Assembly (NCBI GenBank): GCA_028286885.1
Contig: JAQBQS010000016.1
Span: 70,464 to 134,463, forward strand
Direction: 5' to 3'
DNA length: 64,000 bases
Origin: Patescibacteria group bacterium
Lineage (GTDB): Bacteria > Patescibacteriota > Minisyncoccia > Phycocordibacterales > UBA1006
Shown here: piece by piece, positions 1 through 64,000 of the stretch
How positions within the stretch are numbered: the stretch's first letter is position 1
Layout of the letters: every line of letters starts with the position of its first letter
The notes under the pieces: generated by a model
Told to the model about the DNA's origin: nothing
Seen by the model: the letters and a program-made list of their open reading frames with translations, nothing else
Database searches by the model: none
Program-made: the position numbers and the translations under genes

Positions 1-1090
1 GTCCATGAAACTTTTTTGTTCGGATTCGGATTGTTCGAACCGCTTGTCGTACGTCCTCCTTCCTTGTATCCGACATGGGAATAAATTCCGTATTCGGCCT
101 CCTTGTGCATTTCCTCGGTTCTGATCTGGACTTCCATCACGCTTCCTTGCCCGTCGAAGATCGCCGTGTGCAATGACTGGTAGCCGTTCGGTTTCGGAAC
201 GGCGATGTAGTCCTTGAATTTTCCCGGAACCGGCTTATACAATCCGTGGATGATTCCGAGCGCCTGATAGCAGTCGGCGACCGTCGGGACCAGAACGCGC
301 AAGGCGTAAATGTCGAATATTTTTGTCTGGTCATAATCGAAAAGCTTCAGCTTGTTCCATAAGCTATACGCGTGTTTCGTACGATAGTTGAGGCTGGTGA
401 TATTCGCGTCGAGTATCTGCAGTTCCTCGCGGAGATTTTCCGCGACGCGCATCAGATGCTGTTCGCCGAGCGTTGTAAATTCTTCAAGGACGCGCCGCGT
501 CTTCGCGTACTCTTCCGGATACGCGAATGGAAACGCGAGGTCTTCGAGCTGCGATTTCATTTTTCCCATTCCCAGCCGATCGGCAAGGCGCGCGTAAATG
601 TCGATCGTTTCGATCGCGATGCGCCGCTGCTTTTCCTTGGGAACGTGTTCGAGCGTTGAAACGTTGTGCAAGCGGTCGGCGAGCTTGATCGTGACGACGC
701 GGATGTCGTGGGCGCTCGCGACAAAAAATTTGCGCAGGGATTCCGCGTGGCGGGCGACGCCTTTGTATTTGATGTGGCCCAGTTTCGTAACCCCGGCGAC
801 AAGGGTAATGACCTCGTCCCCGAACTTCGCGCGCATTTCGCCTTCTTCTGCGTTCGTGTCTTCAAGGACGTCATGAAGAAGTCCCGCGGCGATCGTGACC
901 GCGTCCGCGTGCATCTCGGCCAGGATTTTTGCCGTCGCGAAGACATGCGTGAAATAGGGTTCGCCGCTTCCGCGCAATTGTCCCTCGTGTGCGCTTTTCG
1001 AATATTCGTACGCGTCCGTCACAAGCCGCTCTTCTTGCGGGGTGAGATTTTTGCAGACGGCGAGCAGTTCTTGAAGCGGGGGAATCATGG
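1..1090 (-). CDS. rel: RelA/SpoT-family (p)ppGpp synthetase/hydrolase, N-terminal 363 aa; the gene continues past the window start
   Basis: Direct translation of the minus strand from ATG 1090: MIPPLQELL...HEGQLRGSGEPYFTHV (HD hydrolase motif), then ...DCYQALGIIHGLYKPVPGKFKDYIAVPKPNGYQSLHTAIF...EVQIRTEEMH (synthetase domain). No stop before position 1. Missing from the ORF track because it is truncated. Confidence 0.8.
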
Positions 1091-1158
1091 GTCCATCATA
1101 CTGATTTTAAAATAAATTGCGAATGAAAAACCTCCCGAATATTCGGAAGGTATGCGCT

Positions 1159-1506
1159 TTAGGCAGCAAGTTTTTGGATTTCATTTCCAGCTTCTTTGCC
1201 GTATTTTTTCCGGATGAGCTTCTTGAGATCGAGAGTCCTAACGATGCTTTTATCCTGGGGCAGAGATTGGATCCATTCGTAAATCATATCAGCGAGGAGT
1301 TTCTCGTTGAAATTGAGTTTTTTTAGAAGCGCATCCCGAAATGCCGCAGGTCCGCCGCCGGCATATCCCCATGTAAGCGAGTTGATTTGCTCAGGATTAA
1401 GAGGTTCGAGAACCTCGCCGTCGATATAAACGATGTTCTTCTTGTTGTGCGCATGGAAGAATTCGAGTGCGATGATCTGGAAGATTGTTTTTTTATGTCC
1501 TAACAT
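1159..1506 (-). CDS. hypothetical protein (115 aa)
   Basis: ORF only; fills the gap between rel and the AlkD-like gene. Confidence 0.35.
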   Translation of the reverse strand: MLGHKKTIFQIIALEFFHAHNKKNIVYIDGEVLEPLNPEQINSLTWGYAGGGPAAFRDALLKKLNFNEKLLADMIYEWIQSLPQDKSIVRTLDLKKLIRKKYGKEAGNEIQKLAA

Positions 1507-1610
1507 AGTTTTTTAGTTTTGATTCATGGTCGATGATACTCTTCATGCTGCTTTTGTCAACCTCACGTCCTCGTTGAGTCGCTACATTCTTATTTTGCTA
1601 TACTCGTCTC

Positions 1611-2348
1611 GTGAAACAAAAAATACCTCAAGAAAAAACAAATTCTCTCCAAATCGCTCTCCGTTCGCATGCGGATCCTGCGCGGGCGCACAACGTTTCA
1701 TTGTTCTTCAAGACGGCGCCGGGACAGTATGGACACGGCGACCGGTTTTTAGGACTGTCAGTTCCGCAGGTGCGTGCGTGCGTGAAATCATCCGGCGACC
1801 TGTCATGGCCGGATATAAAAATACTGATGAAGAGCCCGTGGCATGAGGAACGGCTTGCAGGCGTGATTGTCATGTCCGAGATGGCAAAAGGTGCGGCGAG
1901 CGTAGCGAGCCGCGCCGAAGTTTGCAAAAAGTATTTGTCGCTGAAATCAGGAATTAACAACTGGTATCTCGTCGACGCATCAGCGTCCAATTGCGTCGGC
2001 ATGCATCTTGAGGATTTGAATTTTTCCAACCAGAAGAAGTTTTTGGAATCCTTGATCGTTTCACAGAAAATATGGGATCGGCGCATCGCGATGATCGCGA
2101 CGTTTCACATGATTAAGTCTGGCGATGGAAAACTTGCATTATGGGTTTCACAAAGGCTTTTGAATGACGAGCATGACCTGATGCACAAGGCCGTCGGCTG
2201 GATGCTCCGCGAGGTTGGCAAGCGCGCAAGCGTTTCAAGTCTGGAACTTTTTTTGAAAAAACATTCCAAAACCATGCCACGGACAATGCTTCGCTACGCG
2301 ATCGAACGCTTTCCGGAACCGATTCGAAAAGCTTATCTGTCTCGTTGA
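1611..2348 (+). CDS. DNA alkylation repair enzyme (AlkD/AlkC-like HEAT-repeat DNA glycosylase family)
   Basis: FFKTAPGQYGHGDRFLGLSVPQVR and WMLREVGKR fit the DNA_alkylation family signature; about 245 aa. Confidence 0.65.
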   Translation: MKQKIPQEKTNSLQIALRSHADPARAHNVSLFFKTAPGQYGHGDRFLGLSVPQVRACVKSSGDLSWPDIKILMKSPWHEERLAGVIVMSEMAKGAASVASRAEVCKKYLSLKSGINNWYLVDASASNCVGMHLEDLNFSNQKKFLESLIVSQKIWDRRIAMIATFHMIKSGDGKLALWVSQRLLNDEHDLMHKAVGWMLREVGKRASVSSLELFLKKHSKTMPRTMLRYAIERFPEPIRKAYLSR

Positions 2349-2408
2349 CTAACATCATAAAAAAGAGTAAAGTCTTAAAAACATTTTCTCACCTTAAAAA
2401 CTTACATA

Positions 2409-2933
2409 ATGATAAAGGGCATAATAAAGACAACGGAGCCTGATCAGACGCTCAAAAGGATGGAAATCGGCGAACTCAGAGCCATATTTATCCAAGACAT
2501 TTTACTGACAAGAACGGATATTTACATTTCAAAGGATGCCGAAACGTTTACTCCGGAAGAAACCGGGCGCGGCGAAGGGGCTGATGAGCTCGGCAAGAGC
2601 CTTCGCGACATTCCATGCGTCTGGGTCAAGCGAGTCGGCGATGGGTTGACGCAATTCGATTTCGATCTCGACTTCACCGAAGTCATGGAACCCATTGAAA
2701 TGATGCCCGAGAGCGATCGCCGCGAGATCAGAGATCAGCCTGAACTCTTCGTGAGATTCACGGACTGCAATATCGTCATCGTTGACGAGAAGGAGGAAGA
2801 GGAAAAAGACGAATTGACGTCTCTCAATGAAGCGCTTGCCGTTGCCGAGAGAGAGGAAAATTTCGAAGAAGCGGCAAGGATACGCGACGCGATCTCGAAA
2901 CTGGGGAATGTTAAAAAGAAAGTCAAAAAATAA
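2409..2933 (+). CDS. hypothetical protein with C-terminal UVR-like motif
   Basis: C-terminus LNEALAVAEREENFEEAARIRDAISKL resembles a UvrB/UvrC UVR motif; acidic linker. Confidence 0.45.
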   Translation: MIKGIIKTTEPDQTLKRMEIGELRAIFIQDILLTRTDIYISKDAETFTPEETGRGEGADELGKSLRDIPCVWVKRVGDGLTQFDFDLDFTEVMEPIEMMPESDRREIRDQPELFVRFTDCNIVIVDEKEEEEKDELTSLNEALAVAEREENFEEAARIRDAISKLGNVKKKVKK

Positions 2934-2937
2934 CTTC

Positions 2938-2967
2938 AAATCCCGCAGCAATGCGGGATTTTTTTAT
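2938..2967 (+). terminator. rho-independent terminator
   Basis: Stem tcccgca/tgcggga with loop gcaa, followed by TTTTTTT. Confidence 0.7.
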
Positions 2968-3001
2968 TTCCGATATATCCTGCGCGTGGTATTATTTCCC
3001 C

Positions 3002-3553
3002 ATGCAAATCATTCTTCCGAATCCGTCGAAAAAGCGGGCTCTCTTCATTGTCGACGTCCAGTCCGGATTTGAAACCAAGCGCGACGCGTGGATTATTCCG
3101 AATGTCGTCGCTCTCATCAAGGAAGGCGATTACGCGCTCTTCGTCGATGCCGTGTTTCACGCCGACAAGAATTCGCTCTGGGACAAGGAAACACGGTGGA
3201 CGATGGACGCGTCGCCGACGGTTCCCGAAATAAAATCGATCCTCGATCCGCATAAAACCGTTTTCGTAACCAAGGAAACCAAATCGATTTGGATTGCCGA
3301 CCCGCATCTCGTCGATTATTTAAAATCAGAAAAAGTCGAAGAGATCCATGTTGTCGGATACGACATCAACGACTGCGTGATGTGCACGGCCAATGATGCG
3401 TTTGATTTCGGATTCTCGACCTATGTGATCGAGGAAGCAGCGGACTCATCCGAATCAGACGATCTTCGAAATGACGCCCTTGCCATCTTGCGCGAGAACG
3501 AGATGACAAACCATTCCGAATTGATCAACGAGAAAAAAATCCTCGCGGACTAA
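3002..3553 (+). CDS. isochorismatase-family cysteine hydrolase
   Basis: ALFIVDVQSGF and VVGYDINDCVMCTANDA (catalytic Cys). Start moved to ATG 3002 because the track ATG at 2951 lies inside the upstream terminator. Confidence 0.7.
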   Translation: MQIILPNPSKKRALFIVDVQSGFETKRDAWIIPNVVALIKEGDYALFVDAVFHADKNSLWDKETRWTMDASPTVPEIKSILDPHKTVFVTKETKSIWIADPHLVDYLKSEKVEEIHVVGYDINDCVMCTANDAFDFGFSTYVIEEAADSSESDDLRNDALAILRENEMTNHSELINEKKILAD

Positions 3554-3570
3554 TCCGCGAGGATTTTTTG
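3531..3570. terminator. bidirectional terminator shared by convergent genes
   Basis: Hairpin cctcgcgga-ctaa-tccgcgagg with an A-run upstream and a T-run downstream. Confidence 0.65.
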
Positions 3571-4479
3571 CACCCGCGAGAACGCGTCGCGCACCTCTTC
3601 ATCGTAATTGCGTTCGTCATAGAGTTTTATCAAATACAGTCCGAGATCGAGCTTCAGTATCCGGAGCGTGGCTTTGAAGCTGCCGTCGAACAGTTCTTTG
3701 TTCAGGTAGCCTTCCATCAGCCATTTCGTTGGAAACTGTTCGCTGCACCAGTAATCCCAAATCGCGAAATCATGAACGGGACTGTGGCCCTTAACAGCGC
3801 CAAAATCGATGATTCCGGTAATTCGATCGTCGAGAAAAAAGAAATGCTTCGGCACGTAATCGCAATGGTTCAAAACGGGAACCGCTTCAATAGGCTGTTT
3901 CAGGAATTCTCCGATTGCCGAGAATGCATTCTCGATGACTTCCTTGTCAAAGCCGAATTTTCCCGCGACGGCCAAGACGGCTTCCCGGTTTTGAATTCTC
4001 GAATTTAAAAATTCCTTGAATGTTGCAAACGTCCCCGCTCCGTTCGCGTCGAGCCTTCCGAATCCTTTGACCGGAACAGAATGGATTTTCGAAAGAATTG
4101 CGCCCGCTTGGACAATCAGTCTTTTTAAGACAGTTTTGTCGAGCTTTCGCCAGTCGGTATTTCCGCGCTCGATGGAATCGCCGGGAATCTTGGATTGCGC
4201 CGAGATGGAAATGATTTTCCCTTCATGCTCGGCGTCTTGGATGAACAGAATGTCCGCGACGGGAACGCCAATGGTCCGGCACATGTTCATCGCCCATTCC
4301 TCCTTGCGGAATTCCTCGGGGCCTTTCCGTGAAATGCGAATGACGACCGGGTGTCCGCTTGAAAGCCGCGCATCGTAAACCTCGTTGTCCTCGCCCGCGA
4401 AGATTCTCGTTTTCTCGAAAATCTCGGCGTGCAGATTTTTTTCAACGGCTCTTGAAATGATTTCGTCGGGCGTTTTCAT
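3550..4479 (-). CDS. phosphotransferase-family kinase (APH/choline-kinase-like)
   Basis: HCDYVPKHFFF (catalytic loop) and IIDFG (DFG motif). Start chosen at MKTPDEII. Confidence 0.65.
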   Translation of the reverse strand: MKTPDEIISRAVEKNLHAEIFEKTRIFAGEDNEVYDARLSSGHPVVIRISRKGPEEFRKEEWAMNMCRTIGVPVADILFIQDAEHEGKIISISAQSKIPGDSIERGNTDWRKLDKTVLKRLIVQAGAILSKIHSVPVKGFGRLDANGAGTFATFKEFLNSRIQNREAVLAVAGKFGFDKEVIENAFSAIGEFLKQPIEAVPVLNHCDYVPKHFFFLDDRITGIIDFGAVKGHSPVHDFAIWDYWCSEQFPTKWLMEGYLNKELFDGSFKATLRILKLDLGLYLIKLYDERNYDEEVRDAFSRVQKILAD

Positions 4480-4590
4480 GCTCGGATTATACGCGCAATC
4501 GCGCAAAAGCGGAAAGCGTCCGCACAACTTTGCATTCTTGGCAAAAAGGCTATACTGGACGTGTTATTATTTCCTAATCCACATTATTTT

Positions 4591-4770
4591 ATGGCATCAA
4601 ATCTTACATGCGCTCTCTGCGGAGCGGAAGTTATCCAAGAGGGGGCGTACCTGAAATGCCAGAATCCGGGATGCCGGTCCGAAACGCCGATCGATACCGC
4701 GGCCATCAACACGGCCATTTCGATGGACAAGTTCGAGGCGCTCGACGAGGCGAGCAACGCAACGGAATAA
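4591..4770 (+). CDS. small zinc-ribbon protein
   Basis: CALCG...CQNPGC forms a CxxC...CxxxxC pattern; 59 aa. Confidence 0.4.
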   Translation: MASNLTCALCGAEVIQEGAYLKCQNPGCRSETPIDTAAINTAISMDKFEALDEASNATE

Positions 4771-4778
4771 AAACAGCT

Positions 4779-5993
4779 ATGAAGACGATCCGATCATTTT
4801 GGAACAACCAAGACGGCATTCCGCGAGGCGTGCGCGTTTTGACATGGGCGACTTCGGTCCGGTGGATCGGCTGGGGCTTTGCGGAATCCTTGATTCCCGT
4901 GTTTCTGTTCGCATTCGCCAAAACATACGCGTCAGCGGGACTCTTGCGCGGAGTTTACGACATCGCGTTCATTCTCGTCATGCCGATCCTGGGCGTCCTT
5001 GCGGATCGTATGCGCGCGACAACGCTCATCATTATCGGACTAAGCCTTTACCTGGTAGTGGGATCGGGATACCTTCTTGCGGGAGTGACGGGGCTCGCAA
5101 TCTGGATCGTCATTGCAAGGCTTGCCAACGGCATCGGCTACGCGTTCGACGGAATCGGCCGCGAGACGTATTTCCAGCGCCATGCCGCAAAGGAAAAACT
5201 CGCTACCGTTTTCGGCTACTTCGATACGATTGCGAACTTTTGGTGGTGTGCCGCCGGAATCGCCGGAATATTCTTGGTCAAGTTCGTCCCGATCCATTGG
5301 CTCTTGTTTCTGATCGCGCCGACCGTCGTCATCGCGATGTTCATCGTATGGAAATGGGCGCGTCCGACCGATAGTGCGCCAAGCGTCCGCGCGTCCGAGC
5401 GCGCACGCTATCGCGACATCGCCCGCGAATTCGTCACCTGGGACTGGAAATTGAGATCGCTCGTCGGATTCAGCTTCTTTTTGTCGTTTGCAAATGCGAT
5501 CATCGCGTTTTTCCTGCCGATTCAGATGTTCACCGAAGGCGCGGGGTACGTTCCGATCGTCATCATGGGAATCATCCTGACGATTCCGACCATGTTCGGA
5601 TGGTTCCTCGGAAAAATATTCGACAAGCGGGGACCGCGGCTGTTCGCGTACGGGCTCCTCGCGTTTGCGGCCCTTACCGCGGCGCTCGGATTCGCGCATG
5701 CGTATTGGATCCAGATCGCGATCGCGTTCGTCATCGGCGTGATCCAGGAATTGGTCTCGATCGGAAAAGTCGAGCTCATGACGCGCTTCGCGAATCCCGA
5801 GCATATCGGCCGCGTTGACGGAATATCGCACAGCATTTCGGACATGGGCGCGCTCATAGGGCCTCTTGCCGCAGGCGTCATGATTGACGCATGGGGAAAT
5901 CAAATTATGTACGTAGCGCTTGCGTTGCTCCTTCTCGCTCTCTCAGGAGTGCTTGCGTTTGTTGTCCATATTGCGACAGAGGAGACGGCATAA
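4779..5993 (+). CDS. MFS transporter
   Basis: About 12 predicted TM helices; GVLADRMRA-type MFS loop motif. Start at MKTIRSF. Confidence 0.7.
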   Translation: MKTIRSFWNNQDGIPRGVRVLTWATSVRWIGWGFAESLIPVFLFAFAKTYASAGLLRGVYDIAFILVMPILGVLADRMRATTLIIIGLSLYLVVGSGYLLAGVTGLAIWIVIARLANGIGYAFDGIGRETYFQRHAAKEKLATVFGYFDTIANFWWCAAGIAGIFLVKFVPIHWLLFLIAPTVVIAMFIVWKWARPTDSAPSVRASERARYRDIAREFVTWDWKLRSLVGFSFFLSFANAIIAFFLPIQMFTEGAGYVPIVIMGIILTIPTMFGWFLGKIFDKRGPRLFAYGLLAFAALTAALGFAHAYWIQIAIAFVIGVIQELVSIGKVELMTRFANPEHIGRVDGISHSISDMGALIGPLAAGVMIDAWGNQIMYVALALLLLALSGVLAFVVHIATEETA

Positions 5994-5999
5994 CTCATT

Positions 6000-6911
6000 A
6001 TGAATATCATCATCGTACTTGTTGTATTTCTGGAGGCATCGCTGTTTTCGCTGTTTCATTTTAATATCCGCAAGCTCGAGGAGAAGGGCGTTACGTCGCG
6101 CGGAATCGCGGGACTGCACCGCTACGCGATCATTCCTTCGGCCATTCTGCTTGTCGCGACGTTTAAGGTTGAATACTGGCATTACATGTTGGCGCATCCC
6201 GTTATATTCTTATGGATTGTCGGCATCGGCATCGCTTGGGCGGCCGCGCAATATGTCGGATACGCGGTGCTGAACTCGGCGAGTTCGCTTTCGTTTACGT
6301 ATACACTAAACGCGCTTCTTGACGTGCCGGTTGCGCTCGCTGCGGGGATCATCCTCAACCATGACCATCCGCATCTGTGGGCCCTTGTCGGACTCGCGTT
6401 TCTCGCCTTGGCAATTCTCGTAAAGCCCGCGCAGAGCGTCCATAACAAGAGGTCTCTTTTGAAATACGGAGTTCTTGTCGTCATCGGCATGAGCCTTGTC
6501 GGCATTGTCGGCCACGCCATTGACGGGGGATTGTATCGCAATATTCTCTTGTCGTTTCCGCATGCGACATTATTCGGCGCTTCCGTTTACATGACCGTAA
6601 CGTCGTTCATGCTCAACATCGTCTATTATCTGCCTGGCGTAAAAGGCGATACTGACGAGGAGCGTAAGACGATCAAAAAGTATTGGTGGACGGCCGCACT
6701 TATTCCCGTCATATGGTTCATCGCGTCCGTTCCCGAGGGATTCGCGTTCGCGCATGTGCCGCTCTTCACACTCTCCGCGCTCGGTGCATTTACGTTTTTG
6801 CTTAATCTTGCGTCCGACATAAAAAACGCACGCGTATCCTGGAACATGCGCACGTTCGTATTCGTCCTCCTAGTCATTGCGAGCATCGTCTTCTCGGCGC
6901 TGTCGCTCTGA
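6000..6911 (+). CDS. integral membrane protein (possibly DMT/EamA-like)
   Basis: About 10 hydrophobic segments across 303 aa. Confidence 0.5.
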   Translation: MNIIIVLVVFLEASLFSLFHFNIRKLEEKGVTSRGIAGLHRYAIIPSAILLVATFKVEYWHYMLAHPVIFLWIVGIGIAWAAAQYVGYAVLNSASSLSFTYTLNALLDVPVALAAGIILNHDHPHLWALVGLAFLALAILVKPAQSVHNKRSLLKYGVLVVIGMSLVGIVGHAIDGGLYRNILLSFPHATLFGASVYMTVTSFMLNIVYYLPGVKGDTDEERKTIKKYWWTAALIPVIWFIASVPEGFAFAHVPLFTLSALGAFTFLLNLASDIKNARVSWNMRTFVFVLLVIASIVFSALSL

Positions 6912-6922
6912 TTTTATTCTTA

Positions 6923-8125
6923 TCAAACTGCCGTCACGGCGGTTTTTTCGATCTCGTCCGCGCCGACGCGCTGCGAGCGGATCATCAGTTTTCCAAGGAT
7001 CATGAACGCTCCTGAAATGAGAAACGCGTACCAGCCGATGAAATAGACGCCGATCGTAATCACAATCATTGCGACGACATGCGCCGAGTGCCAGATGGTT
7101 TCATGCGCCGCGACGAACGATATCGTATTGGCTCCTCGAAGCTTTCGGTAAAACGCGGTCGAGAATGCCGTCGAGAAGAGAGGGCGGATGACGCTGTTCA
7201 TCGTTTCGCTCATGATCGCGATGTAGGGATGAAACGATGCGAAGACGAGAATTCGCGAAAAGATGCTTCCGGAGATTCCCAGGCTGAAACCGCTTTTCTT
7301 CTGATCCACGCGGCGGCCGCCGACGTAGTGCGCGCACATCTGCACGAACGAAACGACGGACGTCATGGCGCCGAGCGCGCGAAGCCCGCCGAATAACTTG
7401 TATAAATAGAGCGAGTCCCAGATCGGATCGCTCGATCCGTCGAATCCGTTTCCCAGCGTGCTGATCACGACGTCGCGGTTTGATTTCCAAAACGCGCGGT
7501 AATGCGAGAATCCGCGCAAATGAACTTGGCCCTCGGTCGGAATTTCCGGAGAAAATAAAAGGGGAATGACGGCAAGAAACAAAAACCCGGATCCGACCAT
7601 GAACATGTACTTGAATCCGAAGATCGAAATTAAAACGGCCCCGACGAGCGGCGTTGCAATTCCGACAACCATCGAAATGATGGCCATGAGCGCGACTTCG
7701 CGACCGGCCGAGCGCTCGTCCATTTTGAGCGACAGGAACGAATGGTACGAGCATGAATAAAGCGCGTTTGCGACCGCGGTGATCGCGGCCCACAGCGCAA
7801 TCCACTCGGGCGCGGTACCTTGCCTGATGACGGCGAACGATGCGATATAGAGGATCGTCGTTATGACGAAGGTATGCTTGATCCCGATTTTCAAAAGCGC
7901 GATCCGTCCGATCAGGTGCGCCGTAATTCCGTGTATAAGGCTTCGTCCCGTGAAGGCGACCATGATCCAAAAGAGAGGAACGTGATGGATCAAGAGATAG
8001 ATCGGTACGAAAATACTCACAAGTCCGAACGCGAGTTCTTTGAAAACTTGGTACGCGAACATTTCGGTGATTTCCTTGTTAGCGAACGCGAGGCTGTGGC
8101 GGTGATGGTTGAGGGAGGTGAGCAT
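6923..8125 (-). CDS. MFS transporter
   Basis: Polytopic, 400 aa, with MFS-like topology. Confidence 0.65.
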   Translation of the reverse strand: MLTSLNHHRHSLAFANKEITEMFAYQVFKELAFGLVSIFVPIYLLIHHVPLFWIMVAFTGRSLIHGITAHLIGRIALLKIGIKHTFVITTILYIASFAVIRQGTAPEWIALWAAITAVANALYSCSYHSFLSLKMDERSAGREVALMAIISMVVGIATPLVGAVLISIFGFKYMFMVGSGFLFLAVIPLLFSPEIPTEGQVHLRGFSHYRAFWKSNRDVVISTLGNGFDGSSDPIWDSLYLYKLFGGLRALGAMTSVVSFVQMCAHYVGGRRVDQKKSGFSLGISGSIFSRILVFASFHPYIAIMSETMNSVIRPLFSTAFSTAFYRKLRGANTISFVAAHETIWHSAHVVAMIVITIGVYFIGWYAFLISGAFMILGKLMIRSQRVGADEIEKTAVTAV

Positions 8126-8191
8126 GAAAATAATTTAGATGTGTAAAACAAGGGAAGTATAGCAAAGATAGGGTTATGATAGAATGCAGGA

Positions 8192-8695
8192 ATGGATAAT
8201 TCAGGCATAAGCGGCATTTCATTCCAAGAAAATCCCGACTCTTCGGATTTTTGGAATTATTTTTTTCTCGTCATCAGGGAATTCAGGCTTTCATGGGCAT
8301 TTTATATTTTCATCATAAGGCTCTTCTGGTCGGATGTTACGACGTTCGTCGTGATCAAGCGTGGCGGAGACGTGATCGGCGGATTCGGACTTACGCAATT
8401 TCCGATCGCAAAATACAAGCCCCACAACTGGTTTAATGCGAATGCTCGTGCAAAAATAGACGAACTGCGTTCCGCCGGCTATCTCGGAGGATGCTGCTTC
8501 TTTATCGCGGAGAAGTTCAGAAGCCGCGGAATCGGTACGCAAGTCCTGTTCAGTTATTTCAAAGACAAGCCCCTGAAGATCTATTTCACTTCTTCGCGCG
8601 GCGCGCGATCCCTCTATCTTCGCAACGGAGCGAAAGTCTTCTATCCTTCGACGTATGATATTTTCACGTTCGAGAATCCATCCTATGAATCCTAA
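8192..8695 (+). CDS. GNAT-family N-acetyltransferase
   Basis: FFIAEKFRSRGIGTQVL matches the acetyl-CoA-binding motif A. Confidence 0.55.
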   Translation: MDNSGISGISFQENPDSSDFWNYFFLVIREFRLSWAFYIFIIRLFWSDVTTFVVIKRGGDVIGGFGLTQFPIAKYKPHNWFNANARAKIDELRSAGYLGGCCFFIAEKFRSRGIGTQVLFSYFKDKPLKIYFTSSRGARSLYLRNGAKVFYPSTYDIFTFENPSYES

Positions 8696-9284
8696 ACCGT
8701 CAGATAATGAATCCTGGCAAGAAGTCAGATTCGATGAAGTCGTCGCATCATGGCTTCGCGATGAATGGCATTATGCATGCTACGACAAAATGCGGACGGA
8801 TGAAAACAACGCAATCGTGAATGAACCGGATCTTTCAGATTTGGCGCACAATGAAATCCGACATGAACTGCTGGCGTTCAATAGGCATCCGATTCTGGAT
8901 CATCTTCCGACTGGAATGAAATGGCATTCAGGAACGTTTACCGAGAAGAGCGCGCGAGAATGCAATCTGATATCGACGACGTGGTGCAAAGTTCTAAGTG
9001 GCGGGTCGCTTAAGCTTGTCGATGCAGTAGAACATTTTCATCATACTTCGCAAAAAATAAACCCAGGAGACAAGGAGAAAATTATTTCTATCAAGTCGGC
9101 GATGGCCGGCAAGGATCCTGAAGATACGGTTCTAGTATTCGTCGGCGAATCTTTCGAAGGTCCGTTTACGGCAATCGAAGGGAATCACAGGCTTGTCGCT
9201 ACGGCGCTTGCATGCAAGGAGAGCAAATCCAATCTGCATTTCAAGAAATCATATTTCGGAATTTTTCCCAACGTTTCAATATAA
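8685..9284 (+). CDS. hypothetical protein, possible ParB/Srx-like fold
   Basis: The EGNHRLVA motif is weak evidence only. Confidence 0.35.
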   Translation: MNPKPSDNESWQEVRFDEVVASWLRDEWHYACYDKMRTDENNAIVNEPDLSDLAHNEIRHELLAFNRHPILDHLPTGMKWHSGTFTEKSARECNLISTTWCKVLSGGSLKLVDAVEHFHHTSQKINPGDKEKIISIKSAMAGKDPEDTVLVFVGESFEGPFTAIEGNHRLVATALACKESKSNLHFKKSYFGIFPNVSI

Positions 9285-9614
9285 TAAAATCCTTGTCAAA
9301 AAATTTCTTGTGACATAGACAATGACAATCAAAGCCAATACGCCAAGAAGGCTTCTTGTCGAATAGTTGTCCTTGTGATTTTTTCCGCCGATCAGAAGAT
9401 AGGGAACCTCGTCGAGAAATAAACCGAGTCCAATGCCTAAGATTATCGGGCTTGAAACAAGAATTCCGATCGGTGCGATCACCAATCCGTACATATAATG
9501 ATGCAATCTGAATCCTTTGATTGTCGGACTCGGTATCGGCTTGAAATAAAGCGCAACGCGCGTTAGAAGGACGGTTGCGATGAACGCGAGAAAAAATAAG
9601 TTTGGACTCGTCAT
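9276..9614 (-). CDS. small membrane protein
   Basis: 112 aa with 3 hydrophobic helices. Confidence 0.4.
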   Translation of the reverse strand: MTSPNLFFLAFIATVLLTRVALYFKPIPSPTIKGFRLHHYMYGLVIAPIGILVSSPIILGIGLGLFLDEVPYLLIGGKNHKDNYSTRSLLGVLALIVIVYVTRNFLTRILLY

Positions 9615-9691
9615 ATGCCAGATTATACCAAAATATAGACAAGATACTTTGCATGGAATTTATACTTGGATGCTCTGATATACTGTAACGA

Positions 9692-10279
9692 ATGGAGAAT
9701 GCTCGCCAAAAAACAATTATCATATTCATCAGCCTCAAAGGACTCGGCAAGAGCCTCTTGTCCGACCTTCTTGCCGAATCGTTGCGGCCGACTCGCACGG
9801 TTCGCGTTTTTCACGAGGACGAAACGTTCATGCCGGTAAAGGACGAGGACGACCGGGGAAAGGTATTCGAGTATTTTTCAAAACTGACCGATACGATCGA
9901 AGACTGTCCGGAAGAGGTTGTCATTCTCGACCGTTTTCAGGAAAGAATGGATGATATCGAGCTTTTTCACCCGCTTGAAAAGCGATTGCTCAGCCACCGC
10001 ACCTTTCTGATTTTACTCACGATTCCCGAGAATGAGATCGAAACGCGCCTCCGCGAAACAAAAGAGTTCCGCGGAGACGGATGGAAGCTCAATTACGATG
10101 GCGCAGACTTTCCAGAAGAAGCCCGCAAGGACGCGGTCATTCAAAAAAAGTATTTCGATCTTTTCCTGCCGAACACTCTGATCAAAAATATACTGGTCAT
10201 CGATACTCTTGAAAGAAAATGGAACGAGTATGTTGCGGAAATAAAGAACTCGGTATTTTCTCCGCAGGGGGAAAAATAA
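9692..10279 (+). CDS. P-loop NTPase / kinase-like hypothetical protein
   Basis: N-terminal IIIFISLKGLGKS is a Walker-A-like motif. Confidence 0.45.
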   Translation: MENARQKTIIIFISLKGLGKSLLSDLLAESLRPTRTVRVFHEDETFMPVKDEDDRGKVFEYFSKLTDTIEDCPEEVVILDRFQERMDDIELFHPLEKRLLSHRTFLILLTIPENEIETRLRETKEFRGDGWKLNYDGADFPEEARKDAVIQKKYFDLFLPNTLIKNILVIDTLERKWNEYVAEIKNSVFSPQGEK

Positions 10280-10299
10280 AAAATCCCATCAGGAATTTT

Positions 10300-10773
10300 T
10301 TATTTTAACTTCAATTCAAAAACTTGCGTCGTACGGCTGACGTTCCCGGGCATTTCCCCCAGAAAGTTCCACCCCTTCGCTTCGTAAAATTGTTTCTTGT
10401 AATCGCTGATCAAGTAGACTTTTTCATATCCAAGCCTTTTTGCCTCTTCGATCCGAGAGTCGCGCAGCATTCTTGATATGCCGAGTCCGCGGAATTTTTT
10501 TGGAACGAACAGCGAGCCGAGCCACGGGCCGAGGTCGGGCCGCGAATTCAAATCATGGTTCAAGAGCGCTGCGGTTCCTATGGGAACTCCGTTTCGGATT
10601 GCGACGAACGTTTGCGGAATCGCGTCAGTCATGGAGTGTTCAATTTTATAAATGACGTATGACAGGCTCTTTCCCTGCCAAAGGTACCATTCTTTCCAAA
10701 GCCATTTGGCGACTATACGCACAAGTTCAGGATGGTCTTTGAGGTTCGCTACATAAATCGCATCGTTTTGCAT
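10300..10773 (-). CDS. GNAT-family N-acetyltransferase
   Basis: VPKKFRGLGISRML motif. Start moved to the internal MQNDAIYV. Confidence 0.6.
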   Translation of the reverse strand: MQNDAIYVANLKDHPELVRIVAKWLWKEWYLWQGKSLSYVIYKIEHSMTDAIPQTFVAIRNGVPIGTAALLNHDLNSRPDLGPWLGSLFVPKKFRGLGISRMLRDSRIEEAKRLGYEKVYLISDYKKQFYEAKGWNFLGEMPGNVSRTTQVFELKLK

Positions 10774-10872
10774 TTGTCGATTATAGCAAATTCCTCGCAG
10801 TCTTGAAAAAGAAACCAATGAAGTATAAAGTGGGAAAGAATTGAACTTATCAGATTTATTTACTTTACATTC

Positions 10873-11097
10873 ATGGAAGAATTCCCAAAACCTAAAACGC
10901 CCGACATGAAATACGACTTTCAAAACGGCATCATAAAAGCTAATGAAGATATGGCTTTTCTCGGCATCAGCAAGGGCGACACGCTCCAACCGAAGTTCGA
11001 CGGAACGTACTGGGCCGTCGGTCCCTTGACGTGGAGCGCAGAACAGCTTGCCGAAGAAATTGACGGCGGTACCTGGACATTCGAAAAGACTTCCTAA
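10873..11097 (+). CDS. small hypothetical protein (74 aa)
   Basis: ORF only. Confidence 0.3.
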   Translation: MEEFPKPKTPDMKYDFQNGIIKANEDMAFLGISKGDTLQPKFDGTYWAVGPLTWSAEQLAEEIDGGTWTFEKTS

Positions 11098-11118
11098 GGG
11101 AAGTTTTTTCTTGGCTTA

Positions 11119-11589
11119 TTAATTTTCTTCGATAACCTTGTAAAAATAATAGCGGGGATATCCAAGTCCGCCCAGTTCGCCCAAAATTTTCATGCCGATT
11201 CTTTCATAGAAACCTTTCGATTCGCCGGTCGCGAGCATGGCAATATTTTTGCCCCAGCGATTTTTGATTTCCTGAAAGAGTTTTTCCATAAATGTTTTTC
11301 CATGCCCCTGCCCTCGCAATTCGGACTTTACGGCTACGTATTCGATCGTTACGGCAGGAAAGGTGGCTTCTTCCTGCTTAATGCGAGCCGATGCGATGAG
11401 CGTTTCACCTTGATACAGTCCGTAAACGATTCCGAGATCAAGCATCGGATATTCGGAAAGTCCGTTGGCAAGAAAACCGAGCATGATTTTTTTATAATAA
11501 ATTTCATCTGTCGGACCTGAAAGAACTGACAGGGTCAGGACTTCGTCGACGGATGTTTCTGGCTTGATAATAGATAATTCGGTAGTCAT
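11119..11589 (-). CDS. GNAT-family N-acetyltransferase
   Basis: VKSELRGQGHGKTFMEKL motif A. Confidence 0.7.
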   Translation of the reverse strand: MTTELSIIKPETSVDEVLTLSVLSGPTDEIYYKKIMLGFLANGLSEYPMLDLGIVYGLYQGETLIASARIKQEEATFPAVTIEYVAVKSELRGQGHGKTFMEKLFQEIKNRWGKNIAMLATGESKGFYERIGMKILGELGGLGYPRYYFYKVIEEN

Positions 11590-11598
11590 GGCTTAATC

Positions 11599-12156
11599 CT
11601 AACACAACTCCGCAAACGAAGTTATTCGCCGAACGTTCTGCAGGTGGCGGTTCCAGGGTTGGTTGAACACGAGAACTTCGATTCCGTTTTGTTCGCACGA
11701 AGCGATCTGTTCCGGGTTGTCGTCGACGAGGAGCGAGATGCCTTGCTCCTTGCAGATTACGCCTTTTAATTTTTTACCTTCCCGATGGTCAGTAAAGATG
11801 ACTTCTTCAAACAATGTCGGCACGTAACGCTCGACGAATGTCAGGATCTGCGCATGCCATAAGCGGTAGCGAGCGGTCAAAATCACGAGCCGCGCATGCG
11901 GTTTCAGATTTTCTAAAGTTGAAATCTTTTCGACGTCCGGTTTTGGATAGCAGAACTCGTCGTTTTTGAAAAACAGATCCCATCGCTTCGATTCCTCGTC
12001 TTCGGAAATGCCAAGATCTTCATGAAGCGGTTTTTCCGACAGGTCGTCGTAGGCGATCGTGGGACCGAACGTCGCCTCGCGAAATTCCAAGAACGCCCGC
12101 ACGGTGTCGCAAAGGACATCATCGAAATCGAATGCGATGGTCGGTTTGGTGTTCAT
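11599..12156 (-). CDS. HAD-superfamily hydrolase, 5'(3')-deoxyribonucleotidase-like
   Basis: IAFDFDDVLCDT (DxDxV/T motif I) and VDDN (motif IV-like). Confidence 0.6.
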   Translation of the reverse strand: MNTKPTIAFDFDDVLCDTVRAFLEFREATFGPTIAYDDLSEKPLHEDLGISEDEESKRWDLFFKNDEFCYPKPDVEKISTLENLKPHARLVILTARYRLWHAQILTFVERYVPTLFEEVIFTDHREGKKLKGVICKEQGISLLVDDNPEQIASCEQNGIEVLVFNQPWNRHLQNVRRITSFAELC

Positions 12157-12168
12157 ATGTTTTGATTG

Positions 12169-13416
12169 TTAGTGCTTGTGCTTCTCGTGACGCAGATGAA
12201 ACGCCGGAAGCTTTTCGAGGGAATGCGGCAACGGGTGCTTGACCATGAACAGGTAGACGCCGAGGTTCAGGAGGATGATGATTCCGCCGGTTGCGATCGT
12301 CCATGACGGACCGACGGCGACATACAAAATGCCGGCAAGAATCGGCCCGACCGACCAGCCGAGATCGCTCCAAAGCTCGATCATTCCCGTAATGAGACCG
12401 TAGTGCTCGTGCTTCTTGTCGAGTGCATAGAGCCATGCCCACAGCGACACGCCCGAGAGCTCGTCTCCCGCCGTTGCGACAAATCCGAGAAGGATGAACG
12501 CATATCCGAAATTATGGCCGAGAAGAATTCCCGCAACGGCGAATATGACGATGCCGAGGAGGATGAGAAGCTTGCGGTCATATTTGTCCGCGAGCGTTCC
12601 GATGAAGAATCCGAGAATCACGACCGAGAAATCAAACACGCCGAGTCCGAGCGAAAGGGTGTGCGCATGGACTTGCGTTGCGATCAGGAGCGGCACGACG
12701 AACCAAATGATCGCGTAAAATGTCGATGCCGTGAAGCTCGTGATCATGAGCAGATAACTTACGGGCTTGAGATCATGCGCCGCCTTCCAGGCAACCTTCC
12801 AAAATTTCGGGTGCAGTTTCTTGCGGTGGTGTTCGGGCTTCGGAGCGAGGTCAGCAGGTGCAAGAAGCATCGCTGCGCACGCGATGATGAAGATGAGAAT
12901 CAGAATTTTTCCGAGGAGGGGAACGTTCCACGATACTGCAAATCCGACGAGCGCGCTCGCAAGCACGATGCCGCTCGATGCGAAGACGTCTTTGGCGGAA
13001 ATAATCTTGCCGACGGTTTCATCGTCGGAATGTCCGATCGCGTATGCGTTGATGCCGGGGCTGAAGAACTGCCATCCGATCACGCTGACCGCGAGCGACC
13101 ACAGGAATGTCGCCTTGGTCAGTCCGAAAAGGAAGACGGCAGATGCCGCCACGAAGAAAATCGTCGTGACAACGAGCATCTTCTTATAACCGAATCGGTC
13201 GGTCATATAACCGCTTGGCACGTCGAGGAGCATTTGGATGAATGCGGAAACGCCGATCAAAATTCCGACGATCCAAACAGGGAAAACTTGGGAGCCGAGC
13301 GGGGCAAGCATCGTGTAATGCAATCCGCCGCCGAACTTGAAGAAAATAAGAAAGATCCAAAACGGAGCCAAGCGGAGCATCTTCTGCCGGAAGGAGGGTT
13401 TGTTTGATTGTTGCAT
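12169..13416 (-). CDS. MFS transporter
   Basis: 415 aa with 12 TM-like segments. Confidence 0.7.
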   Translation of the reverse strand: MQQSNKPSFRQKMLRLAPFWIFLIFFKFGGGLHYTMLAPLGSQVFPVWIVGILIGVSAFIQMLLDVPSGYMTDRFGYKKMLVVTTIFFVAASAVFLFGLTKATFLWSLAVSVIGWQFFSPGINAYAIGHSDDETVGKIISAKDVFASSGIVLASALVGFAVSWNVPLLGKILILIFIIACAAMLLAPADLAPKPEHHRKKLHPKFWKVAWKAAHDLKPVSYLLMITSFTASTFYAIIWFVVPLLIATQVHAHTLSLGLGVFDFSVVILGFFIGTLADKYDRKLLILLGIVIFAVAGILLGHNFGYAFILLGFVATAGDELSGVSLWAWLYALDKKHEHYGLITGMIELWSDLGWSVGPILAGILYVAVGPSWTIATGGIIILLNLGVYLFMVKHPLPHSLEKLPAFHLRHEKHKH

Positions 13417-13429
13417 GTGACTATCTTAC

Positions 13430-13462
13430 CTCGTCCATGAAAAATAAAAAACGAGCATCTCC
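13430..13462 (-). terminator. rho-independent terminator for the HExxH gene
   Basis: Minus-strand hairpin cgagcatct/agatgctcg followed by TTTTTTATTTTT. Confidence 0.6.
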
Positions 13463-14032
13463 TTAAAGATGCTCGTACTCTTCTTTTGTCATATCCATCT
13501 CTTTTGCGACCTCGCGGATGCTTTCCCAATCCGGCTTATAATGCCTGATAATGTAATTTTTGTATCTGCCGCCGATCGATTCCATGGCGAGAAATTTTTT
13601 CCAAACACCGAACAGTTCCCGAGCGAAGCCGTTATTGACCGCATACGCGTTGACGCGGCGTTCGACGATGAACCTGAATTTCAAATTAAATACGTATCGC
13701 AGGATGAAAGCGACAAGCTGCATATTCGCCATTGATTCATATTCAACAATATGCGCCAGTTCGTGCCCGAACCATCCGACGAGGTCTTCATGGGAAAGCC
13801 GCGAAAGAAATGGCTGCTTTTTGGCATTAACGATGATCGCATAAGCCCTTTTGTTTTTAAAAAACAGACTCGACGTTACGGTCGCCCGCATCGTGAAAAA
13901 CAGTCCGTTTGAAAACGCCAGTTCAATATCTGTGTTCTGCAATTTTTCATAGCGCCTTTTTGCCGCTTCAAACGCACGTTGAAAGGGTTCGGTATTGTTC
14001 ATAATCTGCTCCGACAAGTATACTTGATTCAT
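13463..14032 (-). CDS. putative zinc metallopeptidase (HExxH)
   Basis: WFGHELAHIVEYE. The start ATG (14030-14032) overlaps the divergent monooxygenase ATG by 2 nt; an alternative ATG lies at 14002. Confidence 0.45.
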   Translation of the reverse strand: MNQVYLSEQIMNNTEPFQRAFEAAKRRYEKLQNTDIELAFSNGLFFTMRATVTSSLFFKNKRAYAIIVNAKKQPFLSRLSHEDLVGWFGHELAHIVEYESMANMQLVAFILRYVFNLKFRFIVERRVNAYAVNNGFARELFGVWKKFLAMESIGGRYKNYIIRHYKPDWESIREVAKEMDMTKEEYEHL

Positions 14033-15143
14033 GGACTCAAAGAGAAAGATCCTCATCGTAGGCGGCGGAATCGCGGGCGTGGCGCTTGCGGATTTTTTAG
14101 ACAGCTCGAAATTCGAGGTCACAATTGCCGAACGCGCGCCCGAGTGGCGGACGATCGGGTACGCGATCGGCGTTTGGGTGAACGGTTTGCGGATCTTGAA
14201 AAAATTTGATTTGCCGGAATCGTTTTGGGACAAATTCGAGCCCGTCGACTCCGGTGCCGTAATCGATTTGTCGGGCAGTCCAATCTCGATCATTACAAAG
14301 GAAATGATCGGAAAAGACACACTTGCGGGGAAAATAGAACGCGATCTGCTTCACAAAGCGCTCATTGGAAAGCTTCCCAAAGAAGTTGCCGTCCGTTTCG
14401 GCGTCACATGTATCGATTTCAAGCAGAAGCCGGGCGGCGTCGCAGTAACATTTTCGGACGAAACCGAGGAAACGTTCGATCTGGTCGTGGGCGCAGACGG
14501 TATGCGTTCGCAAGTACGCGAGAGTATTTTCGGCAACTATCTGAAGTCGTACGGATGGCATGTCATCCTGAGCTGGGCACCGAGGAGTTTCAAGCTGGAC
14601 TCGGACTATTACATCTTAAATGCTCCGGGACAGGTCGTGCTCGCCATTCCGTACGGCGATCGCGTCTCGATCGGATTTTCGATTCCCAAGCGCGGCGAGG
14701 CATCCGCCGAAGATATTTTCAAATCGTTCGAAAAGATCGGTTCGCGGGTCACGGATGTGCTTTCGGCGTTTGATCGGAATCATCTGTTCCATGACGAACT
14801 TGTCCATGTGAAGATGAAGAGGTGGCATCTCGGTCGCGTTGTCTTGATCGGGGACGCGCGTCACGGCATGTCGCCGATTTCCGGATTCGGAACGTCGCTC
14901 GCGCTCGGGGATGCATATGAACTTGCAGCATGCCTTGGCGAATTTCATTCTCCTGATGATGCGCTTGCCGTATTTGCCAAACGCAGGCAAAAGTCCACGA
15001 AATATATTTTCCTTTTTTCGCGCCTCATGGAATCGTTTTTTACGCTGGAATCGAAATGGCTGGTTGCATTGCGGGATCTCTTGTTCCGAACGGGCGCCAC
15101 GAAATTGGCGGCGCGCGTTTTGAGAAAAGCTCTTGATTCATAA
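14031..15143 (+). CDS. FAD-dependent monooxygenase
   Basis: KILIVGGGIAGVALA (Rossmann), GADGMRSQVR and GDARHGMSP flavoprotein-hydroxylase motifs. Confidence 0.75.
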   Translation: MDSKRKILIVGGGIAGVALADFLDSSKFEVTIAERAPEWRTIGYAIGVWVNGLRILKKFDLPESFWDKFEPVDSGAVIDLSGSPISIITKEMIGKDTLAGKIERDLLHKALIGKLPKEVAVRFGVTCIDFKQKPGGVAVTFSDETEETFDLVVGADGMRSQVRESIFGNYLKSYGWHVILSWAPRSFKLDSDYYILNAPGQVVLAIPYGDRVSIGFSIPKRGEASAEDIFKSFEKIGSRVTDVLSAFDRNHLFHDELVHVKMKRWHLGRVVLIGDARHGMSPISGFGTSLALGDAYELAACLGEFHSPDDALAVFAKRRQKSTKYIFLFSRLMESFFTLESKWLVALRDLLFRTGATKLAARVLRKALDS

Positions 15144-15162
15144 TTCTGTTATACTTGCCCCC

Positions 15163-15594
15163 ATGAAAAAGATTGGATTCTTGTATTCCCTTGCTGCGGC
15201 GGCCACATGGGGACTCGTGTACGCATTCGACGACCGCATTTTGGTATCGGTATCTCCTGTGACGCTTTTGTTTCTCGAATCGTTTCTCACCTTCGTCGTG
15301 CTGATTCCCGTTTTCTTCTTCCATCAGGGAGGAGCTGCGGAAATCTCCACCATTTCGACGCGCAATTGGATATTCATCTTGGCGTCCCTGATCCTCGGGG
15401 CGGTTGCGAACTTCTTTATCTTTTCGGGAATCAAGTATCTCGGCGCAGGTCCGGCGTCGATGATCGAGCTTGCGTATCCGCTGTTTGTTGCCCTGTTCTG
15501 CTTCTTTCTCTTCAGGCAGTCGCTTTCAATCTGGGTTGCCGTCGGAGGCGTTTTCATGGTTGCCGGAGCGATGATTATTATAAAACTAGGATAG
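15163..15594 (+). CDS. DMT/EamA-like small transporter
   Basis: 4-5 TM segments; SGIKYLG-type motif. Confidence 0.5.
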   Translation: MKKIGFLYSLAAAATWGLVYAFDDRILVSVSPVTLLFLESFLTFVVLIPVFFFHQGGAAEISTISTRNWIFILASLILGAVANFFIFSGIKYLGAGPASMIELAYPLFVALFCFFLFRQSLSIWVAVGGVFMVAGAMIIIKLG

Positions 15595-15603
15595 AGAATT
15601 GCC

Positions 15604-16188
15604 ATGATCATGAAAAAATCCAATTCAACATACCGAATCCTCGTCGCGGCCTACAGCCTCTCGACATTCTCCGAGGGAATTCTGATGCCGATCTATGCCG
15701 TCTTCGTCCAGAAAGTCGGCGGAGGAATCCTTGATGCAGCAGGCGCTGTTGCGACATTCTATATCGTATGCGGCGTGGCCGAACTCCTGATTTTCAGGCT
15801 CAAGTTCAGCCGCACGCACAGGTTACACCTGATGGTCGGCGGATGGATCATCTGGCTTCTTGGGATTGTCACGTATTTGTTCATCAAGAGCATTCCGATT
15901 TTGTTTTTGGCGCAGATTCTGACGGCGCTCGGAAACGCGGTGGCGGATCCGGCATTCGACGCGGAACTTGCCGAACGGACGGATTCGGGAATGCGCGACA
16001 GCGAGTACGGAACGTTCGAGGCATCCAAGGATATTTTCCAAGGAGTCGCGGCGCTCGTCGGCGGGCTCGTGGTGTTCGCGTTCGGCTTCCGCATCCTCGT
16101 CATCTTGATGGTACTGACAGCGACCGTTTCGTTCATGCTCATCTTGTCGAATTACTGGCACAGGATGAAAAAGGAGAAAATGGGATAA
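15604..16188 (+). CDS. membrane protein (MFS-like 6-TM half)
   Basis: Hydrophobic profile only. Confidence 0.45.
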   Translation: MIMKKSNSTYRILVAAYSLSTFSEGILMPIYAVFVQKVGGGILDAAGAVATFYIVCGVAELLIFRLKFSRTHRLHLMVGGWIIWLLGIVTYLFIKSIPILFLAQILTALGNAVADPAFDAELAERTDSGMRDSEYGTFEASKDIFQGVAALVGGLVVFAFGFRILVILMVLTATVSFMLILSNYWHRMKKEKMG

Positions 16189-16222
16189 GATAAAACCCGA
16201 AACAATTGTTTCGGGTTGTGTT
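16189..16222. terminator. bidirectional terminator
   Basis: Perfect 12+12 palindrome aacccgaaacaa/ttgtttcgggtt flanked by A and T runs. Confidence 0.65.
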
Positions 16223-16223
16223 G

Positions 16224-17990
16224 TCATGAGTCGAGAAGCACTTCTTCCTCGGCGGCAACTTCCGGCGAGGTGAGCATCTTGTAGTAGATGCCGTCCCTGT
16301 CGAGTATCAGCGCGTCGTGGTTTCCGTCCTGGATGATTTTTCCCTTGTCCAAGACGATGATCCTGTCGCATTTCTGAATCGTTGAAAGCCTGTGGGCGAT
16401 GACGACGATCGTTTTGCTGTCGAAGCCGCTTTCGATGACGCGCTGTATTTCGCGCTCTTTCATGTTGTCGAGAGCCGATGTCGCCTCGTCGAGAATCATG
16501 ATGAGCGGATTGCACAAGAATACGCGGGCGATTGCGATGCGCTGCTTTTCGCCTCCCGAGAGAAGCGTTCCGCGCTCGCCGACTTTGCTGTCATAGCCGT
16601 AGGGCAGCGTCAGGATGAAGTCATGGATTCCCGCGCGTTTGCAGGCGTCGTGGATTTCCTCGTCGCTTGCGTCCGGTTTTCCGTACGCAATGTTTTCGCG
16701 CAGAGGCCGGTGGAACAGTTCGACGTTTTGCGAAACGCCGAGTGCGATTTTTTTGATTCCGTCCATGGTGATGTCGGTCCTGATGCAATAGTCGCCGATC
16801 CAGATGTCGCCCTCGGTCGGGTCCATTTCGCGCAGAAGAAGCTTGGAAAGAGTCGTCTTTCCTGAGCCCGTCTTGCCGATGATCGCGACTTTCTCGCCGG
16901 GCTTTATATCGAGATTGAAGTCCTCGAATATAGGTTTGCCGGGAAGATACGAAAACGACATGTTTCTGAAGCGGATCGAAGCCTTGCTTTGGTCGATAGC
17001 CGGATTCGAAATTGCGCCGGGCGCGTTTACGAGTTCCGACCGCATGTCGATGATATCGATCATTTCTCCGGCGTCTCCGATAGCTCGGGTGAGCTTGCGA
17101 AGGCCTGAGCCGAACGTCCACAAGGACTCGGAAAGATTCGAGGAGAATGCCATGACGAGGACCGTTTGTCCCGGAGTGAATGCTCCTTTTCTCCAGAGCC
17201 ACATGCTTACGAAAAGCGACGTGGCGTGGATGCCGCTGGTGCAGAATCTCTGCAATGCGTTTTGCGTATTTGCAAAATTCCACGATCTGAGGAACGCCTC
17301 GTAGTGCCTTGTAAGGATAGACTGGTAGTTTGACTTCTCCCGCGCATGCGCGCCGAAGAGTTTCACCGTCGACATGTTTGCGATGGTATCGGCAAATCTG
17401 GCCGTTACCTTGGACTCGAGTTCCGCTTCGGCGTATCCGAGCGCCAGTCGGCGCTTGAAGGTCGTTGTCGTAATGATTACGAATACGACGATCCAGAACA
17501 GATATCCGAAAAACATGTACTTGGAAATGGTCAACGCCACAACGCTCAGAATTCCGATCATTTGAATGGTCACGAACAGCGCACTGCTTGAAACTTGCTC
17601 ATAAATTTCCTCTCCCGAGGAAATCAGGCGCTTATTCTTGGCAATGAACGATCCGGCCTTGTTGACGTTGAAGAACTTCATCGATTGCCGAAGAAGGCTT
17701 TCGAAGCTGATCATGCGGAGCTTTCGGGCCTGTTCGGACTGAAAGCGCCCTGATTTGAAGTCGCCGACGCTCAAGAGAGCTTCTTTTGCGGCGTACGAAC
17801 AGACGAATGCGATCGCCAGCGCTTCCACGTAAGTCTTATGGCCTATCATGGCGTCGATAAGATTCTGTTGGAGAAGAGGGCGGAGCAGTCCGTTTGCAAG
17901 ATACGAAACAAAAAAGGCGAGTACGGCATACCATCCGTATTTTCTAATGCCGTCGGCAAAAAGCCAATACCGGCTAAGGATTTTTCTCAT
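16224..17990 (-). CDS. ABC transporter, fused permease/ATPase (MsbA-like exporter)
   Basis: GKTGSGKTT Walker A, LSGGEKQRIAIARV signature, ILDEATSALD Walker B, and an N-terminal 6-TM domain. Confidence 0.85.
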   Translation of the reverse strand: MRKILSRYWLFADGIRKYGWYAVLAFFVSYLANGLLRPLLQQNLIDAMIGHKTYVEALAIAFVCSYAAKEALLSVGDFKSGRFQSEQARKLRMISFESLLRQSMKFFNVNKAGSFIAKNKRLISSGEEIYEQVSSSALFVTIQMIGILSVVALTISKYMFFGYLFWIVVFVIITTTTFKRRLALGYAEAELESKVTARFADTIANMSTVKLFGAHAREKSNYQSILTRHYEAFLRSWNFANTQNALQRFCTSGIHATSLFVSMWLWRKGAFTPGQTVLVMAFSSNLSESLWTFGSGLRKLTRAIGDAGEMIDIIDMRSELVNAPGAISNPAIDQSKASIRFRNMSFSYLPGKPIFEDFNLDIKPGEKVAIIGKTGSGKTTLSKLLLREMDPTEGDIWIGDYCIRTDITMDGIKKIALGVSQNVELFHRPLRENIAYGKPDASDEEIHDACKRAGIHDFILTLPYGYDSKVGERGTLLSGGEKQRIAIARVFLCNPLIMILDEATSALDNMKEREIQRVIESGFDSKTIVVIAHRLSTIQKCDRIIVLDKGKIIQDGNHDALILDRDGIYYKMLTSPEVAAEEEVLLDS

Positions 17991-18215
17991 GTTTGGAATT
18001 ATTTAGGTTTTGAAATAGCGATTATTTGATTAAATCATAGCATTTTTTGCATAAAAAGTCAAATGGCGGGTCGGTTTTAACAGCAACCATCGAAAACTTG
18101 TCAAGGGTAAAAATATGTGGTTTTGAGCACTTTTTGATCTTCTTGGCTAAAATTAGAAAAGCTTTATAAAATAAGGCTTATTTTCCAATTTTAAGCGTAA
18201 TACCACATAAAAAGC

Positions 18216-18244
18216 TTGACAGCAAGACTTGGATATGCTATCAT
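18216..18244 (+). promoter_or_regulatory. sigma70-like promoter
   Basis: TTGACA-17 nt-TATCAT. Confidence 0.5.
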
Positions 18245-18375
18245 GCTTACATGTCTGAATTGCAGGCATTTTTCTTTCCCTGAGATATTTCCGCAGGTGC
18301 CATCTCGGCAGCCACGCGAATACCGCAGGAAAAGACTCTACCACCAATGTGTTTGACGGAGCGAAACCGTCATCT

Positions 18376-18996
18376 ATGTCCAATAAATTCACATTCTATC
18401 GTCAGATGGCGCTTGGGTACACCCTCATCGTCGGTCTGTGCATCGGATTAATAACCCCGATCGCGCAAGCAGAGGCTCCAACTGACACGTTATATGCAGC
18501 GTCCCCTACGTCAACCGTTGTCGATGGGCTTACCCAGGAACAGCGAGCGGCTAAAATCGACGCATTCTTCACATTACGCGACAATTCACCGCTTGCAGGC
18601 GAAGGCCTGACATTCGTGAAGGCCGCGGACACATACGGTATCGACTGGAAGCTTCTTCCTGCGATTGCGACCATCGAGTCCAACGGAGGAAAAATGCTCT
18701 GTTCGAACCCGAAAGGTGCGAACAACCCCTTCGGTTTCGGCTCATGTAAGGTCCCTTTCAAGGACTTTGACGAGGCGATCGATACGGTTGCCAAGAACCT
18801 TGGCGGATATAATCCGGCAACGGAAGTCCATTACAAGGACAAGTCCGTAAGCGAGATTCTCGAAGCTTACAACCCTTCGTCAATCCGCCCCGACTACCAG
18901 AAATTGGTCGGATGGGCGATGAAGAAGATCGCTTCGACCGATGCCTCAGTGCTTGTGGCTACCGTCTCAACTTCTTCGCAGCTTGCGATCAAGTAA
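18376..18996 (+). CDS. secreted peptidoglycan-hydrolase-like protein (glucosaminidase / lytic transglycosylase-like)
   Basis: Signal/TM, then GIDWKLLPAIATIESNGG motif. Confidence 0.45.
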   Translation: MSNKFTFYRQMALGYTLIVGLCIGLITPIAQAEAPTDTLYAASPTSTVVDGLTQEQRAAKIDAFFTLRDNSPLAGEGLTFVKAADTYGIDWKLLPAIATIESNGGKMLCSNPKGANNPFGFGSCKVPFKDFDEAIDTVAKNLGGYNPATEVHYKDKSVSEILEAYNPSSIRPDYQKLVGWAMKKIASTDASVLVATVSTSSQLAIK

Positions 18997-19010
18997 AAAA
19001 GAACAGCCAA

Positions 19011-19050
19011 TAAAAAACTCCTTCGCAGCAATGCGAGGGAGTTTTGGTTT
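19011..19050. terminator. bidirectional terminator
   Basis: ctccttcgc-agcaat-gcgagggag with A and T runs on both sides. Confidence 0.55.
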
Positions 19051-19279
19051 ACAAAGACAATGTCATTTGATGTACGCCGTTCCAATTTTCGTTGACTTTC
19101 CATGTGTAGTTGTCCGACTGGCCGACTTGTTCCCATGTAATGGAATGCTTCGTGCCATGTGCCAAGTTATAGAGTCCGACTCTTTTATTGACCATGCATT
19201 TTTTTCTTGTACTGCATTGCTTCTTGTCGAGTTTCAGAAATTCCAAGAATTCCGCAAGCGTAAGTTCGGCTGCTGCCAT
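19049..19279 (-). CDS. small hypothetical protein (76 aa)
   Basis: ORF only. Confidence 0.3.
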   Translation of the reverse strand: MAAAELTLAEFLEFLKLDKKQCSTRKKCMVNKRVGLYNLAHGTKHSITWEQVGQSDNYTWKVNENWNGVHQMTLSL

Positions 19280-19443
19280 ATCCGATGAATTTGATGAAGA
19301 AATTATTTAATAAAACTTTATCTTTTCTTTAGATACTTGTCAAGTTTTAAATAATAGTGTATCGGGACAATACTGTGGATTTCTCGGAAGTGATATACTG
19401 AATGGACAAGAAGCGCGCTAATATCGTTTTCTTGTACACTTCT

Positions 19444-19806
19444 ATGAACATTGCATTCAAGGGACTGCGCATGCCACTTACGGATGAAATGAAAAAGCAT
19501 GTTCGCACCGCTCTCGCACCTCTCGAAAAAATCCTCCCTGACCATGTTCACGTTTATGCCGAGGTCGGGAAAACTTCCAACCATCACCGCTCAGGAGACG
19601 ACATCTACCAGGCATCCATTACGCTCGATACCAAAGGCCACATGCATTTCGCAAGCGTTACCGACGGCGATGCGTACAAGGCTATCGATCGTGCCGGACT
19701 TGATATTGTAGAATCTGTTAAACAAAACCGTGGACGCAAGCAAACGCTCGCGCGACGCGGACGAATGATTATTAAACGACTAACCAAATCTGCTTTCTAT
19801 GAGTAA
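19444..19806 (+). CDS. hpf: ribosome hibernation promoting factor (short HPF / RaiA family)
   Basis: MNIAFKGLRMPLTDEMKKHVRTALAPLEK...ITLDTKGHMHFASVTDGDAYKAIDRAGLDIVESVKQNRGRK. Confidence 0.75.
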   Translation: MNIAFKGLRMPLTDEMKKHVRTALAPLEKILPDHVHVYAEVGKTSNHHRSGDDIYQASITLDTKGHMHFASVTDGDAYKAIDRAGLDIVESVKQNRGRKQTLARRGRMIIKRLTKSAFYE

Positions 19807-20476
19807 TGCCTGGAAAATTATTATTGGAATTATCGTGGTTGCAATTGTTGTGCTCGCTGTTTATTTCGGAGTGCGATCGAACGCAAACCCCACCCCGGCC
19901 CTCCCCTTAGCAGGGGAGGGAGCCGCAACAACAGGCACCGTGCCAGCTGACACCTCGACAAATGCAAAACCTTCAGCTAATGTAAAACCCATGAATTATA
20001 CCCAAGCCACATTCCATACATCCCTCGGAGATTTCACGATCGCGCTCGATACTGCAAATACGCCAAATACGGTTGAAAACTTTACCAAGCTCGTGTCAAG
20101 CGGATTCTATAACATGACCAAGTTCCATCGCGTCATTGCCGGATTCATGATCCAGGCCGGAGACCCTCAGTCAAAAGACGATTCGCTGGCTGACCGATGG
20201 GGAACAGGCGGCCCGGGATACACGTTCGCCGACGAAATCAAGTCGACCAATGCCGATGTAAAGGGAACGATCGCGATGGCGAACGCGGGACCCAATACCA
20301 ACGGATCGCAGTTCTTCATCAACGTTGCTGACAACACATACCTCAACACTAAACACACCGTGTTCGGCCATGTAACATCCGGATACGACGTTGTTGAAAA
20401 AATAAGCTCGGTTCAGACAGGGCAGAATGATCGCCCTGTGACGCCGGTCGTGATCGAATCAATTGCATTGAAATAG
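19799..20476 (+). CDS. ppiB: cyclophilin-type peptidyl-prolyl cis-trans isomerase with N-terminal membrane anchor
   Basis: FHRVIAGFMIQAGDP...GYTFADE...GTIAMANAGPNTNGSQFFI...HTVFGHV. Overlaps hpf by 8 nt. Confidence 0.85.
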   Translation: MSNAWKIIIGIIVVAIVVLAVYFGVRSNANPTPALPLAGEGAATTGTVPADTSTNAKPSANVKPMNYTQATFHTSLGDFTIALDTANTPNTVENFTKLVSSGFYNMTKFHRVIAGFMIQAGDPQSKDDSLADRWGTGGPGYTFADEIKSTNADVKGTIAMANAGPNTNGSQFFINVADNTYLNTKHTVFGHVTSGYDVVEKISSVQTGQNDRPVTPVVIESIALK

Positions 20477-20480
20477 TTTT

Positions 20481-20517
20481 CATAAAAAATATCCACACTA
20501 GATGGATATTTTTTATG
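20481..20517 (+). terminator. AT-rich 15 bp perfect hairpin after ppiB; its 3' arm contains ATG 20515
   Basis: cataaaaaatatcca-cactaga-tggatattttttATG. Confidence 0.45.
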
Positions 20518-20571
20518 AAACGAATTAGGTTAATCCAGGGATTCATATATAATTATAGATACTCTTTTTCT

Positions 20572-23500
20572 ATGAATGCTCTTTCTCGATTAACAAAAAC
20601 GAAATATTTCTTTGCAGGAATGATCGTTGCTGCGATCGCAGGGTATTCGCTGTTAGTCTATGCTGCCGCGCCATCCGGAGGATATGCGCCGGGAGCGACG
20701 CTGAACCCAGACTGCGGACCGAATGATACGGACTGCGCAGTTAATTTGCCCACGGGGGGGGGGGTGGCAGCTTTCAGGCAATAGCGGGACAAGTTCAGCG
20801 AGTGATTTTTTAGGAACAACGGATAATCAGCCTCTTGTATTTAAAGCCAATAGCTCCGAAGCGATGCGCATTCTTGCCAACGGAAATATCGGAATAGGAA
20901 CACCGACGCCGACGGCTTCATTGTTTATTCAAAAAAAGCCGGGAACGGTTCCGTTTGTCGTACATGATTCTGATTCCAATCCGAGCCACATCCTCTTTGG
21001 AGTTTCGGAAAACGGAGACCTTTCAAGCAAGGGAGATGCGCAGATCGGCGGCAACGCATTTGCAAATGGCGTAGGCATCGGCATTTTTTCCTCGCTTCAA
21101 GCGCGGCTGCACATCGTTGCCGAGCAAACGACGTCAGGCGGAAGCCCTTCGTCCATCAGCTCTACGACCTACCATGGCGGAGGCGGCGAACTTGCCGATG
21201 CGACTGTCGGCGGAAACTATACAGGAACCACGGACTGTACGCTTGCTGTGGGCATTGCCGACACGGCTCCTGGAAATGGGCATACAAACGACACCTTCGA
21301 ATTCGGACCCGTCTCGGGAAGTTGCACGGGTATCAGCGGCGGATCGCCGGTGGAAATTACGCCCGGAGTTCCGCAGGCAATCGGGAGCAGCGGAGTTACC
21401 GTCACTTTTGCGTCGGGAACGGGACACACGCCGCTCGACATGTCGTCCGGTATCGACCATTACTATTCTGCCGACATTACGGCCGGCACGGCAGGAACTG
21501 TTATCCCCGGCGCTGATCCTTTTCTCATCAGCAATAGCGCGAGCGATACGCTTTTCAAGGTTGCAAACGACGGCACGATTACGATCGCGGGACTCGACTA
21601 TGTTTTTCCGACAAGTCCTTCAACTTCATACGGCGATGTCCTGACCAATGACGGATCGGGAAATTTGTCATGGGCTCCTGCGAGCGGAGGAGGCGGAATC
21701 GGAAGCCAAACCTGTTCCACGGGCCAGTTTGTTACGGGATGGAACGGTTCGAATTTTACGTGCGACACTCCGTCGGGCGGAGGCGGTGGTTCTTCGCTTG
21801 TGGGGCTGACTGACTCTAACAGTACATGGCTTGGCGTCGGAGCGGGAGACAATGCTGCGACAGACTTGACTACGTTCATTGGTCTAAATGCTGGTAGTGG
21901 TGCAACAGATGCCGTAGGTTCGACCTTCATCGGAAGGGTTGCAGGATCTAATTCCGCAAATGCGGCGCATGCTATCTTTATTGGTGATGCAGCCGGTTAC
22001 AACGACAGTGTTAGTAATGGATTATCGGACAGTTCGATTCTGATCGGTAATTCGACTTCGACAGGAGGCTTCTCAAATTCGATTGCTATCGGCAAGGAAG
22101 CCGCGAACACAGCTGCGAACCAGTTCCTCATTTCAGATAGCATTTCAAAATTTGCATTTCCAGGTTCCAAGGCGTTCGGGATAGGTACCAATTCCCCCAC
22201 GGCGGCGCTCGATGTCGTCTTGCCGAATCCTTATTACACGTATCATCAGCGATTTACCGGCGCAGGAGGCACCGGAAATCCTAATAATGACGCAACGTTT
22301 TCAGGAACATATACAGGATCTCATCCCGATGACGTTTTCACAGTAACAATCGATTCAACAGGTTCTCCAGATACGTTTTCGTGGTCTGATAGCCGAGGTG
22401 ATGGATCAGGATCCAATGTCTCTATCACAGGCGGATCTCAAACGCTCATTGATGGGATCAGTGTTCAATGGGGCAGTACGACCGGTCACACGATGGGAGG
22501 AGGCTCTTCGGGAACCACGGAACTTACCGTCGGAAATTCGCCAGCCTTTCAGATTCGCGGCGCTTCCGGTTCGCCATACTTTGCCGTGAACTCGGTTGTT
22601 AAGGGCAGTACGTTTATCGGCGAAGAGGCGGGAATCGGTGCGACAAGCGCAACAGATTCCTTCTTCACCGGATACCAGGCAGGAAACGGCGCGACCAATG
22701 CCTCTCTTTCAATCTTTACCGGTAACTCATCAGGACTTGGCGCTACCGATGCCTTCAATTCGATCTTCGTAGGTGTTGAAGCGGGTTATCAGGCAACGAA
22801 CGCGAGCGGTGCAAACTTCATCGGCGATGGTGCAGGATTCACTGCCGCGCATGCTGCCAATTCGAATTTCATCGGCAAGAATGCCGGATTCGATTCTGCA
22901 TATGCTACAAATTCGACCTTTATCGGACGTCAAGCAGGATATCAGGTTGCGACGAGCAGCAGTTACGATTGTGTCGCGGATGTCATGAATCCTTGTTTCA
23001 GCAGTCTCATGATAGGAGATGGTGCAGGATATAACGCTACCGATGCGCACAACTCGCTCTTTATCGGAAACGGAGCCGGTTATTTAGCAAACGCGGCAAA
23101 TAATTCACTGTTCTTGGGAAATGCGGCAGGCAGCAGCGCGACAAGCGCCAAGTATTCTACATTCGTAGGAGAAGGCGCAGGATCAAATGGAACCTATGCA
23201 ACAGCTTCGGTATTTATTGGAAGTGGGGCCGGGTATCTCACAGCGCAGGATAGCGCTTACGGTACCGATTACTTTTACGGCACTTATATCGGTTACAATG
23301 CGGGATACGGGGCGACGGATTCGCACGAGTCGAACTTCATAGGAAAGCTCGCCGGGTATAATGCTGCCAATGCGATCAATTCGAACTTTATCGGTTCGGA
23401 GACGGGTAAGGAATCAAATGCGGATAATGCGAACTTCATCGGTACGGCCGCAGGCTGGCTTGCAACGAATGCAAATAACTCAACCTTCCTCGGAGCAAGT

Positions 23501-24586
23501 ACGGGGTTCCGGGCCAGTAATTCAAGCGATTCATTCTTTGTTGGTACGAATGCCGGAGCTTATGATAACAATCTCACAGGTACGCAAAATGCCGCCCATT
23601 CAATCTTCATCGGTACAAATGCCGGATATACGACCGCAGACCACGCTTTGGATAACACCCAAGACCCAGATGACTATTCGATCCTGCTTGGAAACAATAC
23701 CTCGACAGGAGGATTCAAGAACTCGATTGCGCTTGGCGGGAACGCCACAAACACCGCATCAAACCAGTTCATGATCGGTTCGACGGCTCGTCCGATCAAC
23801 TCGATTGTGATGAACAGTACATCTCAGACCGGATGTACGATCGTTGCAAGCGGAATCTCGTGTTCGTCTGACCAGAGACTCAAGACAAACATTGCAGACT
23901 TGCCAACAAACGCACTTGATACGCTGACGAAGGTTCGAACGGTTACATACAATTGGATCAACCCGGCGGCAGGCCAGGATCAGAATCTTGGATTTATCGC
24001 TCAAGACTTGCAGCAGTACTATCCTCAGCTTGTTTCAGTAGGCGCAGGCGGATACCTCCAGGTAAACTACGCCGGAATTACTCCTGTCTTGGTGCAATCG
24101 ATCCGAGAACTCAACTTGAAACTTGTCGACATCCAAAAAGTCGCCGATGCGACGGATAAGACATTCTTGAACAATCTGATCGCATGGTTTGCATCATCGG
24201 CAAACGGAATAGGAGATTTGTTTGCAGGCTCGATTCATGCCAAGGATACCGTTTGCATCCAGGATGTCTGCGTGACGAAGCAAGATCTTCAGAATTTGAT
24301 AAACGCGCGAGGGCAGTCTGTCATCCAGCCCGTGCCTCCGGTGACGGTAACGACCTCATCCGGCAATGAATCTGCAACCGATTCATCGGCGCCTGTACAA
24401 GAAGACCCATCGGAAACCGTTTCCGACACGGTAAATTCAGATTCAACAAGTTCAGAACCCGTTATCGATCCGATAGTCTCATCGGACGCTTCGGGAACTG
24501 TTACAACCGACACGACTGGTACGGGTCCGTCAAGCGATACGTCAACACTGCCAGCATCATCGGATGCATCTCCGGCCATTGAATAA
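20572..24586 (+). CDS. giant secreted beta-solenoid fibre protein 1 with C-terminal tail-fibre-type intramolecular chaperone/autoprotease domain; reading frame interrupted at a poly-G tract
   Basis: Signal peptide, then VYAAAPSGGYAPGATLNPDC (frame 1). After the G11 tract the protein continues in the +1 frame for 1287 codons. It has 17-aa SxFIGxxAGxxA repeats and ends CSSDQRLKTNIADLPTNALDTLTKVRTVTYNWIN...LGFIAQDLQQYYPQLV...ITPVLVQSIRELNLKL (S74-like). Confidence 0.7.
20754..20764 (+). repeat. G11 homopolymer causing a frameshift (possible slipped-strand phase switch or assembly error)
   Basis: cac-ggggggggggg-tgg. G10 or G13 would fuse the signal-peptide ORF to the 1287-aa ORF. Confidence 0.8.
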
Positions 24587-24587
24587 T

Positions 24588-24613
24588 AAAAAAGCCAACG
24601 GGGCTTTTTTATT
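24588..24613 (+). terminator. weak terminator after fibre gene 1
   Basis: aaagcc-aacgg-ggcttttttatttg. Confidence 0.4.
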
Positions 24614-24640
24614 TGAAAAAACAAGGTTTCAAGGTATACT
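24613..24640 (+). promoter_or_regulatory. sigma70-like promoter of fibre gene 2
   Basis: TTGAAA-16 nt-TATACT. Confidence 0.5.
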
Positions 24641-24663
24641 GTGCTGAGCAATTTCCTCAACGC

Positions 24664-27600
24664 ATGAATTTTTTCTCATTCAAAAATAAATATGCACTCA
24701 CGACGCTCGCGATTCTCGCGCTTGTTTCATATTCGTTCATCGTTTACGCCGCCGCGCCATCGGGCGGATACGCTCCGGGCGCAACGCTCAACCCTGACTG
24801 TGCGCCGGGGAGCAGTGTTGATTGTGTTGTAACTCTTCCCACAGGTTCCGGACTTATCGGTTCGACGAGCGGCGTGACAAGTTCGCCGACTCCTTCGGGA
24901 ACCCGTTTTGAAACATGGCTTGGACAGAGGGCTGGTTTGAATGCGACCACTGATCACAATGACCACACGGTCCTCATTGGGGTAGATGCAGGAAATGGTA
25001 CGAACTACGATTTCTATTCCAATTTTATCGGAGCAGAGGCAGGAATGAATACGAGTAGTGACAATCATTCGAACTATATCGGCTATCAGGCTGGTAAGAA
25101 TACTTCAAATTCTTATTATGCGAACTTCATAGGGTATGGCGCGGGTGATGGATCAAACGATGCCATAGGATCGGTTTTTATTGGTGCTGTTGCAGGTAAA
25201 AACGCCAGCGGTTCGGCTTCTTCTACGTTCGTCGGAAATGGCGCGGGCATCAATGCTCAAAATTCGATAAGCTCGGTATTTCTCGGGGATGCTGCGGGGT
25301 ATGGCGCTTCCGATGCGTCCCTTTCGGTATTTATTGGAAGCCAGGCAGGCATAACCTTTTCAGGCGGCAAGAAGGCCCATGCAATTTTCATCGGCGCTAC
25401 TTCTGGATTCAATGATCAAGTTGATAACGTCACGACTCCGGGCACTTCGATTTTGATCGGAGAGGGCACTTTAACGGGCGGCCATTCCAATTCCATAGGT
25501 CTTGGTACCAATGCAGTAAACACCATGTCCAATCAGTTTCTGGTTGCATCATCATATGTCAATTGGCAGATTGCCGGTGTTGATTATGTTTGGCCGACAT
25601 CACAGGCAGCAGGAGCGGGATATGTGCTTACCAACGATAGTGCTGGTAATTTGTCATGGGCGCCGGCGGGATCAGGTAGTGGAACGGTATATGACGACAA
25701 GCAGATTGTGTTCGGCGACGGTTCTACTGCAGGCGGCGTGACAAGTCCGAACTTTCTTTGGAACAATTCGAGTTCGCGCTTCGTAACGGCGGGAGCTTCA
25801 GGCGCCGAGCCTGTCATTGACGCTGACTACCACAGCGGATTACCGATTGTCACGATAGGAGCGAACGGATATGGAAATGAAACTAATCTCTTTCTTTCGG
25901 ATAACCACGGGACGGCCCGCCTCGGTTCCTCGCTCCTTCAATCTCAATTATCCATAACAGGAGACATGGGGCTTGCCCAGCTCGGTGATGGATTTGGAAT
26001 GGGAAACAATACTCTGCTCACCGTCAATGACGGTTCGCAATTCATCACTCTTGCCGCATCAACAGGGACCCTGATCCAGGATAATGTCGGAAACACTTGG
26101 TTGAACGTGAATCCGTCCGGATCAACAGTATCACTTGGAAATCTCGGCGCTCCTTCGGGAACGACATTTACAATAGACGATGTTGGCGAGAGTTATACAT
26201 TTTCAAAACCAAACTTCGCCATCAATGGAGTTAATTACATTTGGACTGGGAGCCAGGCAACAAGCTACGGCGATGTTTTGACGAACGACGGATCAGGAAA
26301 TCTGTTTTGGGCGCAGCCTCCGGGTGGTGGTGGAATAGCATCTCAAACATGTTCAGTTGGCGACTTTGTAACTGGTTTCGACGGAACCAACTTCAATTGT
26401 GGTGCGGGAGGTTGGTCATTAACCGGCAATGCCGGAACGGATGGAGGAACGACAAATTTCATCGGTACGACCGATGCGCAGGATTTCGTCATCAAGACGG
26501 ACAGTTTAGAAGTCGCTCATTTCTACAATGACACGTCGGCTAATTCTTACAGCATTTCACTTGGACAGGAAAGTATAGCCACGGACGCTGGAATGTTCGT
26601 AGCGGGAGGGGGTGCAGGAACCAACTCAAGCACTTCGGCCAATTCGATATGGATGGGAAACAGCACAGGTTACAATACCGACGGGGCTACCAGTTCAATC
26701 TTTATCGGTGATACCGCAGGTCAATATGCTGACAGTGCGAACGATTCGGTATTTATGGGAACCGCGGCCGGAAACAACGCGTCCAGTTCGTTTACTTCCA
26801 ACTTCATCGGCTACAATGCCGGGAACGGAGCCGCATCATCTGAAGATTCGAACTTCATCGGTACTCATGCCGGAGATGCTGCGTCAGGTTCGCATCGTTC
26901 CAACTTTATTGGAGCCTATGCAGGTCAGAACTCGACGGGTTCAGGCGAGTCAAACTTCATCGGATACTATGCCGGTTATGGTGTCACAGGCGCGTTTGAT
27001 TCCAACTTTATCGGAGGGAGTGCAGGATACGGAGCCGATCAGGCCAACCAATCCAACTTCATCGGTCCGAACGCAGGATATAACGCGACAAATGCTAACC
27101 AGTCCAACTTCATAGGAGGACAGGCGGGGCAGGATGCGCAGTATGCGTCTTTCTCATCTTTCATGGGATACCAGGCCGGTTATGGTGCAACTTATGCAGC
27201 AGATTCAGTCTTCCTCGGAAGAAATGCCGGGCAGGATGCGGCGGCTGCATCTAATTCAATCTTCGTCGGAAAGCATGCGGGACAGAGCGCGTCGAATGCC
27301 TCCAATTCAATTTTCATCGGATATAATTCGGGAAGCGGAGATTCCGTTGACAACACCTTCGGAGACTCGTCGATTTTAATCGGTAACGGTTCCTTAACCG
27401 GAGGGTTTTCAAACTCGATCGCACTCGGAACGAATGCGACCAATACTGCGGTCAACCAGTTCCTTATCGCGCCGTCATATGTAAATTGGCAGATTGCCGG
27501 AGTGGATTATGTTTGGCCAAACGCTCAGGCGGGAGGTCCTGGATATGTTTTGACGAATGATGGTTCTGGAACATTGACATGGTCCACAGGTGGGGGGCTC

Positions 27601-28905
27601 ATTGGTTCTACGAGTGGAATTACCAATTCTCCAGTTGCGGGTGTTACAGAAGAGACATGGCTTGGTGCTGGCGCAGGATCAAGTGGAGCAGAGATGGAAA
27701 ATACGGTGTTTATTGGAGTAAATGCAGGATCAGGTGCGGCGGGAAGAAGAGGTATCATCATAGGTAGAGATGCAGGAGTTAACAGTGTCGGCGGCAGCAA
27801 TGTATTTATTGGAAACACGGCAGGCAATAACGCCGTCGCAGGAGGGGCTACGTTTATTGGTGATGGTGCAGGATTGAATTCAACCCTCTCAAGCGGATCA
27901 ATCTTCATGGGTCGACTAGCAGGTAGCGCAACAACAAATGCTACAGGATCAATTTTCATCGGACAGCAGGCAGGAGAAGGAGATACGGTAGACAACCTTA
28001 CCGTTCCGGGAACTTCGATTTTGATCGGAAACGATACCAGAACGGGCGGTTATTCGAACTCGATTGCCCTTGGAAAAAGCGCAATCAACAGCGCGACTAA
28101 TCAGTTTATGGTCGGCTCCTCGTCAAGCCCGATCGATCAATTCGTCATGGTAGGAAGCGGCGGGGCAACCTGTTCGCTCGACGCCAATGGAACGTCATGT
28201 TCATCGGATGAACGGTTGAAGACAAACATTAGCGACCTTACAACAAACGCGCTTGATACGTTAACAAAAGTTCGAACGGTTACGTTCAATTGGATAAATG
28301 GTGCTGACTCAAATCAGCATCTCGGATTCATTGCTCAGGATATACAGCAGTTCTACCCGCAACTTGTTTCAACAGCTTCAAACGGATACCTGACAGTAAA
28401 CTATGCGGGCATTACGCCAGTATTAGTAGAATCGATCCGCGAGCTTAACTTGAAACTGATCGATATTCAAAACTTTGCGGCAGCGACTGACAAGACGTTC
28501 TTGAATACGCTGATCGCATGGCTTGGAAATGGGGCGAATGGAATTACGGATCTGTTCGCGAAGAACATTCACTCGGATTCAGTGACGACCGCGCAGCTAT
28601 GCGTAGGATCGACATGCATCAGCGAGACAGACCTTCAAAAGTTTAAGACATGGGAAGCGTCCCAGCCACAGACACCTCAGGTTTCTCCATCAGGAGGAGG
28701 ATCTTCAGATCCAGCTCCAAGCGGTGACAGTCCTGCGCCGTCTGACAATGCTGATACGTTGACACCTGATGCAAGTCAGGACGGCGCTCCGGTTGTAGAT
28801 GCTCCGGCAGACTCGTCGTCTTCGGATCCTGTTGCGCCAAGCGCTCCGCAAGACAGCGGTGCGCCAGCGCCTGCACCGAGCGACGCTCCGGCAGTCGCGC
28901 AGTAA
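24664..28905 (+). CDS. giant secreted beta-solenoid fibre protein 2 (about 1413 aa) with C-terminal tail-fibre-type intramolecular chaperone/autoprotease domain
   Basis: Paralog of fibre 1 with the same N-terminal FIVYAAAPSGGYAPGATLNPDC. More than 10 tandem 17-aa SNFIGxxAGxxA repeats. C-terminus CSSDERLKTNISDLTTNALDTLTKVRTVTFNWIN...LGFIAQDIQQFYPQLV plus a Pro/Ser/Asp-rich tail. Confidence 0.75.
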   Translation: MNFFSFKNKYALTTLAILALVSYSFIVYAAAPSGGYAPGATLNPDCAPGSSVDCVVTLPTGSGLIGSTSGVTSSPTPSGTRFETWLGQRAGLNATTDHNDHTVLIGVDAGNGTNYDFYSNFIGAEAGMNTSSDNHSNYIGYQAGKNTSNSYYANFIGYGAGDGSNDAIGSVFIGAVAGKNASGSASSTFVGNGAGINAQNSISSVFLGDAAGYGASDASLSVFIGSQAGITFSGGKKAHAIFIGATSGFNDQVDNVTTPGTSILIGEGTLTGGHSNSIGLGTNAVNTMSNQFLVASSYVNWQIAGVDYVWPTSQAAGAGYVLTNDSAGNLSWAPAGSGSGTVYDDKQIVFGDGSTAGGVTSPNFLWNNSSSRFVTAGASGAEPVIDADYHSGLPIVTIGANGYGNETNLFLSDNHGTARLGSSLLQSQLSITGDMGLAQLGDGFGMGNNTLLTVNDGSQFITLAASTGTLIQDNVGNTWLNVNPSGSTVSLGNLGAPSGTTFTIDDVGESYTFSKPNFAINGVNYIWTGSQATSYGDVLTNDGSGNLFWAQPPGGGGIASQTCSVGDFVTGFDGTNFNCGAGGWSLTGNAGTDGGTTNFIGTTDAQDFVIKTDSLEVAHFYNDTSANSYSISLGQESIATDAGMFVAGGGAGTNSSTSANSIWMGNSTGYNTDGATSSIFIGDTAGQYADSANDSVFMGTAAGNNASSSFTSNFIGYNAGNGAASSEDSNFIGTHAGDAASGSHRSNFIGAYAGQNSTGSGESNFIGYYAGYGVTGAFDSNFIGGSAGYGADQANQSNFIGPNAGYNATNANQSNFIGGQAGQDAQYASFSSFMGYQAGYGATYAADSVFLGRNAGQDAAAASNSIFVGKHAGQSASNASNSIFIGYNSGSGDSVDNTFGDSSILIGNGSLTGGFSNSIALGTNATNTAVNQFLIAPSYVNWQIAGVDYVWPNAQAGGPGYVLTNDGSGTLTWSTGGGLIGSTSGITNSPVAGVTEETWLGAGAGSSGAEMENTVFIGVNAGSGAAGRRGIIIGRDAGVNSVGGSNVFIGNTAGNNAVAGGATFIGDGAGLNSTLSSGSIFMGRLAGSATTNATGSIFIGQQAGEGDTVDNLTVPGTSILIGNDTRTGGYSNSIALGKSAINSATNQFMVGSSSSPIDQFVMVGSGGATCSLDANGTSCSSDERLKTNISDLTTNALDTLTKVRTVTFNWINGADSNQHLGFIAQDIQQFYPQLVSTASNGYLTVNYAGITPVLVESIRELNLKLIDIQNFAAATDKTFLNTLIAWLGNGANGITDLFAKNIHSDSVTTAQLCVGSTCISETDLQKFKTWEASQPQTPQVSPSGGGSSDPAPSGDSPAPSDNADTLTPDASQDGAPVVDAPADSSSSDPVAPSAPQDSGAPAPAPSDAPAVAQ

Positions 28906-28928
28906 AAATTCCCGAAAGGGAGTTTTTA
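28906..28928. terminator. short GNRA-loop hairpin terminator between convergent genes
   Basis: ttccc-gaaa-gggag-ttttt, with the complementary T-run on the other strand. Confidence 0.4.
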
Positions 28929-29372
28929 TATTGCAAATAAAAAATCCCCTCGGTCGAGAAGGGATCTTGAAATAGTTGTCTGTCTCACGACGCGGACGAT
29001 GCACTTGGCTCCGTTGAGGATCATGACGGCATATCCTACTTGGTATTTTTCGTTCTGACTCGGCAGATAGCGCGCATTGATGAGGGGTTCCTCCATGATC
29101 GCTTTTATTAAATGCGAATCAGGGCTTGAAATTTCAAAAAAAGCGTGCATTGTTTCGGTCTTGGTGCTTTCTCTGTATCGCCCGACCATAATCGGCTTGA
29201 TGACATAGAGCGGCCGGAACGATCCGACTTGCAGCGAATCAAAGCGGCCCTTAGCGGTTATGTGCATGATATCGTCATCGATCCGGATGGAGTCCATCAG
29301 TTTCGGGTAATCTTGCGCATGCATGCAATTCGAAGTTCCAAAGAATAAAAGGGCAAGGAGCAGTTTTCTCAT
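28926..29372 (-). CDS. secreted hypothetical protein (148 aa)
   Basis: N-terminal signal peptide MRKLLLALLFFGTSNCMHA. Confidence 0.45.
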   Translation of the reverse strand: MRKLLLALLFFGTSNCMHAQDYPKLMDSIRIDDDIMHITAKGRFDSLQVGSFRPLYVIKPIMVGRYRESTKTETMHAFFEISSPDSHLIKAIMEEPLINARYLPSQNEKYQVGYAVMILNGAKCIVRVVRQTTISRSLLDRGDFLFAI

Positions 29373-29449
29373 CGGGAATGGTTTTTGTTTGGAACAAAGA
29401 TACCATCTTTTTTATGGATTATCAAGACGATCGGAATATTTTCATTTAG

Positions 29450-30286
29450 TTACCCGAACCATTGCGATTCTTTCTCGCCTTCGCGCACAACGCGCTCGAT
29501 AATAAACTTCGCGTTTTCAAATCGCGCCTTCGTTATTTTTACGCGCTTTCCGTTTTGGAAAAAGTGGATTCCCGGCCACGGCTGATACGCCCGGTATTTT
29601 CTCCAAAGGATTTCCGGATCGTCATTCATTGGATCAATAAGGCCATCTTCTTTTTTCGTCTTGCCGCAGTGCGTCATGTTCGTCTCATCCTGCTCGACGA
29701 GAATTTGCTCGCCGCGTTCAAATGCGGGAATGGCATACTCGGCAAGAAGCCGTCCGCCGATTGCAATGAGTTTTGCGCGCAGGCTTGGCGTCGTGTCGTC
29801 GGCTTCGATGGGAATGCGTTCCTCCGCGACGATCGGTCCCGCGTCCAATTTGAAAACCATTTTTTGGATGGAAACGCCGGTTTCTAAATCTCCCGCCAAA
29901 ATCGCTGCCTCAACCGGTGTTGCGCCTCGCCATCTGGGCAAGAGGGAATAGTGGATGTTCAACGTGCCGAGATTCGGCAGGTCGATCAGTTTCTGCGGCA
30001 GGATTTTTCCGTAGGCAACGACGATGAACAAGCCTGCATTTTCAGCCGCAAGCTTTTCCATAACCTCATCCGTGATTTTTTCCGGCTGCAAAACAGGAAT
30101 ATTGTTTTCGTCCGCCCAAACTTTCGCCCTACTTGGCGTCATCGTGAAATGGCGTCCGACGGGCCGGTCAGGGCTTGTTATAATCAAACTTGGCATGTAT
30201 CCGTGCTCCTTCAAAATTTCCAAGGTTTCGGATGAGACGTCAGGCGTTCCGAAGAAGACGAAATTGAGTTTTTTGGATTCTTGCAT
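29450..30286 (-). CDS. fmt: methionyl-tRNA formyltransferase
   Basis: FFGTPD...NIHYSLLPRWRGATPVEAAI...; formyl-transferase fold with C-terminal domain. Confidence 0.85.
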   Translation of the reverse strand: MQESKKLNFVFFGTPDVSSETLEILKEHGYMPSLIITSPDRPVGRHFTMTPSRAKVWADENNIPVLQPEKITDEVMEKLAAENAGLFIVVAYGKILPQKLIDLPNLGTLNIHYSLLPRWRGATPVEAAILAGDLETGVSIQKMVFKLDAGPIVAEERIPIEADDTTPSLRAKLIAIGGRLLAEYAIPAFERGEQILVEQDETNMTHCGKTKKEDGLIDPMNDDPEILWRKYRAYQPWPGIHFFQNGKRVKITKARFENAKFIIERVVREGEKESQWFG

Positions 30287-30383
30287 AGAGCGTATTGTAC
30301 AAGAAAACGAGGAGGGGATTACTTGACAATGTCTTATAAAATAGATAATCTGGCTTTAAATTACGTTACTAAAACAAAATAGC

Positions 30384-30773
30384 ATGATGTTAGGATTACA
30401 TACCTATATTGCCACACGACAGGTTCAGATAACTGATCCATTTGGAGAAAGTGTGTTTCCTTCTCTTGTCGAGCTTTTAAAAAGTTCGGAAAATCAAAAA
30501 GTACTTCGCCATGTTGGATTTCGAAAAGGCAAAAAATACCGGGATATTGTCGATGCACTCTTGTGTGAGGCATTCCCCGATTTTCTTGATCCCTGCCTGC
30601 TTTTCTATAATGGAGGGGGTCCGAAACTTTCCGAGATGAAAACGACCCAAGAACTCATCGAACTCGAACAGATGCTTTTGAAAGTTATTAAAATTGCCGA
30701 ACAATTTCAATCAGAGCAAAAGATAACTTGGATTTCATTCCGATTGAAGGCATCTCAAAAACCGAACTTATAG
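30384..30773 (+). CDS. hypothetical protein (129 aa)
   Basis: ORF convergent on def. Its stop lies inside a strong terminator hairpin. Confidence 0.4.
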   Translation: MMLGLHTYIATRQVQITDPFGESVFPSLVELLKSSENQKVLRHVGFRKGKKYRDIVDALLCEAFPDFLDPCLLFYNGGGPKLSEMKTTQELIELEQMLLKVIKIAEQFQSEQKITWISFRLKASQKPNL

Positions 30774-30785
30774 TTCGGTTTTTTA
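30756..30785. terminator. bidirectional terminator
   Basis: aaccgaact-tat-agttcggtt flanked by A and T runs. Confidence 0.65.
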
Positions 30786-30798
30786 TTTCTCATTTATT

Positions 30799-31359
30799 TT
30801 ATTTATTCCTCTTCATCATCTCCATCTCATCTTGGTATTCTTGCACCTCCTCATCCGTCATGTGGCGGATGTCTTTCGCGTGGTCGACGAACAGGATTCC
30901 GTCCAAGTGGTCGATTTCGTGCTGGAAGATTTGCGACAAGAGTCCGGTGCCGGACATCGTAAACGTCTTGCCATCCTCGCCGACCGCACGGACAGTCACG
31001 GACTTGTTCCGTTTCGTTGTTCCATAGATCCAGCGGACGGACAAACAGCCTTCGCCTTTCGCCCAGAATGTTTCCTTGGACCGTTTCGTAATTTCAGGAT
31101 TGATGAAAATCTTGTCGGGCGTCGGCGTACCCGTGATATTTTTTTTCTTCAAGTCAAAGACGAATCCCGCCACGATGAACATGCGCACGGGTTCGGCGAT
31201 TTGGGGCGCGGCGATCGCAACGCCGTCGGGTTCGCGGTGCAAAGCCGTTTTCATGTCCGAAATCACCTTGCGGATGGCGCTCTTGGTAATCTCGGCAACG
31301 GGAATTTCATGCGCCTTGCCGCGAAGTATGAGGTTTGGTTCCTGGACGATCGTGCACAT
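30799..31359 (-). CDS. def: peptide deformylase
   Basis: GVAIAAPQI, EGCLSV and QHEIDHLDG motifs. Confidence 0.85.
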   Translation of the reverse strand: MCTIVQEPNLILRGKAHEIPVAEITKSAIRKVISDMKTALHREPDGVAIAAPQIAEPVRMFIVAGFVFDLKKKNITGTPTPDKIFINPEITKRSKETFWAKGEGCLSVRWIYGTTKRNKSVTVRAVGEDGKTFTMSGTGLLSQIFQHEIDHLDGILFVDHAKDIRHMTDEEVQEYQDEMEMMKRNK

Positions 31360-31408
31360 ATGCGAAAATACTGTAGCAAAAAATTGCCGAACTTGCTACG
31401 ATGGTTGC

Positions 31409-32017
31409 ATGCAAGAAACCTCACCTAAAAATTCATCGACCGCGTCGCGCGTTTGGTCGGAAATCTGGGACATTATCAAATTTTTGGCGCCGATCATTAT
31501 CGTCGTCTTCTTGATCCGTACCTACGTTGCGCAGCCGTTCATCGTCGACGGGGAATCGATGGCGCCGAACTTCCATACGGGGCATTACCTGATCATCGAC
31601 GAGATTTCGTACCATTTCCATCAGCCTGCACGCGGAGATGTTGTCGTCATGCGCTATCCGCTCGATACGTCGCGATTCTTCATCAAGCGAATCATCGGAC
31701 TGCCTGGCGATACGGTCTTGATCAAGGACGGCCATGTCGTCATTACGAATCCTGCGAATCCGAAGGGATATGTTCTGACCGAACCGTATGAAACGCAGGC
31801 GACGTTTCCAGCCGGCAACTACAATAACGTAACGCTGAAAGACGGCGAGTATTTCGCCCTCGGCGATAACCGCGGCGGATCATCGGATTCGAGAACGTGG
31901 GGCATCCTTCCGAAGAAGGACATCATCGGACATGTCATCTTGCGATTGTTCCCGATCAGCTCTGCGGGAATCGAACCGGCGAGCTTGAAGTCGTTTGAAA
32001 AGCCTGCGACTAACTAA
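31409..32017 (+). CDS. lepB: signal peptidase I
   Basis: GESMAPNF (catalytic Ser box), GDNRGGSSDSRTWG, and an N-terminal TM segment. The track start at 31076 overlaps def, so the in-frame ATG 31409 was used. Confidence 0.8.
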   Translation: MQETSPKNSSTASRVWSEIWDIIKFLAPIIIVVFLIRTYVAQPFIVDGESMAPNFHTGHYLIIDEISYHFHQPARGDVVVMRYPLDTSRFFIKRIIGLPGDTVLIKDGHVVITNPANPKGYVLTEPYETQATFPAGNYNNVTLKDGEYFALGDNRGGSSDSRTWGILPKKDIIGHVILRLFPISSAGIEPASLKSFEKPATN

Positions 32018-32032
32018 ACTAAATAGAAAAAT

Positions 32033-32062
32033 AAAAAAGCCGAGAATCATCTCGGCTTTTTG
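32033..32062. terminator. terminator hairpin, copy 1 of aaagccgaga-N4/5-tctcggcttt
   Basis: Serves lepB on the + strand and the small gene 32074-32286 on the - strand. Confidence 0.6.
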
Positions 32063-32073
32063 AATTTTTGAAA

Positions 32074-32286
32074 TTATCTTTTGAATACTAATAATGCAGA
32101 AATTATTAACAGTCCTATCGAGCCGCATACGCCCATGATGACTGCGGTATGTTCTACGTGGTCATGGAATTCCTCGAGCGTTTTTGAAAAGTGATAATCC
32201 TGGATCCATAATCCCGCGGTTATTAGTAGTACTAAGAAAAGGTATCCTCCTAAGACTACGAAGTAATCTTTTGCTGAAAGTTTCAT
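32074..32286 (-). CDS. small 2-TM membrane protein (70 aa)
   Basis: Hydrophobic helices; flanked by the repeated promoter and terminator modules. Confidence 0.45.
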   Translation of the reverse strand: MKLSAKDYFVVLGGYLFLVLLITAGLWIQDYHFSKTLEEFHDHVEHTAVIMGVCGSIGLLIISALLVFKR

Positions 32287-32292
32287 ATTGAA

Positions 32293-32323
32293 TGTTTTGG
32301 TTTAAATCACCTTACAATTTTAA
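32293..32323 (-). repeat. 31 bp repeat, copy 1 (5' flank of the small gene)
   Basis: tgttttggtttaaatcaccttacaattttaa; 30/31 identical to 32648-32678. Confidence 0.8.
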
Positions 32324-32352
32324 TTCTAAGAAGTCAAGTAGTCGTAGAAAAT

Positions 32353-32381
32353 AAAAAAGCCGAGATGCGTTCTCGGTTTTT
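32353..32381. terminator. terminator hairpin, copy 2 of the aaagccgaga...tctcgg module
   Basis: aaaaagccgagatgcgttctcggttttt, located downstream of gene 32389-32640. Confidence 0.55.
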
Positions 32382-32388
32382 ATAAAAG

Positions 32389-32640
32389 TTATTTGCATTT
32401 CAATACCGTTTCGCCTTCAGGAAAGAAAGAGAAACCCGGGTTATCTTTGCTACTCATAGATATTGTTACGGCATCAGAATCAGGATGTTCTTGTACGACA
32501 AGAATAAAGTTTTCATCAATGAAATCCTCGACTTGGTAGTGGACTTTCTTGCCGCACAGGGCCGCACCGGTTTTTTGTTTCTTGTGCGAACATGCTCCCA
32601 ATAAAATCGACAAGGCAAGGACAATGAGTAAATTTTTCAT
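32389..32640 (-). CDS. small lipoprotein (83 aa)
   Basis: Signal peptide with lipobox LLGAC. Confidence 0.5.
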   Translation of the reverse strand: MKNLLIVLALSILLGACSHKKQKTGAALCGKKVHYQVEDFIDENFILVVQEHPDSDAVTISMSSKDNPGFSFFPEGETVLKCK

Positions 32641-32647
32641 ATATTAG

Positions 32648-32678
32648 TTTTTGGTTTAAATCACCTTACAATTTTAAA
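32648..32678 (-). repeat. 31 bp repeat, copy 2 (5' flank of the lipoprotein gene)
   Basis: gtttttggtttaaatcaccttacaattttaa. Confidence 0.8.
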
Positions 32679-32728
32679 CGTTCCAAGTCAATAGACAATG
32701 AAATCCCACACTATATAATGAACGCATT

Positions 32729-34042
32729 ATGGCAAGCGAGAAAAAAGCGGACAAAAAAATCGGCGCGAATTTGCAAGCGGTAAAAGGCATGCGCGACATC
32801 ACGGGCGACGAGTATTACAAGTTCCAGGGATTCTTCGAGAAGGCGCAGGAAGTTTCCGAGTACTACGGATTCAAGCCGATCGAAACTCCAATGGTTGAAT
32901 ATTCTGACGTGTTCACAACCGCAATCGGCGAAGGCACCGATGTCGTCGACAAGGAAATGTATTCCTTCAAGACGAAAGGCGGCGACATGATCGCCATGCG
33001 CCCGGAGCACACCGCCGGCACGATGCGATCATACATTGAAAACGGAATGGCGAACCAGCCTCAGCCGGTCTTGCTCTACACCTATGGCCCGTCGTTTAGG
33101 CACGACACGCCGCAGAAAGGGCGCTATCGCCAGTTCTACCAGTTCGACCTCGACGCGCTCGGCTCTGAAAAGTCGATCGTCGACGCATTGGTCATCAAGA
33201 CGATGTATACGATTCTCGAAGAAGCGGGAGCAAAAGATTTGTCGGTGGACATCAATTCAATCGGCGACAAGGAATGCCGCGGACGCTACATCCGGGAGCT
33301 TACGAATTACTACAAGAAGCACTTGAAGGATTTGCCGGCAGTAGACAAGGAGCGCCTCGCCGGAAATCCTCTTCGCATTCTCGATTCAAAAGAAGCCAAG
33401 ACGATCGAGATCAACGAGGATGCGCCCGATGCCGTTTCATATTTGTGTCCCGCGTGCAAGAAGCACTTCAAAGAAGTTCTCGAATACTTGGAAGAAATGG
33501 AAATTCCATATTCGATTAACAAGAACCTCGTTCGCGGATTGTCGTACTACACGCGCACCGTGTTTGAGATTATCCAGGACATTGCCGAGGAGGGAGGCGA
33601 GTCGAAGAAACTTACGATCTGCGGAGGCGGGCGCTACGACTACTTGGGCAAGATGCTCGGATCGAAAAAAGACGTTCCTGCGATGGGCGCAGCTATCGGC
33701 GTCGATCGTGTCGTTGCGAGTTCGTGGTATGCGAACTTGAAACCCCGCATCATGAAAGATCCGGAGGCGTATTTTATCCAATTCGGACTCGAGGCGAAAT
33801 TGAAATCGCTCAACATCATGGAAATTCTCCGCAAGGCGAAGTTCCCGGTGATCCAGTCGATTTCAAAAGACAAGCTCGGTTCGCAGCTCGGCCACGCAGA
33901 AAAGCTCGGCGTGAAATATGTGATGATCTTCGGTCAGCGCGAGGCGCTCGACAATACGGTAATCGTGCGCAACATGGAAACGCGTTCGCAGGATAACGTG
34001 AAGATCGACGACTTGAAGGATTACTTGAAGAAATTGAAGTAG
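32729..34042 (+). CDS. hisS: histidyl-tRNA synthetase
   Basis: Class II motifs: MRDITGDEYY...MIAMRPEHTA...YGPSFRHDTPQKGRYRQFYQFDLDALG...GGGRYD. Confidence 0.9.
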   Translation: MASEKKADKKIGANLQAVKGMRDITGDEYYKFQGFFEKAQEVSEYYGFKPIETPMVEYSDVFTTAIGEGTDVVDKEMYSFKTKGGDMIAMRPEHTAGTMRSYIENGMANQPQPVLLYTYGPSFRHDTPQKGRYRQFYQFDLDALGSEKSIVDALVIKTMYTILEEAGAKDLSVDINSIGDKECRGRYIRELTNYYKKHLKDLPAVDKERLAGNPLRILDSKEAKTIEINEDAPDAVSYLCPACKKHFKEVLEYLEEMEIPYSINKNLVRGLSYYTRTVFEIIQDIAEEGGESKKLTICGGGRYDYLGKMLGSKKDVPAMGAAIGVDRVVASSWYANLKPRIMKDPEAYFIQFGLEAKLKSLNIMEILRKAKFPVIQSISKDKLGSQLGHAEKLGVKYVMIFGQREALDNTVIVRNMETRSQDNVKIDDLKDYLKKLK

Positions 34043-34046
34043 TGAT

Positions 34047-34072
34047 AAAAAATCCCGATCGGGATTTTTTAT
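34047..34072 (+). terminator. rho-independent terminator
   Basis: Palindrome aatcccgatcgggatt followed by TTTTTT. Confidence 0.7.
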
Positions 34073-34091
34073 TTGTGATACCATATTTGTT

Positions 34092-34631
34092 ATGAAGCAC
34101 GGAATCAAAAAAGCATTTCTCGCGGGCATTCTTGTCGTCTGCATTCTTGTCGCAAGCTACGCCGTATTCCATAAGACGAATAAATCAACAAACGAATATC
34201 TGCCGATCGACGAGAGCCTGTCGACGCCGGGCGGAACAATCCATGTCCGCGTTGCCGATACGGATGCAGAGAGGGAGCTTGGCTTGTCGTATTTTAAAAA
34301 ACTGCCGACAGACCAGGGAATGCTGTTTGTATTTGATAAGCCGGGCATTTATCCGTTTTGGATGAAAGGAATGAAGTTTCCCCTTGATATGGTCTGGCTC
34401 AAGAAGGCGCCCGACAGCACCTTTGCGCCAGGGCATTTTTATGAGGTTGTTTCCATTACCAGGAATGCAACGCCCGGCAGTTATCCGGAAGGAACATTCC
34501 AATCCGATGCGCCGGCAGATGCGGTCTTGGAAATAAATGCCAATACGGCCTACCGGTTCGGCCTCGTTGCCGGAGAAAGGATCCAGATCATACCTTTCAT
34601 AACCGGACGCGGGCCTGTTTTAAACCCCTAG
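34092..34631 (+). CDS. DUF192-family secreted/membrane-anchored protein
   Basis: MLFVFDKP...FWMKGMKFPLDMVWL pattern typical of DUF192 (COG1430). Confidence 0.5.
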   Translation: MKHGIKKAFLAGILVVCILVASYAVFHKTNKSTNEYLPIDESLSTPGGTIHVRVADTDAERELGLSYFKKLPTDQGMLFVFDKPGIYPFWMKGMKFPLDMVWLKKAPDSTFAPGHFYEVVSITRNATPGSYPEGTFQSDAPADAVLEINANTAYRFGLVAGERIQIIPFITGRGPVLNP

Positions 34632-34660
34632 AAATAAGGGTTTTTCGACGCCTTTTGTAC

Positions 34661-34689
34661 TTGACAAATTGATTGTATTATGCTAATAT
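34661..34689 (+). promoter_or_regulatory. consensus sigma70 promoter
   Basis: TTGACA-17 nt-TAATAT; AGAGG lies 5 nt before ATG 34699. Confidence 0.6.
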
Positions 34690-34698
34690 AGAGGTATT

Positions 34699-35811
34699 AT
34701 GAAACAGATCACATTTGCCACGGCCACATTCGCGCTTGCCCTCGCCGTTTTTATGGCTCCGGCATTTGCGCACGCAGACGGCCCGACTATTATGATCGTC
34801 GGCGCCTCAAACATTTATTATAATGACGCCCGCGTGCAGGTCTTGTTTAACGCCAGCACGGTTGATTATTCAAACCTGCCGAGCCTTACTGTCCAGTATG
34901 CTGACACGAAAACCGGCGAGATTTTCTCGACAGGTGCGGCACACGAATATACGACATCGCATACGGAAGTCTTCGACTTGCAGAATCTGCATGCGTCGAC
35001 AACCTATTCATATCGCGCCATCCTGACCTACGGAGGCGGAACGATTACCACGGAACCTCAGACGTTCACGACGCCGGGACAAAACGGTTCATATGTGTCC
35101 ACATCTGCAACAACTCAAGCAACGACACAGAACCAGTCTACGACGTCCCAGACGGCAACTAATTCTACGACGACTTCATCAAGTTCAAGCTCGGCATCAA
35201 CTAGCAAACTATCGCTCCAGGCCGTAGCCAAAAAAGTAACTCCTGCAAATCTCGAAAAGAATATTTCCAACAATGTCGCTACGGGTGGCGTAACCCATGC
35301 AAACGGAATCGTACTGTACATTTCCGACGAGCATGCGCGCGTCTACCAGGATGACAGCGTTACGTTCACGATCAAGACGCAAAATACGCACTCGTACAGC
35401 ATCAACGATGCGCGAGTGACGGTAGAGCTTCCTGATCAGTATGAATTCTCAAGTTCAGGCAGCGACGCGGATTACGATTCGCATGCGAACACCGTAACGT
35501 ACGAGTTCGGACGAATCGCCGCCCAGGCTACCGAATCGTTTACCTTCAAGGCCGACGCAGTCGGAGAAGGGAACGGGACCGTGTACACCAAAGCAACGAT
35601 GGAATATGACGGCGGTCAGCTGTCAGCATCGGACCATGACGCGTACGAAAGCGGATCAAAATCCGTCCTCGGCGCATCGGTATTCGGAGCGGGATTCTTC
35701 CCGCAGACGTTTGCCGGATGGTTCCTCATCCTGCTCCTGATTGTTATCATCATTGTCGCAGCGCGGCGTTATGTGAAGGCTCAGCCTGCACAGCCGGCTC
35801 CGGCGAAGTAA
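34699..35811 (+). CDS. cell-surface protein with signal peptide, Thr/Ser-rich linker, DUF11/CARDB-like beta-sandwich and C-terminal TM anchor
   Basis: MKQITFATATFALALAVFMAPAFA signal; DDSVTFTIKTQNTHSYSINDARVTVELP; C-terminal WFLILLLIVIIIVAARR. Confidence 0.55.
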   Translation: MKQITFATATFALALAVFMAPAFAHADGPTIMIVGASNIYYNDARVQVLFNASTVDYSNLPSLTVQYADTKTGEIFSTGAAHEYTTSHTEVFDLQNLHASTTYSYRAILTYGGGTITTEPQTFTTPGQNGSYVSTSATTQATTQNQSTTSQTATNSTTTSSSSSSASTSKLSLQAVAKKVTPANLEKNISNNVATGGVTHANGIVLYISDEHARVYQDDSVTFTIKTQNTHSYSINDARVTVELPDQYEFSSSGSDADYDSHANTVTYEFGRIAAQATESFTFKADAVGEGNGTVYTKATMEYDGGQLSASDHDAYESGSKSVLGASVFGAGFFPQTFAGWFLILLLIVIIIVAARRYVKAQPAQPAPAK

Positions 35812-35823
35812 CAATTCAACAAG

Positions 35824-35854
35824 AAAACAGGCGGGCATTGCCCGCCTGTTTTCT
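35824..35854 (+). terminator. rho-independent terminator
   Basis: acaggcgggc-att-gcccgcctgt followed by TTTT. Confidence 0.7.
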
Positions 35855-35883
35855 TGACAAATTAAATTAATTATGATAAATTA
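35855..35883 (+). promoter_or_regulatory. sigma70-like promoter
   Basis: TTGACAaatt...TAAATT. Confidence 0.45.
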
Positions 35884-35916
35884 ATCTCAAATATTCAAAA
35901 ACTAAATCACATCAAT

Positions 35917-36363
35917 ATGAAAAAAGTAATCGTCGTGATCGGCCATCCGAGCAATCCCTTCGTCAAAAAGTGTATCGACCTTTTCGTCTCAACGCTTGAA
36001 AGCCTTCAGAAGACTATAGTCTATCTAGTCGAAGACCATGTAAATCCTCTCAAGAAGGTTAATGAGATTATTGACGGCAAGCCCGACCGGTATCTCGTCC
36101 TTTATCATGGGGACAAAACATCGGGTTTTAGCGAGAAGGAAAATATTCTGGCAAAGACGATATCCGCCGGCCGTCTCTTTTCGTCGCTCAACGAGCTCAT
36201 TCTGGATTTCAAAGAAGAAGCAACCAATGAAGAGCAGGTACAGAGGGCTTTCGTAGGTACTCTGTTTGGAATTCTTGGCATCCTTGAAATACCTTCCGGT
36301 TCGAAAGGCGCGATTGGAGGCGATGTTACGAAAAAAATATCTTCCCTAAGTGCTGGAAATTAG
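35917..36363 (+). CDS. hypothetical protein (148 aa)
   Basis: ORF with its own promoter and terminator. Confidence 0.45.
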   Translation: MKKVIVVIGHPSNPFVKKCIDLFVSTLESLQKTIVYLVEDHVNPLKKVNEIIDGKPDRYLVLYHGDKTSGFSEKENILAKTISAGRLFSSLNELILDFKEEATNEEQVQRAFVGTLFGILGILEIPSGSKGAIGGDVTKKISSLSAGN

Positions 36364-36372
36364 TAAAAATCA

Positions 36373-36403
36373 AAAACGCCCCGCATTGTGAGGCGTTTTT
36401 TTA
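36373..36403 (+). terminator. terminator, copy 1 of aaacgccccgcatt...gaggcgtttttt
   Basis: Hairpin followed by a T-run. Confidence 0.6.
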
Positions 36404-36404
36404 C

Positions 36405-36433
36405 TTGACAAATTCACATAATTGTGATAAAAT
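36405..36433 (+). promoter_or_regulatory. sigma70-like promoter
   Basis: TTGACA-17 nt-TAAAAT; followed by a 170 nt leader. Confidence 0.5.
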
Positions 36434-36603
36434 TACTTACAGATCTTGGATCTTATATCGTGACAGGGAACAACACGATGAATGGCGCGAAGCAACCAAA
36501 ACTCGTCTGTCCATTGGATGATCTCATGGAACGTCCGTTTGCGGATTGAAATCGCAAAATAGTCCTTAGATTAAAGTGCTCGGACGATAAACTGCACACA
36601 GTT

Positions 36604-37233
36604 ATGAAGTTTTCACAAGTTCTTTCAAAAGTAAAAGCTGCCATCGCAGCATGGATCTGGAGTCTTATTTCTAACAGTGAGGCTTTTGAAAAAGTAGTCA
36701 ATGAAATGATTAACAAAAAGCTGAAGCTAGTGGAAAAAAGCTGGGACGAAGGTTTTGAATCTCTTTCCAATCAGGTTTCAGAAATGGAGGAAAAATTGAC
36801 TCCTGAAAAAATCAGAAGAATTCAGGATCCTAATCGCTTTGAAAAGAATGGTATAGCAATCCGTTTCGTCCCGGACAAAAAGGATTATGCGACTTTCCAT
36901 TTTTCAAAACCCTTATTTTCAGAAGGTGTCTATGCTTACGCATTTGATTATCCAATGAAGAAAGTGTGTGTTACCTCGATTGGTAAAGATTCTGAAGTGA
37001 CGGAACGTATTGCGCAGGTCAGGGATTCCATATTCGATCTTGCAGTATGTGAGTCATTGGGAATTCGGGCGTTGTCTATTTCAGTCAGAAAAACAGGTGC
37101 TTTGTCTTGGGATGAAATAATTCCACAAATCAACGAAATCTTTTTCAATCTCCTTGCCGAGAAATCTGACGATGAAGTTGAAGCTAAAGAGCTAATTGTG
37201 CTAGCTGAAAAAAACGGAACTGAAGAAGAGTAA
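36604..37233 (+). CDS. hypothetical protein (209 aa)
   Basis: ORF with a long 5' leader; no recognised domain. Confidence 0.45.
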   Translation: MKFSQVLSKVKAAIAAWIWSLISNSEAFEKVVNEMINKKLKLVEKSWDEGFESLSNQVSEMEEKLTPEKIRRIQDPNRFEKNGIAIRFVPDKKDYATFHFSKPLFSEGVYAYAFDYPMKKVCVTSIGKDSEVTERIAQVRDSIFDLAVCESLGIRALSISVRKTGALSWDEIIPQINEIFFNLLAEKSDDEVEAKELIVLAEKNGTEEE

Positions 37234-37245
37234 TTTTTTCAAACA

Positions 37246-37279
37246 CAAACGCCCCGCATTTCTGCGAGGCGTTTTTTCT
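37246..37279. terminator. terminator, copy 2 of the aaacgccccgcatt...gaggcgtttttt module
   Basis: aaacgccccgcatttctgcgaggcgtttttt. Confidence 0.6.
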
Positions 37280-37287
37280 TATCCAAT

Positions 37288-38586
37288 TTATTCCGCAGCT
37301 GGAGCTTCAGGCGCTTCAGTTTCCGCGGGAGCTGCCGCTTCTTCCGTTGAATCCTTGGTCAGTTCAGCTTCGTTCTGTACGAAATCTGAAATTGACTTGA
37401 ATCCTTCGTCGTCAAGCGGTGCGCCTTCCTCGTTCACTTCCTCGCCCTTGATTCCCTTGATGTCGATTTTCCATCCCGTAAGCTTCGCGGCAAGGCGAAC
37501 ATTCTGTCCGCCCTTTCCGATGGCCAATGAAAGCTGGTCGTCGGCGACGGTTACGTTTGCCTGATGCGTTTCCTCGTTGATTGAAATGTCGAGAACGCGA
37601 GCCGGTGCGAGTGCGTTTGAAACGTACTCTGATGAATCGGCAGAGAAAGGAATGATGTCGATCTGCTCGCCGTGGAGTTCCTCGGTGATAGATCGTACGC
37701 GAACTCCTCGCTGGCCGATGCATGCGCCCTGCGCGTCGACGTTGTCATCGTTTGACCAGACCGCAATCTTTGATCGCGCCCCGGCCTCGCGTGCAATTGA
37801 TTTGATTTCAACCGTTCCCGCTGCGACTTCAGGCGACTCGACTGCGAACAGTCCTTCGATGAACCGAGGATGCGTTCGCGACAATCGCAAATTAATTCCT
37901 TTCGGTCCTTCTTCTACTTGATACAGATACGCCTTGATGCGATCGCCGGTCTTGTAGAATTCTCCCGGAATCTGTTCGCTTCTTGGCAAAACACCTGTTG
38001 CTCGATTGAAATCGATGAAGACCATTCCGCGATCAACTTTTTGAACTGATCCGATGATGATCTCGCCCTGCTTGCCTTCATACTCGTTCATGACCGATCC
38101 GCGTTCCGCTTCTCGGATTTTCTGCATGATGACCTGCTTGGCGGTCTGGGCCGCAACGCGTCCGAAATCCGTTTCCGGCGTTTCAAGAGGGAAGATGATC
38201 TCGTCGCCGATTGCGGCGTTCGCCTTGAACAATTTCGCAGCGTCGAGGAACATGTGCTTTTCCTCGTCGTAGCGCGGCTTCACTTCCTCGTCGGCCTTCT
38301 CCATGTCCCGGAGCTCGGGATTCGCGCGGAGCTTTTCCATGTCCTCTTCCGAAAGTGCCGGACGGACGGAATCCTCGTCAACGACTGTTTTTACCTGCGT
38401 GAATGTTACTGATCCGGTGTCCTGGTCGAACTGGCACCTAATGACCTGTCCTCGCTTTCCATGGTCCTTCTTGTAGGCTGCGGCGAGCGACTGCTCGATC
38501 GCATCCCACAAAACGGCTGCCGGAATTTTTTTCTCTTCTTCGATCTGGTCGATCGTTGTCTTTAAAAGTTTTACATCAAAGAGCAT
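37288..38586 (-). CDS. nusA: transcription termination/antitermination factor NusA
   Basis: NusA N-terminal domain, S1 domain and KH domains (GACIGQRGVRVRSITEEL...); acidic C-terminal tail. Confidence 0.85.
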   Translation of the reverse strand: MLFDVKLLKTTIDQIEEEKKIPAAVLWDAIEQSLAAAYKKDHGKRGQVIRCQFDQDTGSVTFTQVKTVVDEDSVRPALSEEDMEKLRANPELRDMEKADEEVKPRYDEEKHMFLDAAKLFKANAAIGDEIIFPLETPETDFGRVAAQTAKQVIMQKIREAERGSVMNEYEGKQGEIIIGSVQKVDRGMVFIDFNRATGVLPRSEQIPGEFYKTGDRIKAYLYQVEEGPKGINLRLSRTHPRFIEGLFAVESPEVAAGTVEIKSIAREAGARSKIAVWSNDDNVDAQGACIGQRGVRVRSITEELHGEQIDIIPFSADSSEYVSNALAPARVLDISINEETHQANVTVADDQLSLAIGKGGQNVRLAAKLTGWKIDIKGIKGEEVNEEGAPLDDEGFKSISDFVQNEAELTKDSTEEAAAPAETEAPEAPAAE

Positions 38587-38695
38587 ATATCTAATTGTGT
38601 CTTTTATTTTTTTAATGGAGCGCCTTTTGACATAGGCACTAACGAAAAAACTGTAGCATATTTTTTCAAGTTATGCACACACGCACGCGGTTTCC

Positions 38696-38724
38696 TTGTT
38701 GATGCAATACTCCAATGATACAAT
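38696..38724 (+). promoter_or_regulatory. sigma70-like promoter, possibly giving a leaderless mRNA
   Basis: TTGTTG-17 nt-TACAAT, ending 8 nt before ATG 38733. Confidence 0.4.
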
Positions 38725-38732
38725 GTGCTCAT

Positions 38733-39161
38733 ATGGATCAAACCCTTTCGCAAACGAATCGCATTACTCCCGCACCGAGGACGGTAGATCCGTCGGGACA
38801 CGACCACATCCACCGACGTCACATGATCGTCTGGACGCTCCTCATCATTCTTGCATTGATCGTTATCGGCATCGTTACCTTGAAGCTGTATCACAAGCAA
38901 AGAGAAGCAGAATTCCAGAACTCTTATTCCCAAGCTCAGATAGAAAACCAGAAGAAATTTATCCAGCAGGTTGCCAATACTCCGGATTCCAAGCCGATGA
39001 CGGCTGCGGAACAAAAAGCGTATTTTGATTCGGTGAAGGCCGCCGATGCGTCTCAGAGTTCACAGGCACAAGCTGACCAATCAGCATATCTCGAGCAAGT
39101 AGCTGCTCGCGACCGAGCCGTCGAAGCCGGAGCGCGCGCCGATTATGACAAAACTCATTAA
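38733..39161 (+). CDS. membrane-anchored coiled-coil protein (143 aa)
   Basis: TM helix MIVWTLLIILALIVIGIVTL, then a Gln/Ala-rich region. Preferred over the antisense ORF 38604-39014. Confidence 0.45.
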   Translation: MDQTLSQTNRITPAPRTVDPSGHDHIHRRHMIVWTLLIILALIVIGIVTLKLYHKQREAEFQNSYSQAQIENQKKFIQQVANTPDSKPMTAAEQKAYFDSVKAADASQSSQAQADQSAYLEQVAARDRAVEAGARADYDKTH

Positions 39162-39165
39162 TCCT

Positions 39166-40695
39166 ATGAAAAAACACTTTTCGACTTTCAAATACGTAGG
39201 AGTTCTTGCCATCGTTGCGCTTGCGCTCGGACTTGGCATCCATAAGATCAACGCTTCGACTGCAACAGTTACGGTAACTGGCATCAGCGGATTCGGATGG
39301 TCGGATATGCCCGATACGTCGAACGAGTGTTTGCATGGAATTCCTCCTAATAACACATCGTGCGGCTCATACGTTTCTGATCATACAAGCGGCCAGGTAG
39401 GCCGCGGCGCAGGATGGATCAGCATGAACGGCTCGGCAGGAACATCTTCCGGCATGGGCGGAAACGTCTCGATCAATTCAACGACGGGCGAACTCCACGG
39501 ATACGCATGGACGCCGAACATGGGTTGGATCAGATTTGATCCGACAGGCCCGTATCCGGTACAGCCGACAGTAGGAATCGGCAACGCTCCGAACGGAAGC
39601 GTGCCAGGGGGCCCGGTAGGACCCCAGACAGGCGGCAACGGATCTCAGACAGTTCCGGCGAATACAGGAATTCCAGGCAGCGGCCTCCTTGAAAATATTA
39701 TCGAAAAGATTTTGGGCAATCAGAAAGCCTATGCAACGGCCATTTCGAGCAAAATTAACCTGACCAGCGGAACATGGGAAGGCTGGGCTCGGGCTTGTGC
39801 CGTCTTCCAGTCAGGTTGCGACGGAGCACTTGCTACGAGCGACGTAACGGGCGGATGGGACGGATGGATTTCGCTTTCTGGAGACACTTCAAGCATTTGG
39901 CAGATCAACCATCATTACGGCGTCGTCAGCAACATGACAACCGGCGCAACAACAGGTTGGGCATGGGGAGGCGATATCATGGGATGGATTAACTTTGACA
40001 ATGTAAGGCTTCTGATCGCTCCTCTTACATGCGTCGGAACTGACGGCAATACATATACCTATGCTCAAGGAACGACGCCTCCGCCTATCTGCAGCGCATT
40101 GTTATGTTCAGATCCGTTAGCGAACAACGTCGGAAGCGCGCTTCCTTGTACCTACGACGGCCAACTGTGTACCGATCCGTTAGCGAACAACGTCGGAAGC
40201 GCGACTCCTTGTACCTATGGCATCTGTGCCAACCCTCTTGCTACGAACTACGGACAGTCAGGCGCATGTATCCTGCCTATTGTTACAGGCCTTAACGGTG
40301 CGTCAGCGACGATCAGTCAGACAAACGACTGTTCAACAGGCACCGCAGTCATCACATGGTCTACAATCGGGGTTTCTCCCATGTGTCAGGCATCGACAAG
40401 CGGAACGTCAGGTATTACGGGATTCTCGGGGCCGGTCCAGCCAAGCGGTTCGGCGACGGTCCACGGCATCCAGCAGAACGGACAGGCGAACAACTTTACC
40501 ATCACGTGCCCGAATCTGCTGCCCGGATACATCCATCGCGGACCGGTGACAGGAACAACCCAGGTAACATGTCAGATTCCAAACGTGTGTACCGATCCGG
40601 CGGCGAACAACGTTGGAAGTCCGCTTCCATGTACTTATGGTCCAGGAGGGCCTGGAAGCACGGGAACGCCACATCCTATTTACAAAGAAAATTAA
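39166..40695 (+). CDS. secreted repeat protein with GWxW...MGWIxFD motifs and four CxDPxANNxGSxxPCTY repeats
   Basis: Signal peptide; GYAWTPNMGWIRFD and GWAWGGDIMGWINFD motifs; Cys-pair repeats. Confidence 0.55.
   Translation: MKKHFSTFKYVGVLAIVALALGLGIHKINASTATVTVTGISGFGWSDMPDTSNECLHGIPPNNTSCGSYVSDHTSGQVGRGAGWISMNGSAGTSSGMGGNVSINSTTGELHGYAWTPNMGWIRFDPTGPYPVQPTVGIGNAPNGSVPGGPVGPQTGGNGSQTVPANTGIPGSGLLENIIEKILGNQKAYATAISSKINLTSGTWEGWARACAVFQSGCDGALATSDVTGGWDGWISLSGDTSSIWQINHHYGVVSNMTTGATTGWAWGGDIMGWINFDNVRLLIAPLTCVGTDGNTYTYAQGTTPPPICSALLCSDPLANNVGSALPCTYDGQLCTDPLANNVGSATPCTYGICANPLATNYGQSGACILPIVTGLNGASATISQTNDCSTGTAVITWSTIGVSPMCQASTSGTSGITGFSGPVQPSGSATVHGIQQNGQANNFTITCPNLLPGYIHRGPVTGTTQVTCQIPNVCTDPAANNVGSPLPCTYGPGGPGSTGTPHPIYKEN
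40104..40223 (+). repeat. near-perfect tandem duplication (about 60 bp x 2) inside the secreted protein gene
   Basis: gatccgttagcgaacaacgtcggaagcgcgc/actccttgtacctA... occurs twice in a row. Confidence 0.75.
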
Positions 40696-40707
40696 TTATC
40701 AACTTTC

Positions 40708-41943
40708 ATGAAATCTTTCAAAACAATTTCAGTGGCCGTACTTGCAGCCCTCGCGCTTCTTGTCTCGGTTCACTTCGCCCATGCCGCATGGACGGTTCCG
40801 ACCGGAGTTCCCCCGACAGGCAATGTTACGGCGCCTGTTAACGTAGGCGCGACAGGCCAGGTCAAGACAGGGCCGTTCACAGTCCTTAATCTCTTCATGG
40901 CCAAGCAGGGAATCTTCGGCCCGCAGATTGCGAGCGTTTCGAGCACGACGAATATTTTCAGCGCCATGTCGGCAGTTCTCGGAGGACACGGCATCTGGAT
41001 CGACCAGGCCGGAAATCCTACCGTGCAGGGTACCCAGCTTAATATCAACTTGACCCAAAATAGCGCTGGCGCAGGACGAAATGCCATTGATATCGAAGTA
41101 AGCCCGGACAACACGGCAGTTGATAAGCACGCTGCATTTACGACGAACGCCCCGGGATTCCACTTCTGGAGCAATGCGACGGCATCGAGCGGAGGCATTC
41201 TTGCCGGATACATTACTCTTAACAGAGGATGTCAGGCCAACGGAGGTGTCGACTGTACGGGCAAGATCTTGACATCGGACGCAAATGGAAACGCATCATG
41301 GGAGGATGCTTCGGCGATCGCTCCACTCCCAACGCTTACTGGAGGTACGATGGATATCAAAATTGTTCGTGCAATAAATAATGCTTCAGGTTATCGAGCA
41401 TTCGCATCATGCGCGGCTGGAACCCAATCAAGCGATACAAGTGGTGAGAATATTCCATCATCAGGAGGTTATACCCTCGTTGGTGGTGGCGGCGATTGTG
41501 CTGATAGTACAATGCTCATCTCTCAGCCGAATGCAGGAAATATTCATAATGAATGGCAGGTAAGCTGCGTAGGACATCTTGGAGTTGATGTACATTCAAC
41601 AGCGGTCTGTATGAAATATGTAGCTCCGACTCTCGCAGCTCCGACAGCGCCTGTTGTTACGACGCAGTGGTCAGCTCCATCGGGATACTCTCCTAATACC
41701 GGCAACGGAAGCTACGGTTACGGATGTTCGTTCTTCGGAACACATTCATATGGAGTTCGCCAGCATAATTCCTCGGGTGATCAGTTCATCCAGAACTCAT
41801 GTCTCTACCGAATCCGCCCGGGAACCCAAGGAACCCAGCAGTGTCAGTACGGATCGGTTACGAATACGAATGCTAACCTCCAGCCGGTTTCAAGCTGTAC
41901 TGAATCGTCATCATCGACAACCTACACGCTTTACCGCAATTAA
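40708..41943 (+). CDS. secreted Cys-rich hypothetical protein (411 aa)
   Basis: Signal peptide MKSFKTISVAVLAALALLVSVHFAHA; multiple Cys in the C-terminal half. Confidence 0.5.
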   Translation: MKSFKTISVAVLAALALLVSVHFAHAAWTVPTGVPPTGNVTAPVNVGATGQVKTGPFTVLNLFMAKQGIFGPQIASVSSTTNIFSAMSAVLGGHGIWIDQAGNPTVQGTQLNINLTQNSAGAGRNAIDIEVSPDNTAVDKHAAFTTNAPGFHFWSNATASSGGILAGYITLNRGCQANGGVDCTGKILTSDANGNASWEDASAIAPLPTLTGGTMDIKIVRAINNASGYRAFASCAAGTQSSDTSGENIPSSGGYTLVGGGGDCADSTMLISQPNAGNIHNEWQVSCVGHLGVDVHSTAVCMKYVAPTLAAPTAPVVTTQWSAPSGYSPNTGNGSYGYGCSFFGTHSYGVRQHNSSGDQFIQNSCLYRIRPGTQGTQQCQYGSVTNTNANLQPVSSCTESSSSTTYTLYRN

Positions 41944-41946
41944 CTC

Positions 41947-41975
41947 AAAAAGCGCCTTCCTAAAGGCGCTTTTTG
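41947..41975 (+). terminator. rho-independent terminator
   Basis: agcgcctt-ccta-aaggcgct followed by TTTT. Confidence 0.7.
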
Positions 41976-42090
41976 CTATAGAGAGTTTTCCACAGGTCCG
42001 GGAAGGAGACCTTGACAATCTTTTTAAGAAAGGTTACTATAAAAGTAGTAGAATTCTGTTTTTTTACAATAACATAAAATCCCATAAATC

Positions 42091-42699
42091 ATGAGAAAAT
42101 TTTTCACGTTTATTTTTGCAGCCGTCCTCGCATTGGGAGCTGCCGCGCAAACCGCGCCGTCTTTTGATCAAGGCAATGGCTTCAGCTATGATCCTTACCC
42201 GGATCACGTCGTAATCCATTACAACTACGATTCGGCGACGGTACTGCCGGTCTACATGACCTTTTCTCTTACTACACCTGTAGGAGATACGGCCGTTGTC
42301 GATTCGTATTTCGTAGATAATACGAGGCATGCCGACCATGTCGTCTACATCACGCCTGCGCCTGCGCCCTATACGATCTACAAGGTTTACTTCTTTATGA
42401 CCAATGACTCCGGCTCTAGTACCGGATTCAGCAATGTGAGAACCGCCGGTCCAAACGGCATAACGCCAATTGATACAAAAGCCGTGCGCATCGTAACAGA
42501 ACAAAAAGCATGTACGATTACTGCAGACGAGTCTTACCAAGGATCGCAAGTTTCGCTTTATTCGATCATCGGCCAGAAGGTTGCATCAGAAAAAATAGAG
42601 ATGGGACAATGTATCGTTCATGCGCAGACAGCAGGAATCTACATTCTTGCGATTGACCGTAACGGTACTATTGAAACAAAAAAAATACTGATCGAGTAG
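42091..42699 (+). CDS. secreted protein with a Por/T9SS-like C-terminal beta-sandwich tail
   Basis: Signal peptide; C-terminal VSLYSIIGQKVASEKIEMGQCIVHAQTAGIYILAIDRNGTIETKKILIE resembles a type-A sorting domain. Confidence 0.5.
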   Translation: MRKFFTFIFAAVLALGAAAQTAPSFDQGNGFSYDPYPDHVVIHYNYDSATVLPVYMTFSLTTPVGDTAVVDSYFVDNTRHADHVVYITPAPAPYTIYKVYFFMTNDSGSSTGFSNVRTAGPNGITPIDTKAVRIVTEQKACTITADESYQGSQVSLYSIIGQKVASEKIEMGQCIVHAQTAGIYILAIDRNGTIETKKILIE

Positions 42700-42760
42700 A
42701 TCAAAACGCGCTGTTGACTTTGTAGTCATGTATTTAAGATACGTGACCTCGAATCAAATG

Positions 42761-42789
42761 CCGGCATCCAAATGGGTGCCGGTTTTTTA
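42761..42789 (+). terminator. rho-independent terminator
   Basis: ccggcatcc-aaat-gggtgccgg followed by TTTTTT. Confidence 0.7.
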
Positions 42790-42790
42790 T

Positions 42791-42819
42791 TTGACTTATT
42801 TCTTCGGCAGGAATACTCT
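42791..42819 (+). promoter_or_regulatory. sigma70-like promoter
   Basis: TTGACT-17 nt-TACTCT. Confidence 0.45.
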
Positions 42820-42856
42820 AAGAGAAATTTCGTTCACAAACCGTAAATAAAAGACC

Positions 42857-43285
42857 ATGAAAAAGACATCGACGCTTTCGTTTCTGATTCTTTTCTTCTT
42901 TACATTCGCCTTTGCCGAGCGTCCGGACACCGCGTCCGATTCACATACGCCGTGCATCGCGCAGTCTCCCGGCTTCGGATCGGTCATCAACCGCATCGGA
43001 TACGCCGGCGAGATGATTTCGGAGGTTTATTTCGAGGTGGCGCCGACACCGGCCGACGTCCGCAAAGACGGCATCGGATACTGGGTCCGGCATCCTAATT
43101 ACAAGCCGGACGGCGCGCCTACCGTTTTGGATTTTGTCTCCAACGACAACAGGGCCGTAAGAAAGGCGATCAAGGAAAAGAAACCGCTTGTCATCATGGC
43201 GACGCTTTCCAAAAATGAACATGACGAATGGGCGGTGACGACGCGGGAGGAGGCGCTCATCCACATTCCTCCGCTGAAAAAATAG
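42857..43285 (+). CDS. secreted hypothetical protein (142 aa)
   Basis: Signal peptide MKKTSTLSFLILFFFTFAFA. Confidence 0.45.
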   Translation: MKKTSTLSFLILFFFTFAFAERPDTASDSHTPCIAQSPGFGSVINRIGYAGEMISEVYFEVAPTPADVRKDGIGYWVRHPNYKPDGAPTVLDFVSNDNRAVRKAIKEKKPLVIMATLSKNEHDEWAVTTREEALIHIPPLKK

Positions 43286-43330
43286 GTTTCGGGTTTCCGG
43301 GGAGGAGTCTGCTCCCCAAGGTTGTCAGGT

Positions 43331-43364
43331 AGCCGCACGCCACTCGGTCGTGCGGTTTTTTTTG
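43331..43364 (+). terminator. rho-independent terminator
   Basis: ccgcacg-N9-cgtgcgg followed by TTTTTTTT. Confidence 0.7.
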
Positions 43365-43394
43365 TTTTCCAAGAATACAAGGTATACTTGCACC

Positions 43395-44156
43395 ATGAAA
43401 AAACTCATTGTGGGCAATTGGAAAATGAATCCGACGCGCGGGACTGATGCGCGCAAGCTGTTCAAATCCGTAAATGCGACCGCTTCAAAACTGAAAAATA
43501 CCGAAACGGTCGTTTGTCCGCCGCTTGTTTATTTGGAGTCGCTCGGCGAACTGGTGACGACGCGGTCGTGCGTGCTCGGCTCGCAAGACGCATTTTGGGA
43601 ACATGCGGGAGCCTACACGGGACAGGTTTCCGCCGATATGATTTTCGGCACGAAGGCGCGTTATGTCATCGTGGGACATTCGGAACGCCGTGCAATGGGC
43701 GAGACGGATGAGATGGTCAGCAAGAAAATAAAAAGCATTTTGCAATTTCCGCTGATTCCGATCGTATGCGTGGGCGAGACGAAGCGCGATGATGATCATG
43801 CGTATGTGAAGCTGGTAAAAAATCAGATCAAAAGCGCGCTTGCCGATTTAACCCAAGAGGAAATCGCGCGGATCGTGATCGCCTATGAACCCGTATGGGC
43901 TATCGGCAAGAATGCCAAGAAGGCATGCGAGCCGTCGGACTGCCGTGAAATGGCGCATGTCATTAAAACAGTATTGGCTGACATTTCAAATGCCGAAATC
44001 GCAAAGGCGATTCCGATACTTTATGGAGGATCGGCGAATGCCGAGAATGCGGAACCTTATTTGAAAGACGGGCTTGTTGACGGATTGTTGGTTGGCCGAG
44101 CAAGTCTGGATGCGAAGGAGTTTATCAAGATTTTAAAAATCGCCGAGAAAAATTGA
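43395..44156 (+). CDS. tpiA: triosephosphate isomerase
   Basis: GNWKMN, VGHSERR and AYEPVWAIG motifs. Confidence 0.9.
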   Translation: MKKLIVGNWKMNPTRGTDARKLFKSVNATASKLKNTETVVCPPLVYLESLGELVTTRSCVLGSQDAFWEHAGAYTGQVSADMIFGTKARYVIVGHSERRAMGETDEMVSKKIKSILQFPLIPIVCVGETKRDDDHAYVKLVKNQIKSALADLTQEEIARIVIAYEPVWAIGKNAKKACEPSDCREMAHVIKTVLADISNAEIAKAIPILYGGSANAENAEPYLKDGLVDGLLVGRASLDAKEFIKILKIAEKN

Positions 44157-44270
44157 TCGTCCTCCCGGGCAAGCGACGGCCTCGAGCGCGACCCGGGATC
44201 CAGGTTCTGCGGGGCCTGGATCCCGGATATGCGCCCGTAGCAAACGGCGCATTCCGGGAAGACGACTACT
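44157..44270 (+). other. GC-rich multi-hairpin intergenic element between tpiA and pgk (possible structured RNA, cis-regulatory or processing site)
   Basis: 12 bp perfect stem cccgggatccagg/cctggatcccgg; hairpin tgcgcc-N10-ggcgca; outer pairing cgtcctcccgg/ccgggaagacg. The core GACCCGGGATCCAGG also occurs at 58946-58960. Confidence 0.4.
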
Positions 44271-44277
44271 TAAACAT

Positions 44278-45405
44278 ATGAACTATCTCTCACAGCAAAA
44301 TCCGGCAGACTTTCACGGCAAGCGTGTTATCTTGCGTTTGGACTTGAACGTACCATTAAATGATGCAGGTCATGTTGATTCAACTGATGCTGATCGCATT
44401 ATGAAATCCTTGCCGACGCTCAAATGGCTCGCTGATGCAGGAGCAAAGACAATCGTCATCTCGCATATCGGACGGGATCCGAAAGAAACGCTCCGTCCTG
44501 TTGCGCGATATATGGAGTCAGTGACGACGATCGGATTTGATCCTGAATTATCCGGCGAGCGGTTGAATGAGATGATTGCGAATATGGGAAACGGGCACGC
44601 GTTGCTTCTTGAAAATCTGCGCAGCAATTCTGGAGAGGAATCAAACGACGAGGCATTTGCCAAATCGATTGCGGACCTCGGCGATATCTACGTGAATGAT
44701 GCGTTCGCCGTTTCTCATCGCGCGCATGCCTCGGTTGTCGGCATTCCGAAACTGCTTCCTCATTTTGCAGGTTTGCAAATGGAGCAGGAAATAGAGCATC
44801 TCTCGAAATCATTTTCTCCGAGTTCTCCGAGCATTCTTGTCTTGGGCGGCGCGAAATTCGAGACGAAACTTCCTGTCATTCAAAAATTCCTCGGCATTGT
44901 AGACCATATTGTAATCGGCGGAGCGCTTGCGAATAATTTTTACAAGGCGATGGGCTACGATGTCGGTTCGTCATTGATTGACGAGACGGCAAACGTCAGT
45001 GGTCTTCTTGGCAATCCCAAGATTATTATTCCTGAAACTGTCATCGTCGAAAACGAGAAAGGCAAAGAAGAGAAGAAGGTGAGCGACGTTGCGCGCGGCG
45101 ACAAGATCGTCGACATTGCGCCAAGCGGACTCGATCTACATGCAGATCTTTTCAAGAATGCAGCGTTCGTTTTGTGGAATGGCCCGATGGGCAACTACGA
45201 AAACGGATTCGTCGACGGGAGCAAGAAAATCGTCGAGCTGATCGCGGATTCGCAGGCGGAATCGATTGTCGGCGGAGGCGATTCGGTGGCGCTTGTCGAG
45301 GAACTCGACATGTCCGAGAAGTTCGGATTCCTGTCTACGGGCGGGGGTGCGATGCTCGAATACTTGGCGCAGGGAACGCTGCCGGGAATAGAGGCACTCA
45401 GGTAG
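44278..45405 (+). CDS. pgk: phosphoglycerate kinase
   Basis: RLDLNVP..., GAKTIVISHIGRD; N- and C-terminal PGK domains. Confidence 0.9.
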   Translation: MNYLSQQNPADFHGKRVILRLDLNVPLNDAGHVDSTDADRIMKSLPTLKWLADAGAKTIVISHIGRDPKETLRPVARYMESVTTIGFDPELSGERLNEMIANMGNGHALLLENLRSNSGEESNDEAFAKSIADLGDIYVNDAFAVSHRAHASVVGIPKLLPHFAGLQMEQEIEHLSKSFSPSSPSILVLGGAKFETKLPVIQKFLGIVDHIVIGGALANNFYKAMGYDVGSSLIDETANVSGLLGNPKIIIPETVIVENEKGKEEKKVSDVARGDKIVDIAPSGLDLHADLFKNAAFVLWNGPMGNYENGFVDGSKKIVELIADSQAESIVGGGDSVALVEELDMSEKFGFLSTGGGAMLEYLAQGTLPGIEALR

Positions 45406-45768
45406 TTGTCATTCCGGACTTCGAGCCGGAATCCATTTTGATTTCTATGAAGGATTATTATGTTTATATTCTAGCGAGTCAAAAGAACGGGACTCTTTAT
45501 ATCGGAGTAACAGGAAATCTTCAACGAAGAATCCATGAACACAAGCATAAAGTTCACGAAGGCTTTACTGCTAAATATAATGTCTCAAACCTTGTTTATT
45601 TTGAAAGAACCCAAGACGTGCACAGTGCACTTGCTAGGGAAACTCGGCTTAAAAACTGGAAAAGGGAATGGAAAATAGATCTTATTGAAAAAGAAAATCC
45701 TGATGGGCACGAGCTTTCAGCTGATCTTTTCTAAAATCATGGATTCCGGGTCAAGCCCGGAATGACAA
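45406..45768 (+). mobile_element. 363 bp mini-cassette: GIY-YIG nuclease ORF bounded by 29/28 bp imperfect terminal inverted repeats
   Basis: Left end ttgtcattccggacttcgagccggaatcc. The reverse complement of the right end is ttgtcattccgggcttgacccggaatcc; the outer 12 and 9 nt are identical. Confidence 0.4.
45447..45734 (+). CDS. GIY-YIG nuclease-family protein (YhbQ/COG2827-like, 95 aa)
   Basis: YVYILASQKNGTLYIGVTGNLQRRIHEH...RETRLKNWKREWKIDLI. Confidence 0.75.
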   Translation: MKDYYVYILASQKNGTLYIGVTGNLQRRIHEHKHKVHEGFTAKYNVSNLVYFERTQDVHSALARETRLKNWKREWKIDLIEKENPDGHELSADLF

Positions 45769-45771
45769 TAT

Positions 45772-45796
45772 AAAAAACACCTTCCGGTGTTTTTTA
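45772..45796. terminator. bidirectional terminator
   Basis: aaaacacc-ttcc-ggtgtttttt with A and T runs on both sides. Confidence 0.6.
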
Positions 45797-45798
45797 TA

Positions 45799-46473
45799 TT
45801 AGAGAGAAATCGCTGCTGTCTGCATCTGCGCCTTGGTCGCGGAATTCATTGAGAGGGAATTAGCGCCGTCGGCATCCATGGTTGTGTAGCCGACTCGATC
45901 AACGCGGAGCTTGTACGATCCGTTCGTTGTCGGATGAACGGCAAGCGAGATTTGGAACGTTGCCGCCGTGTAAGCCGGGATCACGAATCGGTTCGATGCG
46001 TTGAATCCTGCGCCTGAAACGGCTGTGAGGAGGCAGCTTTGCTTGCCGAATCCGTCAGTGGTTGACGCTCCGTCCTTGAGAAGCGAGAACGATACTCCGT
46101 TCTCCGTCAGGTCGCTGTGGCATGACTGCGAGATGTACAAGTCATGATCCGCCGCGTTAACTTTGAACTGAAGCGTAAAGATTCCGTGTTTCGTTGATGA
46201 TGAAGCATCTGCCGACATATTGGCTGTCTGCGAAACAAAGTGAATTTGTGGTTCAACCGATGTTGAGACAGTTCCGGCATTAGACGCTGATGCGGTTGCA
46301 GAAGTCTGGTCGGCTGAATCTGCGGCTGTCTGTGTTGATGTGTCAGACGGAAGGACCAAGGAATCATCCGTGTCAGGTCGTTTTACTGCGACAACGATAA
46401 TAATAATGATGGCGATTACTACGATCGCACCTGCCAGGTACGCGCCGTATTTCTTCATTGATTCGTTATTCAT
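45799..46473 (-). CDS. membrane-anchored Ser/Thr-rich hypothetical protein (224 aa)
   Basis: N-terminal TM AYLAGAIVVIAIIIIIVVAV. Confidence 0.45.
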   Translation of the reverse strand: MNNESMKKYGAYLAGAIVVIAIIIIIVVAVKRPDTDDSLVLPSDTSTQTAADSADQTSATASASNAGTVSTSVEPQIHFVSQTANMSADASSSTKHGIFTLQFKVNAADHDLYISQSCHSDLTENGVSFSLLKDGASTTDGFGKQSCLLTAVSGAGFNASNRFVIPAYTAATFQISLAVHPTTNGSYKLRVDRVGYTTMDADGANSLSMNSATKAQMQTAAISL

Positions 46474-46500
46474 AGAATTTTACTATACCACTTGTAATTA

Positions 46501-46896
46501 TTAATTCATCTTTACTTTTTCTAAAATATCTGTCAATTCTTGATCGGTCGGCCTTTCAGATTCAGGCTTTGGAACGAAGTCCTGAAAGCCGGTATAAATA
46601 GGAATGAGGTGGATATGCGTGTGCGCAACCCCGAAACCTTCCACATGCACCCCAATCTTTGGGGATGCAAAGACTCTTTTGAGGTGAGAAGATATTTTCT
46701 TAACTGTATTCCAAACTGCCTCGTAGTCTTGCGGAGGCATATCTTGAAACTCATCAGTATGATTTTTAGGTATTACCATGAGATGACCTTTTTGGACGGG
46801 ATTGCGGTCTAGAAATGCAATTGTTAAATCGTCTTCGTAAACGATATGTGCGGGGATTTCCTTGGAAATAATTTTGCAAAAAATACAGTCGTTCAT
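46501..46896 (-). CDS. HIT-family (histidine triad) protein
   Basis: CIFCKII...; AHTHIHLIP matches the HxHxHxx motif. Start at the internal MNDCIFCK. Confidence 0.75.
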   Translation of the reverse strand: MNDCIFCKIISKEIPAHIVYEDDLTIAFLDRNPVQKGHLMVIPKNHTDEFQDMPPQDYEAVWNTVKKISSHLKRVFASPKIGVHVEGFGVAHTHIHLIPIYTGFQDFVPKPESERPTDQELTDILEKVKMN

Positions 46897-46995
46897 ATGC
46901 GCCAAGTATACAGATCGAAATGGTTGTTGCAAGAAAAAAAGCCCTTGCTTGCGCAAGGACCTTACTTATAACCGAACCTAATTTTTTTTTAGAGA

Positions 46996-47469
46996 TCACG
47001 CATGGACAAGCGGCTTCAGTTCTTTGCGCATCTTCATGATATAGTCGATCAAGGTATTTTTGTCATTGGACGGGTGAGTCGACAGCTGCTTGAGGTAAGA
47101 TACGTCCTTCTTCTCGAGAAACTTTTTGCTCGAGTACATGGTTCTCGCGATCGCCCGGATGGCGCCGTAGTGATTTTCGGTTCCCGCCCTTGTGCCGTTG
47201 AAATACTCGACGAGCCCTGCCACCTTTTCGTGCATGGAATTAAAATGGAGTATTTTCTGGAGGACGGGATCCTGGGCCGTGTTCGAAGGCCGCTTGAAGG
47301 CGCTCTCGATCGTTTCGGATGGCAGATGGAGATCGTGCTCCATATCCTTGCCAAGTTCCATAGCCTTCCATTGTTTGGCGAGGCTTGCGCTCTGGGAGGG
47401 TTTTGCCTGATCGGATTGGATGGCAGATGCAATGAGGATCATGAGGTGCGGTCTGAAGTTCTTCTTCAT
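46996..47469 (-). CDS. secreted hypothetical protein (157 aa)
   Basis: Signal peptide MKKNFRPHLMILIASAIQS. Confidence 0.4.
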   Translation of the reverse strand: MKKNFRPHLMILIASAIQSDQAKPSQSASLAKQWKAMELGKDMEHDLHLPSETIESAFKRPSNTAQDPVLQKILHFNSMHEKVAGLVEYFNGTRAGTENHYGAIRAIARTMYSSKKFLEKKDVSYLKQLSTHPSNDKNTLIDYIMKMRKELKPLVHA

Positions 47470-47554
47470 TCTATGTTGTTTTGGTGAAAAATTTAGACAA
47501 CTATACTCTTTTTAGTATAAAAGTCAAACGATTCCGCGTGGTAGACTAGTCGCC

Positions 47555-49294
47555 ATGAAACCTGATGCGCTACTTGAAAAGCTTCTTGATTTGCGGGGAT
47601 ACAAAACGGCCGAGGATCGCGAGAATTTTTTGCATCCGAAATACGCCGACATGTTCGATCCGTTCTTGATGCATGACATGTCCAAGTCCGTTGCAAGGAT
47701 TTTTTTGGCGATGGAACATAACGAGAAGATCTGCGTCTATTCGGATTACGACGCCGACGGAATTCCCGGCGCGGTCATCCTGCATGATTTTTTCAAGAAA
47801 GCCGGTTACGAAAATTTCTGCAATTACATTCCGCATCGCCACGACGAGGGGTACGGCGTGCACAAGAATGCCCTTGAAATCTTGGCGAATGACAATGTGA
47901 AATTGGTCATTACCGTGGATGTGGGAATTACGGCGGTTGATGAGGTCGCGTTCGGAAATTCGCTCGGGCTTGAAATCATCATCACTGACCACCACGAACC
48001 GCTCGATGTTTTGCCAAACGCCTTCGCAATCGTGAATCCGAAGCTTGGGGATTATCCTGACAGAATGCTCTGCGGTTCGGGCGTGGCGTTTAAATTAGTC
48101 CAGGCGATGATTGAAGACGCTGCGAAATCCTCGCAAGCATCCTTGCCTGCAGAACTCGTTTCACTCAAACAGGCTTCGGCTGCGGATGGCTTGCGAGGAT
48201 TTTGCAGCGTCCTGGCCGCGGCTTCTGATGGCTGGGAAAAGTGGCTTCTCGATATGGCGGGACTTGCGACATTGTCCGACATGGTGCCTCTTGTGAATGA
48301 AAATCGAATCATCGCGTATTACGGAATGAAGGTTCTTGAGAAAACGAAGAGGCCGGGACTTGCGGCATTGTTTTCAAAGTCGGGAATTAACATGAACTAT
48401 CTGACGGAAACGGATATCGTGTTTTCCATTACGCCCAAATTAAACGCCGCAAGCCGCATGGCGCATCCGGTCGATGCGTTCAACGCGCTTGCTACGACCG
48501 ACTTGTCCAAGGCTACGCTTGCCGCCGAGCATCTTGCGAATTTGAACGATGAACGAAAAAAGATCGTGGCGAAAATCATGAAGGACGTTCACAAGAAAGT
48601 CTCTGCGAGAAAACTCGCGGGGGACTTGAAGCAGGTTTTGGTTGTCGGGGATCCGTCATGGCCTGCGGGAATTTTGGGCATCATCGCGTCGAAGGTCGTT
48701 GATGAGTATTCACTGACGACCTTCGTGTGGGGATCGGAAGGCGAAACGATCAAGGGATCTGTTCGAGGTGTCGGCGATATTTCAGTGGTAGCTCTCATGC
48801 AGTCGTGCGCGCATCTCTTTGTGCAGTTTGGCGGGCACGAGGACGCCGGCGGATTCGCGGCGACGCGCGAGACGATCCATTTCCTCGAAGAGGAATTCTG
48901 CAAGAAATACGACGAGTTCAAGCATGTTGTTTCAAAGCAAGTGACGACGATTGCACATGATATGGAACTGTCCGTTTCGGACGTGACGTTCCAGAATTAC
49001 CGATCGCTCCGGCAGATGGCGCCGTTTGGGATGGGCAATCCGACGCCGGTGTTCGCGTTTAAAAATATCATCATTGATTTAGTGAGGCAGTTTGGCAAAA
49101 CGACGGAGCATTTGGAGGTGATAATCCGAGATGGAAACGATTCGGTAAAAGCCATTTGCTGGTACGCGACGGCTGACTCCTTTTCGGAAAAGATCGAGCA
49201 AGGAAAAACGATGACGCTTCTTGGTGAATTTGATTTCTCGGTGTTTCGAGGAAAGACAGAGTTACGGCTCAAGATCGTTGACTTTATAAAGTAG
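47555..49294 (+). CDS. recJ: single-stranded-DNA-specific exonuclease RecJ
   Basis: DHH motifs (SDYDADGIPG, ITDHHEP), DHHA1 (GGHEDAGG), and a C-terminal OB-like domain. Confidence 0.85.
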   Translation: MKPDALLEKLLDLRGYKTAEDRENFLHPKYADMFDPFLMHDMSKSVARIFLAMEHNEKICVYSDYDADGIPGAVILHDFFKKAGYENFCNYIPHRHDEGYGVHKNALEILANDNVKLVITVDVGITAVDEVAFGNSLGLEIIITDHHEPLDVLPNAFAIVNPKLGDYPDRMLCGSGVAFKLVQAMIEDAAKSSQASLPAELVSLKQASAADGLRGFCSVLAAASDGWEKWLLDMAGLATLSDMVPLVNENRIIAYYGMKVLEKTKRPGLAALFSKSGINMNYLTETDIVFSITPKLNAASRMAHPVDAFNALATTDLSKATLAAEHLANLNDERKKIVAKIMKDVHKKVSARKLAGDLKQVLVVGDPSWPAGILGIIASKVVDEYSLTTFVWGSEGETIKGSVRGVGDISVVALMQSCAHLFVQFGGHEDAGGFAATRETIHFLEEEFCKKYDEFKHVVSKQVTTIAHDMELSVSDVTFQNYRSLRQMAPFGMGNPTPVFAFKNIIIDLVRQFGKTTEHLEVIIRDGNDSVKAICWYATADSFSEKIEQGKTMTLLGEFDFSVFRGKTELRLKIVDFIK

Positions 49295-49327
49295 TCCGTC
49301 GCAAGACGGCTTTTTTTGTGATAGATT

Positions 49328-50086
49328 ATGCGCATGCAAAAATTCTCTGCGGAACAATTTTCAAAATCACTCGTCATTTTTACTGACGGATCATCACTCG
49401 GTAATCCCGGCCCTGGCGGATACGGATGCGTCGTCGTTAGTCAAAAGCTCGACGAAGTCATCGAGCTTGGCGGGAACAAGATCAAGACGACGAACAATGA
49501 AATGGAACTCTCGGCGGTCATCTCAGCGTTGTCGCACAGCGTGTTCAATACGATGGACGTCGACATCTTCACCGACTCGTCGTACGTCATCAACGGCATT
49601 ACCAAGTGGGTGCATGGCTGGCAAAAAAATGGGTGGAAAACGCAGGCGAAAGAAGACGTTGCCAACAAAGCACTGTGGCAATCGCTCATAACACTCGTGA
49701 AAGAACGAGAACTCCATTCTAAAGTCAGGTGGAACTATGCGCCGGGACATGTCGGTGTCGTGGGTAACGAACGATGCGACGAGATTGCAACAAGTTTTGC
49801 CGCAGGCAAGGACGCACACCTGTTTCGGGGAAAACTTTCGCAGTACAAGCTGGACGTTCTGAATTTTTCGATCGACGAGTCTCTGAAAAAAGACAAGTCG
49901 GAAAAACGAGCGCGATCAAATGCGCCGGCGCATTCGTACCTGTCGCTTGTCGACGGAGTCGCGATGAGGCACAAGACCTGGGCGGAAACGGAAGTCAGGG
50001 TGAAAGGGAAGAAGGCGAAATTCAAGAAATCATTATCAGCTGCGAACGAAGGCGAGATTTTGAAGGAGTGGGGAGCGAGCCTATAA
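49328..50086 (+). CDS. rnhA: ribonuclease HI with about 100 aa C-terminal basic extension
   Basis: IFTDGSSLGNPGPGGYG...TNNEMELSAV...TDSSYV...WNYAPGHVGVVGNERCDEIA. Confidence 0.8.
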   Translation: MRMQKFSAEQFSKSLVIFTDGSSLGNPGPGGYGCVVVSQKLDEVIELGGNKIKTTNNEMELSAVISALSHSVFNTMDVDIFTDSSYVINGITKWVHGWQKNGWKTQAKEDVANKALWQSLITLVKERELHSKVRWNYAPGHVGVVGNERCDEIATSFAAGKDAHLFRGKLSQYKLDVLNFSIDESLKKDKSEKRARSNAPAHSYLSLVDGVAMRHKTWAETEVRVKGKKAKFKKSLSAANEGEILKEWGASL

Positions 50087-50095
50087 GGCCCGCTT

Positions 50096-50731
50096 TTGAC
50101 TCAATTGGATAAGTATGTTATTTTTAAGACAAACATCTATCACATTAAAACAAGATTAATGAGCAGAAACACAAAACTGTACGTACCCAAGGATTACGCG
50201 CGCATAAAGCCCGAGCTTCCGGTCATTTTCATCGGCGCCCCGGTCGTCAATGCCAACGATCGGCAGTCTGATGCGATCAAGATTTTTCTGGAGCGCAATG
50301 CATCCGCCGCCATTGTATCGCCAAGGGAAAAAGTGATTCCATTGTTTGAAATCCAATCCGAAAAAACTGCCGGCGCAAAATATCGTTTCGAGAAGAAATC
50401 AGAATGGGAACGCTTCTATGTGAACCTCGCCCTCAACCAATCAAAGGGCTGCGTCATGTTCTGGCTCGAAGGTCCCAAAATTTGCAATATCGACCTGCCC
50501 ATGAGCGACCTGCCCGGCCCTGAGGATCCGAACAAACCATACGCGTTCATGACCCAGTTTCACCTAGGACATGTCTTGGCCAAGAAAGCCTCGCGCGTCG
50601 TGATCGGGAGCGACGGGACGTATCCTGAATGGGCGTCGCTCAAATCCAGAATCCTCGACCTGCATCCGACCATGAAGATTTATCCTACGCTTGAAGAGGC
50701 GTGCGACGCGGCACTTGAGAAAATAAAGTAA
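50096..50731 (+). CDS. hypothetical protein (211 aa)
   Basis: ORF only; no recognised motif. Confidence 0.4.
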   Translation: MTQLDKYVIFKTNIYHIKTRLMSRNTKLYVPKDYARIKPELPVIFIGAPVVNANDRQSDAIKIFLERNASAAIVSPREKVIPLFEIQSEKTAGAKYRFEKKSEWERFYVNLALNQSKGCVMFWLEGPKICNIDLPMSDLPGPEDPNKPYAFMTQFHLGHVLAKKASRVVIGSDGTYPEWASLKSRILDLHPTMKIYPTLEEACDAALEKIK

Positions 50732-50737
50732 ATTCAC

Positions 50738-50764
50738 AAATCTCCCCCGCGGGAGATTTTTTTC
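50738..50764 (+). terminator. rho-independent terminator
   Basis: aatctccc-ccgc-gggagatt followed by TTTTT. Confidence 0.7.
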
Positions 50765-50782
50765 GGCAGGGAGCTGGTTATC

Positions 50783-50810
50783 TTGACATTTTTGATAAAA
50801 TAACTACTAT
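50783..50810 (+). promoter_or_regulatory. sigma70-like promoter
   Basis: TTGACA-16 nt-TACTAT; AAGGA lies 6 nt before the TTG start at 50825. Confidence 0.45.
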
Positions 50811-50824
50811 GAAAAGGAATCATT

Positions 50825-51427
50825 TTGCAACTTAAAAACCAAACAATGAATAAAAAATTTCAGAAGCTATGGATGTATATCACATACCTGATTAACGATT
50901 TTCCAGTCGACGATTTGGGCGTTCGGCTCGGCATGGCATGCAACGAAATCTATTTTTCGTACGGCAGGCTTGATTCCTATAACAAAAAAACGTTTATCGA
51001 GGAGTTGTCTTATCAGATGTGTGTATGGATGCATACCTCTGCGGAATCAAAATCCTTAATGAGATGTCTCAGTTCCGGATTTCAGGATAAATATTCGCAG
51101 CAACCAGGAGAAGGTTACCTGATACCATGCCTGATCGAAGCACTCTACGCGCAGCCCGAAGATCTGCAGGATGGTTTTTTCAAAAATTACCTTTCGTTCC
51201 ATGCCGATCATGTGAAAGATCCGAAGAAGTTGGCGGCAGACATCATCAGCGTGATGGATAGTGCGAGATCTCGCGAAGTCGAGGCGTTCTACAGGAAACT
51301 TCTGGGCAGGACTGCGATCGGCATGAAAGATTCCGAGAGAAAATCTCAATTCTTGGCGGGGATGCGCGAAAAAAATCCTCGTTTGATTCATGAGATTCTC
51401 GAATCGAACGCTGAACCTGTTTCCTGA
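50825..51427 (+). CDS. hypothetical protein (200 aa, TTG start)
   Basis: ORF with RBS; no recognised domain. Confidence 0.4.
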   Translation: MQLKNQTMNKKFQKLWMYITYLINDFPVDDLGVRLGMACNEIYFSYGRLDSYNKKTFIEELSYQMCVWMHTSAESKSLMRCLSSGFQDKYSQQPGEGYLIPCLIEALYAQPEDLQDGFFKNYLSFHADHVKDPKKLAADIISVMDSARSREVEAFYRKLLGRTAIGMKDSERKSQFLAGMREKNPRLIHEILESNAEPVS

Positions 51428-51433
51428 TATTTT

Positions 51434-51462
51434 AATCCTCTCTGGCTTGAGAGGATTTTTCT
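51434..51462 (+). terminator. rho-independent terminator
   Basis: aatcctctc-tggctt-gagaggatt followed by TTTT. Confidence 0.7.
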
Positions 51463-51499
51463 TTATCTAATTTTTATATCTGTTTTTTAAAATAATGAG

Positions 51500-52957
51500 A
51501 TGGAAGTTCTCGAAATTGCACTCGTCTCATTTCTCTTCGGTGTTGCAGGCTGGTTTCTCGGTATATGGTTTTTAATTGCGTGCGCGATTGGTTTGCTTGT
51601 CATCTTGGCATTTTTCAAACCTGCAAGAAAGCAAATTATTCTTTTCTTGCTCATAGCGACAGCATCCGCATCCGGAGGATTCTTCTGGTCGGGGCATTTT
51701 GTTTTCTCTCATGCTTCGCATATTCCTGAATCTGACTTCAACAAGAAGGAAACATTCCAAGCCGTCATATCCGACGATCCTGATCGCGGCATCGAGGGAA
51801 CGGCAATTGTTGCCGAATTAAAATCAGGAGATCATGTCCGCATCGGCCTGCCCGCCGGAACGGATGCTCTGTACGGCGACCGCATTGAATTCTCTGGAAC
51901 GCTGAAGCATCCGGAATCCTTCACAACCGACACCGGCCGCGAGTTCGATTATCCGACATACTTGCTTGTTCATGGAATTACGGCAACAACGAATATAAAA
52001 TCAATTACGATCGTCAGCCATCACAACAAGCCACTCTTCGTCGAATCGCTGTTTTCGATCAAAAAATATTTCGTGGATGCAATCAAGAAGCTCTTTCCAA
52101 GTCCGGAGTCAGGATTGTTCGCGGGAATCGTGATTGGCGAAAAGTCACTCCTTCCAAAATACAATCTGCAAGAATTTCAAATCGCGGGGCTGACTCACAT
52201 GATCGTGCTGTCGGGCTACAACATTACGATCGTCGCGCTGTTTGTTATGACGGCGCTTGCATGGCTCGGGGTCGGATACCGCGCGCGTCGCGTCGGCGCC
52301 ATCTTGGCCATTCCTGTTTTCATCGTGATGACGGGCATGGGCGCGAGCTCGGTGCGCGCGGGAATTATGGCTATTATTGTATTCGCCTTGCAGCTTGATA
52401 CGAGGCCTGCAAATTCGCTCCGCGTAATCTTGCTGACGCTCGCTACAATGGTATTTGTAAATCCTTATGCGCTCTTATATGACCCGTCGCTTCATTTGTC
52501 GTTTCTTGCGTTTATAGGTTTGGTGTATGTAACGCCGATTACGCAGCACTATTTCGAGAAATGGAATGTTCAAGAATACGGCGGCATGCGTGATTTGTTG
52601 ATAGAAACAATGTCAGTGCAATTTTTTGTGTTGCCTTATATTATCTGGATGAGCGGACGCGTTTCGGTGCTGACACTTGTTTCAAATTTGATTACTGTGC
52701 CGCTGACGCCGCTCGTCATGGGAACGGGATTTGCCGTCACGATCATCGGCATGATCGCAGGACCTCTCGGCGCCATTTTTGCAAAGCCTGTTTCGTGGGT
52801 GATGACATACATGCTGTCGGTCGCGCACATCGTCGCAAGCATGCATTTCGCAACGTTCGTCATTCCGCCGTTTGGAGGGTGGGTGATGGCCGGAATCTAT
52901 TTGACCATCTGCATAATCGTCTACATCTATTCAAGAATTCCAACCTCTCACGGTTGA
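51500..52957 (+). CDS. comEC: ComEC/Rec2-family DNA internalisation channel (core only, no metallo-beta-lactamase domain)
   Basis: N-terminal DUF4131-like segment; competence domain GLTHMIVLSGYNI...GMGASSVRAGIMAII; polytopic. Confidence 0.7.
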   Translation: MEVLEIALVSFLFGVAGWFLGIWFLIACAIGLLVILAFFKPARKQIILFLLIATASASGGFFWSGHFVFSHASHIPESDFNKKETFQAVISDDPDRGIEGTAIVAELKSGDHVRIGLPAGTDALYGDRIEFSGTLKHPESFTTDTGREFDYPTYLLVHGITATTNIKSITIVSHHNKPLFVESLFSIKKYFVDAIKKLFPSPESGLFAGIVIGEKSLLPKYNLQEFQIAGLTHMIVLSGYNITIVALFVMTALAWLGVGYRARRVGAILAIPVFIVMTGMGASSVRAGIMAIIVFALQLDTRPANSLRVILLTLATMVFVNPYALLYDPSLHLSFLAFIGLVYVTPITQHYFEKWNVQEYGGMRDLLIETMSVQFFVLPYIIWMSGRVSVLTLVSNLITVPLTPLVMGTGFAVTIIGMIAGPLGAIFAKPVSWVMTYMLSVAHIVASMHFATFVIPPFGGWVMAGIYLTICIIVYIYSRIPTSHG

Positions 52958-52979
52958 CATTCGGCAATTTTTTCGTATA

Positions 52980-53441
52980 GTGTCAAAAAACAAAACGATG
53001 AAAAAACCCGACAAGATAACCGTCTATGTGCTATCGGACGACTTCGACAAACTCAAGGTACCTGGATACACCAGGGCCGTTATCGGCATAAAGGAAAAGG
53101 CAAGAACCGTTTTTCTTCCCAATAAATATTTCAAGGCAAGCGACCAGATATTCGAAGCGATTTTCAAAGAGACAGGTTATGCGAAGAAGGCAGTCCGTAA
53201 TGTTGGAAGGACTGAAGGCCTCAAAGATATGCGGGAAGCTTTTGTTTACTTGTTCTTTAAAAAGTTTCCTAACGTAACGTTTGAAATCGTGGCTTACTTT
53301 ATCAATCGAAGCCACTACAGCGTGCTCAATGCGCAGGCCAACTACAACAGGCACATGAAGCCTGAATTTAAAAAACATGAAGACACGATATTATTTTGGG
53401 ATTTTATAAACAGGGTTCAGTCCTGTCTTCCCAAAAAATAG
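52980..53441 (+). CDS. hypothetical protein (153 aa), weak DnaA-domain-IV-like HTH
   Basis: RSHYSVLNAQANY vaguely resembles the DnaA C-terminal helix. Confidence 0.35.
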   Translation: MSKNKTMKKPDKITVYVLSDDFDKLKVPGYTRAVIGIKEKARTVFLPNKYFKASDQIFEAIFKETGYAKKAVRNVGRTEGLKDMREAFVYLFFKKFPNVTFEIVAYFINRSHYSVLNAQANYNRHMKPEFKKHEDTILFWDFINRVQSCLPKK

Positions 53442-53459
53442 ATAGATACTTATCTAAGC

Positions 53460-53483
53460 AAGCCGGCACCCGCCGGCTTTTTT
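53460..53483 (+). terminator. rho-independent terminator
   Basis: aagccggc-accc-gccggctt followed by TTTTT. Confidence 0.7.
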
Positions 53484-53584
53484 GACGGATCGATATTCCT
53501 GTAGGGAAATAGGGCGTTTTGTAACACATGGTATACTGGTTCCGTCATCTGTAATGTTACAAGCGTAATCTTATTTATCTATAT

Positions 53585-54409
53585 ATGAATCGAATCTACC
53601 AGAAAATTCAGACACGAGAAGGCCTTATGGCCCTTGGGTCAATTGCTCTCGTTTTTGCCATGTTTGCTTTGCTCGGACTTGGAGCATTCGCATTTGCGCG
53701 ATCTGCGCACAACGACTCGTCAGACGTAGGAACCATTACGGTTTCAGGATCAGGCGAGGTATCCGCTGCGCCGGACGTTGCAAACTTCACCGGAACTATT
53801 TCCGTCGATGCAAAGACCATGGCCGAAGCCGAGAAATCTGCAACAGCTCAGGAGTCAGCGCTTATTGCCAAGCTCTCTGATGCGGGAATCGCCAAAGATG
53901 ACATCAAGACGACATCGTACAATGCGTATCCAAAATATGAGAATCGCGCGATTGCGAAGCCTACGATCGAATGTTTCGCGGCACCGTGCCCGACGTATCC
54001 TGTTTCAAATTCGGTGATCGTTGGATACACGGTGTCTGAATCAATCTCAATCAAGGTCCGCGATCTGGACAAGGCCGGAGACATCGCGAAAGTTTTGACC
54101 GATGCGAATGTTTCATCGGTATCGGGTCCCGACTTTGCGATCGACAAGCCTGAACAAGTGCAGAACGAGGCGCGCGACAAGGCGATCCAGGATGCCAAGG
54201 AGCAGGCTGAACTTCTTGCCAAGCAGCTTGGCGTTCACCTGAAGGGAATCGTGGACTTTCAAGTTTCAAACGGCGGTCCTATCTACCCGATGGCCTACGC
54301 GACTAAGGCGATGGATTCTGCTGTCGGTGCGAGCGCTCCGGCGCCGAGCCTTCCTGCCGGACAGACAGACGTAAAAACGAATGTGACGATTACGTATAGG
54401 ATTAAGTAA
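53585..54409 (+). CDS. SIMPL-domain (DUF541, YggE-like) protein
   Basis: N-terminal TM, then ITVSGSGEVSAAPDVANFTGTISVDAKT...AKQLGVHLKGIVDF, characteristic of the SIMPL family. Confidence 0.55.
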   Translation: MNRIYQKIQTREGLMALGSIALVFAMFALLGLGAFAFARSAHNDSSDVGTITVSGSGEVSAAPDVANFTGTISVDAKTMAEAEKSATAQESALIAKLSDAGIAKDDIKTTSYNAYPKYENRAIAKPTIECFAAPCPTYPVSNSVIVGYTVSESISIKVRDLDKAGDIAKVLTDANVSSVSGPDFAIDKPEQVQNEARDKAIQDAKEQAELLAKQLGVHLKGIVDFQVSNGGPIYPMAYATKAMDSAVGASAPAPSLPAGQTDVKTNVTITYRIK

Positions 54410-54423
54410 ATTTATTGAGATAA

Positions 54424-54460
54424 GAAAGCGCGCGGGCCGAAGGCCCGCGCGCTTTTGCTT
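54424..54460 (+). terminator. strong terminator (12 bp GC stem)
   Basis: agcgcgcgggcc-gaa-ggcccgcgcgct followed by TTTT. Confidence 0.75.
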
Positions 54461-54461
54461 T

Positions 54462-54499
54462 AAAAATAAAAAAGCACTCTATAGTAGAGTGCTCATATT
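54462..54499 (-). terminator. terminator for minus-strand gene 54502-54789
   Basis: agcactcta-tag-tagagtgct with a minus-strand T-run. Confidence 0.55.
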
Positions 54500-54501
54500 T
54501 T

Positions 54502-54789
54502 TTAATCGACCAGGATATGCATCTGATGCCCAGGCTCGAAGATGATACTTTGCTCGACCAACGGTTTCCCGTCGAGTATCGGCAGTGTGATCCAGTAAAC
54601 AGGAAATGCGTCGGCATTTTTTTCTTTTGCCTCCTTGATTGCATTCCAGATCCCTTCGCAGAAGAGATCAGCAATTTTCGTTTCTTCTTTGATGGTTGCC
54701 TTCTCGGTAAGTCCGGTGATTGTTAGGATGTCATGCTCCAACGTTCCGGCAGCGCGGTCATTGTAAACTCGCGTCTTGAATTGGAACAC
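54502..54789 (-). CDS. hypothetical protein (GTG start; 171 nt of upstream in-frame open sequence lacks an ATG)
   Basis: Track ORF begins at GTG. The in-frame open region extends to 54963 with AGGAG at 54955-54959. Confidence 0.35.
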   Translation of the reverse strand: MFQFKTRVYNDRAAGTLEHDILTITGLTEKATIKEETKIADLFCEGIWNAIKEAKEKNADAFPVYWITLPILDGKPLVEQSIIFEPGHQMHILVD

Positions 54790-55047
54790 GTGCTCGCTTG
54801 TGCCGTCAGTGATCCATCCGAGCCCTTCCCACCAATTTTGAGAACGGGTACGGTCGCCGCTCTCCGAATTTCCGTCTTCCCAGGTACGGTTTCTCGGCGA
54901 AGCCTGGACTCTTAATTTGAAGTGATCGCCTGTTATTTCGTGCTCTTTAAAGTCTCCTATGATTTATATGTTTTTGTTAAAAGTAAAAGAGAAGTCTCGT
55001 TTCTTATGGTACTCGGCACAATTTGATTGTCAATGTATGCTATTTTG

Positions 55048-55076
55048 TTGACGAAATCGCAGTTGCCTGATATACA
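55048..55076 (+). promoter_or_regulatory. promoter of paralog 1
   Basis: TTGACG-17 nt-TATACA. Confidence 0.5.
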
Positions 55077-55116
55077 GTCTGGGAAAATACCATTCTAAAA
55101 TATAAATAGAAATAGC

Positions 55117-55614
55117 ATGTTAGACATAAAAAACGAATTCACTGAATTAATTTCAGGAAGCGAGGAAATAATCATCGACGAGTGTAGGGGTTCTGATATA
55201 CTCGAGAATACGGAAGGCCTTTTTCACATCAACGAAGAAAGCTTCCGCAAGTTCAAACTGAAGCTTGCAGACGAAATCAGTCCGAACATTCCTACGGATA
55301 AAATATCTGCCGAAGTTTATCAAAGAAAAAAAGACGCAACGCTTCTGCAAATGTTCGGCTCGTTCGGTACGGATATCAGCACTCTTTGCATGAGCTGGAA
55401 ACAGATAAAAATATTCTGCAAGAAGCATCCAATGTGGCTCTGCGGCGGGGGATTCGGAACTCTTTTTATAACCAAAATCAATGGCGAGTATGCGGTTGCA
55501 TCGCTCAACCTCGTGCCTTCCATAGGGCTGCGCATGTCCGCTTTCCCGCTAGAAGAAAAGTATGTTTTTTCCTGGGGATTCCAGCATTTGGTTGTTCCTA
55601 GGTTGTCTTCTTGA
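55117..55614 (+). CDS. paralog 1 of a novel ~160 aa family (165 aa)
   Basis: Shares EEIIIDEC.GS at the N-terminus, LC..Q.QI..FCEK.P in the middle, LFLFK, and a C-terminal PRLSS/PKLSS with the next three genes. Confidence 0.7.
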   Translation: MLDIKNEFTELISGSEEIIIDECRGSDILENTEGLFHINEESFRKFKLKLADEISPNIPTDKISAEVYQRKKDATLLQMFGSFGTDISTLCMSWKQIKIFCKKHPMWLCGGGFGTLFITKINGEYAVASLNLVPSIGLRMSAFPLEEKYVFSWGFQHLVVPRLSS

Positions 55615-55648
55615 AAAACTAAATCTCGTCCGTAAGGCGAGATTATTC

Positions 55649-55677
55649 TTGACTAAAATTCTTTTAAGATGTATATA
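55649..55677 (+). promoter_or_regulatory. promoter of paralog 2
   Basis: TTGACT-17 nt-TATATA. Confidence 0.55.
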
Positions 55678-55716
55678 GATTTGGAAATTAACATTGCAAA
55701 AATTAAATAAACCAAG

Positions 55717-56199
55717 ATGACAGCTGCTGAAAATTTATTTGAACTCATTTCTCTGGATAAGGAGATCGTCATCGATGCATGCGACGGTTCGCAAACCTTG
55801 GCAGACGCCACAACCTTATTCGTCGCAACCGATTCGGTCGTCAAAAAATGCAGGTTCAACAAGATCAGGCCAACCGGACCGACTTCCGTTGACATTTACA
55901 AAATACCTGAGAAGGGTTCGCTTGCGGGCGCTTCGATCATAGATTATTTTGAAAATGATCTGGACAAATTGTGTCTGACCCAAAACCAGATAAGGAGCTT
56001 CTGTGAGAAGAGCGCCGCGAAGTGGATAAAGGGAGATAAATTCGAGTTTTTCTTCCTGTTTAAGATAGGCGGGCGAATACACGCCGCCCATGTTGCCACG
56101 TATACTTCTGGCCTAAGGGTCTTTGCCTACAGCATGGATTTCGTAATTGCCTGGTTCGACCGTGGCAACCGGGGTTTGGTAGTTCCCAAACTACTTTAA
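55717..56199 (+). CDS. paralog 2 (160 aa)
   Basis: EIVIDACDGSQ...LCLTQNQIRSFCEK...FFFLFK...VVPKLL. Confidence 0.7.
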   Translation: MTAAENLFELISLDKEIVIDACDGSQTLADATTLFVATDSVVKKCRFNKIRPTGPTSVDIYKIPEKGSLAGASIIDYFENDLDKLCLTQNQIRSFCEKSAAKWIKGDKFEFFFLFKIGGRIHAAHVATYTSGLRVFAYSMDFVIAWFDRGNRGLVVPKLL

Positions 56200-56208
56200 A
56201 ATCTATTC

Positions 56209-56238
56209 AAAGCCCTGATCCACAATCAGGGCTTTTTC
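56209..56238 (+). terminator. terminator of paralog 2
   Basis: agccctga-tccacaa-tcagggct followed by TTTTT. Confidence 0.7.
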
Positions 56239-56239
56239 A

Positions 56240-56268
56240 TTGACAAGAATGCTTTTGCGTGATATACA
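56240..56268 (+). promoter_or_regulatory. promoter of paralog 3
   Basis: TTGACA-17 nt-TATACA (TGaTATACA extended -10). Confidence 0.55.
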
Positions 56269-56309
56269 GTTATTGAAATAACAATTGTAAAATTTAAAAT
56301 ATAACCAAG

Positions 56310-56807
56310 ATGACAGACATAATAATCCGAGAGTCCATGGTACGTCTTTCAGAAGACAAGAAACTTATCATCGACGCATGTAGCGGAGAAAGGACTTTTG
56401 CAAGTTCGCCTACTCTTTTCGGGTCACATGGAGCGGGATGGCCATTTAATGAAATGGATTATCCAAGCGCTCCTACTCCTGAAATCGAAATCGAGCGATA
56501 TCAGATGATAAAGCCAGATTGTGTAACGGATATATTCAAATCTTTTAGTTCCGATCTGGAAAAGTTATGCCTCAATCAGGATCAAATAATCACATTCTGC
56601 GAAAAGCATCCCGAAGAAATTTCCAGAGAGTCTTCAATGACGACATTTTTCCTCTTTAAAAGAAAAGAGAACGTCATGGTCGGGGTAATGTTTGGGGATG
56701 GAGCCATGGATAACCGCCATTATGTTGTTGAGGGCCAGGATCTGCCTACTGGGGTACATAGTATTAAATATTTCCGCTCAATACTTATCCCTAAACTGTC
56801 TTCTTGA
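56310..56807 (+). CDS. paralog 3 (165 aa)
   Basis: KLIIDACSGER...LCLNQDQIITFCEKHP...FFLFK...IPKLSS. Confidence 0.7.
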   Translation: MTDIIIRESMVRLSEDKKLIIDACSGERTFASSPTLFGSHGAGWPFNEMDYPSAPTPEIEIERYQMIKPDCVTDIFKSFSSDLEKLCLNQDQIITFCEKHPEEISRESSMTTFFLFKRKENVMVGVMFGDGAMDNRHYVVEGQDLPTGVHSIKYFRSILIPKLSS

Positions 56808-56817
56808 AAAACATTCA

Positions 56818-56848
56818 AAGGCCCGATCTTATAGATCGGGCCTTTTTC
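56818..56848 (+). terminator. terminator of paralog 3
   Basis: gcccgatc-ttata-gatcgggc followed by TTTTT. Confidence 0.7.
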
Positions 56849-56877
56849 TTGACTAAAATATTTTTCTATTATATACA
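56849..56877 (+). promoter_or_regulatory. promoter of paralog 4
   Basis: TTGACT-17 nt-TATACA. Confidence 0.55.
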
Positions 56878-56917
56878 GATGGAGAAATAACTATTAAAAT
56901 ATAAATATATAACCAAG

Positions 56918-57415
56918 ATGGCAGCTGCAACAAACGAATTCCTGAAACTCATTTCAGGTGAACAAGAAATTATCATCGACGCATGTGATGGCACGAGAAG
57001 CATTGCGGACTCGGAAGAAATATTTACCAGGTTCCTAGATCCAAGTTTCAAAGATGCTTTTTTTGACAAAACCGGCAAAGAAACAAAAGAAATTTCATTG
57101 GAAATCAGCGAAATAACTAAAATGTCGACCTTACAGAAGATATTCCATTCGTTGGAGATTGATCCAGAAAACTTACGTCTTACTCAGCATCAGATAATCA
57201 ATTTTTGTGAGAAGTATCCTGATAAGTTTTTAATCAATGGAAAACCTACATTATTTCTTTTCAAAATGGGCAGTTCCGTGTGTGTAGCTAGTATCGCCCG
57301 GGATTCTTGTGGATTAAGGATTTATAGAAATGACCTTTATGGCGGCAATGTCGGTCCTGGACGTTATAATGTGATGCCTTCTTGGCGAATCGCAATTCCC
57401 AAACTGTCTTCTTGA
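56918..57415 (+). CDS. paralog 4 (165 aa)
   Basis: EIIIDACDGTR...LRLTQHQIINFCEKYP...LFLFK...IPKLSS. Confidence 0.7.
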   Translation: MAAATNEFLKLISGEQEIIIDACDGTRSIADSEEIFTRFLDPSFKDAFFDKTGKETKEISLEISEITKMSTLQKIFHSLEIDPENLRLTQHQIINFCEKYPDKFLINGKPTLFLFKMGSSVCVASIARDSCGLRIYRNDLYGGNVGPGRYNVMPSWRIAIPKLSS

Positions 57416-57423
57416 AACACATT

Positions 57424-57455
57424 CAAAGCCCTGATCACAGATCAGGGCTTTTTCT
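57424..57455 (+). terminator. terminator of paralog 4 (10 bp stem)
   Basis: agccctgatc-aca-gatcagggct followed by TTTTT; nearly identical to the paralog 2 terminator. Confidence 0.7.
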
Positions 57456-57489
57456 ATATAAATATGGATTTGTACTTGAATGTTCGGAA

Positions 57490-57529
57490 CCCTCTCCTTC
57501 CAGGAGAGGGTGGCTTCCGTCAGGAAGCC
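57490..57529 (+). other. two adjacent GC-rich hairpins without T-runs, upstream of the tuf promoter
   Basis: ccctctcc-ttcca-ggagaggg, then ggcttcc-gtca-ggaagcc. Confidence 0.35.
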
Positions 57530-57547
57530 GGGTGAGGTCTGGAATTC

Positions 57548-57576
57548 TTGACTTTATTTCCAATTTCGCGTAGGAT
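57548..57576 (+). promoter_or_regulatory. tuf promoter
   Basis: TTGACT-17 nt-TAGGAT; 118 nt leader. Confidence 0.5.
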
Positions 57577-57694
57577 ATGCGGGTTATTATTAAGTTAATC
57601 CGGGACACAGGTTATCGCCGGAACGATGCAACACTTGGCTGTTTTTTCAGCACGAGACGTCGTTTCGAGTAGTCTGTTCCCATCAATCAAACGT

Positions 57695-58897
57695 ATGGCA
57701 GCAGCTGAATTTGACCGATCAAAGCCACACGTAAACGTAGGAACCATTGGTCACGTCGACCATGGCAAGACTACGCTTACGGCGGCTATTTTGAGCGTCC
57801 TTAACCGAGAAGGCAACGGATATGGAGCCGTTACCAAGGGAATCAACGACATCGACAAGGCTCCCGAGGAAAAGGCACGAGGAATTACGATTTCATTGTC
57901 TCACTCTGAGTACTGGACACCGACGCGACACTACGCTCACATCGACGCCCCAGGACATGCCGACTACATCAAGAACATGATTACAGGTGCCGCTCAGATG
58001 GACGGTGCCGTACTCGTAGTAGCAGCAACAGACGGAGCGATGCCACAGACACGAGAGCACATTTTGCTCGCGCGACAGGTAAACGTTCCAAAGATGATTG
58101 TCTTCTTGAACAAGTGCGACATGGTTGATGACCCAGAAATGCTCGATCTCGTTGAGATGGAAATGCGAGAAATCTTGACCAAGAATGGTTACGACGGAGA
58201 CGCAACACCAATCATCCGAGGTTCAGGACTTAAGGCTTTGGAATCAGCTGACAACAGCGATCCTTACGCTCAGAAAGTCATGGAACTCGTTCGAGCATTG
58301 GACGAGTACATCCCAGTTCCAGAGCGAGAGCTCGACAAGCCATTCTTGATGCCAGTAGAGGACGTATTCTCGATCGAAGGACGAGGAACCGTCGTAACTG
58401 GAAAAATCGAGCAGGGAATCATCAAGGTAGGAGAGGAAATCGAAATTGTCGGTATCCACGACACCGTGAAGACAACGGTTACAGGAGTTGAAATGTTCAA
58501 CAAGTCGCTCCAGCAGGGACAGGCCGGTGACAACGCCGGAATTCTCCTCCGAGGAATCAAGAAGGAAGACGTTACCCGAGGGCAGGTTCTCTGCAAACCG
58601 GGATCAGTCAAGCCTCACACAGAGTTCGAGTGCGAGACCTACATCCTCAAGAAGGAGGAAGGAGGACGACACACGCCGTTCATCCAGGGTTACAAGCCTC
58701 AGTTCTACGTTCGAACAACGGACGTAACGGGAGAAGTAACGCTTCCAGAAGGAACAGCTATGGTTATGCCAGGCGACACGGTAACATTCAAGGTTAAACT
58801 CATGGCTCCAGTAGCTCTCGAGAACAACCAGCGATTCACCGTCCGAGAGGGAGGAAAGACAGTCGGTGCAGGTGTTGTTACCAAGATCATTGCTTAG
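57695..58897 (+). CDS. tuf: elongation factor Tu
   Basis: [32 protein letters not shown]...[22 protein letters not shown]...NKCD...; 400 aa. Confidence 0.93.
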
Positions 58898-58905
58898 TGA
58901 ATTGT

Positions 58906-58960
58906 CCGTCTTCCCGGGCTTGATTGTCTCAATCACCTACGCGGTGACCCGGGATCCAGG
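58906..58960 (+). other. second copy of the CGTCyTCCCGGGC...GACCCGGGATCCAGG element (tuf-rpsJ intergenic)
   Basis: ccgtcttcccgggc + hairpin tgattg-tctc-caatca + cctacgcggtGACCCGGGATCCAGG. Confidence 0.4.
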
Positions 58961-58981
58961 ACCAAACACTCTCCATTAATT

Positions 58982-59311
58982 ATGGCAACAAAAACACAGG
59001 CTCCAGCTGGCGGAATCCGTTTGCGCGTCCGCGCATACGAGAGCAAAATTCTCGATGCGTCGATCAAGCAGATCATCGACATCGCCAAGAAGAACGAGGC
59101 TGAAGTCCGCGGTCCGGTCCCGTTGCCAAACGAGATCAAGAAGTACACGGTGAACCGTTCGACGTTCGTCCACAAGGACGCGCGCGAGCAGTTCGAAATC
59201 CGCGTGCACAAGCGGCTCATCGACATCGTCAACCCGAATCCGAAATTGATCGAAGCATTGGGAACAATGAACCTTCCGTCAGGAGTCGAGGTCGACATGA
59301 AGATGATGTAA
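58982..59311 (+). CDS. rpsJ: 30S ribosomal protein S10
   Basis: IRLRVRAYESKILDASIKQIIDIAKKNEAEVRGPVPLP...STFVHKDAREQFEIRVHKRLIDI. Confidence 0.92.
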   Translation: MATKTQAPAGGIRLRVRAYESKILDASIKQIIDIAKKNEAEVRGPVPLPNEIKKYTVNRSTFVHKDAREQFEIRVHKRLIDIVNPNPKLIEALGTMNLPSGVEVDMKMM

Positions 59312-59368
59312 TTTATCAAGTAGCTCACGTTGGCGGTAAGAGATTACAACTAGACGGCTCCTTGAATT

Positions 59369-59394
59369 GCGAACGGTTTGTGAAAACCGTTCGC
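59369..59394 (+). other. 11 bp perfect-stem GNRA hairpin in the rpsJ-rplC spacer
   Basis: gcgaacggttt-gtga-aaaccgttcgc, with no T-run. Confidence 0.5.
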
Positions 59395-59430
59395 TCCTCA
59401 AACAGCCGAGCCAACCACTGAACAAGACAT

Positions 59431-60051
59431 ATGAAATTCATTCTCGGTGAGAAAATCACCATGACGCAGTTTTTCGATTCGAAAGGCCGCGCGCAGGCTG
59501 CGACGATCATCAAGGCTACGCCTTCGGTCGTGACGCAGGTCAAATCGACGGACAAAGACGGCTATTCGTCAGTCCAGCTCGGATTCGGAACGCGAAAGGA
59601 AAAAAATATCGCCAAGGCCCAGAAGGGAGCTTGGGGAGAAGGGCGATTTGCGACAACTCGAGAATTTCGAGTGTCAGCAGACGAGCTTGCAAACTACACG
59701 GTAGGTGCATCGCTCGACGCATCAGTGTTTGCCATTGACGACACGATCCGAGTCACGGGCCTTTCAAAAGGCAAGGGATTCCAGGGTGTGGTCAAGCGAC
59801 ACAACTTCGCAGGAGGTCCACGCTCACACGGTCAGAAGCACTCTGAGCGAGAAGCCGGATCAATCGGCGGATCAGGAGGACGAGCCGGAGGACGCGTAGC
59901 GAAAGGTATCCGAATGGCAGGACGAATGGGATCTGACCGAATCACGGTTCGCAATCTAAAAGTTCTCGCGGTCGACACAGCAACCAATACAATGGTGGTC
60001 AAAGGCGCGGTTCCGGGACGAAACGGAACACTCCTCGAAATCATCGGCTAA
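59431..60051 (+). CDS. rplC: 50S ribosomal protein L3
   Basis: ITMTQFFDSKGRAQAATIIKA...GKGFQGVVKRHNFAGGPRSHGQ. Confidence 0.92.
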   Translation: MKFILGEKITMTQFFDSKGRAQAATIIKATPSVVTQVKSTDKDGYSSVQLGFGTRKEKNIAKAQKGAWGEGRFATTREFRVSADELANYTVGASLDASVFAIDDTIRVTGLSKGKGFQGVVKRHNFAGGPRSHGQKHSEREAGSIGGSGGRAGGRVAKGIRMAGRMGSDRITVRNLKVLAVDTATNTMVVKGAVPGRNGTLLEIIG

Positions 60052-60055
60052 TTCT

Positions 60056-60835
60056 ATGGAAAACATTTCAGCAAAAATGCATAACATTTCAGGTAAAGAA
60101 GCAGGATCAGTATCCTTGCCATCTTCTATCTGGAACCTTCCTTGGAACGCCGACCTGGTTCACCAGGTTGTTACAGGAATGCAGTCAAACGCGCGCGCTT
60201 CAACAGCGAATGCTAAAGGACGAGGTGAAGTATCCGGAGGAGGCAAGAAGCCATGGCGCCAGAAGGGAACAGGACGAGCCCGACACGGTTCGAACCGCTC
60301 GCCAATCTGGATCGGTGGAGGTACAACTCACGGACCACTCTCTGAGAAAAATTACGACAAGAAAATCAACAAGAAGATGAAGGCGAAAGCCCTCTACGTT
60401 GCTCTCTCACAGAAATTGCGGGACAATCAGGTTATCTTCGTAGATACACTTTCGTTTGATTCAATCAAGACAAAGACAGCGCAAAACGCACTTGACTCAT
60501 TTGCGAAAATCGCAGGATTTGAAACATTGAACACCAAGAAGCACAACAACATCTTTGTTGTCGTTCCCGGCAAAACAGAGGCTGTCGCAAAATCGTTCCG
60601 AAACATTTCTCACGCAACGCTTGAGGATGTTCGAAACTTGAACCCGATGGATGTTATGAATTATCGATACATCATCGTTGCCAACCCCGAGGAAGCATCT
60701 GCAACCTTGGCTGGACGCATGAACAAAACGGTAACGTCAGCTCCAAAGGCTGCCAAGCCTGCAAAGGAAAAAGCACCTGCAAAGGCAAAAGCTCCGAAGA
60801 AGGTCGCAGCCAAAAAGACAGCTAAGAAAGCTTAA
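60056..60835 (+). CDS. rplD: 50S ribosomal protein L4 with Lys/Ala-rich C-terminal extension
   Basis: KPWRQKGTGRARHGSNRSPIWIGGGTTHGP; tail AAKPAKEKAPAKAKAPKKVAAKKTAKKA. Confidence 0.9.
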   Translation: MENISAKMHNISGKEAGSVSLPSSIWNLPWNADLVHQVVTGMQSNARASTANAKGRGEVSGGGKKPWRQKGTGRARHGSNRSPIWIGGGTTHGPLSEKNYDKKINKKMKAKALYVALSQKLRDNQVIFVDTLSFDSIKTKTAQNALDSFAKIAGFETLNTKKHNNIFVVVPGKTEAVAKSFRNISHATLEDVRNLNPMDVMNYRYIIVANPEEASATLAGRMNKTVTSAPKAAKPAKEKAPAKAKAPKKVAAKKTAKKA

Positions 60836-60840
60836 ATTAT

Positions 60841-61164
60841 ATGGCAACAAAAACGATCAAGAAGACAGATGACAAGGCGGCAACGCCTGTCGTAAAGTCA
60901 ACAAAAATCCTCGGTCCGCGCGTAACTGAAAAGGCTGCGTACGCGACAGAGAAAAATGTTTACGTATTCAACGTAACCCTCGACGCTAACAAGATCGAAA
61001 TCAAGAAAGCGATCAAGGATGCGTACAAGGTTATGCCGATTGCAGTCAACATCGTCATCAGCAAGCCACGGGCAAAAATGTTCCGAGGCAAGCCAGGTGT
61101 AAAGAAAGGCTTCAAGAAGGCGTATGTCACCTTGAAAAAGGGAGATACGATCGACCTGAACTAA
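60841..61164 (+). CDS. rplW: 50S ribosomal protein L23
   Basis: KSTKILGPRVTEKAAYATEKNVYVFNVTLDANKIEIKKAIKDAYKV. Confidence 0.9.
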   Translation: MATKTIKKTDDKAATPVVKSTKILGPRVTEKAAYATEKNVYVFNVTLDANKIEIKKAIKDAYKVMPIAVNIVISKPRAKMFRGKPGVKKGFKKAYVTLKKGDTIDLN

Positions 61165-61171
61165 CTGCAAA

Positions 61172-61196
61172 AAACTTCCGTTCGGGAGTTTTTTGT
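61172..61196 (+). terminator. terminator directly after rplW (ends the S10-L3-L4-L23 unit before L2)
   Basis: acttcc-gttc-gggagt followed by TTTTT. Confidence 0.55.
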
Positions 61197-61209
61197 TTGG
61201 GAAAATTGG

Positions 61210-61240
61210 AAAATAAAAAAGGCGAACCGAAGTTCGCCTT
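61210..61240 (-). terminator. terminator for minus-strand gene 61266-61751
   Basis: aggcgaac-cgaa-gttcgcct with a minus-strand T-run. Confidence 0.6.
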
Positions 61241-61265
61241 GAGGAAACACAAGACACATTATTTT

Positions 61266-61751
61266 TTACGGATTGGTAAAGCCCGAGAGCGTTATGTGCT
61301 GCCCGGTTTCTGCCGGCGTACACGTTATGGGGGTGCTAAATCCGGTACCGACGAAGATTTTCACGCTGTAGGTCGTGGAACACGAAGTAAGGCAGAACGT
61401 CGCTTTTCCGTTCGCGTCAGTCCCGGTCGTTTGGATGACGCCGCCGTCGGCTGCCAGCAGTTTGACCGTTTTGTTGGGGATCGGAACAGACTTGCTGTCC
61501 AGCCACCAGAAGGGGTAGTCTAAGCAAGCAGGCGGTGCTACCGGTTCGGCAGTTGCCGGAGCCTCTACTACAGCTACAGGCGTTTCGGGCACATTTGCCG
61601 CGATCGACATGACTGGAGCTATTGCTTCCGTCAGCACAGGATCGCTCGGTGTTTCGGGTTTCGGTCCGGCTGCGCTTGCTGTCATGGTGACCATGGCGAA
61701 GAGGATCAGGAATAGGGCTGTCTTGGACCGTTGAGTTGTTGTTTTTCTCAT
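61266..61751 (-). CDS. secreted protein with CnaB/carboxypeptidase-regulatory-like beta-sandwich
   Basis: Signal peptide; VKLLAADGGVIQTTGTDANGKATF motif. Confidence 0.45.
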   Translation of the reverse strand: MRKTTTQRSKTALFLILFAMVTMTASAAGPKPETPSDPVLTEAIAPVMSIAANVPETPVAVVEAPATAEPVAPPACLDYPFWWLDSKSVPIPNKTVKLLAADGGVIQTTGTDANGKATFCLTSCSTTYSVKIFVGTGFSTPITCTPAETGQHITLSGFTNP

Positions 61752-61872
61752 GTTGGTTTGTTTTGGTTTATGAATTTGTTAAAAGGACAGAAGAAGATCC
61801 TATCAAATTTATCTTTTTGAGTCAAGAATCCGCCGGTTGCCGTTTTCTTGGCGTGTGCGATACTAAGTACCT

Positions 61873-62466
61873 ATGATTGAAAATATAACGCCTAGGAAGG
61901 AATCATCGCCGGATATTATGAGAAAAGCCAAAGATGCTTTTGTTATTGCGGCCCTTGTCGTCTGCACGGCGCTTCTTGCGTCATGTACGGGCAGCAAGGA
62001 ACGCGCATCGGCAGAGGATCTCAAGAATCACATCGAGAATCTCGACGTTGAAAAAGTTCCGATGGAGGATCTCAGAAAAATCGAGGACAGACTCAACTTT
62101 GATCACGGTCAGACAGTTCTTTCGCAAGAAGGAGACGTTATGCTTGCGCACGAAGATCAATTGACCACCATCACAGAAGATTCAAGCAATGTTATTGTTG
62201 ATGTAACGTTGAATTTGAGAGGTCCTGATAACAGCTTTGTTACGCGCGTAACGCATGTCGAGGTAGACAAGGCAACAGGCATCGCAACGCTTTTCAGTGA
62301 CGGCGAGGTCGGCCAGGATGTTCTCAAGAGCCAGAAGTTCCATCAGGTAATGGTTGTGAACAAGGATGGCGAGATCGTCAAAGATGATAATTACACTCCC
62401 GGCGCTGCTGCCGATTATGTAAAAACCGTTGCGAATCAGGCCTCAATTCCAACAGTAAATCTCTAA
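61873..62466 (+). CDS. lipoprotein (probable start at MRKAKD, 61918)
   Basis: AALVVCTALLASC lipobox. Confidence 0.5.
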   Translation: MIENITPRKESSPDIMRKAKDAFVIAALVVCTALLASCTGSKERASAEDLKNHIENLDVEKVPMEDLRKIEDRLNFDHGQTVLSQEGDVMLAHEDQLTTITEDSSNVIVDVTLNLRGPDNSFVTRVTHVEVDKATGIATLFSDGEVGQDVLKSQKFHQVMVVNKDGEIVKDDNYTPGAAADYVKTVANQASIPTVNL

Positions 62467-62493
62467 GACCCCGCAAGGGGTTTTCTTGATAAA

Positions 62494-62522
62494 ATAAAAA
62501 ATCTCACAATGAGATTTTTTGT
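62494..62522. terminator. bidirectional AT-flanked hairpin
   Basis: aaaaaatctca-caa-tgagatttttt. Confidence 0.5.
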
Positions 62523-62530
62523 TGAGCTTC

Positions 62531-62824
62531 TTAGGCAACGCACTCCTGTAACGCGAGAAGATTATCCGTCAGTTTTCCATCAGAATAAGTTCGAACATAA
62601 GGATTTCCAGCGGAGCTTACCCCTGTAGTGAGATATGCCGTATTACCAAATTTGTCCTTTACATATGCCGATCCTCCATTTTTCAAAAAAGTATACATTT
62701 CAAGGCGGGTCGTATAGTAATTTCCGAATTCGTTTCTATATCCGAGATTTGAAATTGCCGTATGCGGTTCATAGTGATCTCCGTTCCCCTTAGTAATGCA
62801 TGTAACGTGGCGCGTGTTTGCCAT
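62531..62824 (-). CDS. DUF3892-family small protein (97 aa)
   Basis: MANTRHVTCITK...DHYEPHTAISNLG...YVRTYSDGKLTDNLLALQEC. Confidence 0.5.
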   Translation of the reverse strand: MANTRHVTCITKGNGDHYEPHTAISNLGYRNEFGNYYTTRLEMYTFLKNGGSAYVKDKFGNTAYLTTGVSSAGNPYVRTYSDGKLTDNLLALQECVA

Positions 62825-63360
62825 AAGTTTAAAAGTCGAACTTTCCCCAAGAACTTAATTTCCGGCTTTGTTTTCCTTAGAGGGTGTAGTATTCTAAGGG
62901 TGTCGCAAACTCCTCCAGAAATGGCGGTTTTTGTTTTGGCTCAACCTGAATTGTTGACAGGTTTTAATTGTCCTAAGAGTCCTGTCCCTCTAAAGACCTT
63001 TTAATTATACCATTTTTTCAAGGTATTTAGAATTTTTTCCTTGACAAATTTGAATTTCATAACAAAAAAATTCCCCTGTAAAACAGGGGAAAATAGGAGC
63101 CTTATTTTTAATGATTTTTCAAGGCATATCCACAGAGATTTTTTTGCAAGAGGGTTTATTAGAGTTTATGCACAGCCTTTTTTTGAAACAATAAAGAAAT
63201 ACCTTTTCTAAAGGCATTCTTGACCAAACGCCCAAAATCTGATAAGGTATCCCAGTCTATCTGGATTGTATTTTCATACGCCCTAAGACGTTTAAACAGC
63301 AAGGCACTGTTTTATTATTTAATTCTCTGCGAGAAAGCCTTATTCGCACTGCAACATTCA

Positions 63361-64000
63361 TGAAAACATACAAGCCAACAAGTAAGTCGCGCCGAATGAT
63401 GTCGGTCGTGACGTACAAGGGCGTTCTTACAACGAACGAACCTTACAAGCCTCTCACCTTCGGACGGTCAAAACAGGCCGGACGAAACAACCGAGGAATC
63501 GTAACCGTCCCTCACCAGGGAGGAGGAAACAAAAACCTCTACCGAATGGTGGACTTCAAATTCGACAAGAAAAACATTCCTGCAAAGGTTGAAACAGTCG
63601 AGTATGATCCAAACCGAACAGCGTTCATCGCACTCGTCGTTTACAATGACGGAGAAAGGCGTTACATTCTCGTTCCTCAGAACGTGAAGGTCGGCGACGT
63701 GATCATCACGGCCGCTGACGCGCCGATGAAGCCCGGAAACCGACTTCCTTTGCGAAGCATTCCGGTTGGAACATTCGTCTACAACATCGAACTCAAGCCT
63801 GACGGAGGAGCAAAGCTCGTTCGTTCGGCAGGAACGTTCGCCCAGGTTGCGGCGCATGACAACGGACGCGTACAGCTCCGCCTTCCTTCGACGGAGGTTC
63901 GAACAGTTATCGACACATGCTACGCATCAGTCGGATCAGTTTCAAACCCTGAATACCAGCTCGCAAACCGCGGCAAGGCCGGAAAGTCACGATGGTTGGG
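63361..64000 (+). CDS. rplB: 50S ribosomal protein L2, N-terminal 213 aa; the gene continues past the window end
   Basis: Direct translation: MKTYKPTSKSRRMM...GRNNRGIVTVPHQGGGNKNLYRMVDFKF...IALVVYNDGERRYILVPQNVKVGDVI. Missing from the ORF track because it is truncated. Confidence 0.9.

Follow-up and report, generated by a model that had tools for sequence, protein, structure and literature searches.

The CGTC-tagged REP superfamily, with its families CGTC-1 to CGTC-4, was defined by Di Nocera, De Gregorio, and Rocco (2013, BMC Genomics 14:522; PMC3733652). In the portions of that paper on which we draw here, each repeat is described as an unpaired head (CGTC or TGTC, with CCTC as a variant) followed by a stem of 8-9 bp with a loop of 4-5 nt and by the tail CCA; the stem opens with an A-T and then a T-A pair, the first A-T pair being almost invariable. 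The same portions report the repeats from five phyla, in high copy number and mostly as inverted dimers, take dRS3 of Neisseria and RPE-4 and RPE-6 of Rickettsia into the superfamily, and state that it has “no dedicated transposase”.

A nuclease that acts on repeats of this kind was described by Chenal et al. (2025, Nat Commun 16:2388; PMC11893778), who defined Ssn as a family of site-specific ssDNA nucleases and described the architecture SRM-ssnA-SRM; NTS is an extended dRS3 (CGTCATTCCCGCGMAVGCGGGAATCYRG), SRM is its generalization, and both flank ssnA. SsnA is a single-domain GIY-YIG protein of 94 aa (cd10448) with catalytic residues Y6, Y17, and E64 in N. meningitidis; it binds the hairpin as ssDNA only, not as dsDNA or RNA, and cleaves only the bound strand, a few nt upstream of its head. 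The identity of the NTS loop is dispensable for SsnA, and loop extensions are tolerated. The characterized SsnA relatives come from Neisseria and Wolbachia; in N. meningitidis the system restricts transformation by NTS-bearing DNA, and the authors remark that NTS-ssnA-NTS resembles an insertion sequence. Among the published ssn genes, 71% have an SRM on at least one side and 42% on both sides. Membership of the Ssn family was assigned by BLASTP to SsnA CAX49033.1 (E <= 1e-10, at least 75% cover) with cd10448 as the top CDD hit, and SRMs were searched for with the sequence HGTCWYN(0-2)YYVSBRHN(0-5)WNVSBRGN(0-2)RNCYNB, hand-made from 29 genomes (all PMC11893778).

We compared with these systems a 64-kb window (the whole stretch of DNA that was analysed) of a Patescibacteria-group MAG, in which hairpin-forming elements lie upstream of pgk and rpsJ. 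With a probability of roughly 0.8, we read these elements as dispersed copies of a hairpin DNA repeat of the CGTC-tagged REP/SRM class that goes with an Ssn-type GIY-YIG cassette, the nuclease of which would act on DNA dynamics. The locus is an ordinary new example of a known repeat-plus-nuclease system, not a new gene-control element.

Repeat units and the GIY-YIG gene of the window

A reading of the sequence by itself had singled out a GC-rich structured element common to the leaders of pgk and rpsJ, and the architecture shared by the two spacers was borne out. A 15-mer (GACCCGGGATCCAGG) occurs exactly at 44190-44204 (+) and 58946-58960 (+), both copies downstream of CGTCYTCCCGGGC, and the arm CGTC(C/T)TCCCGGGC lies at 44158-44170 and 58907-58919, 18-24 nt before each copy of GACCCGGGATCCAGG; the chance expectation for any given 15-mer to recur is ~1e-4 (128 kb, both strands counted). 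Where two copies had been proposed, a degenerate search of the 64 kb (GTCNTYCCSG-N(3-60)-CSGGRATCCA) returned exactly five units and no other match, two of them (45407-45436 on the plus strand and 45738-45767 on the minus strand) placed around a GIY-YIG gene. The units and the neighbouring genes, whose calls were confirmed by Pfam where so marked, are as follows:

43350-44156: tpiA, TIM gene call (Pfam)
44158-44204, plus strand: unit 1a, long-middle (B-type); CGTC, CT, CCCGGG, a 22-nt middle, CCCGGG, AT, CCAGG
44205-44214: 10-nt spacer TTCTGCGGGG, separating the tails of units 1a and 1b
44215-44264, minus strand: unit 1b, B-type; the minus strand reads CGTCTTCCCGG-AATGCGCCGTTTGCTACGGGCGCATAT-CCGGGATCCAGG
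44278-45405: pgk, PGK gene call (Pfam)
45407-45436, plus strand: unit 3, canonical short (A-type), TGTCATTCCGGACTTCGAGCCGGAATCCAT; between the pgk stop and the GIY-YIG gene
45447-45734, plus strand: Ssn-like GIY-YIG nuclease gene (PF01541); single-domain protein P0001, 95 aa
45738-45767, minus strand: unit 4, canonical A-type; the minus strand reads TGTCATTCCGGGCTTGACCCGGAATCCATG; 3 nt past the GIY-YIG stop codon
57626-58897: tuf, EF-Tu gene call (Pfam)
58907-58960, plus strand: unit 2, B-type, a single copy between tuf and rpsJ; CGTCTTCCCGGG, a 29-nt middle, CCCGGGATCCAGG
58982-59311: rpsJ, S10 gene call (Pfam)

All units share one layout, in which the head, (C/T)GTC, is free, the stem base is either TCCCGG/CCGGGA or TTCCGG/CCGGAA, and the middle varies, its length being 5-31 nt. 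The tail CCA is present in all five as CCAGG or CCAT; the head is CGTC in units 1a, 1b, and 2 and TGTC in units 3 and 4. Folded as ssDNA, every unit (n = 5) forms its own hairpin, with head and tail unpaired. The stem of unit 4 has 8 bp (ATTCCGGG/CCCGGAAT) and a loop of 5 nt, and that of unit 3 has 7 bp plus 2 bp with one internal mismatch. In units 1a, 1b, and 2, a C or T opposite T leaves the first position unpaired, 6-7 bp make up the conserved stem base, and the middles (22-29 nt), which contain small hairpins of their own, are mutually unrelated in sequence. Between tpiA and pgk, unit 1a (CGTCCTCCCGGG-...-CCCGGGATCCAGG) makes up the left half of the inverted pair, folding around a TCCCGGG/CCCGGGA stem; unit 1b is the right half, with its head outward towards pgk, and folds at -17.0 kcal/mol (z = -3.9); unit 2, the middle of which holds two small hairpins, folds at -14.6 kcal/mol (z = -4.0). 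Two of the three occurrences in the window are inverted dimers, and the rpsJ copy is a singleton. Five units were thus counted in ~72 kb of this genome, all inside 15 kb; no further unit was found in the ~7.7 kb beyond the window (extensions L180 and L181).

The pgk element had been taken for one structure of ~114 nt ending 8 nt before the pgk ATG; it is really two inverted units, 44158-44204 (+) and 44215-44264 (-), with heads outward and 10 nt between them, and the last unit ends 13 nt before the ATG. The perfect 12-bp stem attributed to it (CCGGGATCCAGG/CCTGGATCCCGG) and its outer closing helix (CGTCC.TCCCGGG/CCGGGAAGACG) are both present, because units 1a and 1b form an inverted pair, in which the stem arises from tail against tail and the helix from head against head. 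Several other parts of the sequence-only reading held as well: the GC content of the window (42-54%) agrees with a background of ~50%, and no T-run follows either copy (by reading the sequence). As RNA, the pgk copy folds very stably (44150-44285 at -69.4 kcal/mol, z = -6.1) and the rpsJ copy less strongly (-31.4 kcal/mol, z = -2.9). As for the roles that had been put forward, a REP-like repeat family and, in a loose sense, a protein-binding site are backed by the head/stem/tail layout, which is that of the CGTC-tagged REPs and SRM, and by a matching nuclease-type gene 1.2 kb away, located between two further units.

The GIY-YIG gene lies directly after pgk, 1.2 kb from the units of the pgk spacer, and is bracketed by unit 3, 10 nt before its start, and unit 4, 3 nt after its stop, both heads pointing off the gene; units 3 and 4 are family members beside a putative ssnA-type gene. 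P0001 matches Pfam PF01541 (E = 1e-15, residues 4-77) and no other domain; comparison with NCBIfam, PADLOC, and PHROGs yielded weak generic GIY-YIG matches only, and a PDB search yielded no match. A total of 4138 homologues were found, mostly 94-110 aa long, and Y7, Y18, and E65 of P0001 are invariant in an alignment of 40 of them (A1). Going by position number, these residues would correspond to Y6, Y17, and E64, the catalytic residues published for SsnA of N. meningitidis. Both comEC (51500-52957), the gene of a DNA-uptake channel, and recJ (47555-49294) are located within a few kb of the gene; their nearness fits a role on incoming or exposed ssDNA and proves nothing.

The likeness to the SRM/ssnA system extends to a single-domain GIY-YIG gene product of ~95 aa whose gene is bracketed by inverted hairpins with heads outward, to a (C/T)GTC head with AT, a stem of G+C, and a tail whose first base is C, and to extra copies near other genes. 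The host differs, being a Patescibacteria-group MAG (this group is unmentioned in the main text of PMC11893778); the Ssn/SRM system, itself a recent description, would thereby be extended to a Patescibacteria-group genome, as the genome is named in the source record of P0001. Copy number differs as well, with 5 units in ~72 kb here and hundreds per genome in the highlighted species, as do units 1a, 1b, and 2, in which the A that follows GTC is replaced by C or T and the middle is 22-29 nt long. The published SRM pattern misses all five units (0 matches in the window; mean of 0.22 in shuffles). Units 3 and 4 fail at one degenerate position next to the loop, while the long units exceed the loop limit of 0-5 nt; with this limit set to 35 nt, units 1b and 2 match, and unit 1a matches only if W is also relaxed to N (C is found where W is required). 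Because the pattern was hand-made from 29 genomes, its failure lowers the strict claim that a unit “is an SRM” only slightly.

With the CGTC-tagged REPs, as characterized in the portions of PMC3733652 used here, the window units share the unpaired CGTC/TGTC tag, the CCA tail, stems of 7-8 bp opening with AT (units 3 and 4), a 5-nt loop (unit 4), inverted dimers able to fold as one large hairpin, and a mostly intergenic location between same-direction or convergent genes. They differ from that description, in which loops are 4-5 nt, by the 22-29 nt middles and mismatched first position of units 1a, 1b, and 2, and by a dimer that carries its heads at the outer ends. The GTAG REP/REPIN-RAYT system and the “peel and paste” elements of IS200/IS605 are comparable in their short hairpins recognized as ssDNA, their inverted doublets, a partner gene located between two repeats, and non-autonomous copies in intergenic DNA. 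However, the head is GTAG in those REPs and CGTC/TGTC here, and the gene between the window repeats encodes a GIY-YIG protein, not a RAYT; an HUH tyrosine transposase works through covalent intermediates and rejoining, whereas a GIY-YIG nuclease only hydrolyses, and the two heads that would be cleaved here lie on opposite strands.

Hairpins beside homologues and the long-middle subtype

We identified 80 metagenome loci with P0001 homologues (54-66% identity) and scanned them with a structural detector requiring GTC and 8-nt complementary arms, up to 150 nt upstream and up to 180 nt downstream of the homologue. A forward unit was present upstream at 65 of 76 loci and a reverse unit downstream at 63 of 73, with outward-headed units on both sides at 52 of 69; units in the opposite orientations were found at only 13 of 76 and 20 of 73 loci, against a background of 0.5-1 unit per kb. 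The gene-plus-hairpin architecture is thus recurrent among homologues of P0001. The tail CCA was found in 121 of ~158 units from these 80 loci. Of 128 hairpins beside homologues, 127 have A directly after GTC; units 1a, 1b, and 2 have C or T at this position.

Covariation was assessed in 122 sequences picked by the head GTCAT nearest the gene, with pairing ignored. In these head-anchored hairpins, 89.7% of cells were paired, as compared to 73.5% in shuffles and 20-51% in slid controls, and 137 double-sided changes were counted, as compared to 31 in shuffles; compensatory changes occurred at six of the eight pairs. Pairing in the hairpin has been kept in evolution through compensatory changes. 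A strand test of G-T wobbles against A-C mismatches gave 16 vs. 7 (p = 0.09), a result biased by the row filter. The sequence-only reading had tied its fate to further copies and conserved structure; for the family, many copies and strong covariation were found, while the orthologous spacers of relatives (see below) are without the element.

A covariance model (R1), built from 55 homologue-flanking hairpins and zero window sequences, has the consensus TGTCATTCCnGCGAAAGCnGGAATCCAn, which is nearly the published NTS CGTCATTCCCGCGMAVGCGGGAATCYRG. Searched against the window, R1 placed unit 4 at the top (28.7 bits, E = 3.3e-5), followed by unit 3 (28.6 bits, E = 3.6e-5); the third-ranked match had E = 0.55, and units 1a, 1b, and 2 went undetected at E <= 10.

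Units 1a, 1b, and 2 represent a variant subtype with long middles, in which the first stem pair is lost. A gapped exact search for this subtype (CGTCYTCCCGG-N(10-40)-CCGGGATCCAGG) in a species-representative genome collection identified 86 loci from many phyla and in all kinds of contexts; hosts include Shewanella, Hyphomicrobiaceae, Caulobacteraceae, Synergistaceae, Legionellales, Chloroflexota, Planctomycetota, Nocardia, and others. The middles of these 86 units vary by lineage and usually form hairpins of their own. Only one of the 86 loci had a P0001 homologue within 8 kb; the search from gene to hairpin, described above, was the informative direction, rather than this one from loci to gene. 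One homologue locus (L013) has a long-type unit upstream of the gene and a canonical-like unit downstream, and the TCCCGG/CCGGGA stem is also found in units flanking homologues at L108 and L144. The long units of the window are further tied to the system by the same head, stem base, AT, and tail, by pairing with heads outward, and by a distance of 1.2 kb from the cassette. Units 1a, 1b, and 2 probably belong to this nuclease system; since R1 does not see them and their base after GTC differs, the assignment is based on shared architecture, on L013, and on proximity. The tolerance of the published Ssn system for loop extensions fits units with long middles.

Filled and empty sites in related genomes

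In four lineages with 79-85% identical Pgk (L087-L091), the spacer between tpiA and pgk is 0-4 nt long. The junction reads gagaaaaattaa-ACAT-atgaac in L087 and gagaaaaattga-TCGTCC...GAAGACGACTACTTAA-ACAT-atgaac in the window, where 117 extra nt containing the pair are located exactly at the tpiA stop codon. At the other end of pgk, the stop codon in L087 and L088 abuts a shared bidirectional terminator followed by a convergent gene of 220-224 aa, with no nuclease cassette; the window has a unit-gene-unit block of about 365 nt inserted at the pgk stop/terminator. The pair in the pgk region and the cassette are lineage-specific insertions, without counterpart in the closest available relatives, and the contig is syntenic with relatives on either side of each insertion. 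These two clean comparisons of filled and empty sites, one for a gene-less pair and one for a nuclease cassette, bear on how CGTC-type REPs spread.

On the left, the insertion borders run 1-3 nt beyond the head, and on the right 4-9 nt beyond it; the precise junctions are ambiguous, as is any target duplication. These boundaries, within 1-9 nt of the heads, fall roughly in the zone of Ssn cutting, an observation that touches on the possible mobility of these elements discussed below. Each insertion also regenerates the stop codon of the upstream gene. One homologue, P0079, occurs in identical form on 22 contigs; the same neighbours were found in all 10 places listed, and rapid movement is not indicated by this constant neighbourhood.

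Relatives whose S10 is 85-94% identical lack the unit in their tuf-rpsJ spacers, which are AT-rich, 51-63 nt long, and contain other small hairpins; the divergence of these spacers precludes a clean insertion comparison there. Because the orthologous spacers of the sampled relatives are without units, the elements are not conserved leaders, and their placement before highly expressed genes is incidental.

Proposed mechanism and alternative explanations

By analogy with SsnA of Neisseria and Wolbachia, the putative 95-aa nuclease would bind the hairpin when the DNA is single-stranded, as during DNA uptake, replication, or repair, and, as in the SsnA relatives, the bound nuclease would cut a few nt 5′ of the CGTC head, on the strand that bears it. 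With heads outward, the predicted cuts would fall at the outer borders of the pair or of the cassette, on opposite strands. Such action would concern DNA dynamics rather than the expression of pgk or rpsJ, and effects of the hairpins on tpiA-pgk or tuf-rpsJ mRNA would be a by-product; since the units would be transcribed and the pgk pair interrupts a translational coupling kept in relatives, side effects on mRNA are plausible, if secondary.

It is rather doubtful that, in addition, the outward-headed pair is the mobile unit of a GIY-YIG-driven, hairpin-directed element, of which unit-ssn-unit would be the autonomous form and the gene-less pgk pair a non-autonomous one, both inserting at gene ends in ssDNA. 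If true, this would supply the “missing transposase” of the CGTC REPs, noted in 2013, and represent a new transposition chemistry. The identical arms and unrelated middles of the long units hint that only the stem base recognized by the protein is copied or selected; unrelated middles are not what the simple copy-and-paste of a master element predicts.

Several findings bear on whether the elements could instead be cis-acting RNA elements of the pgk and rpsJ leaders, serving as a processing site, a stability hairpin, or a translational regulator, which we regard as quite improbable. The units sit within operons and would be part of the transcripts, their folds as RNA are very stable (z = -6.1 for pgk and -2.9 for rpsJ), REP hairpins affect mRNA decay in other bacteria (as discussed in the portions of PMC3733652 used here), and the insertion splits tpiA from pgk, which are translationally coupled in relatives, making some effect on expression likely. 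However, the orthologous spacers of all sampled relatives are without units, the pgk pair and the pair flanking the GIY-YIG gene each have one member in antisense orientation to the mRNA, many phyla carry the same motif ends in unrelated contexts, and the three long units differ entirely in the sequence of their middles. Rfam yielded no usable match: the whole window was blank at gathering score, and at E <= 1 region 44100-45850 gave far sub-threshold chance matches and region 58850-59050 none. The characterized partner protein of this repeat class, moreover, does not bind RNA (PMC11893778). Because of the empty orthologous spacers, the blank Rfam result, and the varied contexts of the motif ends, a leader element for RNA processing or stability finds no support as the reason for the existence of these units, and a riboregulator in the pgk and rpsJ leaders is removed as a false lead.

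An origin as miniature transposons of the MITE/REPIN type, moved by a RAYT or an IS200-IS605 tyrosine transposase or serving as a target of IS110/IS1111, with the GIY-YIG gene an unrelated neighbour, is very improbable. The inverted pairs do resemble REPINs, comparison with related genomes shows the pair and the cassette to be insertions, and a member of this repeat class, dRS3 of Neisseria, is known as a target of integration (cited in PMC11893778). The heads, on the other hand, are CGTC or TGTC, whereas RAYT-linked REPs have GTAG, no ORF for a transposase lies next to the units (list of ORFs at 40-64 kb and Pfam scans of neighbouring ORFs), and the association between gene and hairpin over the 80 loci is strong and orientation-specific, showing that the gene is no chance neighbour. 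Chance similarity or contamination with a cloning-vector polylinker deserves hardly any credence, even though the core has SmaI (CCCGGG) and BamHI (GGATCC) sites side by side: a second arm of 13 nt, placed 18-24 nt upstream, matches as well, the units fold as hairpins whose head and tail are specific, this architecture was also found at 86 loci of independent assemblies, and the contig is syntenic with relatives flanking each insertion. Vector contamination was rejected on this synteny and on recurrence in independent assemblies. Dispersed hairpin repeats with an Ssn-type cassette remain the preferred reading of the locus.

The long-middle subtype is missed by current search patterns, and surveys that use the published SRM pattern undercount, missing real short units by one position and probable long-middle units as well. 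A literature search for peptides of spurious ORFs running through such repeats (WIPAFAGMT and others) returned no papers. In several homologues of P0001, annotated C-terminal tails such as GMDSGSSPE represent the translated downstream hairpin, and the plus strand of unit 4 in the window encodes the same GMDSGSSPE-type peptide.

Long units, their middles and the tuf-rpsJ spacer

The arms of the three long-middle hairpin units in the window, 1a (44158-44204) and 1b (44215-44264) in the tpiA-pgk spacer and 2 (58907-58960) in the tuf-rpsJ spacer, are identical over 11-13 nt, while their middles (22-29 nt) show no similarity to one another, each having a hairpin of its own. Identical arms combined with unrelated middles are not expected if a single master element had simply been copied and pasted. 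Unlike the window units, long units in a Hyphomicrobiaceae MAG and in Shewanella have middles conserved within one genome. Shewanella sp. MF05960 (L001 410-739) and other Shewanella loci carry 36-nt units with the motif ends of the long units, which in MF05960 are arranged in tandem with a period of 147 nt; because a conserved flank, TGTT(A/T)G(T/C)TTTT..., follows each 36-nt unit, a larger composite repeat is suggested there.

The tuf-rpsJ spacers of the S10 relatives (L092-L099; 51-63 nt) contain a different small hairpin in every relative (e.g., GGGGAACCCCGGTTCC and CTCTCCTACGAGAGGG). This spacer may be subject to a requirement for structure only, as a tuf terminator or attenuator or as an S10 leader, which the inserted unit 2 may now meet in the window genome.

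The pgk 3′ end and the nuclease neighbourhood

The nuclease cassette, comprising the Ssn-like gene between two short units, is inserted directly upstream of a terminator-like hairpin (45771-45797) whose position is conserved in relatives. At the corresponding place downstream of pgk, L089-L091 (79% Pgk identity) carry another small ORF (121-132 aa; no match in Pfam) with its own promoter-like AT-rich leader; the pgk 3′ end looks like a recurrent insertion spot. Bidirectional terminator-like hairpins with an A-run, a G+C stem and a T-run (family D9) are present in five window copies:

10273-10312, D9 terminator-like hairpin
24582-24621, D9 terminator-like hairpin
34042-34081, D9 terminator-like hairpin
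45767-45806, D9 terminator-like hairpin; the copy with the position-conserved hairpin at 45771-45797
62491-62530, D9 terminator-like hairpin

Database gene calls of some nuclease homologues extend into the flanking repeats: in the 40-homologue alignment (A1), the C-terminal tails GMDPGSSPG, GMDSGSSPE and GLDPGSGPG are translated flanking hairpin repeat, as are the N-terminal extensions of some homologues (e.g., L115, L117 and L079-type proteins for repeat-derived termini).

Two genes lie downstream of the Ssn-like gene:

47555-49294, + strand, RecJ, ssDNA exonuclease; 1.8 kb downstream
51500-52957, + strand, ComEC, DNA-uptake channel; 5.8 kb downstream

This neighbourhood is suggestive, fitting the predicted ssDNA nuclease role of the Ssn-like protein.

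A unit-like sequence within comEC

One unit-like sequence lies inside comEC:

52858-52900, + strand, CGTCATTCCGCC-GTTTGGAGGGTGGGTGAT-GGCCGGAATCTA

Its head, AT, stem and tail (CTA) are those of the CGTC-tagged REP/SRM class. The Pfam Competence domain of ComEC contains it in frame, and the match (protein 211-476 to profile 2-266) continues uninterrupted across it, without insertion; the sequence is therefore either a chance occurrence, with a roughly estimated expectation of ~0.02, or a unit located within the gene. It was not reported when the window was searched with covariance model R1.

Other repeats in the window

Four paralogous ORFs (160-165 aa) stand in tandem at 55042-57451, with no Pfam match for the two that were searched:

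55117-55614, ORF 1
55717-56199, ORF 2
56310-56807, ORF 3
56918-57415, ORF 4

All four have a conserved promoter-like repeat of family D10 (53 nt; TTGAC...TATACAG) in front of them, and a 27-nt hairpin, AAAGCCCTGATC...GATCAGGGCTTT (family I9), follows ORFs 2 and 4 (56209-56235 and 57425-57451). Very large ORFs at ~21600-28600 are made of periodic 51-nt (17-aa) repeats with the pattern ..NS.F.G..AG.. (families D1-D8) and contain duplicated blocks of 100-250 nt; they look like giant surface proteins.

Follow-up and report, generated by a model that had tools for sequence, protein, structure and literature searches.

The locus and the layout of the cassette

The window, which is the whole 64-kb stretch of Patescibacteria DNA analysed in this study, contains a 363-bp unit made of a hairpin, a small gene and an inverted hairpin, located between the stop codon of pgk (TAG, 45403-45405) and a terminator-like hairpin. 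The gene is called ssn and the hairpins SRMs below, after the published system with which they are compared. The features of the locus are listed here; R1 denotes a covariance model derived from 59 hairpins that lie next to homologues in other genomes and phyla, with the window left out.

44158..44206, + strand: degenerate SRM-like hairpin (CGTCCTCCCGGG...CCCGGGATCCAGG), left half of a gene-less doublet (R1 E=0.004)
44213..44275, - strand: degenerate SRM-like hairpin (reverse complement GTCGTCTTCCCGGA...TCCGGGATCCAGG), right half of the doublet (R1 E=0.085)
44278..45405, + strand: pgk, the host gene whose 3' end appears to have received the cassette (Pfam PGK E=1e-106; orthologues in syntenic contigs)
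45404..45770, strand not applicable: span between the predicted Ssn nicks (extrapolated from the N. meningitidis cut position)
45406..45436, + strand: left SRM hairpin, TTGTCAT-TCCGG...CCGGA-ATCCAT (stem 45411-45417 / 45426-45432)
45447..45734, + strand: ssn, predicted 95-aa single-domain GIY-YIG nuclease of the Ssn family (Pfam PF01541, homology, AF2 model)
45739..45768, - strand: right SRM hairpin (reverse complement TTGTCATTCCGGGCTTGACCCGGAATCCAT; stem 45743-45750 / 45756-45763)
45767..45800, strand not applicable: native, bidirectional terminator-like hairpin (15-bp perfect stem, dG -12.7, z -8.9)
58902..58962, + strand: orphan SRM-like hairpin of the same variant (CCGTCTTCCCGGG...CCCGGGATCCAGG; R1 E=0.019)

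A preliminary description of this DNA had placed a GIY-YIG ORF between inverted repeats of 28/29 bp, each of them a hairpin, and followed by a terminator. The ORF and both repeats are found where it put them, with the left repeat reading TTGTCATTCCGGACTTCGAGCCGGAATCCAT and the right one ATGGATTCCGGGTCAAGCCCGGAATGACAA. The 28/29-bp inverted pair is present, but its arms run about 2 nt further inward (CCAT/ATGG), to about 31 nt; the repeat search itself reported inverted arms of 16 nt at 94% (I1) and 14 nt at 93% (I3). The terminator is likewise confirmed and is common to pgk and a convergent 224-aa gene. No second ORF fits beside the GIY-YIG ORF within the 363-bp unit. The left hairpin ends 10 nt before the ATG of ssn, which leaves no room for a promoter of its own, so that the gene is probably transcribed by readthrough from pgk. 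The composition of the cassette is foreign: its GC content of 38.8% falls in the lowest 5% among segments of the same size, and its GC3 is 29.5% vs 56% in pgk.

The encoded protein is a predicted member of the Ssn family

The Ssn/SRM system was described by Chenal et al. (Nat Commun 2025, PMC11893778; CDD cd10448 GIY-YIG_unchar_3), with SsnA of Neisseria meningitidis (NMV_0044/NMB0047) as its type member. Ssn proteins are single-domain GIY-YIG nucleases that bind a hairpin of the form GTCAT-palindrome-C solely as single-stranded DNA and cut it, strand-specifically, a few nucleotides 5' of the hairpin motif; strand-specific binding and cleavage of ssDNA have been shown for four homologues, and ssn genes typically lie between inverted copies of the recognition hairpin, in the order NTS/SRM-ssnA-SRM (PMC11893778).

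The 95-aa protein of the window matches Pfam GIY-YIG (PF01541, E=1e-15) over residues 4-77 and carries no further domain, and its AF2 model (pLDDT 90) is one compact domain with the GIY-YIG fold. By BLASTP it shares 50% identity over 90 aa with a 94-aa ORF of N. gonorrhoeae (E=9e-33), and tblastn against N. gonorrhoeae chromosome records gives E=2e-22; the published criterion for homology to Neisseria SsnA is E < 1e-10 (PMC11893778). The gonococcal gene is itself flanked by NTS repeats and is taken here as the SsnA orthologue, serving as a proxy for the meningococcal SsnA in our comparisons. A Wolbachia homologue is 62% identical to the window protein, and the best matches in our searches reach 66-72%, vs 85% for the nearest PGK. 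Residues Y6, Y17 and E64 of the Neisseria protein, essential in N. meningitidis SsnA by mutation (PMC11893778), are matched in the alignment by Y7, Y18 and E65 of the window protein, which are invariant across 31 homologues. Two near-invariant C-terminal positions are substituted in the window protein (W87 to G and D89 to E), and the window copy could therefore be weakened or inactive. No NCBIfam model scores above its cutoff for this protein, and a PDB sequence search returned no Ssn structure and marginal UPF0213 matches only. The best structural matches of the AF2 model are UPF0213/YhbQ proteins (PDB 1zg2, 1ywl) and the Slx1 nuclease domain, which share the GIY-YIG (URI) fold; Slx1 is also structure-specific. 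In contrast to this shared fold, sequence similarity to UPF0213 is marginal (1zg2 E=0.051, 1ywl E=0.14), and UPF0213 proteins are without the Ssn C-terminal motif K-x-W-x-R-x-W-K-x-x-L-I-E-x-x-N-P. The YhbQ-like label given earlier to this ORF thus holds at the level of the superfamily but not below it, with UPF0213 at E=0.05-0.14 vs E=9e-33 for the Neisseria 94-aa gene. Taken together, homology to the Neisseria gene points to a GIY-YIG nuclease of the Ssn family, whose activity is predicted.

The flanking hairpins are counterparts of the Ssn recognition hairpin

Both arms of the cassette fold as hairpins with stems of 7-8 bp (dG -6.4 and -8.9 kcal/mol, z -2.6 and -3.6), and the pattern ATTCCGG-N(3-14)-CCGGAAT occurs exactly twice in the 64 kb vs 0 in 100 shuffles. 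The inverted hairpin pair therefore exceeds chance. The R1 model matches the left arm at 45402-45439 on the + strand (E=1.6e-7) and the right arm at 45736-45772 on the - strand (E=1.5e-10), in opposite orientations as expected. Each window hairpin has the GTCAT and the 3' C. The left one aligns with hairpins beside homologues in other genomes, and the right one is near-identical to the hairpin upstream of a Yonathbacteria homologue (L043). In sequencing run SRR13312974, two Logan contigs terminate in the right-hand hairpin, with an overlap of exactly 29 nt. The published SRM search pattern, HGTCWYN(0-2)YYVSBRHN(0-5)WNVSBRGN(0-2)RNCYNB, finds 0 matches in the window and does match the canonical NTS. 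It misses the window hairpins because their stems, ATTCCGG(G), are shorter than the pattern assumes, and we regard this miss as a sensitivity limit of a hand-made search heuristic rather than as evidence against homology. An Rfam scan of 43000-47000 with E up to 10 gave chance-level matches only, and the hairpins match no family there.

From their orientation, the left SRM would be cleavable on the + strand and the right SRM on the - strand. In N. meningitidis the cut lies 3 nt to the 5' side of base 1 of the 28-nt NTS (PMC11893778). Transferred to the window, this position would put a nick in the top strand between 45403 and 45404 and one in the bottom strand between 45770 and 45771. With the top strand cut at the left SRM and the bottom strand at the right one, both predicted nicks would lie just outside the cassette.

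Many homologues in other genomes share the architecture

Our survey took in 85 homologous genes, drawn from 80 genomes across many phyla. Of these genes, 63 have a GTC-plus-hairpin element upstream in the forward orientation, 59 have one downstream and inverted, and 49 are flanked on both sides; the two-sided units span 349-518 nt across phyla, with the inverted pair tight around the gene. Stem sequences vary among loci, GTCAT and the 3' C are constant, and the non-palindromic flanks (GTCAT; ATC[C/T]A) are conserved across phyla in strict orientation. The R1 consensus is the published NTS. One architecture thus recurs beside homologues in many phyla. The earlier reading of the unit as a coherent module and not a stand-alone housekeeping gene is supported. 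The homologues occupy unrelated genomic contexts. Some other genomes hold 2-3 ssn copies (L035, L045, L046), and in L045 the similarity between paralogous cassettes begins a few nucleotides before one hairpin and ends about 10 nt past the other. The 80 loci also contain 34 gene-less convergent doublets, several of them near-identical and multicopy within one locus. Among phage genomes (INPHARED) no Ssn homologue was found; an IMG/VR search gave 32 loci with a homologue. A plasmid search gave 33 records; among the 15 listed, the two from Neisseria and several more are of megabase size. The family is thus rare in phages and true plasmids.

Relatives preserve empty sites after pgk

The preliminary description had the unit inserted at the 3' end of pgk, a proposal to be checked against cassette-free pgk genes in relatives, and such genes were found. 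In three relatives (L082, L083 and L084) synteny is kept and the pgk stop codon is followed directly by the terminator, with no cassette; their PGK proteins are 83-85% identical to that of the window, within an overall range of 79-85% for PGK orthologues in syntenic contigs. In L082 and L083 a homologous terminator hairpin comes immediately after the pgk TAA, and in the relatives the terminator directly abuts or overlaps the stop codon. Judged by this comparison, an insertion in this Patescibacteria lineage has placed the cassette between the pgk stop and the native terminator, because the syntenic relatives pass from the pgk stop straight into the terminator. Parsimony over a few metagenomic relatives would favour a gain here rather than a loss in the relatives. 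The empty sites set the insertion boundaries at about 45405 and 45766/7, and the predicted nicks fall 1-4 nt from them. No target-site duplication was found around the window cassette, either in the sequence or in the empty-site comparison, and in 45 two-ended units flank repeats equalled those of a re-paired control, in agreement with the earlier remark that none is obvious. Some transposon classes make no target-site duplication.

A gene-less doublet and orphan hairpins in the window

A gene-less inverted doublet sits in the tpiA-pgk spacer, 1.2 kb from the cassette. Its right half has a fold z of -4.1 and aligns with the other copies, and the spacer as a whole has a folding energy of -38 kcal/mol (z -5). 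This spacer measures 121 nt in the window vs at most 8 nt in five relatives, in one of which (L088) the two genes overlap; from these lengths, the doublet is, as far as sequence can tell, a second and separate insertion. The orphan hairpin at 58902..58962 (fold z -3.7) also aligns with other copies of the variant and lies in an 84-nt gap between two ORFs, which we read from their translations as tuf (57626-58897) and, after the hairpin, rpsJ. R1 thus reports three degenerate orphan hairpins within 64 kb. Another R1 match, at 52853-52903, lies inside a 485-aa ORF and is probably due to chance. With one ssn gene copy and two canonical SRMs in 64 kb, there is no sign of hairpin expansion here.

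Discussion

We consider it highly probable that the 363-bp unit is an Ssn module, i.e. an ssDNA endonuclease gene placed between inverted copies of its own recognition hairpin. Since Ssn members sit between their own hairpin sites, the cassette is a new example of a known system. The view that it represents an unrecognised kind of element has to be given up, because the NTS/SRM-ssnA-SRM architecture is already published (PMC11893778) and the repeats are ssDNA recognition hairpins. What is new here is the orthologous empty site, the tpiA-pgk doublet insertion and the short-stem hairpins, while the system itself is known. By homology, DNA made single-stranded during replication or repair, or as transforming DNA, would allow an SRM to fold into its hairpin, which Ssn would bind, recognising the palindrome together with the GTC on its 5' side and the C directly 3' of the stem. 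The enzyme would then cut the hairpin strand a few nucleotides 5' of the motif and spare duplex DNA, RNA and the complementary strand. In the window, the left SRM would be nicked on the top strand and the right one on the bottom strand, both just outside the cassette. By comparison with the relatives, the whole unit entered between the pgk stop and the terminator, and the gene-less SRM doublet separately between tpiA and pgk. The module may resemble the "nuclease plus its hairpins" unit of REP/RAYT systems, acting in trans on SRM-bearing ssDNA. In Neisseria, Ssn action lowers transformation by SRM-bearing DNA (PMC11893778). The nuclease may also help to spread the hairpins and the cassette, in which case rejoining of the cut DNA would need host functions, because a GIY-YIG hydrolase cannot ligate.

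The manner in which the cassette moves is unproven, and IS/MITE-like mobility is put forward here as a hypothesis. One reading takes the GIY-YIG protein as the "transposase" of an autonomous transposon, which excises or copies the unit and the doublets in the way of TnpA of IS200/IS605 or RAYT. We hold this to be rather doubtful. An empty site exactly at the outer repeat ends, the second, gene-less insertion in the same window, the doublets of other loci with their near-identical multicopy members, the L045 paralogues bounded near the hairpins and the predicted nicks outside both ends all argue for it; the missing target-site duplication would suit single-strand transposons, and the idea that the hairpin-gene-hairpin unit is or has been mobile was raised, but not shown, by the authors who described the family (PMC11893778). 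Against it stand the single ssn copy in the window, the rarity of the family in phages and true plasmids, and a literature search in which no observed transposition was reported for the Ssn family. As is established for the superfamily, GIY-YIG enzymes work by hydrolysis and pass through no covalent intermediate, a chemistry incapable of strand transfer. The two ends would moreover be cleavable on opposite strands, so that the unit could not move as a whole by single-strand "peel and paste" as IS200/IS605 elements do. It is also conceivable, and we would give this a little over one chance in three, that the cassette is passive cargo of ordinary horizontal transfer and recombination, with Ssn as purely a cellular tool that restricts or processes SRM-bearing ssDNA, or as a repair nuclease, and with hairpins that serve autoregulation or accumulate around any gene. 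The only role demonstrated so far, modulation of natural transformation in Neisseria, favours this reading, as do the NTS repeats that cluster around unrelated genes in Neisseria (PMC11893778) and the lack of both a target-site duplication and a transposase. It leaves unexplained, however, why the insertion ends 1-4 nt from the outer hairpin ends, why the same tight inverted pair occurs in 49 of 85 homologues across phyla and why gene-less doublets multiply.

Two further readings concern the hairpins as RNA and the gene as a homing endonuclease. T-rich tracts lie inward of both hairpins and a simple terminator scan detects both, which would fit terminators, attenuators or mRNA stabilisers of an ordinary YhbQ-type repair nuclease gene. 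This is very improbable, given flanks conserved across phyla in strict orientation, homologues that bind the motif as ssDNA and not RNA (PMC11893778), a strong separate terminator downstream, the absence of the gene in syntenic relatives, marginal UPF0213/YhbQ similarity and no Rfam match. A free-standing GIY-YIG homing endonuclease targeting the pgk-terminator junction would account for presence/absence polymorphism at a conserved gene end and for a weak match to a group I intron endonuclease model. We find this scarcely credible: TIGR01453 scores 22 bits vs a cutoff of 56 and covers residues 6-37 only, i.e. the GIY motif, the 95-aa protein has no DNA-binding domain, its homologues lie in unrelated contexts, and the recognition site of the enzyme is within the element and not in the empty allele. 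The homing-endonuclease, RNA-element and YhbQ-housekeeping readings were rejected on these grounds.

The Ssn module can also be set beside known systems. With the described Ssn family it shares a single GIY-YIG domain of about 95 aa with conserved catalytic Tyr/Tyr/Glu, inverted hairpins with GTCAT on the 5' side, an ATTCC...GGAAT palindrome and, directly behind this, a C, and the NTS-ssnA-NTS order. It differs in its host, a member of the Patescibacteria (CPR), a word absent from the main text of PMC11893778, in its shorter stems, in the lack of SRM expansion in the window, in the two substituted C-terminal residues and in the empty site in close relatives, which is documented here and not in that paper. 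REP/BIME elements with RAYT and REPIN doublets likewise have a nuclease gene between two inverted short hairpins recognised as ssDNA, a conserved short motif 5' of the hairpin and gene-less inverted doublets dispersed intergenically. Unlike the HUH/Y1 transposase of those elements, however, Ssn is a GIY-YIG hydrolase without covalent intermediate or rejoining chemistry, and the two kinds of unit have no sequence relationship. IS200/IS605 elements also have subterminal hairpins that are recognised in ssDNA and cut a few nucleotides away, with no target-site duplication, but their ends are recognised on the same strand, whereas those of the Ssn unit are inverted and lie on opposite strands; the catalytic family differs, and transposition of Ssn units is hypothetical. 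As in IS and MITE elements, the terminal inverted repeats coincide with the insertion ends, and presence/absence polymorphism comes with an intact empty site. In contrast to them, the unit encodes no transposase of the DDE or HUH class and no serine or tyrosine recombinase, and it lacks a target-site duplication. The earlier proposal of a MITE/IS-like selfish cassette therefore survives in part: the insertion, the inverted ends and the MITE-resembling gene-less doublets agree with it, but a known transposase and a target-site duplication are lacking, and the 64 kb hold one gene copy.

Ssn nucleases have been known as a family only since 2025, and the authors of that description limited themselves to speculation on mobility (PMC11893778). 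The orthologous empty site shows the unit entering genomes as a block bounded by hairpins, and the gene-less doublet did likewise 1.2 kb away. The published hairpin pattern is shown to miss short-stem variants. The locus is a useful test case for the mobility of the known system, whose classification is unchanged. A more far-reaching view, which we offer with considerable reserve, is that the unit and the gene-less doublets make up a family of genuine transposable elements with a new class of mechanism, in which hydrolytic GIY-YIG nicks would define the ends and the host would complete the move without target-site duplication. If this is true, the window holds two independent, datable insertions in a CPR bacterium, after pgk and after tpiA. 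The Ssn system is also placed here in a Patescibacteria genome. Patescibacteria are thought to rely on DNA uptake, and an ssDNA nuclease could matter in the group if it does so.

The Ssn cassette downstream of pgk

The 363-bp cassette at 45406-45768 is a coherent inserted module of the already described Ssn family. Its parts and its neighbours are:

45403-45405, + strand: TAG stop codon of pgk (identified by Pfam PGK, E=1e-106)
45406-45436: left repeat TTGTCATTCCGGACTTCGAGCCGGAATCCAT, directly 3' of the pgk TAG
45447-45734: 95-aa GIY-YIG ORF (Pfam PF01541, E=1e-15)
45739-45768: right repeat ATGGATTCCGGGTCAAGCCCGGAATGACAA, starting four nt past the ORF stop
45767-45800: perfect 15-bp hairpin, separate from both repeats

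The right repeat is an imperfect reverse complement of the left one and each folds as its own hairpin with a stem of 7-8 bp, in agreement with the preliminary description of a GIY-YIG ORF between inverted hairpins 3' of pgk. The core pattern ATTCCGG-N(3-14)-CCGGAAT has only these two sites in 64 kb and occurs in none of 100 shuffles. The hairpin at 45767-45800 looks like a terminator common to pgk and the convergent 224-aa gene. In an independent assembly of run SRR13312974, Logan contigs L081 (ending at window 45767) and L122 (ending at window 45739) both break inside the right hairpin and overlap by exactly its 29 nt, hinting at an assembly-graph branch that arises either because this hairpin recurs in a different context or from its near-palindromy.

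Family membership of the 95-aa protein

According to Chenal et al. 2025 (PMC11893778), Neisseria meningitidis SsnA is a 94-aa single-domain GIY-YIG protein (CDD cd10448) that binds a hairpin repeat, NTS (CGTCATTCCCGCGMAVGCGGGAATCYRG), on one strand only and as single-stranded DNA only, with cleavage 3 nt to the 5' side of this motif. Cutting depends most on the bases immediately 5' of the palindrome and binding most on the C just 3' of it; SsnA lowers transformation by NTS-bearing DNA in Neisseria, and at least one such Ssn-related motif (SRM) lies near 71% of homologues, with one on both sides in 42% (PMC11893778).

The window protein finds two N. gonorrhoeae chromosome records (E=2e-22), where the matched ORF of 94 aa lies among NTS repeats; we take this ORF to be the SsnA orthologue. 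The two proteins share 50% identity over 90 residues (E=9e-33), and Y7, Y18 and E65 of the window protein align with Y6, Y17 and E64. These 2.17-Mb records, NZ_CP119140.1 (L089) and NZ_CP119142.1, are labelled plasmids in PLSDB and are evidently chromosomes. AlphaFold predicts the structure with confidence (pLDDT 90), and the model is structurally closest to UPF0213 BH0048 and Slx1 nuclease domains. By sequence, UPF0213 (YhbQ-type) structures reach only E=0.05-0.14, so the earlier label 'YhbQ-like' holds for the fold but not for the family. Of 31 homologues, at least 90% have W at residue 87 and D at residue 89; the window protein has G and E, and these W87G and D89E changes may impair the C-terminal tail.

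The window repeats have stems one to two pairs too short for the literal published SRM pattern, which therefore finds no match in the window. Rfam holds no family matching the hairpins, and searches for literature joining GIY-YIG to REP, COG2827 or YhbQ, and for later papers on the Ssn family, found nothing. The hairpin motif resembles the Neisseria dRS3 repeat.

Hairpins beside homologues in other phyla

More than 4,000 relatives of the protein are in the databases, the closest at most 72% identical once its own record (a Patescibacteria MAG) is set aside. Searching a single genome for each species gave 80 loci at 53-66% identity, in CPR groups, Ignavibacteria, Omnitrophota, Flavobacteriia, Planctomycetes, Legionella, Wolbachia (62% identical), Bradyrhizobium and others. 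Almost everywhere the upstream flank reads TGTCAT-TCC[stem]-loop-[stem]GGA-ATC[C/T]A and the downstream flank is its reverse complement; in several relatives C-terminal peptides such as DPGSSPG are translated hairpin. With a detector requiring GTC and then directly a stem of 6 bp or more, a forward hairpin was found upstream of 63/85 genes and an inverted one downstream of 59/85, with both present at 49/85.

In an alignment of 59 hairpins the stem varies by locus (CCCGCG, CCTGC, CCGCAC, CCCAGA, CTGAAC and others), while GTCAT and the C directly 3' of the stem are invariant. Because pairing was the selection rule, the pairing percentage in this alignment is circular; the constancy of the flanks next to changing stems is free of that circularity. 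A covariance model of these 59 hairpins, none from the window, has the consensus TTGTCATTCCCGCG...CGGGAATCCAG, which is NTS, and recovers the window repeats at E=1.5e-10 (- strand) and 1.6e-7 (+ strand). The 45 two-ended units measure 349-518 nt; the base 5' of GTCAT is T at 80 of 90 ends, with no conservation further out, and repeats in their flanks equal the re-paired control. The 80 loci hold 278 SRM-like hairpins, against 42 in shuffles, and 34 gene-less convergent doublets, several of them present as near-identical repeats within one locus (L028, L008, L071, L019, L067). At L001, L015, L020, L046, L048, L060 and L076 the complete right hairpin is followed downstream by short, incomplete tandem copies of the terminal half-site (e.g. 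...GTCGGGAATGACAAA...GCGGAATGACA...), and the ssn ORF terminates in TGACA at L007, L025, L028, L039-L042, L046 and L065.

Insertion between pgk and its terminator

PGK relatives were found at 85%, 83%, 81% and 79% identity. Contigs of the first two (L082 and L083 among them) keep the order tpiA, pgk, a 220/224-aa gene (-) and HIT (-), plus recJ in L082, with TPI at 80%, the 224-aa protein at 50-53% and HIT at 43-50% identity to the window; these contigs contain no GIY-YIG gene. The pgk 3' junctions are (slashes bound the extra DNA):

L083: aaatTAAAAAACACCgcaaGGTGTTTTTTaatatta
L082: gaaaTAAAAAAATCCCgcaaGGGATTTTTTTattagagagaaat
Window: caggTAG / TTGTCATT...AATGACAA / TATAAAAAACACCttccGGTGTTTTTTATattagagagaaat

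The copy-free pgk end that had been proposed as a check thus exists, with the stop followed by the terminator. Comparison of the three junctions places the extra DNA after the stop codon and before the native terminator, both boundaries about 2 nt or less from the outer repeat ends, and no duplication exceeds 2 nt; the preliminary description, too, had seen no obvious target-site duplication. By parsimony, a single gain in the window lineage is preferred to several precise losses. Base composition points the same way: cassette GC (38.8%) ranks in the bottom 5% among windows of equal size, and its gene has a GC3 of 29.5%, versus 56-57% in pgk and tpiA.

At the same junction L085-L088 (PGK 79% relatives) carry another AT-rich ORF at about 4130-4590, of 63-132 aa (121-132 aa in 3/4 contigs), with no Pfam match and no SRM hairpins. 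The junction seems permissive for small insertions.

Other SRM-like hairpins in the window

The covariance model gives four weaker matches, listed here together with the tpiA-pgk spacer:

44153-44206, + strand, and 44213-44269, - strand: degenerate, SRM-like inverted pair enclosing no gene, occupying the tpiA-pgk spacer
44157-44277: tpiA-pgk spacer, 121 nt, 64.5% GC
52853-52903, + strand: CGTCATTCCGCC...GGCCGGAATCTA, E=0.0013, within the 3' part of a 485-aa ORF (51500-52957)
58902-58962, + strand: solo hairpin CCGTCTTCCCGGG...CCCGGGATCCAGG, in the 84-nt spacer past ORF 57626-58897

The spacer folds into three hairpins (-38 kcal/mol, z -5). Since it measures at most 8 nt in five relatives (genes overlap in L088; L082 has aaaaatTAAacatATG) versus 121 nt here, the doublet is, on this comparison, a second, separate insertion. 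Both its hairpins and the solo one, which lies between ORFs read as tuf and rpsJ, have the common variant CGTC[C/T]TCCCGG...CCGGGATCCAGG with long structured loops. Chance may account for the match at 52853-52903; alternatively, it may be an SRM within a coding region.

Proposed mechanism and mobility

By homology, the window Ssn would bind each hairpin when it is single-stranded, the left one on the top strand and the right one on the bottom strand, and would nick it about 3 nt 5' of [T/C]GTCAT. The predicted nicks fall near 45403/4 and 45770/1, immediately beyond the ends of the inserted block. The gap from the left hairpin to the ATG is just 10 nt, and the upstream sequence shows no promoter-like site, so ssn is probably transcribed by read-through from pgk. 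In the host cell the enzyme may restrict incoming single-stranded DNA that carries SRMs, as it does in Neisseria, or process its own hairpins.

Movement of the unit is supported, at the level of sequence comparison, by the empty sites, the second gene-less insertion, the doublets elsewhere and paralogue boundaries. In a Bdellovibrionales genome two paralogous cassettes lie 2.4 kb apart; their similarity runs from a few nt before GTCAT to about 10 nt past ATGAC, outside of which they are unrelated, and their hairpins are 100% identical while the ORF has noticeably diverged. That Ssn itself moves the unit is a hypothesis, against which stand the hydrolytic chemistry of the GIY-YIG superfamily, the cleavability of the cassette ends on opposite strands and the rarity of the family in phages and plasmids. 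The preliminary description had proposed a mobile mini-cassette of MITE/IS-like nature. Its coherence and its insertion are borne out, but the family was already described, and the authors who likened NTS-ssnA-NTS to an insertion sequence and to REP/RAYT left mobility as a hypothesis (PMC11893778), as IS/MITE nature is here. For tests of mobility, the empty sites and the gene-less doublet add useful material.

Elsewhere in the window, the ORF list includes four consecutive same-strand ORFs of 160-165 aa at 55117-57415 (55117-55614, 55717-56199, 56310-56807 and 56918-57415), which look like a tandem paralogue array.

What the first reader, a model, noticed from the sequence alone, without database searches (positions are those of the whole stretch)
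55048..57455. Array of four diverged tandem paralogs (~160 aa), each an autonomous promoter-gene-terminator module, immediately upstream of tuf
The four consecutive genes are 165, 160, 165 and 165 aa and share only ~25-35% identity. They conserve:
- an N-terminal L(I)S..(E/K)EI(I/V)IDAC(D/S)G
- a central (L/K)LCL(T/N)Q.QI..FCEK.P
- an LF(L/F)FK segment
- a near-invariant C-terminus (V/I)(V/I)PKLSS (PRLSS in paralog 1; PKLL in paralog 2).

They lack signal peptides. Each has its own near-consensus promoter (TTGAC(T/A)-17-TATA(C/T)A), a conserved SD-less AT-rich leader ending ...ATAACCAAGATG, and its own hairpin terminator. The terminators of copies 2 and 4 are nearly identical.

Tandem arrays of rapidly diverging small cytoplasmic paralogs are typical of immunity, antitoxin or anti-effector repertoires. 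A strictly conserved C-terminal pentapeptide suggests a recognition tag, for example a protease or partner-binding degron. I do not recognise the family.
Basis: seen in the sequence. Interest (0 to 1): 0.8.

Follow-up and report, generated by a model that had tools for sequence, protein, structure and literature searches.

The report
Orphaned retroelement-target lectin-like gene array
The four small tandem genes are real and belong to a large unnamed family of Patescibacteria binding proteins whose tips are rewritten by a mutagenic retroelement (DGR) in many relatives, but here no retroelement is in sight and the four copies look like long-detached, separately transcribed survivors.

Summary
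Four tandem ORFs of 165, 160, 165 and 165 aa share 29-36% identity. Each follows a TTGAC-N18-TATAYA motif that occurs nowhere else in the 64 kb, and each is followed by a hairpin.

The family has no entry in Pfam, NCBIfam, PHROGs or PADLOC. It is nevertheless large, with about 1,900 clusters at 50% identity, and every hit that carries a meaningful organism name is from Patescibacteria.

The window holds no reverse transcriptase, Avd or template repeat. The four variable-region equivalents are not alignable with each other at the DNA level. They still carry the NNY codon footprint of AAY-templated mutagenesis (29 of 35 codons against 52% elsewhere in the genes).

The "conserved C-terminal tag" is the family's last predicted β-strand. 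In DGR-linked relatives it coincides with the 3' boundary of the variable region.

Best reading: a DGR-detached array of stand-alone lectin-like binding proteins. The immunity, antitoxin and degron ideas are not supported.

The parts
55048..55076 (+). Promoter-like motif of copy 1 (TTGACG-17-TATACA)
   Evidence: A regex scan finds this motif only four times in the window, all in front of the array. Shuffled sequence gives 0.26. Aligned with the other three copies.
55117..55614 (+). Paralog p1 (165 aa; NCBI MDB4984804.1, JWM20_983)
   Evidence: ORF. Scores E=4.8e-30 against an HMM built only from genes at DGR-linked loci. Accession.
55489..55611 (+). p1 segment equivalent to the DGR variable region (YAVASLNLVPSIGLRMSAFPLEEKYVFSWGFQHLVVPRLSS)
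   Evidence: Aligned to the family HMM with hmmalign. Seven of nine codons at the AAY-template columns end in C or T.
55622..55644 (+). Hairpin after p1 (weak terminator candidate, poor T-run)
   Evidence: RNAfold gives -13.0 kcal/mol for the 60 nt downstream of the stop.
55649..55677 (+). Promoter-like motif of copy 2 (TTGACT-17-TATATA)
55717..56199 (+). Paralog p2 (160 aa; JWM20_984)
   Evidence: ORF. E=5.3e-28 against the DGR-linked-only HMM.
56077..56193 (+). p2 variable-region equivalent
   Evidence: Eight of nine template-column codons are NNY.
56209..56235 (+). Terminator-like hairpin after p2 (AAAGCCCTGATC-CAC-AATCAGGGCTTT, then a T-run)
   Evidence: I1, D5. RNAfold gives -17.9 kcal/mol.
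56240..56268 (+). Promoter-like motif of copy 3 (TTGACA-17-TATACA)
56310..56807 (+). Paralog p3 (165 aa; JWM20_985, called as 156 aa in NCBI)
   Evidence: ORF, NCBI length. E=1.5e-24 against the DGR-linked-only HMM. The HMM match stops before the variable region, so this is the most eroded copy.
56673..56804 (+). p3 variable-region equivalent (contains indels)
   Evidence: Six of eight template-column codons are NNY.
56817..56845 (+). Terminator-like hairpin after p3
   Evidence: One search reports a 13-bp stem. RNAfold gives -21.8 kcal/mol.
56849..56877 (+). Promoter-like motif of copy 4 (TTGACT-17-TATACA)
56918..57415 (+). Paralog p4 (165 aa; MDB4984807.1, JWM20_986)
   Evidence: ORF. E=9.4e-40 against the DGR-linked-only HMM. 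AlphaFold2 model has mean pLDDT 86.
57278..57412 (+). p4 variable-region equivalent
   Evidence: Eight of nine template-column codons are NNY.
57425..57451 (+). Terminator-like hairpin after p4
   Evidence: One search reports a 12-bp stem followed by a T-run on the + strand. RNAfold gives -21.4 kcal/mol.

Best explanation
The four genes are members of a large, uncurated Patescibacteria family of small single-domain proteins with a divergent C-type-lectin-like (CLec) fold.

**What the family does in relatives (shown).** In many relatives these proteins are the variable proteins of diversity-generating retroelements (DGRs). A template repeat (TR), bAvd and a reverse transcriptase lie just downstream. 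Adenine-specific mutagenic retrohoming rewrites about 9-12 codons in the last ~38 codons of the gene. These codons lie at alternating positions of a C-terminal β-hairpin and in the loop after it.

**The state of the array in this window (shown and inferred).** The array is detached from any DGR. No reverse transcriptase, Avd or TR lies within 55 kb upstream or 6.5 kb downstream. The four variable-region equivalents have diverged by substitutions at non-adenine positions and by indels. They retain a residual NNY-codon footprint from an AAY template.

**How it most likely works (inferred, not shown).** Each copy is transcribed from its own promoter and ended by its own hairpin. Each yields a soluble, signal-peptide-less ~18 kDa binding module. 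The four differ most on the former hypervariable face. Together they would supply a small hard-wired repertoire of binding specificities, in place of a repertoire generated by the retroelement. The ligand is unknown.

**The conserved ending.** (V/I)(V/I)P(K/R)L is the final predicted β-strand of the fold. It is homologous to the segment that forms the 3' boundary of the variable region (the IMH position) in DGR-linked relatives. It is not a degron.
For: **Family membership**
- An HMM built only from 35 genes at DGR-linked loci scores p1-p4 at E=1e-24 to 1e-40 over nearly their full length.
- The family has 1,914 representatives at 50% identity with E<=1e-3.
- All named hits are 'hypothetical protein' and carry no Pfam domain; every hit whose source names an organism is from Patescibacteria.

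**DGR linkage of the family**
- L001 and L008 carry two tandem members followed by a TR, bAvd and RVT_1.
- Three-way repeats of 107-115 nt link the two variable regions and the TR. In L001, where the three copies were aligned, differences between them fall on template adenines.
- Across 30 TR-VR pairs, 469 of 589 mismatches fall on TR adenines, which make up 24% of TR bases.
- A reverse transcriptase or Avd lies directly downstream in 24 of 62 genome loci and in 24 of 73 metagenome loci.

**Fold**
- Two independent AlphaFold2 models were made: p4 with pLDDT 86, and P0006 with core pLDDT above 92.

**Detachment in the window**
- tblastn and jackhmmer with DGR reverse transcriptase and Avd queries found nothing.
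- blastn-short found no extra copy of any variable region.
- A DNA profile of 18 TRs detects variable regions in other loci that lack a DGR (E=1e-8 to 1e-15) but nothing in the window, where the best hit has E=1.2 and lies outside the array.

**Footprint of past mutagenesis**
- At the nine columns where 16 of 16 TRs have (nearly) always AAY, p1-p4 codons end in C or T in 29 of 35 cases. Elsewhere in the same genes the figure is 52%.
- Fisher's test gives p=2.3e-4 and a column permutation gives p=0.0012.
- Only 1 of 35 residues at these columns is K, E, Q, M or W.
- Genes at DGR-linked loci show 97% NNY and genes at loci without a DGR show 89%.

**Signs that the copies are functional**
- All four ORFs are intact and of equal length.
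- The promoter, leader and terminator DNA is more conserved than synonymous sites.

**Published context**
- Patescibacteria (CPR, clade 2) DGR targets are reported to lack recognisable transmembrane segments or domains (PMC8144416).
- The smallest DGR targets are reported to be CLec folds alone (PMC5758913).
Against: - Only 64 kb of a 140.5-kb contig, and none of the rest of the MAG, could be searched. A DGR elsewhere in the genome is therefore not excluded.
- The NNY footprint rests on 35 codons and on an alignment that is uncertain in p3. Restricted to four-fold-degenerate codons it is only a trend: 10 of 13 against 127 of 229. Selection for typical binding-site residues (Y, S, N, D, F, H) could produce part of it.
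- No ligand, localisation or expression data exist.
- The lower GC of p3 and p4 (GC3 of 0.36-0.40 against about 0.5-0.6 in neighbouring genes) would also fit relaxed selection.
Confidence: 0.68

Rival explanations
1. The four genes are still active, remote targets of a DGR encoded elsewhere in this genome. On this reading the conserved 3' DNA module (the last codons plus the hairpin) serves as the IMH-like site and cruciform recognition site.
For: - DGRs can act in trans on remote targets (PMC5758913, section 'Non-adjacent target genes').
- The last ~5 codons and the 3' flank are conserved at the DNA level well beyond the rest of the CDS: 88% between p3 and p4 over 42 nt, against 49% for the CDS.
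- Both Ser codons are TCT in p1, p3 and p4.
- A hairpin follows each copy, as it does after many DGR-linked relatives.
- The NNY footprint is present.
Against: - The four variable-region equivalents are not alignable with each other at the DNA level and differ by indels. At least four different TRs would be needed.
- No TR-like sequence occurs in the 64 kb.
- The footprint is weaker here (83%) than in genes at DGR-linked loci (97%).
- CPR DGRs are reported to have mostly a single target gene, and remote targets (>100 kb from the RT) are reported only for non-CPR lineages (PMC5758913).
- In one genome where both could be compared (L064 and L042), the remote copy differs from the TR at non-adenine positions as often as at adenines.
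Confidence: 0.1
2. This is the first reader's view: a repertoire of cytoplasmic immunity, antitoxin or anti-effector proteins, with the conserved C-terminal pentapeptide acting as a degron or partner-binding tag.
For: - The arrangement is a tandem array of fast-diverging small proteins without signal peptides.
- The ending is conserved.
Against: - PADLOC, Pfam and NCBIfam gave no hits.
- No toxin or effector neighbour is present here or in 135 related loci.
- The ending is a predicted β-strand inside the fold, in a high-confidence part of both models.
- The same ending is explained by the variable-region boundary in DGR-linked relatives.
- p2 lacks the 'SS' of the ending.
Confidence: 0.07
3. 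The genes are decaying relics: former DGR targets left without function after the retroelement was lost and now drifting.
For: - The copies lie on long branches. Median identity to other family members is 32%, against 40% among the other members themselves.
- p3 has indels and loses the HMM match in its variable region.
- GC3 is low in p3 and p4.
- Reverse transcriptases are fragmented in several related loci, which shows that DGR decay does happen.
Against: - All four frames are intact and of nearly identical length.
- The core motifs are conserved.
- The predicted fold is confident.
- The promoter, leader and terminator modules are more conserved than synonymous sites, which argues for continued selection on expression.
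Confidence: 0.15

Closest known systems
Patescibacteria (CPR) 'clade 2' DGR target proteins (Roux et al. 2021, PMC8144416; Paul et al. 2017, cited there but not readable here)
   Same: - They share sequence homology with the four genes here.
- They are small proteins with no signal peptide, no transmembrane segment and no known domain.
- Their variable region is C-terminal.
- They are cellular rather than viral: only 2 hits in 2.9 million viral contigs.
   Different: - The window copies have no adjacent TR, Avd or reverse transcriptase.
- They lack the ~50-aa helical N-terminal extension that most members carry.
- Their variable-region DNA no longer resembles any TR.
- They form a four-gene array in which each gene has its own promoter and terminator.
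TvpA (Treponema denticola variable protein 1, PDB 2Y3C) and Mtd (Bordetella phage BPP-1), the structurally characterised CLec-fold DGR variable proteins
   Same: - The variable residues sit in the C-terminal part of the fold.
   Different: - TvpA is a lipoprotein and Mtd is a phage tail-fibre tip. The proteins here have no export signal and no appended domain.
Multi-target DGR loci, for example the eight tandem targets of the Stenotrophomonas DGR and the remote targets of the Treponema DGR (Wu et al. 2018, PMC5758913)
   Same: Several paralogous target genes lie in tandem or are scattered in one genome.
   Different: In those cases every target's variable region matches a single TR with adenine-only differences. 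Here the four C-termini cannot be derived from one TR.

Membership tests
Sequence family of Patescibacteria DGR variable proteins (uncurated, no Pfam entry) | Significant full-length homology to members whose variable region is verified against a TR | tested here: met
   [not shown]
Functional DGR target (variable protein currently diversified) | A cognate template repeat matching the variable region | tested here: not met
   No TR-like sequence occurs in the 64-kb window by blastn-short, six-frame HMM search or an nhmmer TR profile. The rest of the genome was not available.
Functional DGR target (variable protein currently diversified) | A DGR reverse transcriptase (with or without Avd) in the same locus or genome | tested here: not met
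   tblastn and jackhmmer with reverse transcriptase and Avd queries from L001 and L008 found nothing in the window. The remaining ~76 kb of the contig and the other contigs could not be searched.
Functional DGR target (variable protein currently diversified) | TR-VR differences confined to template adenines | not testable with these tools
   No TR is available for this genome. In relatives, 469 of 589 mismatches fall on adenines. The indirect NNY footprint is present in the window copies: 29 of 35 codons, p=2.3e-4 by Fisher's test and p=0.0012 by permutation.
C-type-lectin-like (CLec) fold, the usual scaffold of DGR variable proteins | Structural similarity to CTLD, FGE-type, Mtd or TvpA folds | tested here: inconclusive
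   [not shown]
Anti-phage defence, toxin-antitoxin or immunity protein families | A match to a known defence or TA family, or a conserved toxin or effector neighbour | tested here: not met
   p1-p4 gave no PADLOC, Pfam or NCBIfam match. The neighbours are ComEC, a SIMPL protein and tuf. No partner gene recurs across the related loci.

The most novel reading that the evidence does not exclude
The array is not a fossil but a set of retrohoming-competent cassettes. On this reading the DNA-level conservation of the last five codons plus the downstream hairpin (55592-55644, 56185-56235, 56785-56845, 57393-57451) reflects an IMH-like site and a cruciform target-recognition module. A DGR encoded elsewhere in the genome would use that module in trans, with several TRs or with template switching, to rewrite four differently scaffolded binding faces. 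This would be a multi-template, remote-acting DGR in a CPR bacterium.
Probability: 0.08. Interest if true: 0.7.

Novelty: new variant of a known kind. Interest (0 to 1): 0.45.

Why it matters
CPR bacteria are among the richest carriers of DGRs. What their small, signal-less target proteins do is an openly stated unknown (PMC8144416).

This window shows the same protein family living without its retroelement. It appears as four separately promoted, strongly diverged copies that still bear the codon signature of past adenine mutagenesis. If this reading is right, three things follow.

- It gives a natural example of what happens to a hypervariable binding protein once the diversifier is lost. 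Diversity is kept by paralog number rather than by retrohoming.
- It supplies four fixed, expressible variants of the scaffold for structural and ligand-fishing work. Population heterogeneity in the variable region would not complicate that work.
- It provides a simple diagnostic, NNY bias at the template-adenine columns, for recognising former DGR targets in genomes that no longer have a DGR.

This is not an immunity or degron system.

Tried and rejected
- **Curated families.** Pfam, NCBIfam, PHROGs and PADLOC gave nothing significant for p1-p4. A profile search against PDB sequences also gave nothing.
- **Foldseek.** The PDB search returned only noise. The AFDB50 library was not available.
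- **DGR parts in the window.** None were found in searches for a reverse transcriptase, Avd or TR.
- **RNA genes.** An Rfam scan and a tRNA scan of the whole window found nothing.
- **The rest of the contig.** An attempt to reach the rest of the 140.5-kb NCBI contig through the look-up of encoding contigs returned only a 3.3-kb Logan contig. It is identical to window 54444-57754 with no variant sites.
- **Species-representative genomes.** No contig of the window's length appears among the 62 loci returned by the scan of species-representative genomes, so its genome is probably not in that collection.
- **The last protein search.** I considered spending it on a reverse transcriptase query to look for a JWM20-tagged RT. 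I rejected this because only the best 120 hits are listed and CPR DGR reverse transcriptases are likely far more numerous than that, so a negative result would mean nothing.
- **A catalytic cysteine.** I rejected the idea that the D-A-C-D-G motif holds a catalytic cysteine, because many members have L or other residues at that position.
- **Phage origin.** I rejected this because only 2 of 2.9 million viral contigs carry a relative.
- **SD-less leader.** This is not an array-specific feature, because it holds genome-wide.
- **Paul et al. 2017.** The paper (PMC5436926) could not be read.
Full report
**1. The observation**

- Four + strand ORFs lie at 55117-55614 (p1, 165 aa), 55717-56199 (p2, 160 aa), 56310-56807 (p3, 165 aa) and 56918-57415 (p4, 165 aa).
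- They align over their whole length at 29-36% identity.
- The promoter-like pattern TTGAC-N18-TATAYA occurs exactly four times in the 64-kb window on either strand. Each copy lies about 40 nt upstream of one of the four start codons, and shuffles give 0.26. The stricter sigma-70 scanner omitted these sites because their -10 hexamer ends in A.
- A hairpin starts 7-10 nt after each stop codon. RNAfold gives -13 to -22 kcal/mol, and the p3 and p4 hairpins are listed as terminator-like. The p2 and p4 hairpins are near-identical.
- The flanking non-coding DNA is 60-73% identical upstream and 53-78% identical downstream. The coding DNA is 45-53% identical, and 31-41% at third positions.
- Two corrections are needed. 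The ending is PRLSS in p1 and PKLL in p2, so the pentapeptide is not strictly conserved. The lack of a Shine-Dalgarno sequence is genome-wide rather than array-specific.

**2. Where the window comes from**

- The four proteins are NCBI 'hypothetical proteins' JWM20_983-986 (MDB4984804.1 to MDB4984807.1). They belong to a Patescibacteria-group MAG, on a 140,526-nt contig.
- Neighbours are ComEC and a SIMPL-domain protein upstream. Downstream lie tuf and then genes that, judged from their ORF translations, are rpsJ, rplC and rplD.

**3. What family it is**

- Pfam, NCBIfam, PHROGs, PADLOC and PDB sequences give nothing.
- The family is nevertheless large. A profile of the four finds 1,914 cluster representatives at 50% identity with E<=1e-3, of which 1,200 have E<=1e-10.
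- All named hits are hypothetical proteins with no Pfam domain; every hit whose source names an organism is from Patescibacteria.
- Most members are about 215 aa, because they carry a variable helical N-terminal extension of about 50 aa. The window copies lack it.
- Only 2 relatives occur in 2.9 million viral contigs, so the family is cellular.

**4. The key finding: the family is a DGR target**

- Homolog P0006 lies in tandem with a second member. A bAvd gene and an RVT_1 reverse transcriptase follow directly.
- A 115-nt repeat occurs three times in that locus: at the 3' end of each member and once in the non-coding gap before Avd.
- The alignment shows the non-coding copy to be rich in AAC and AAT codons. 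Within the repeat, the differences between the copies fall on its adenines. This is the signature of a DGR template repeat (TR) and its variable regions (VR).
- The same layout recurs in L008.
- A reverse transcriptase or Avd lies directly downstream in 24 of 62 loci from species-representative genomes and in 24 of 73 JGI metagenome loci.
- Over 30 TR-VR pairs, 469 of 589 mismatches are at TR adenines, which make up 24% of TR bases.
- Sixteen TRs share AAY codons at nine fixed columns. These alternate with invariant Val residues: V-N-V-N-V-N-(S/P)-D-G-L-N-V-N-V-N-R-L-E-N-D-N-V-W-N, ending R-V-V-P-Q-L.
- An HMM built only from the 35 genes at DGR-linked loci scores p1-p4 at E=1e-24 to 1e-40. 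Membership therefore does not depend on circular inclusion of the window genes.

**5. Fold**

- AlphaFold2 models of p4 (19 sequences, pLDDT 86) and P0006 (126 sequences, core pLDDT above 92) are confident.
- Foldseek against the PDB is uninformative.
- I read this as a divergent CLec-like fold, consistent with DGR variable proteins, but not proven.
- The variable codons fall on two consecutive β-strands (172-181 and 184-191 in P0006) and the following loop. The ending V-V-(S)-P is the last β-strand (205-209 in P0006, 157-161 in p4).
- The alternation of invariant Val with template Asn implies one hypervariable, solvent-facing sheet surface. This is an inference.

**6. The state of the array in this window**

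- No reverse transcriptase, Avd or TR is present in the 64 kb.
- A DNA profile of 18 TRs readily finds the variable regions of members in other loci without a DGR: L005, L006, L012 and L041 at E=1e-8 to 1e-15. In the window its best hit has E=1.2 and lies outside the array.
- The four variable-region equivalents (55489-55611, 56077-56193, 56673-56804, 57278-57412) share 16-33% residues. They differ by indels, so no single TR could serve them.
- At the nine template-adenine columns their codons end in C or T in 29 of 35 cases (83%). Elsewhere in the same genes the figure is 52% (Fisher p=2.3e-4, column permutation p=0.0012).
- Only 1 of 35 residues at these columns is of the NNR-only set K, E, Q, M or W.
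- The corresponding NNY values are 97% for genes at DGR-linked loci and 89% for genes at other loci without a DGR.
- This is the expected scar of AAY-templated adenine mutagenesis, partly eroded. A caveat applies: among four-fold-degenerate codons alone it is only a trend, 10 of 13 against 127 of 229.
- In the one genome where a DGR locus and a second locus could be compared (L064 and L042), the second copy differs from the TR at non-adenines as often as at adenines. Detached paralogs therefore do exist beside active DGRs.
- Several related loci carry fragmented reverse transcriptases, which shows that DGR decay happens in this group.

**7. Interpretation**

- *Shown.* The genes belong to the DGR-target family. 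There is no DGR in the window. The variable-region DNA has diverged. An NNY footprint remains. The regulatory flanks are conserved.
- *Inferred.* The four are former DGR targets that now persist as independently transcribed, stand-alone lectin-like binding modules. They differ most on the former hypervariable face, which makes a small hard-wired repertoire.
- *Unknown.* The ligand and the cellular location are not known. Roux et al. state that it remains to be established whether CPR targets are genuinely non-membrane proteins (PMC8144416).
- The conserved C-terminus is best explained by structure together with descent from the variable-region 3' boundary, not by a degron.
- The DNA-level conservation of the last codons and the hairpin remains partly unexplained: p3 against p4 is 88% over 42 nt, and both Ser codons are TCT in three copies. 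It could reflect terminator constraint, gene conversion, or a residual IMH-and-hairpin recognition module.

**8. Rivals**

| Reading | Confidence | Main point |
|---|---|---|
| Active remote targets of an unseen DGR | about 0.1 | Would need several TRs |
| Decaying relics | about 0.15 | Argued against by intact frames and conserved promoters |
| Immunity, antitoxin or degron | about 0.07 | No support |

**9. Novelty**

- The family corresponds to the already surveyed but functionally uncharacterised CPR DGR targets.
- A four-gene, DGR-less array with autonomous promoter and terminator modules, carrying a codon-level scar of past retrohoming, is a new variant of that known kind.
- Arrays without an adjacent DGR also occur elsewhere. 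L006 has three copies, and its sister assembly L007 has two. L012 has four domains and L041 has three copies.
- In at least one copy of each of those arrays the variable region still looks TR-like. Of the loci tested, the window array is the most diverged from the TR profile.
- Interest is moderate at 0.45.

Noticed in passing
window 54502-54960 (- strand): An open frame of about 150 codons points away from the array. It has no ATG, GTG or TTG start until the GTG at 54789, and the frame opens right after a TAA as ATC-ATA-GGA. It has no Pfam match. It may use a non-canonical start, or it may be a 95-aa gene.
   Followed up: partly
window 55048-57455: The array is a low-GC patch, 40.4% against 48.8% for the window. 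GC3 is 0.40 in p3 and 0.36 in p4, against about 0.5-0.6 in ComEC, the SIMPL gene, tuf and rpoB. p1 and p2 are intermediate.
   Followed up: partly
window 57548-57700: tuf has its own TTGACT-17-TAGGAT promoter-like site at 57548-57576. The listed ORF starts at 57626, but the conserved EF-Tu N-terminus ([26 protein letters not shown]) begins at about 57696, so the true start is probably the later ATG.
   Followed up: no
window, gene starts throughout (e.g. 20723, 32729, 58982, 59431): None of the 16 gene starts inspected outside the array has an obvious Shine-Dalgarno sequence. Some have a TATAAT-like box only about 10 nt upstream of the ATG (for example 32729), which suggests leaderless or very short-leader mRNAs in this organism.
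   Followed up: no
window 54425-54455 and 54463-54503: Two back-to-back palindromes lie after the SIMPL gene. One is a perfect 14-bp GC-rich inverted repeat (AAAGCGCGCGGGCC/GGCCCGCGCGCTTT). They probably form a bidirectional terminator between convergent genes. The Logan contig L010 breaks at 54444, inside the first palindrome.
   Followed up: no
L001 7898-7948 and 8663-8713, and the 3' flanks of many DGR-linked members (L008, L018, L023, L025, L035, L036 and others): A conserved non-coding element (...TTGTCCCTYTGTCCCTCGGATCCTTTGAACTTAGT...) follows the stop codon of DGR-linked family genes across different genomes, often next to or inside a hairpin. It may be the DGR target-recognition or terminator element. 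The window copies have a different hairpin (AAAGCCCTGATC...).
   Followed up: partly
P0020 (560 aa), P0021 (476 aa), P0022 (381 aa); L012 8711-10486: Some relatives are single polypeptides with two or three tandem repeats of the whole domain. In L012 only the last repeat still matches the TR profile. The upstream repeats of P0020-P0022 look degenerate in their variable-region-like segments by eye.
   Followed up: partly
L028, L034, L046, L048, L049, L054, L062: The DGR reverse transcriptases next to family members are split into two or three ORF fragments, which suggests pseudogenisation or sequencing frameshifts. In L046 the TR has few adenines (15 of 126) and differs from its variable region at only 3 positions, which looks like a silenced DGR.
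   Followed up: no
L006 versus L007: Two assemblies of nearly the same locus (gyrA ... rpmF) carry three and two family copies respectively. Two of the three L006 copies are identical over the compared 3' part, so this is either real copy-number variation or collapse of a repeat during assembly.
   Followed up: no
window 1-64000: There are no tRNA genes and no Rfam family above the gathering threshold anywhere in 64 kb, even though the window contains rpoB, rpoC and ribosomal-protein operons.
   Followed up: no
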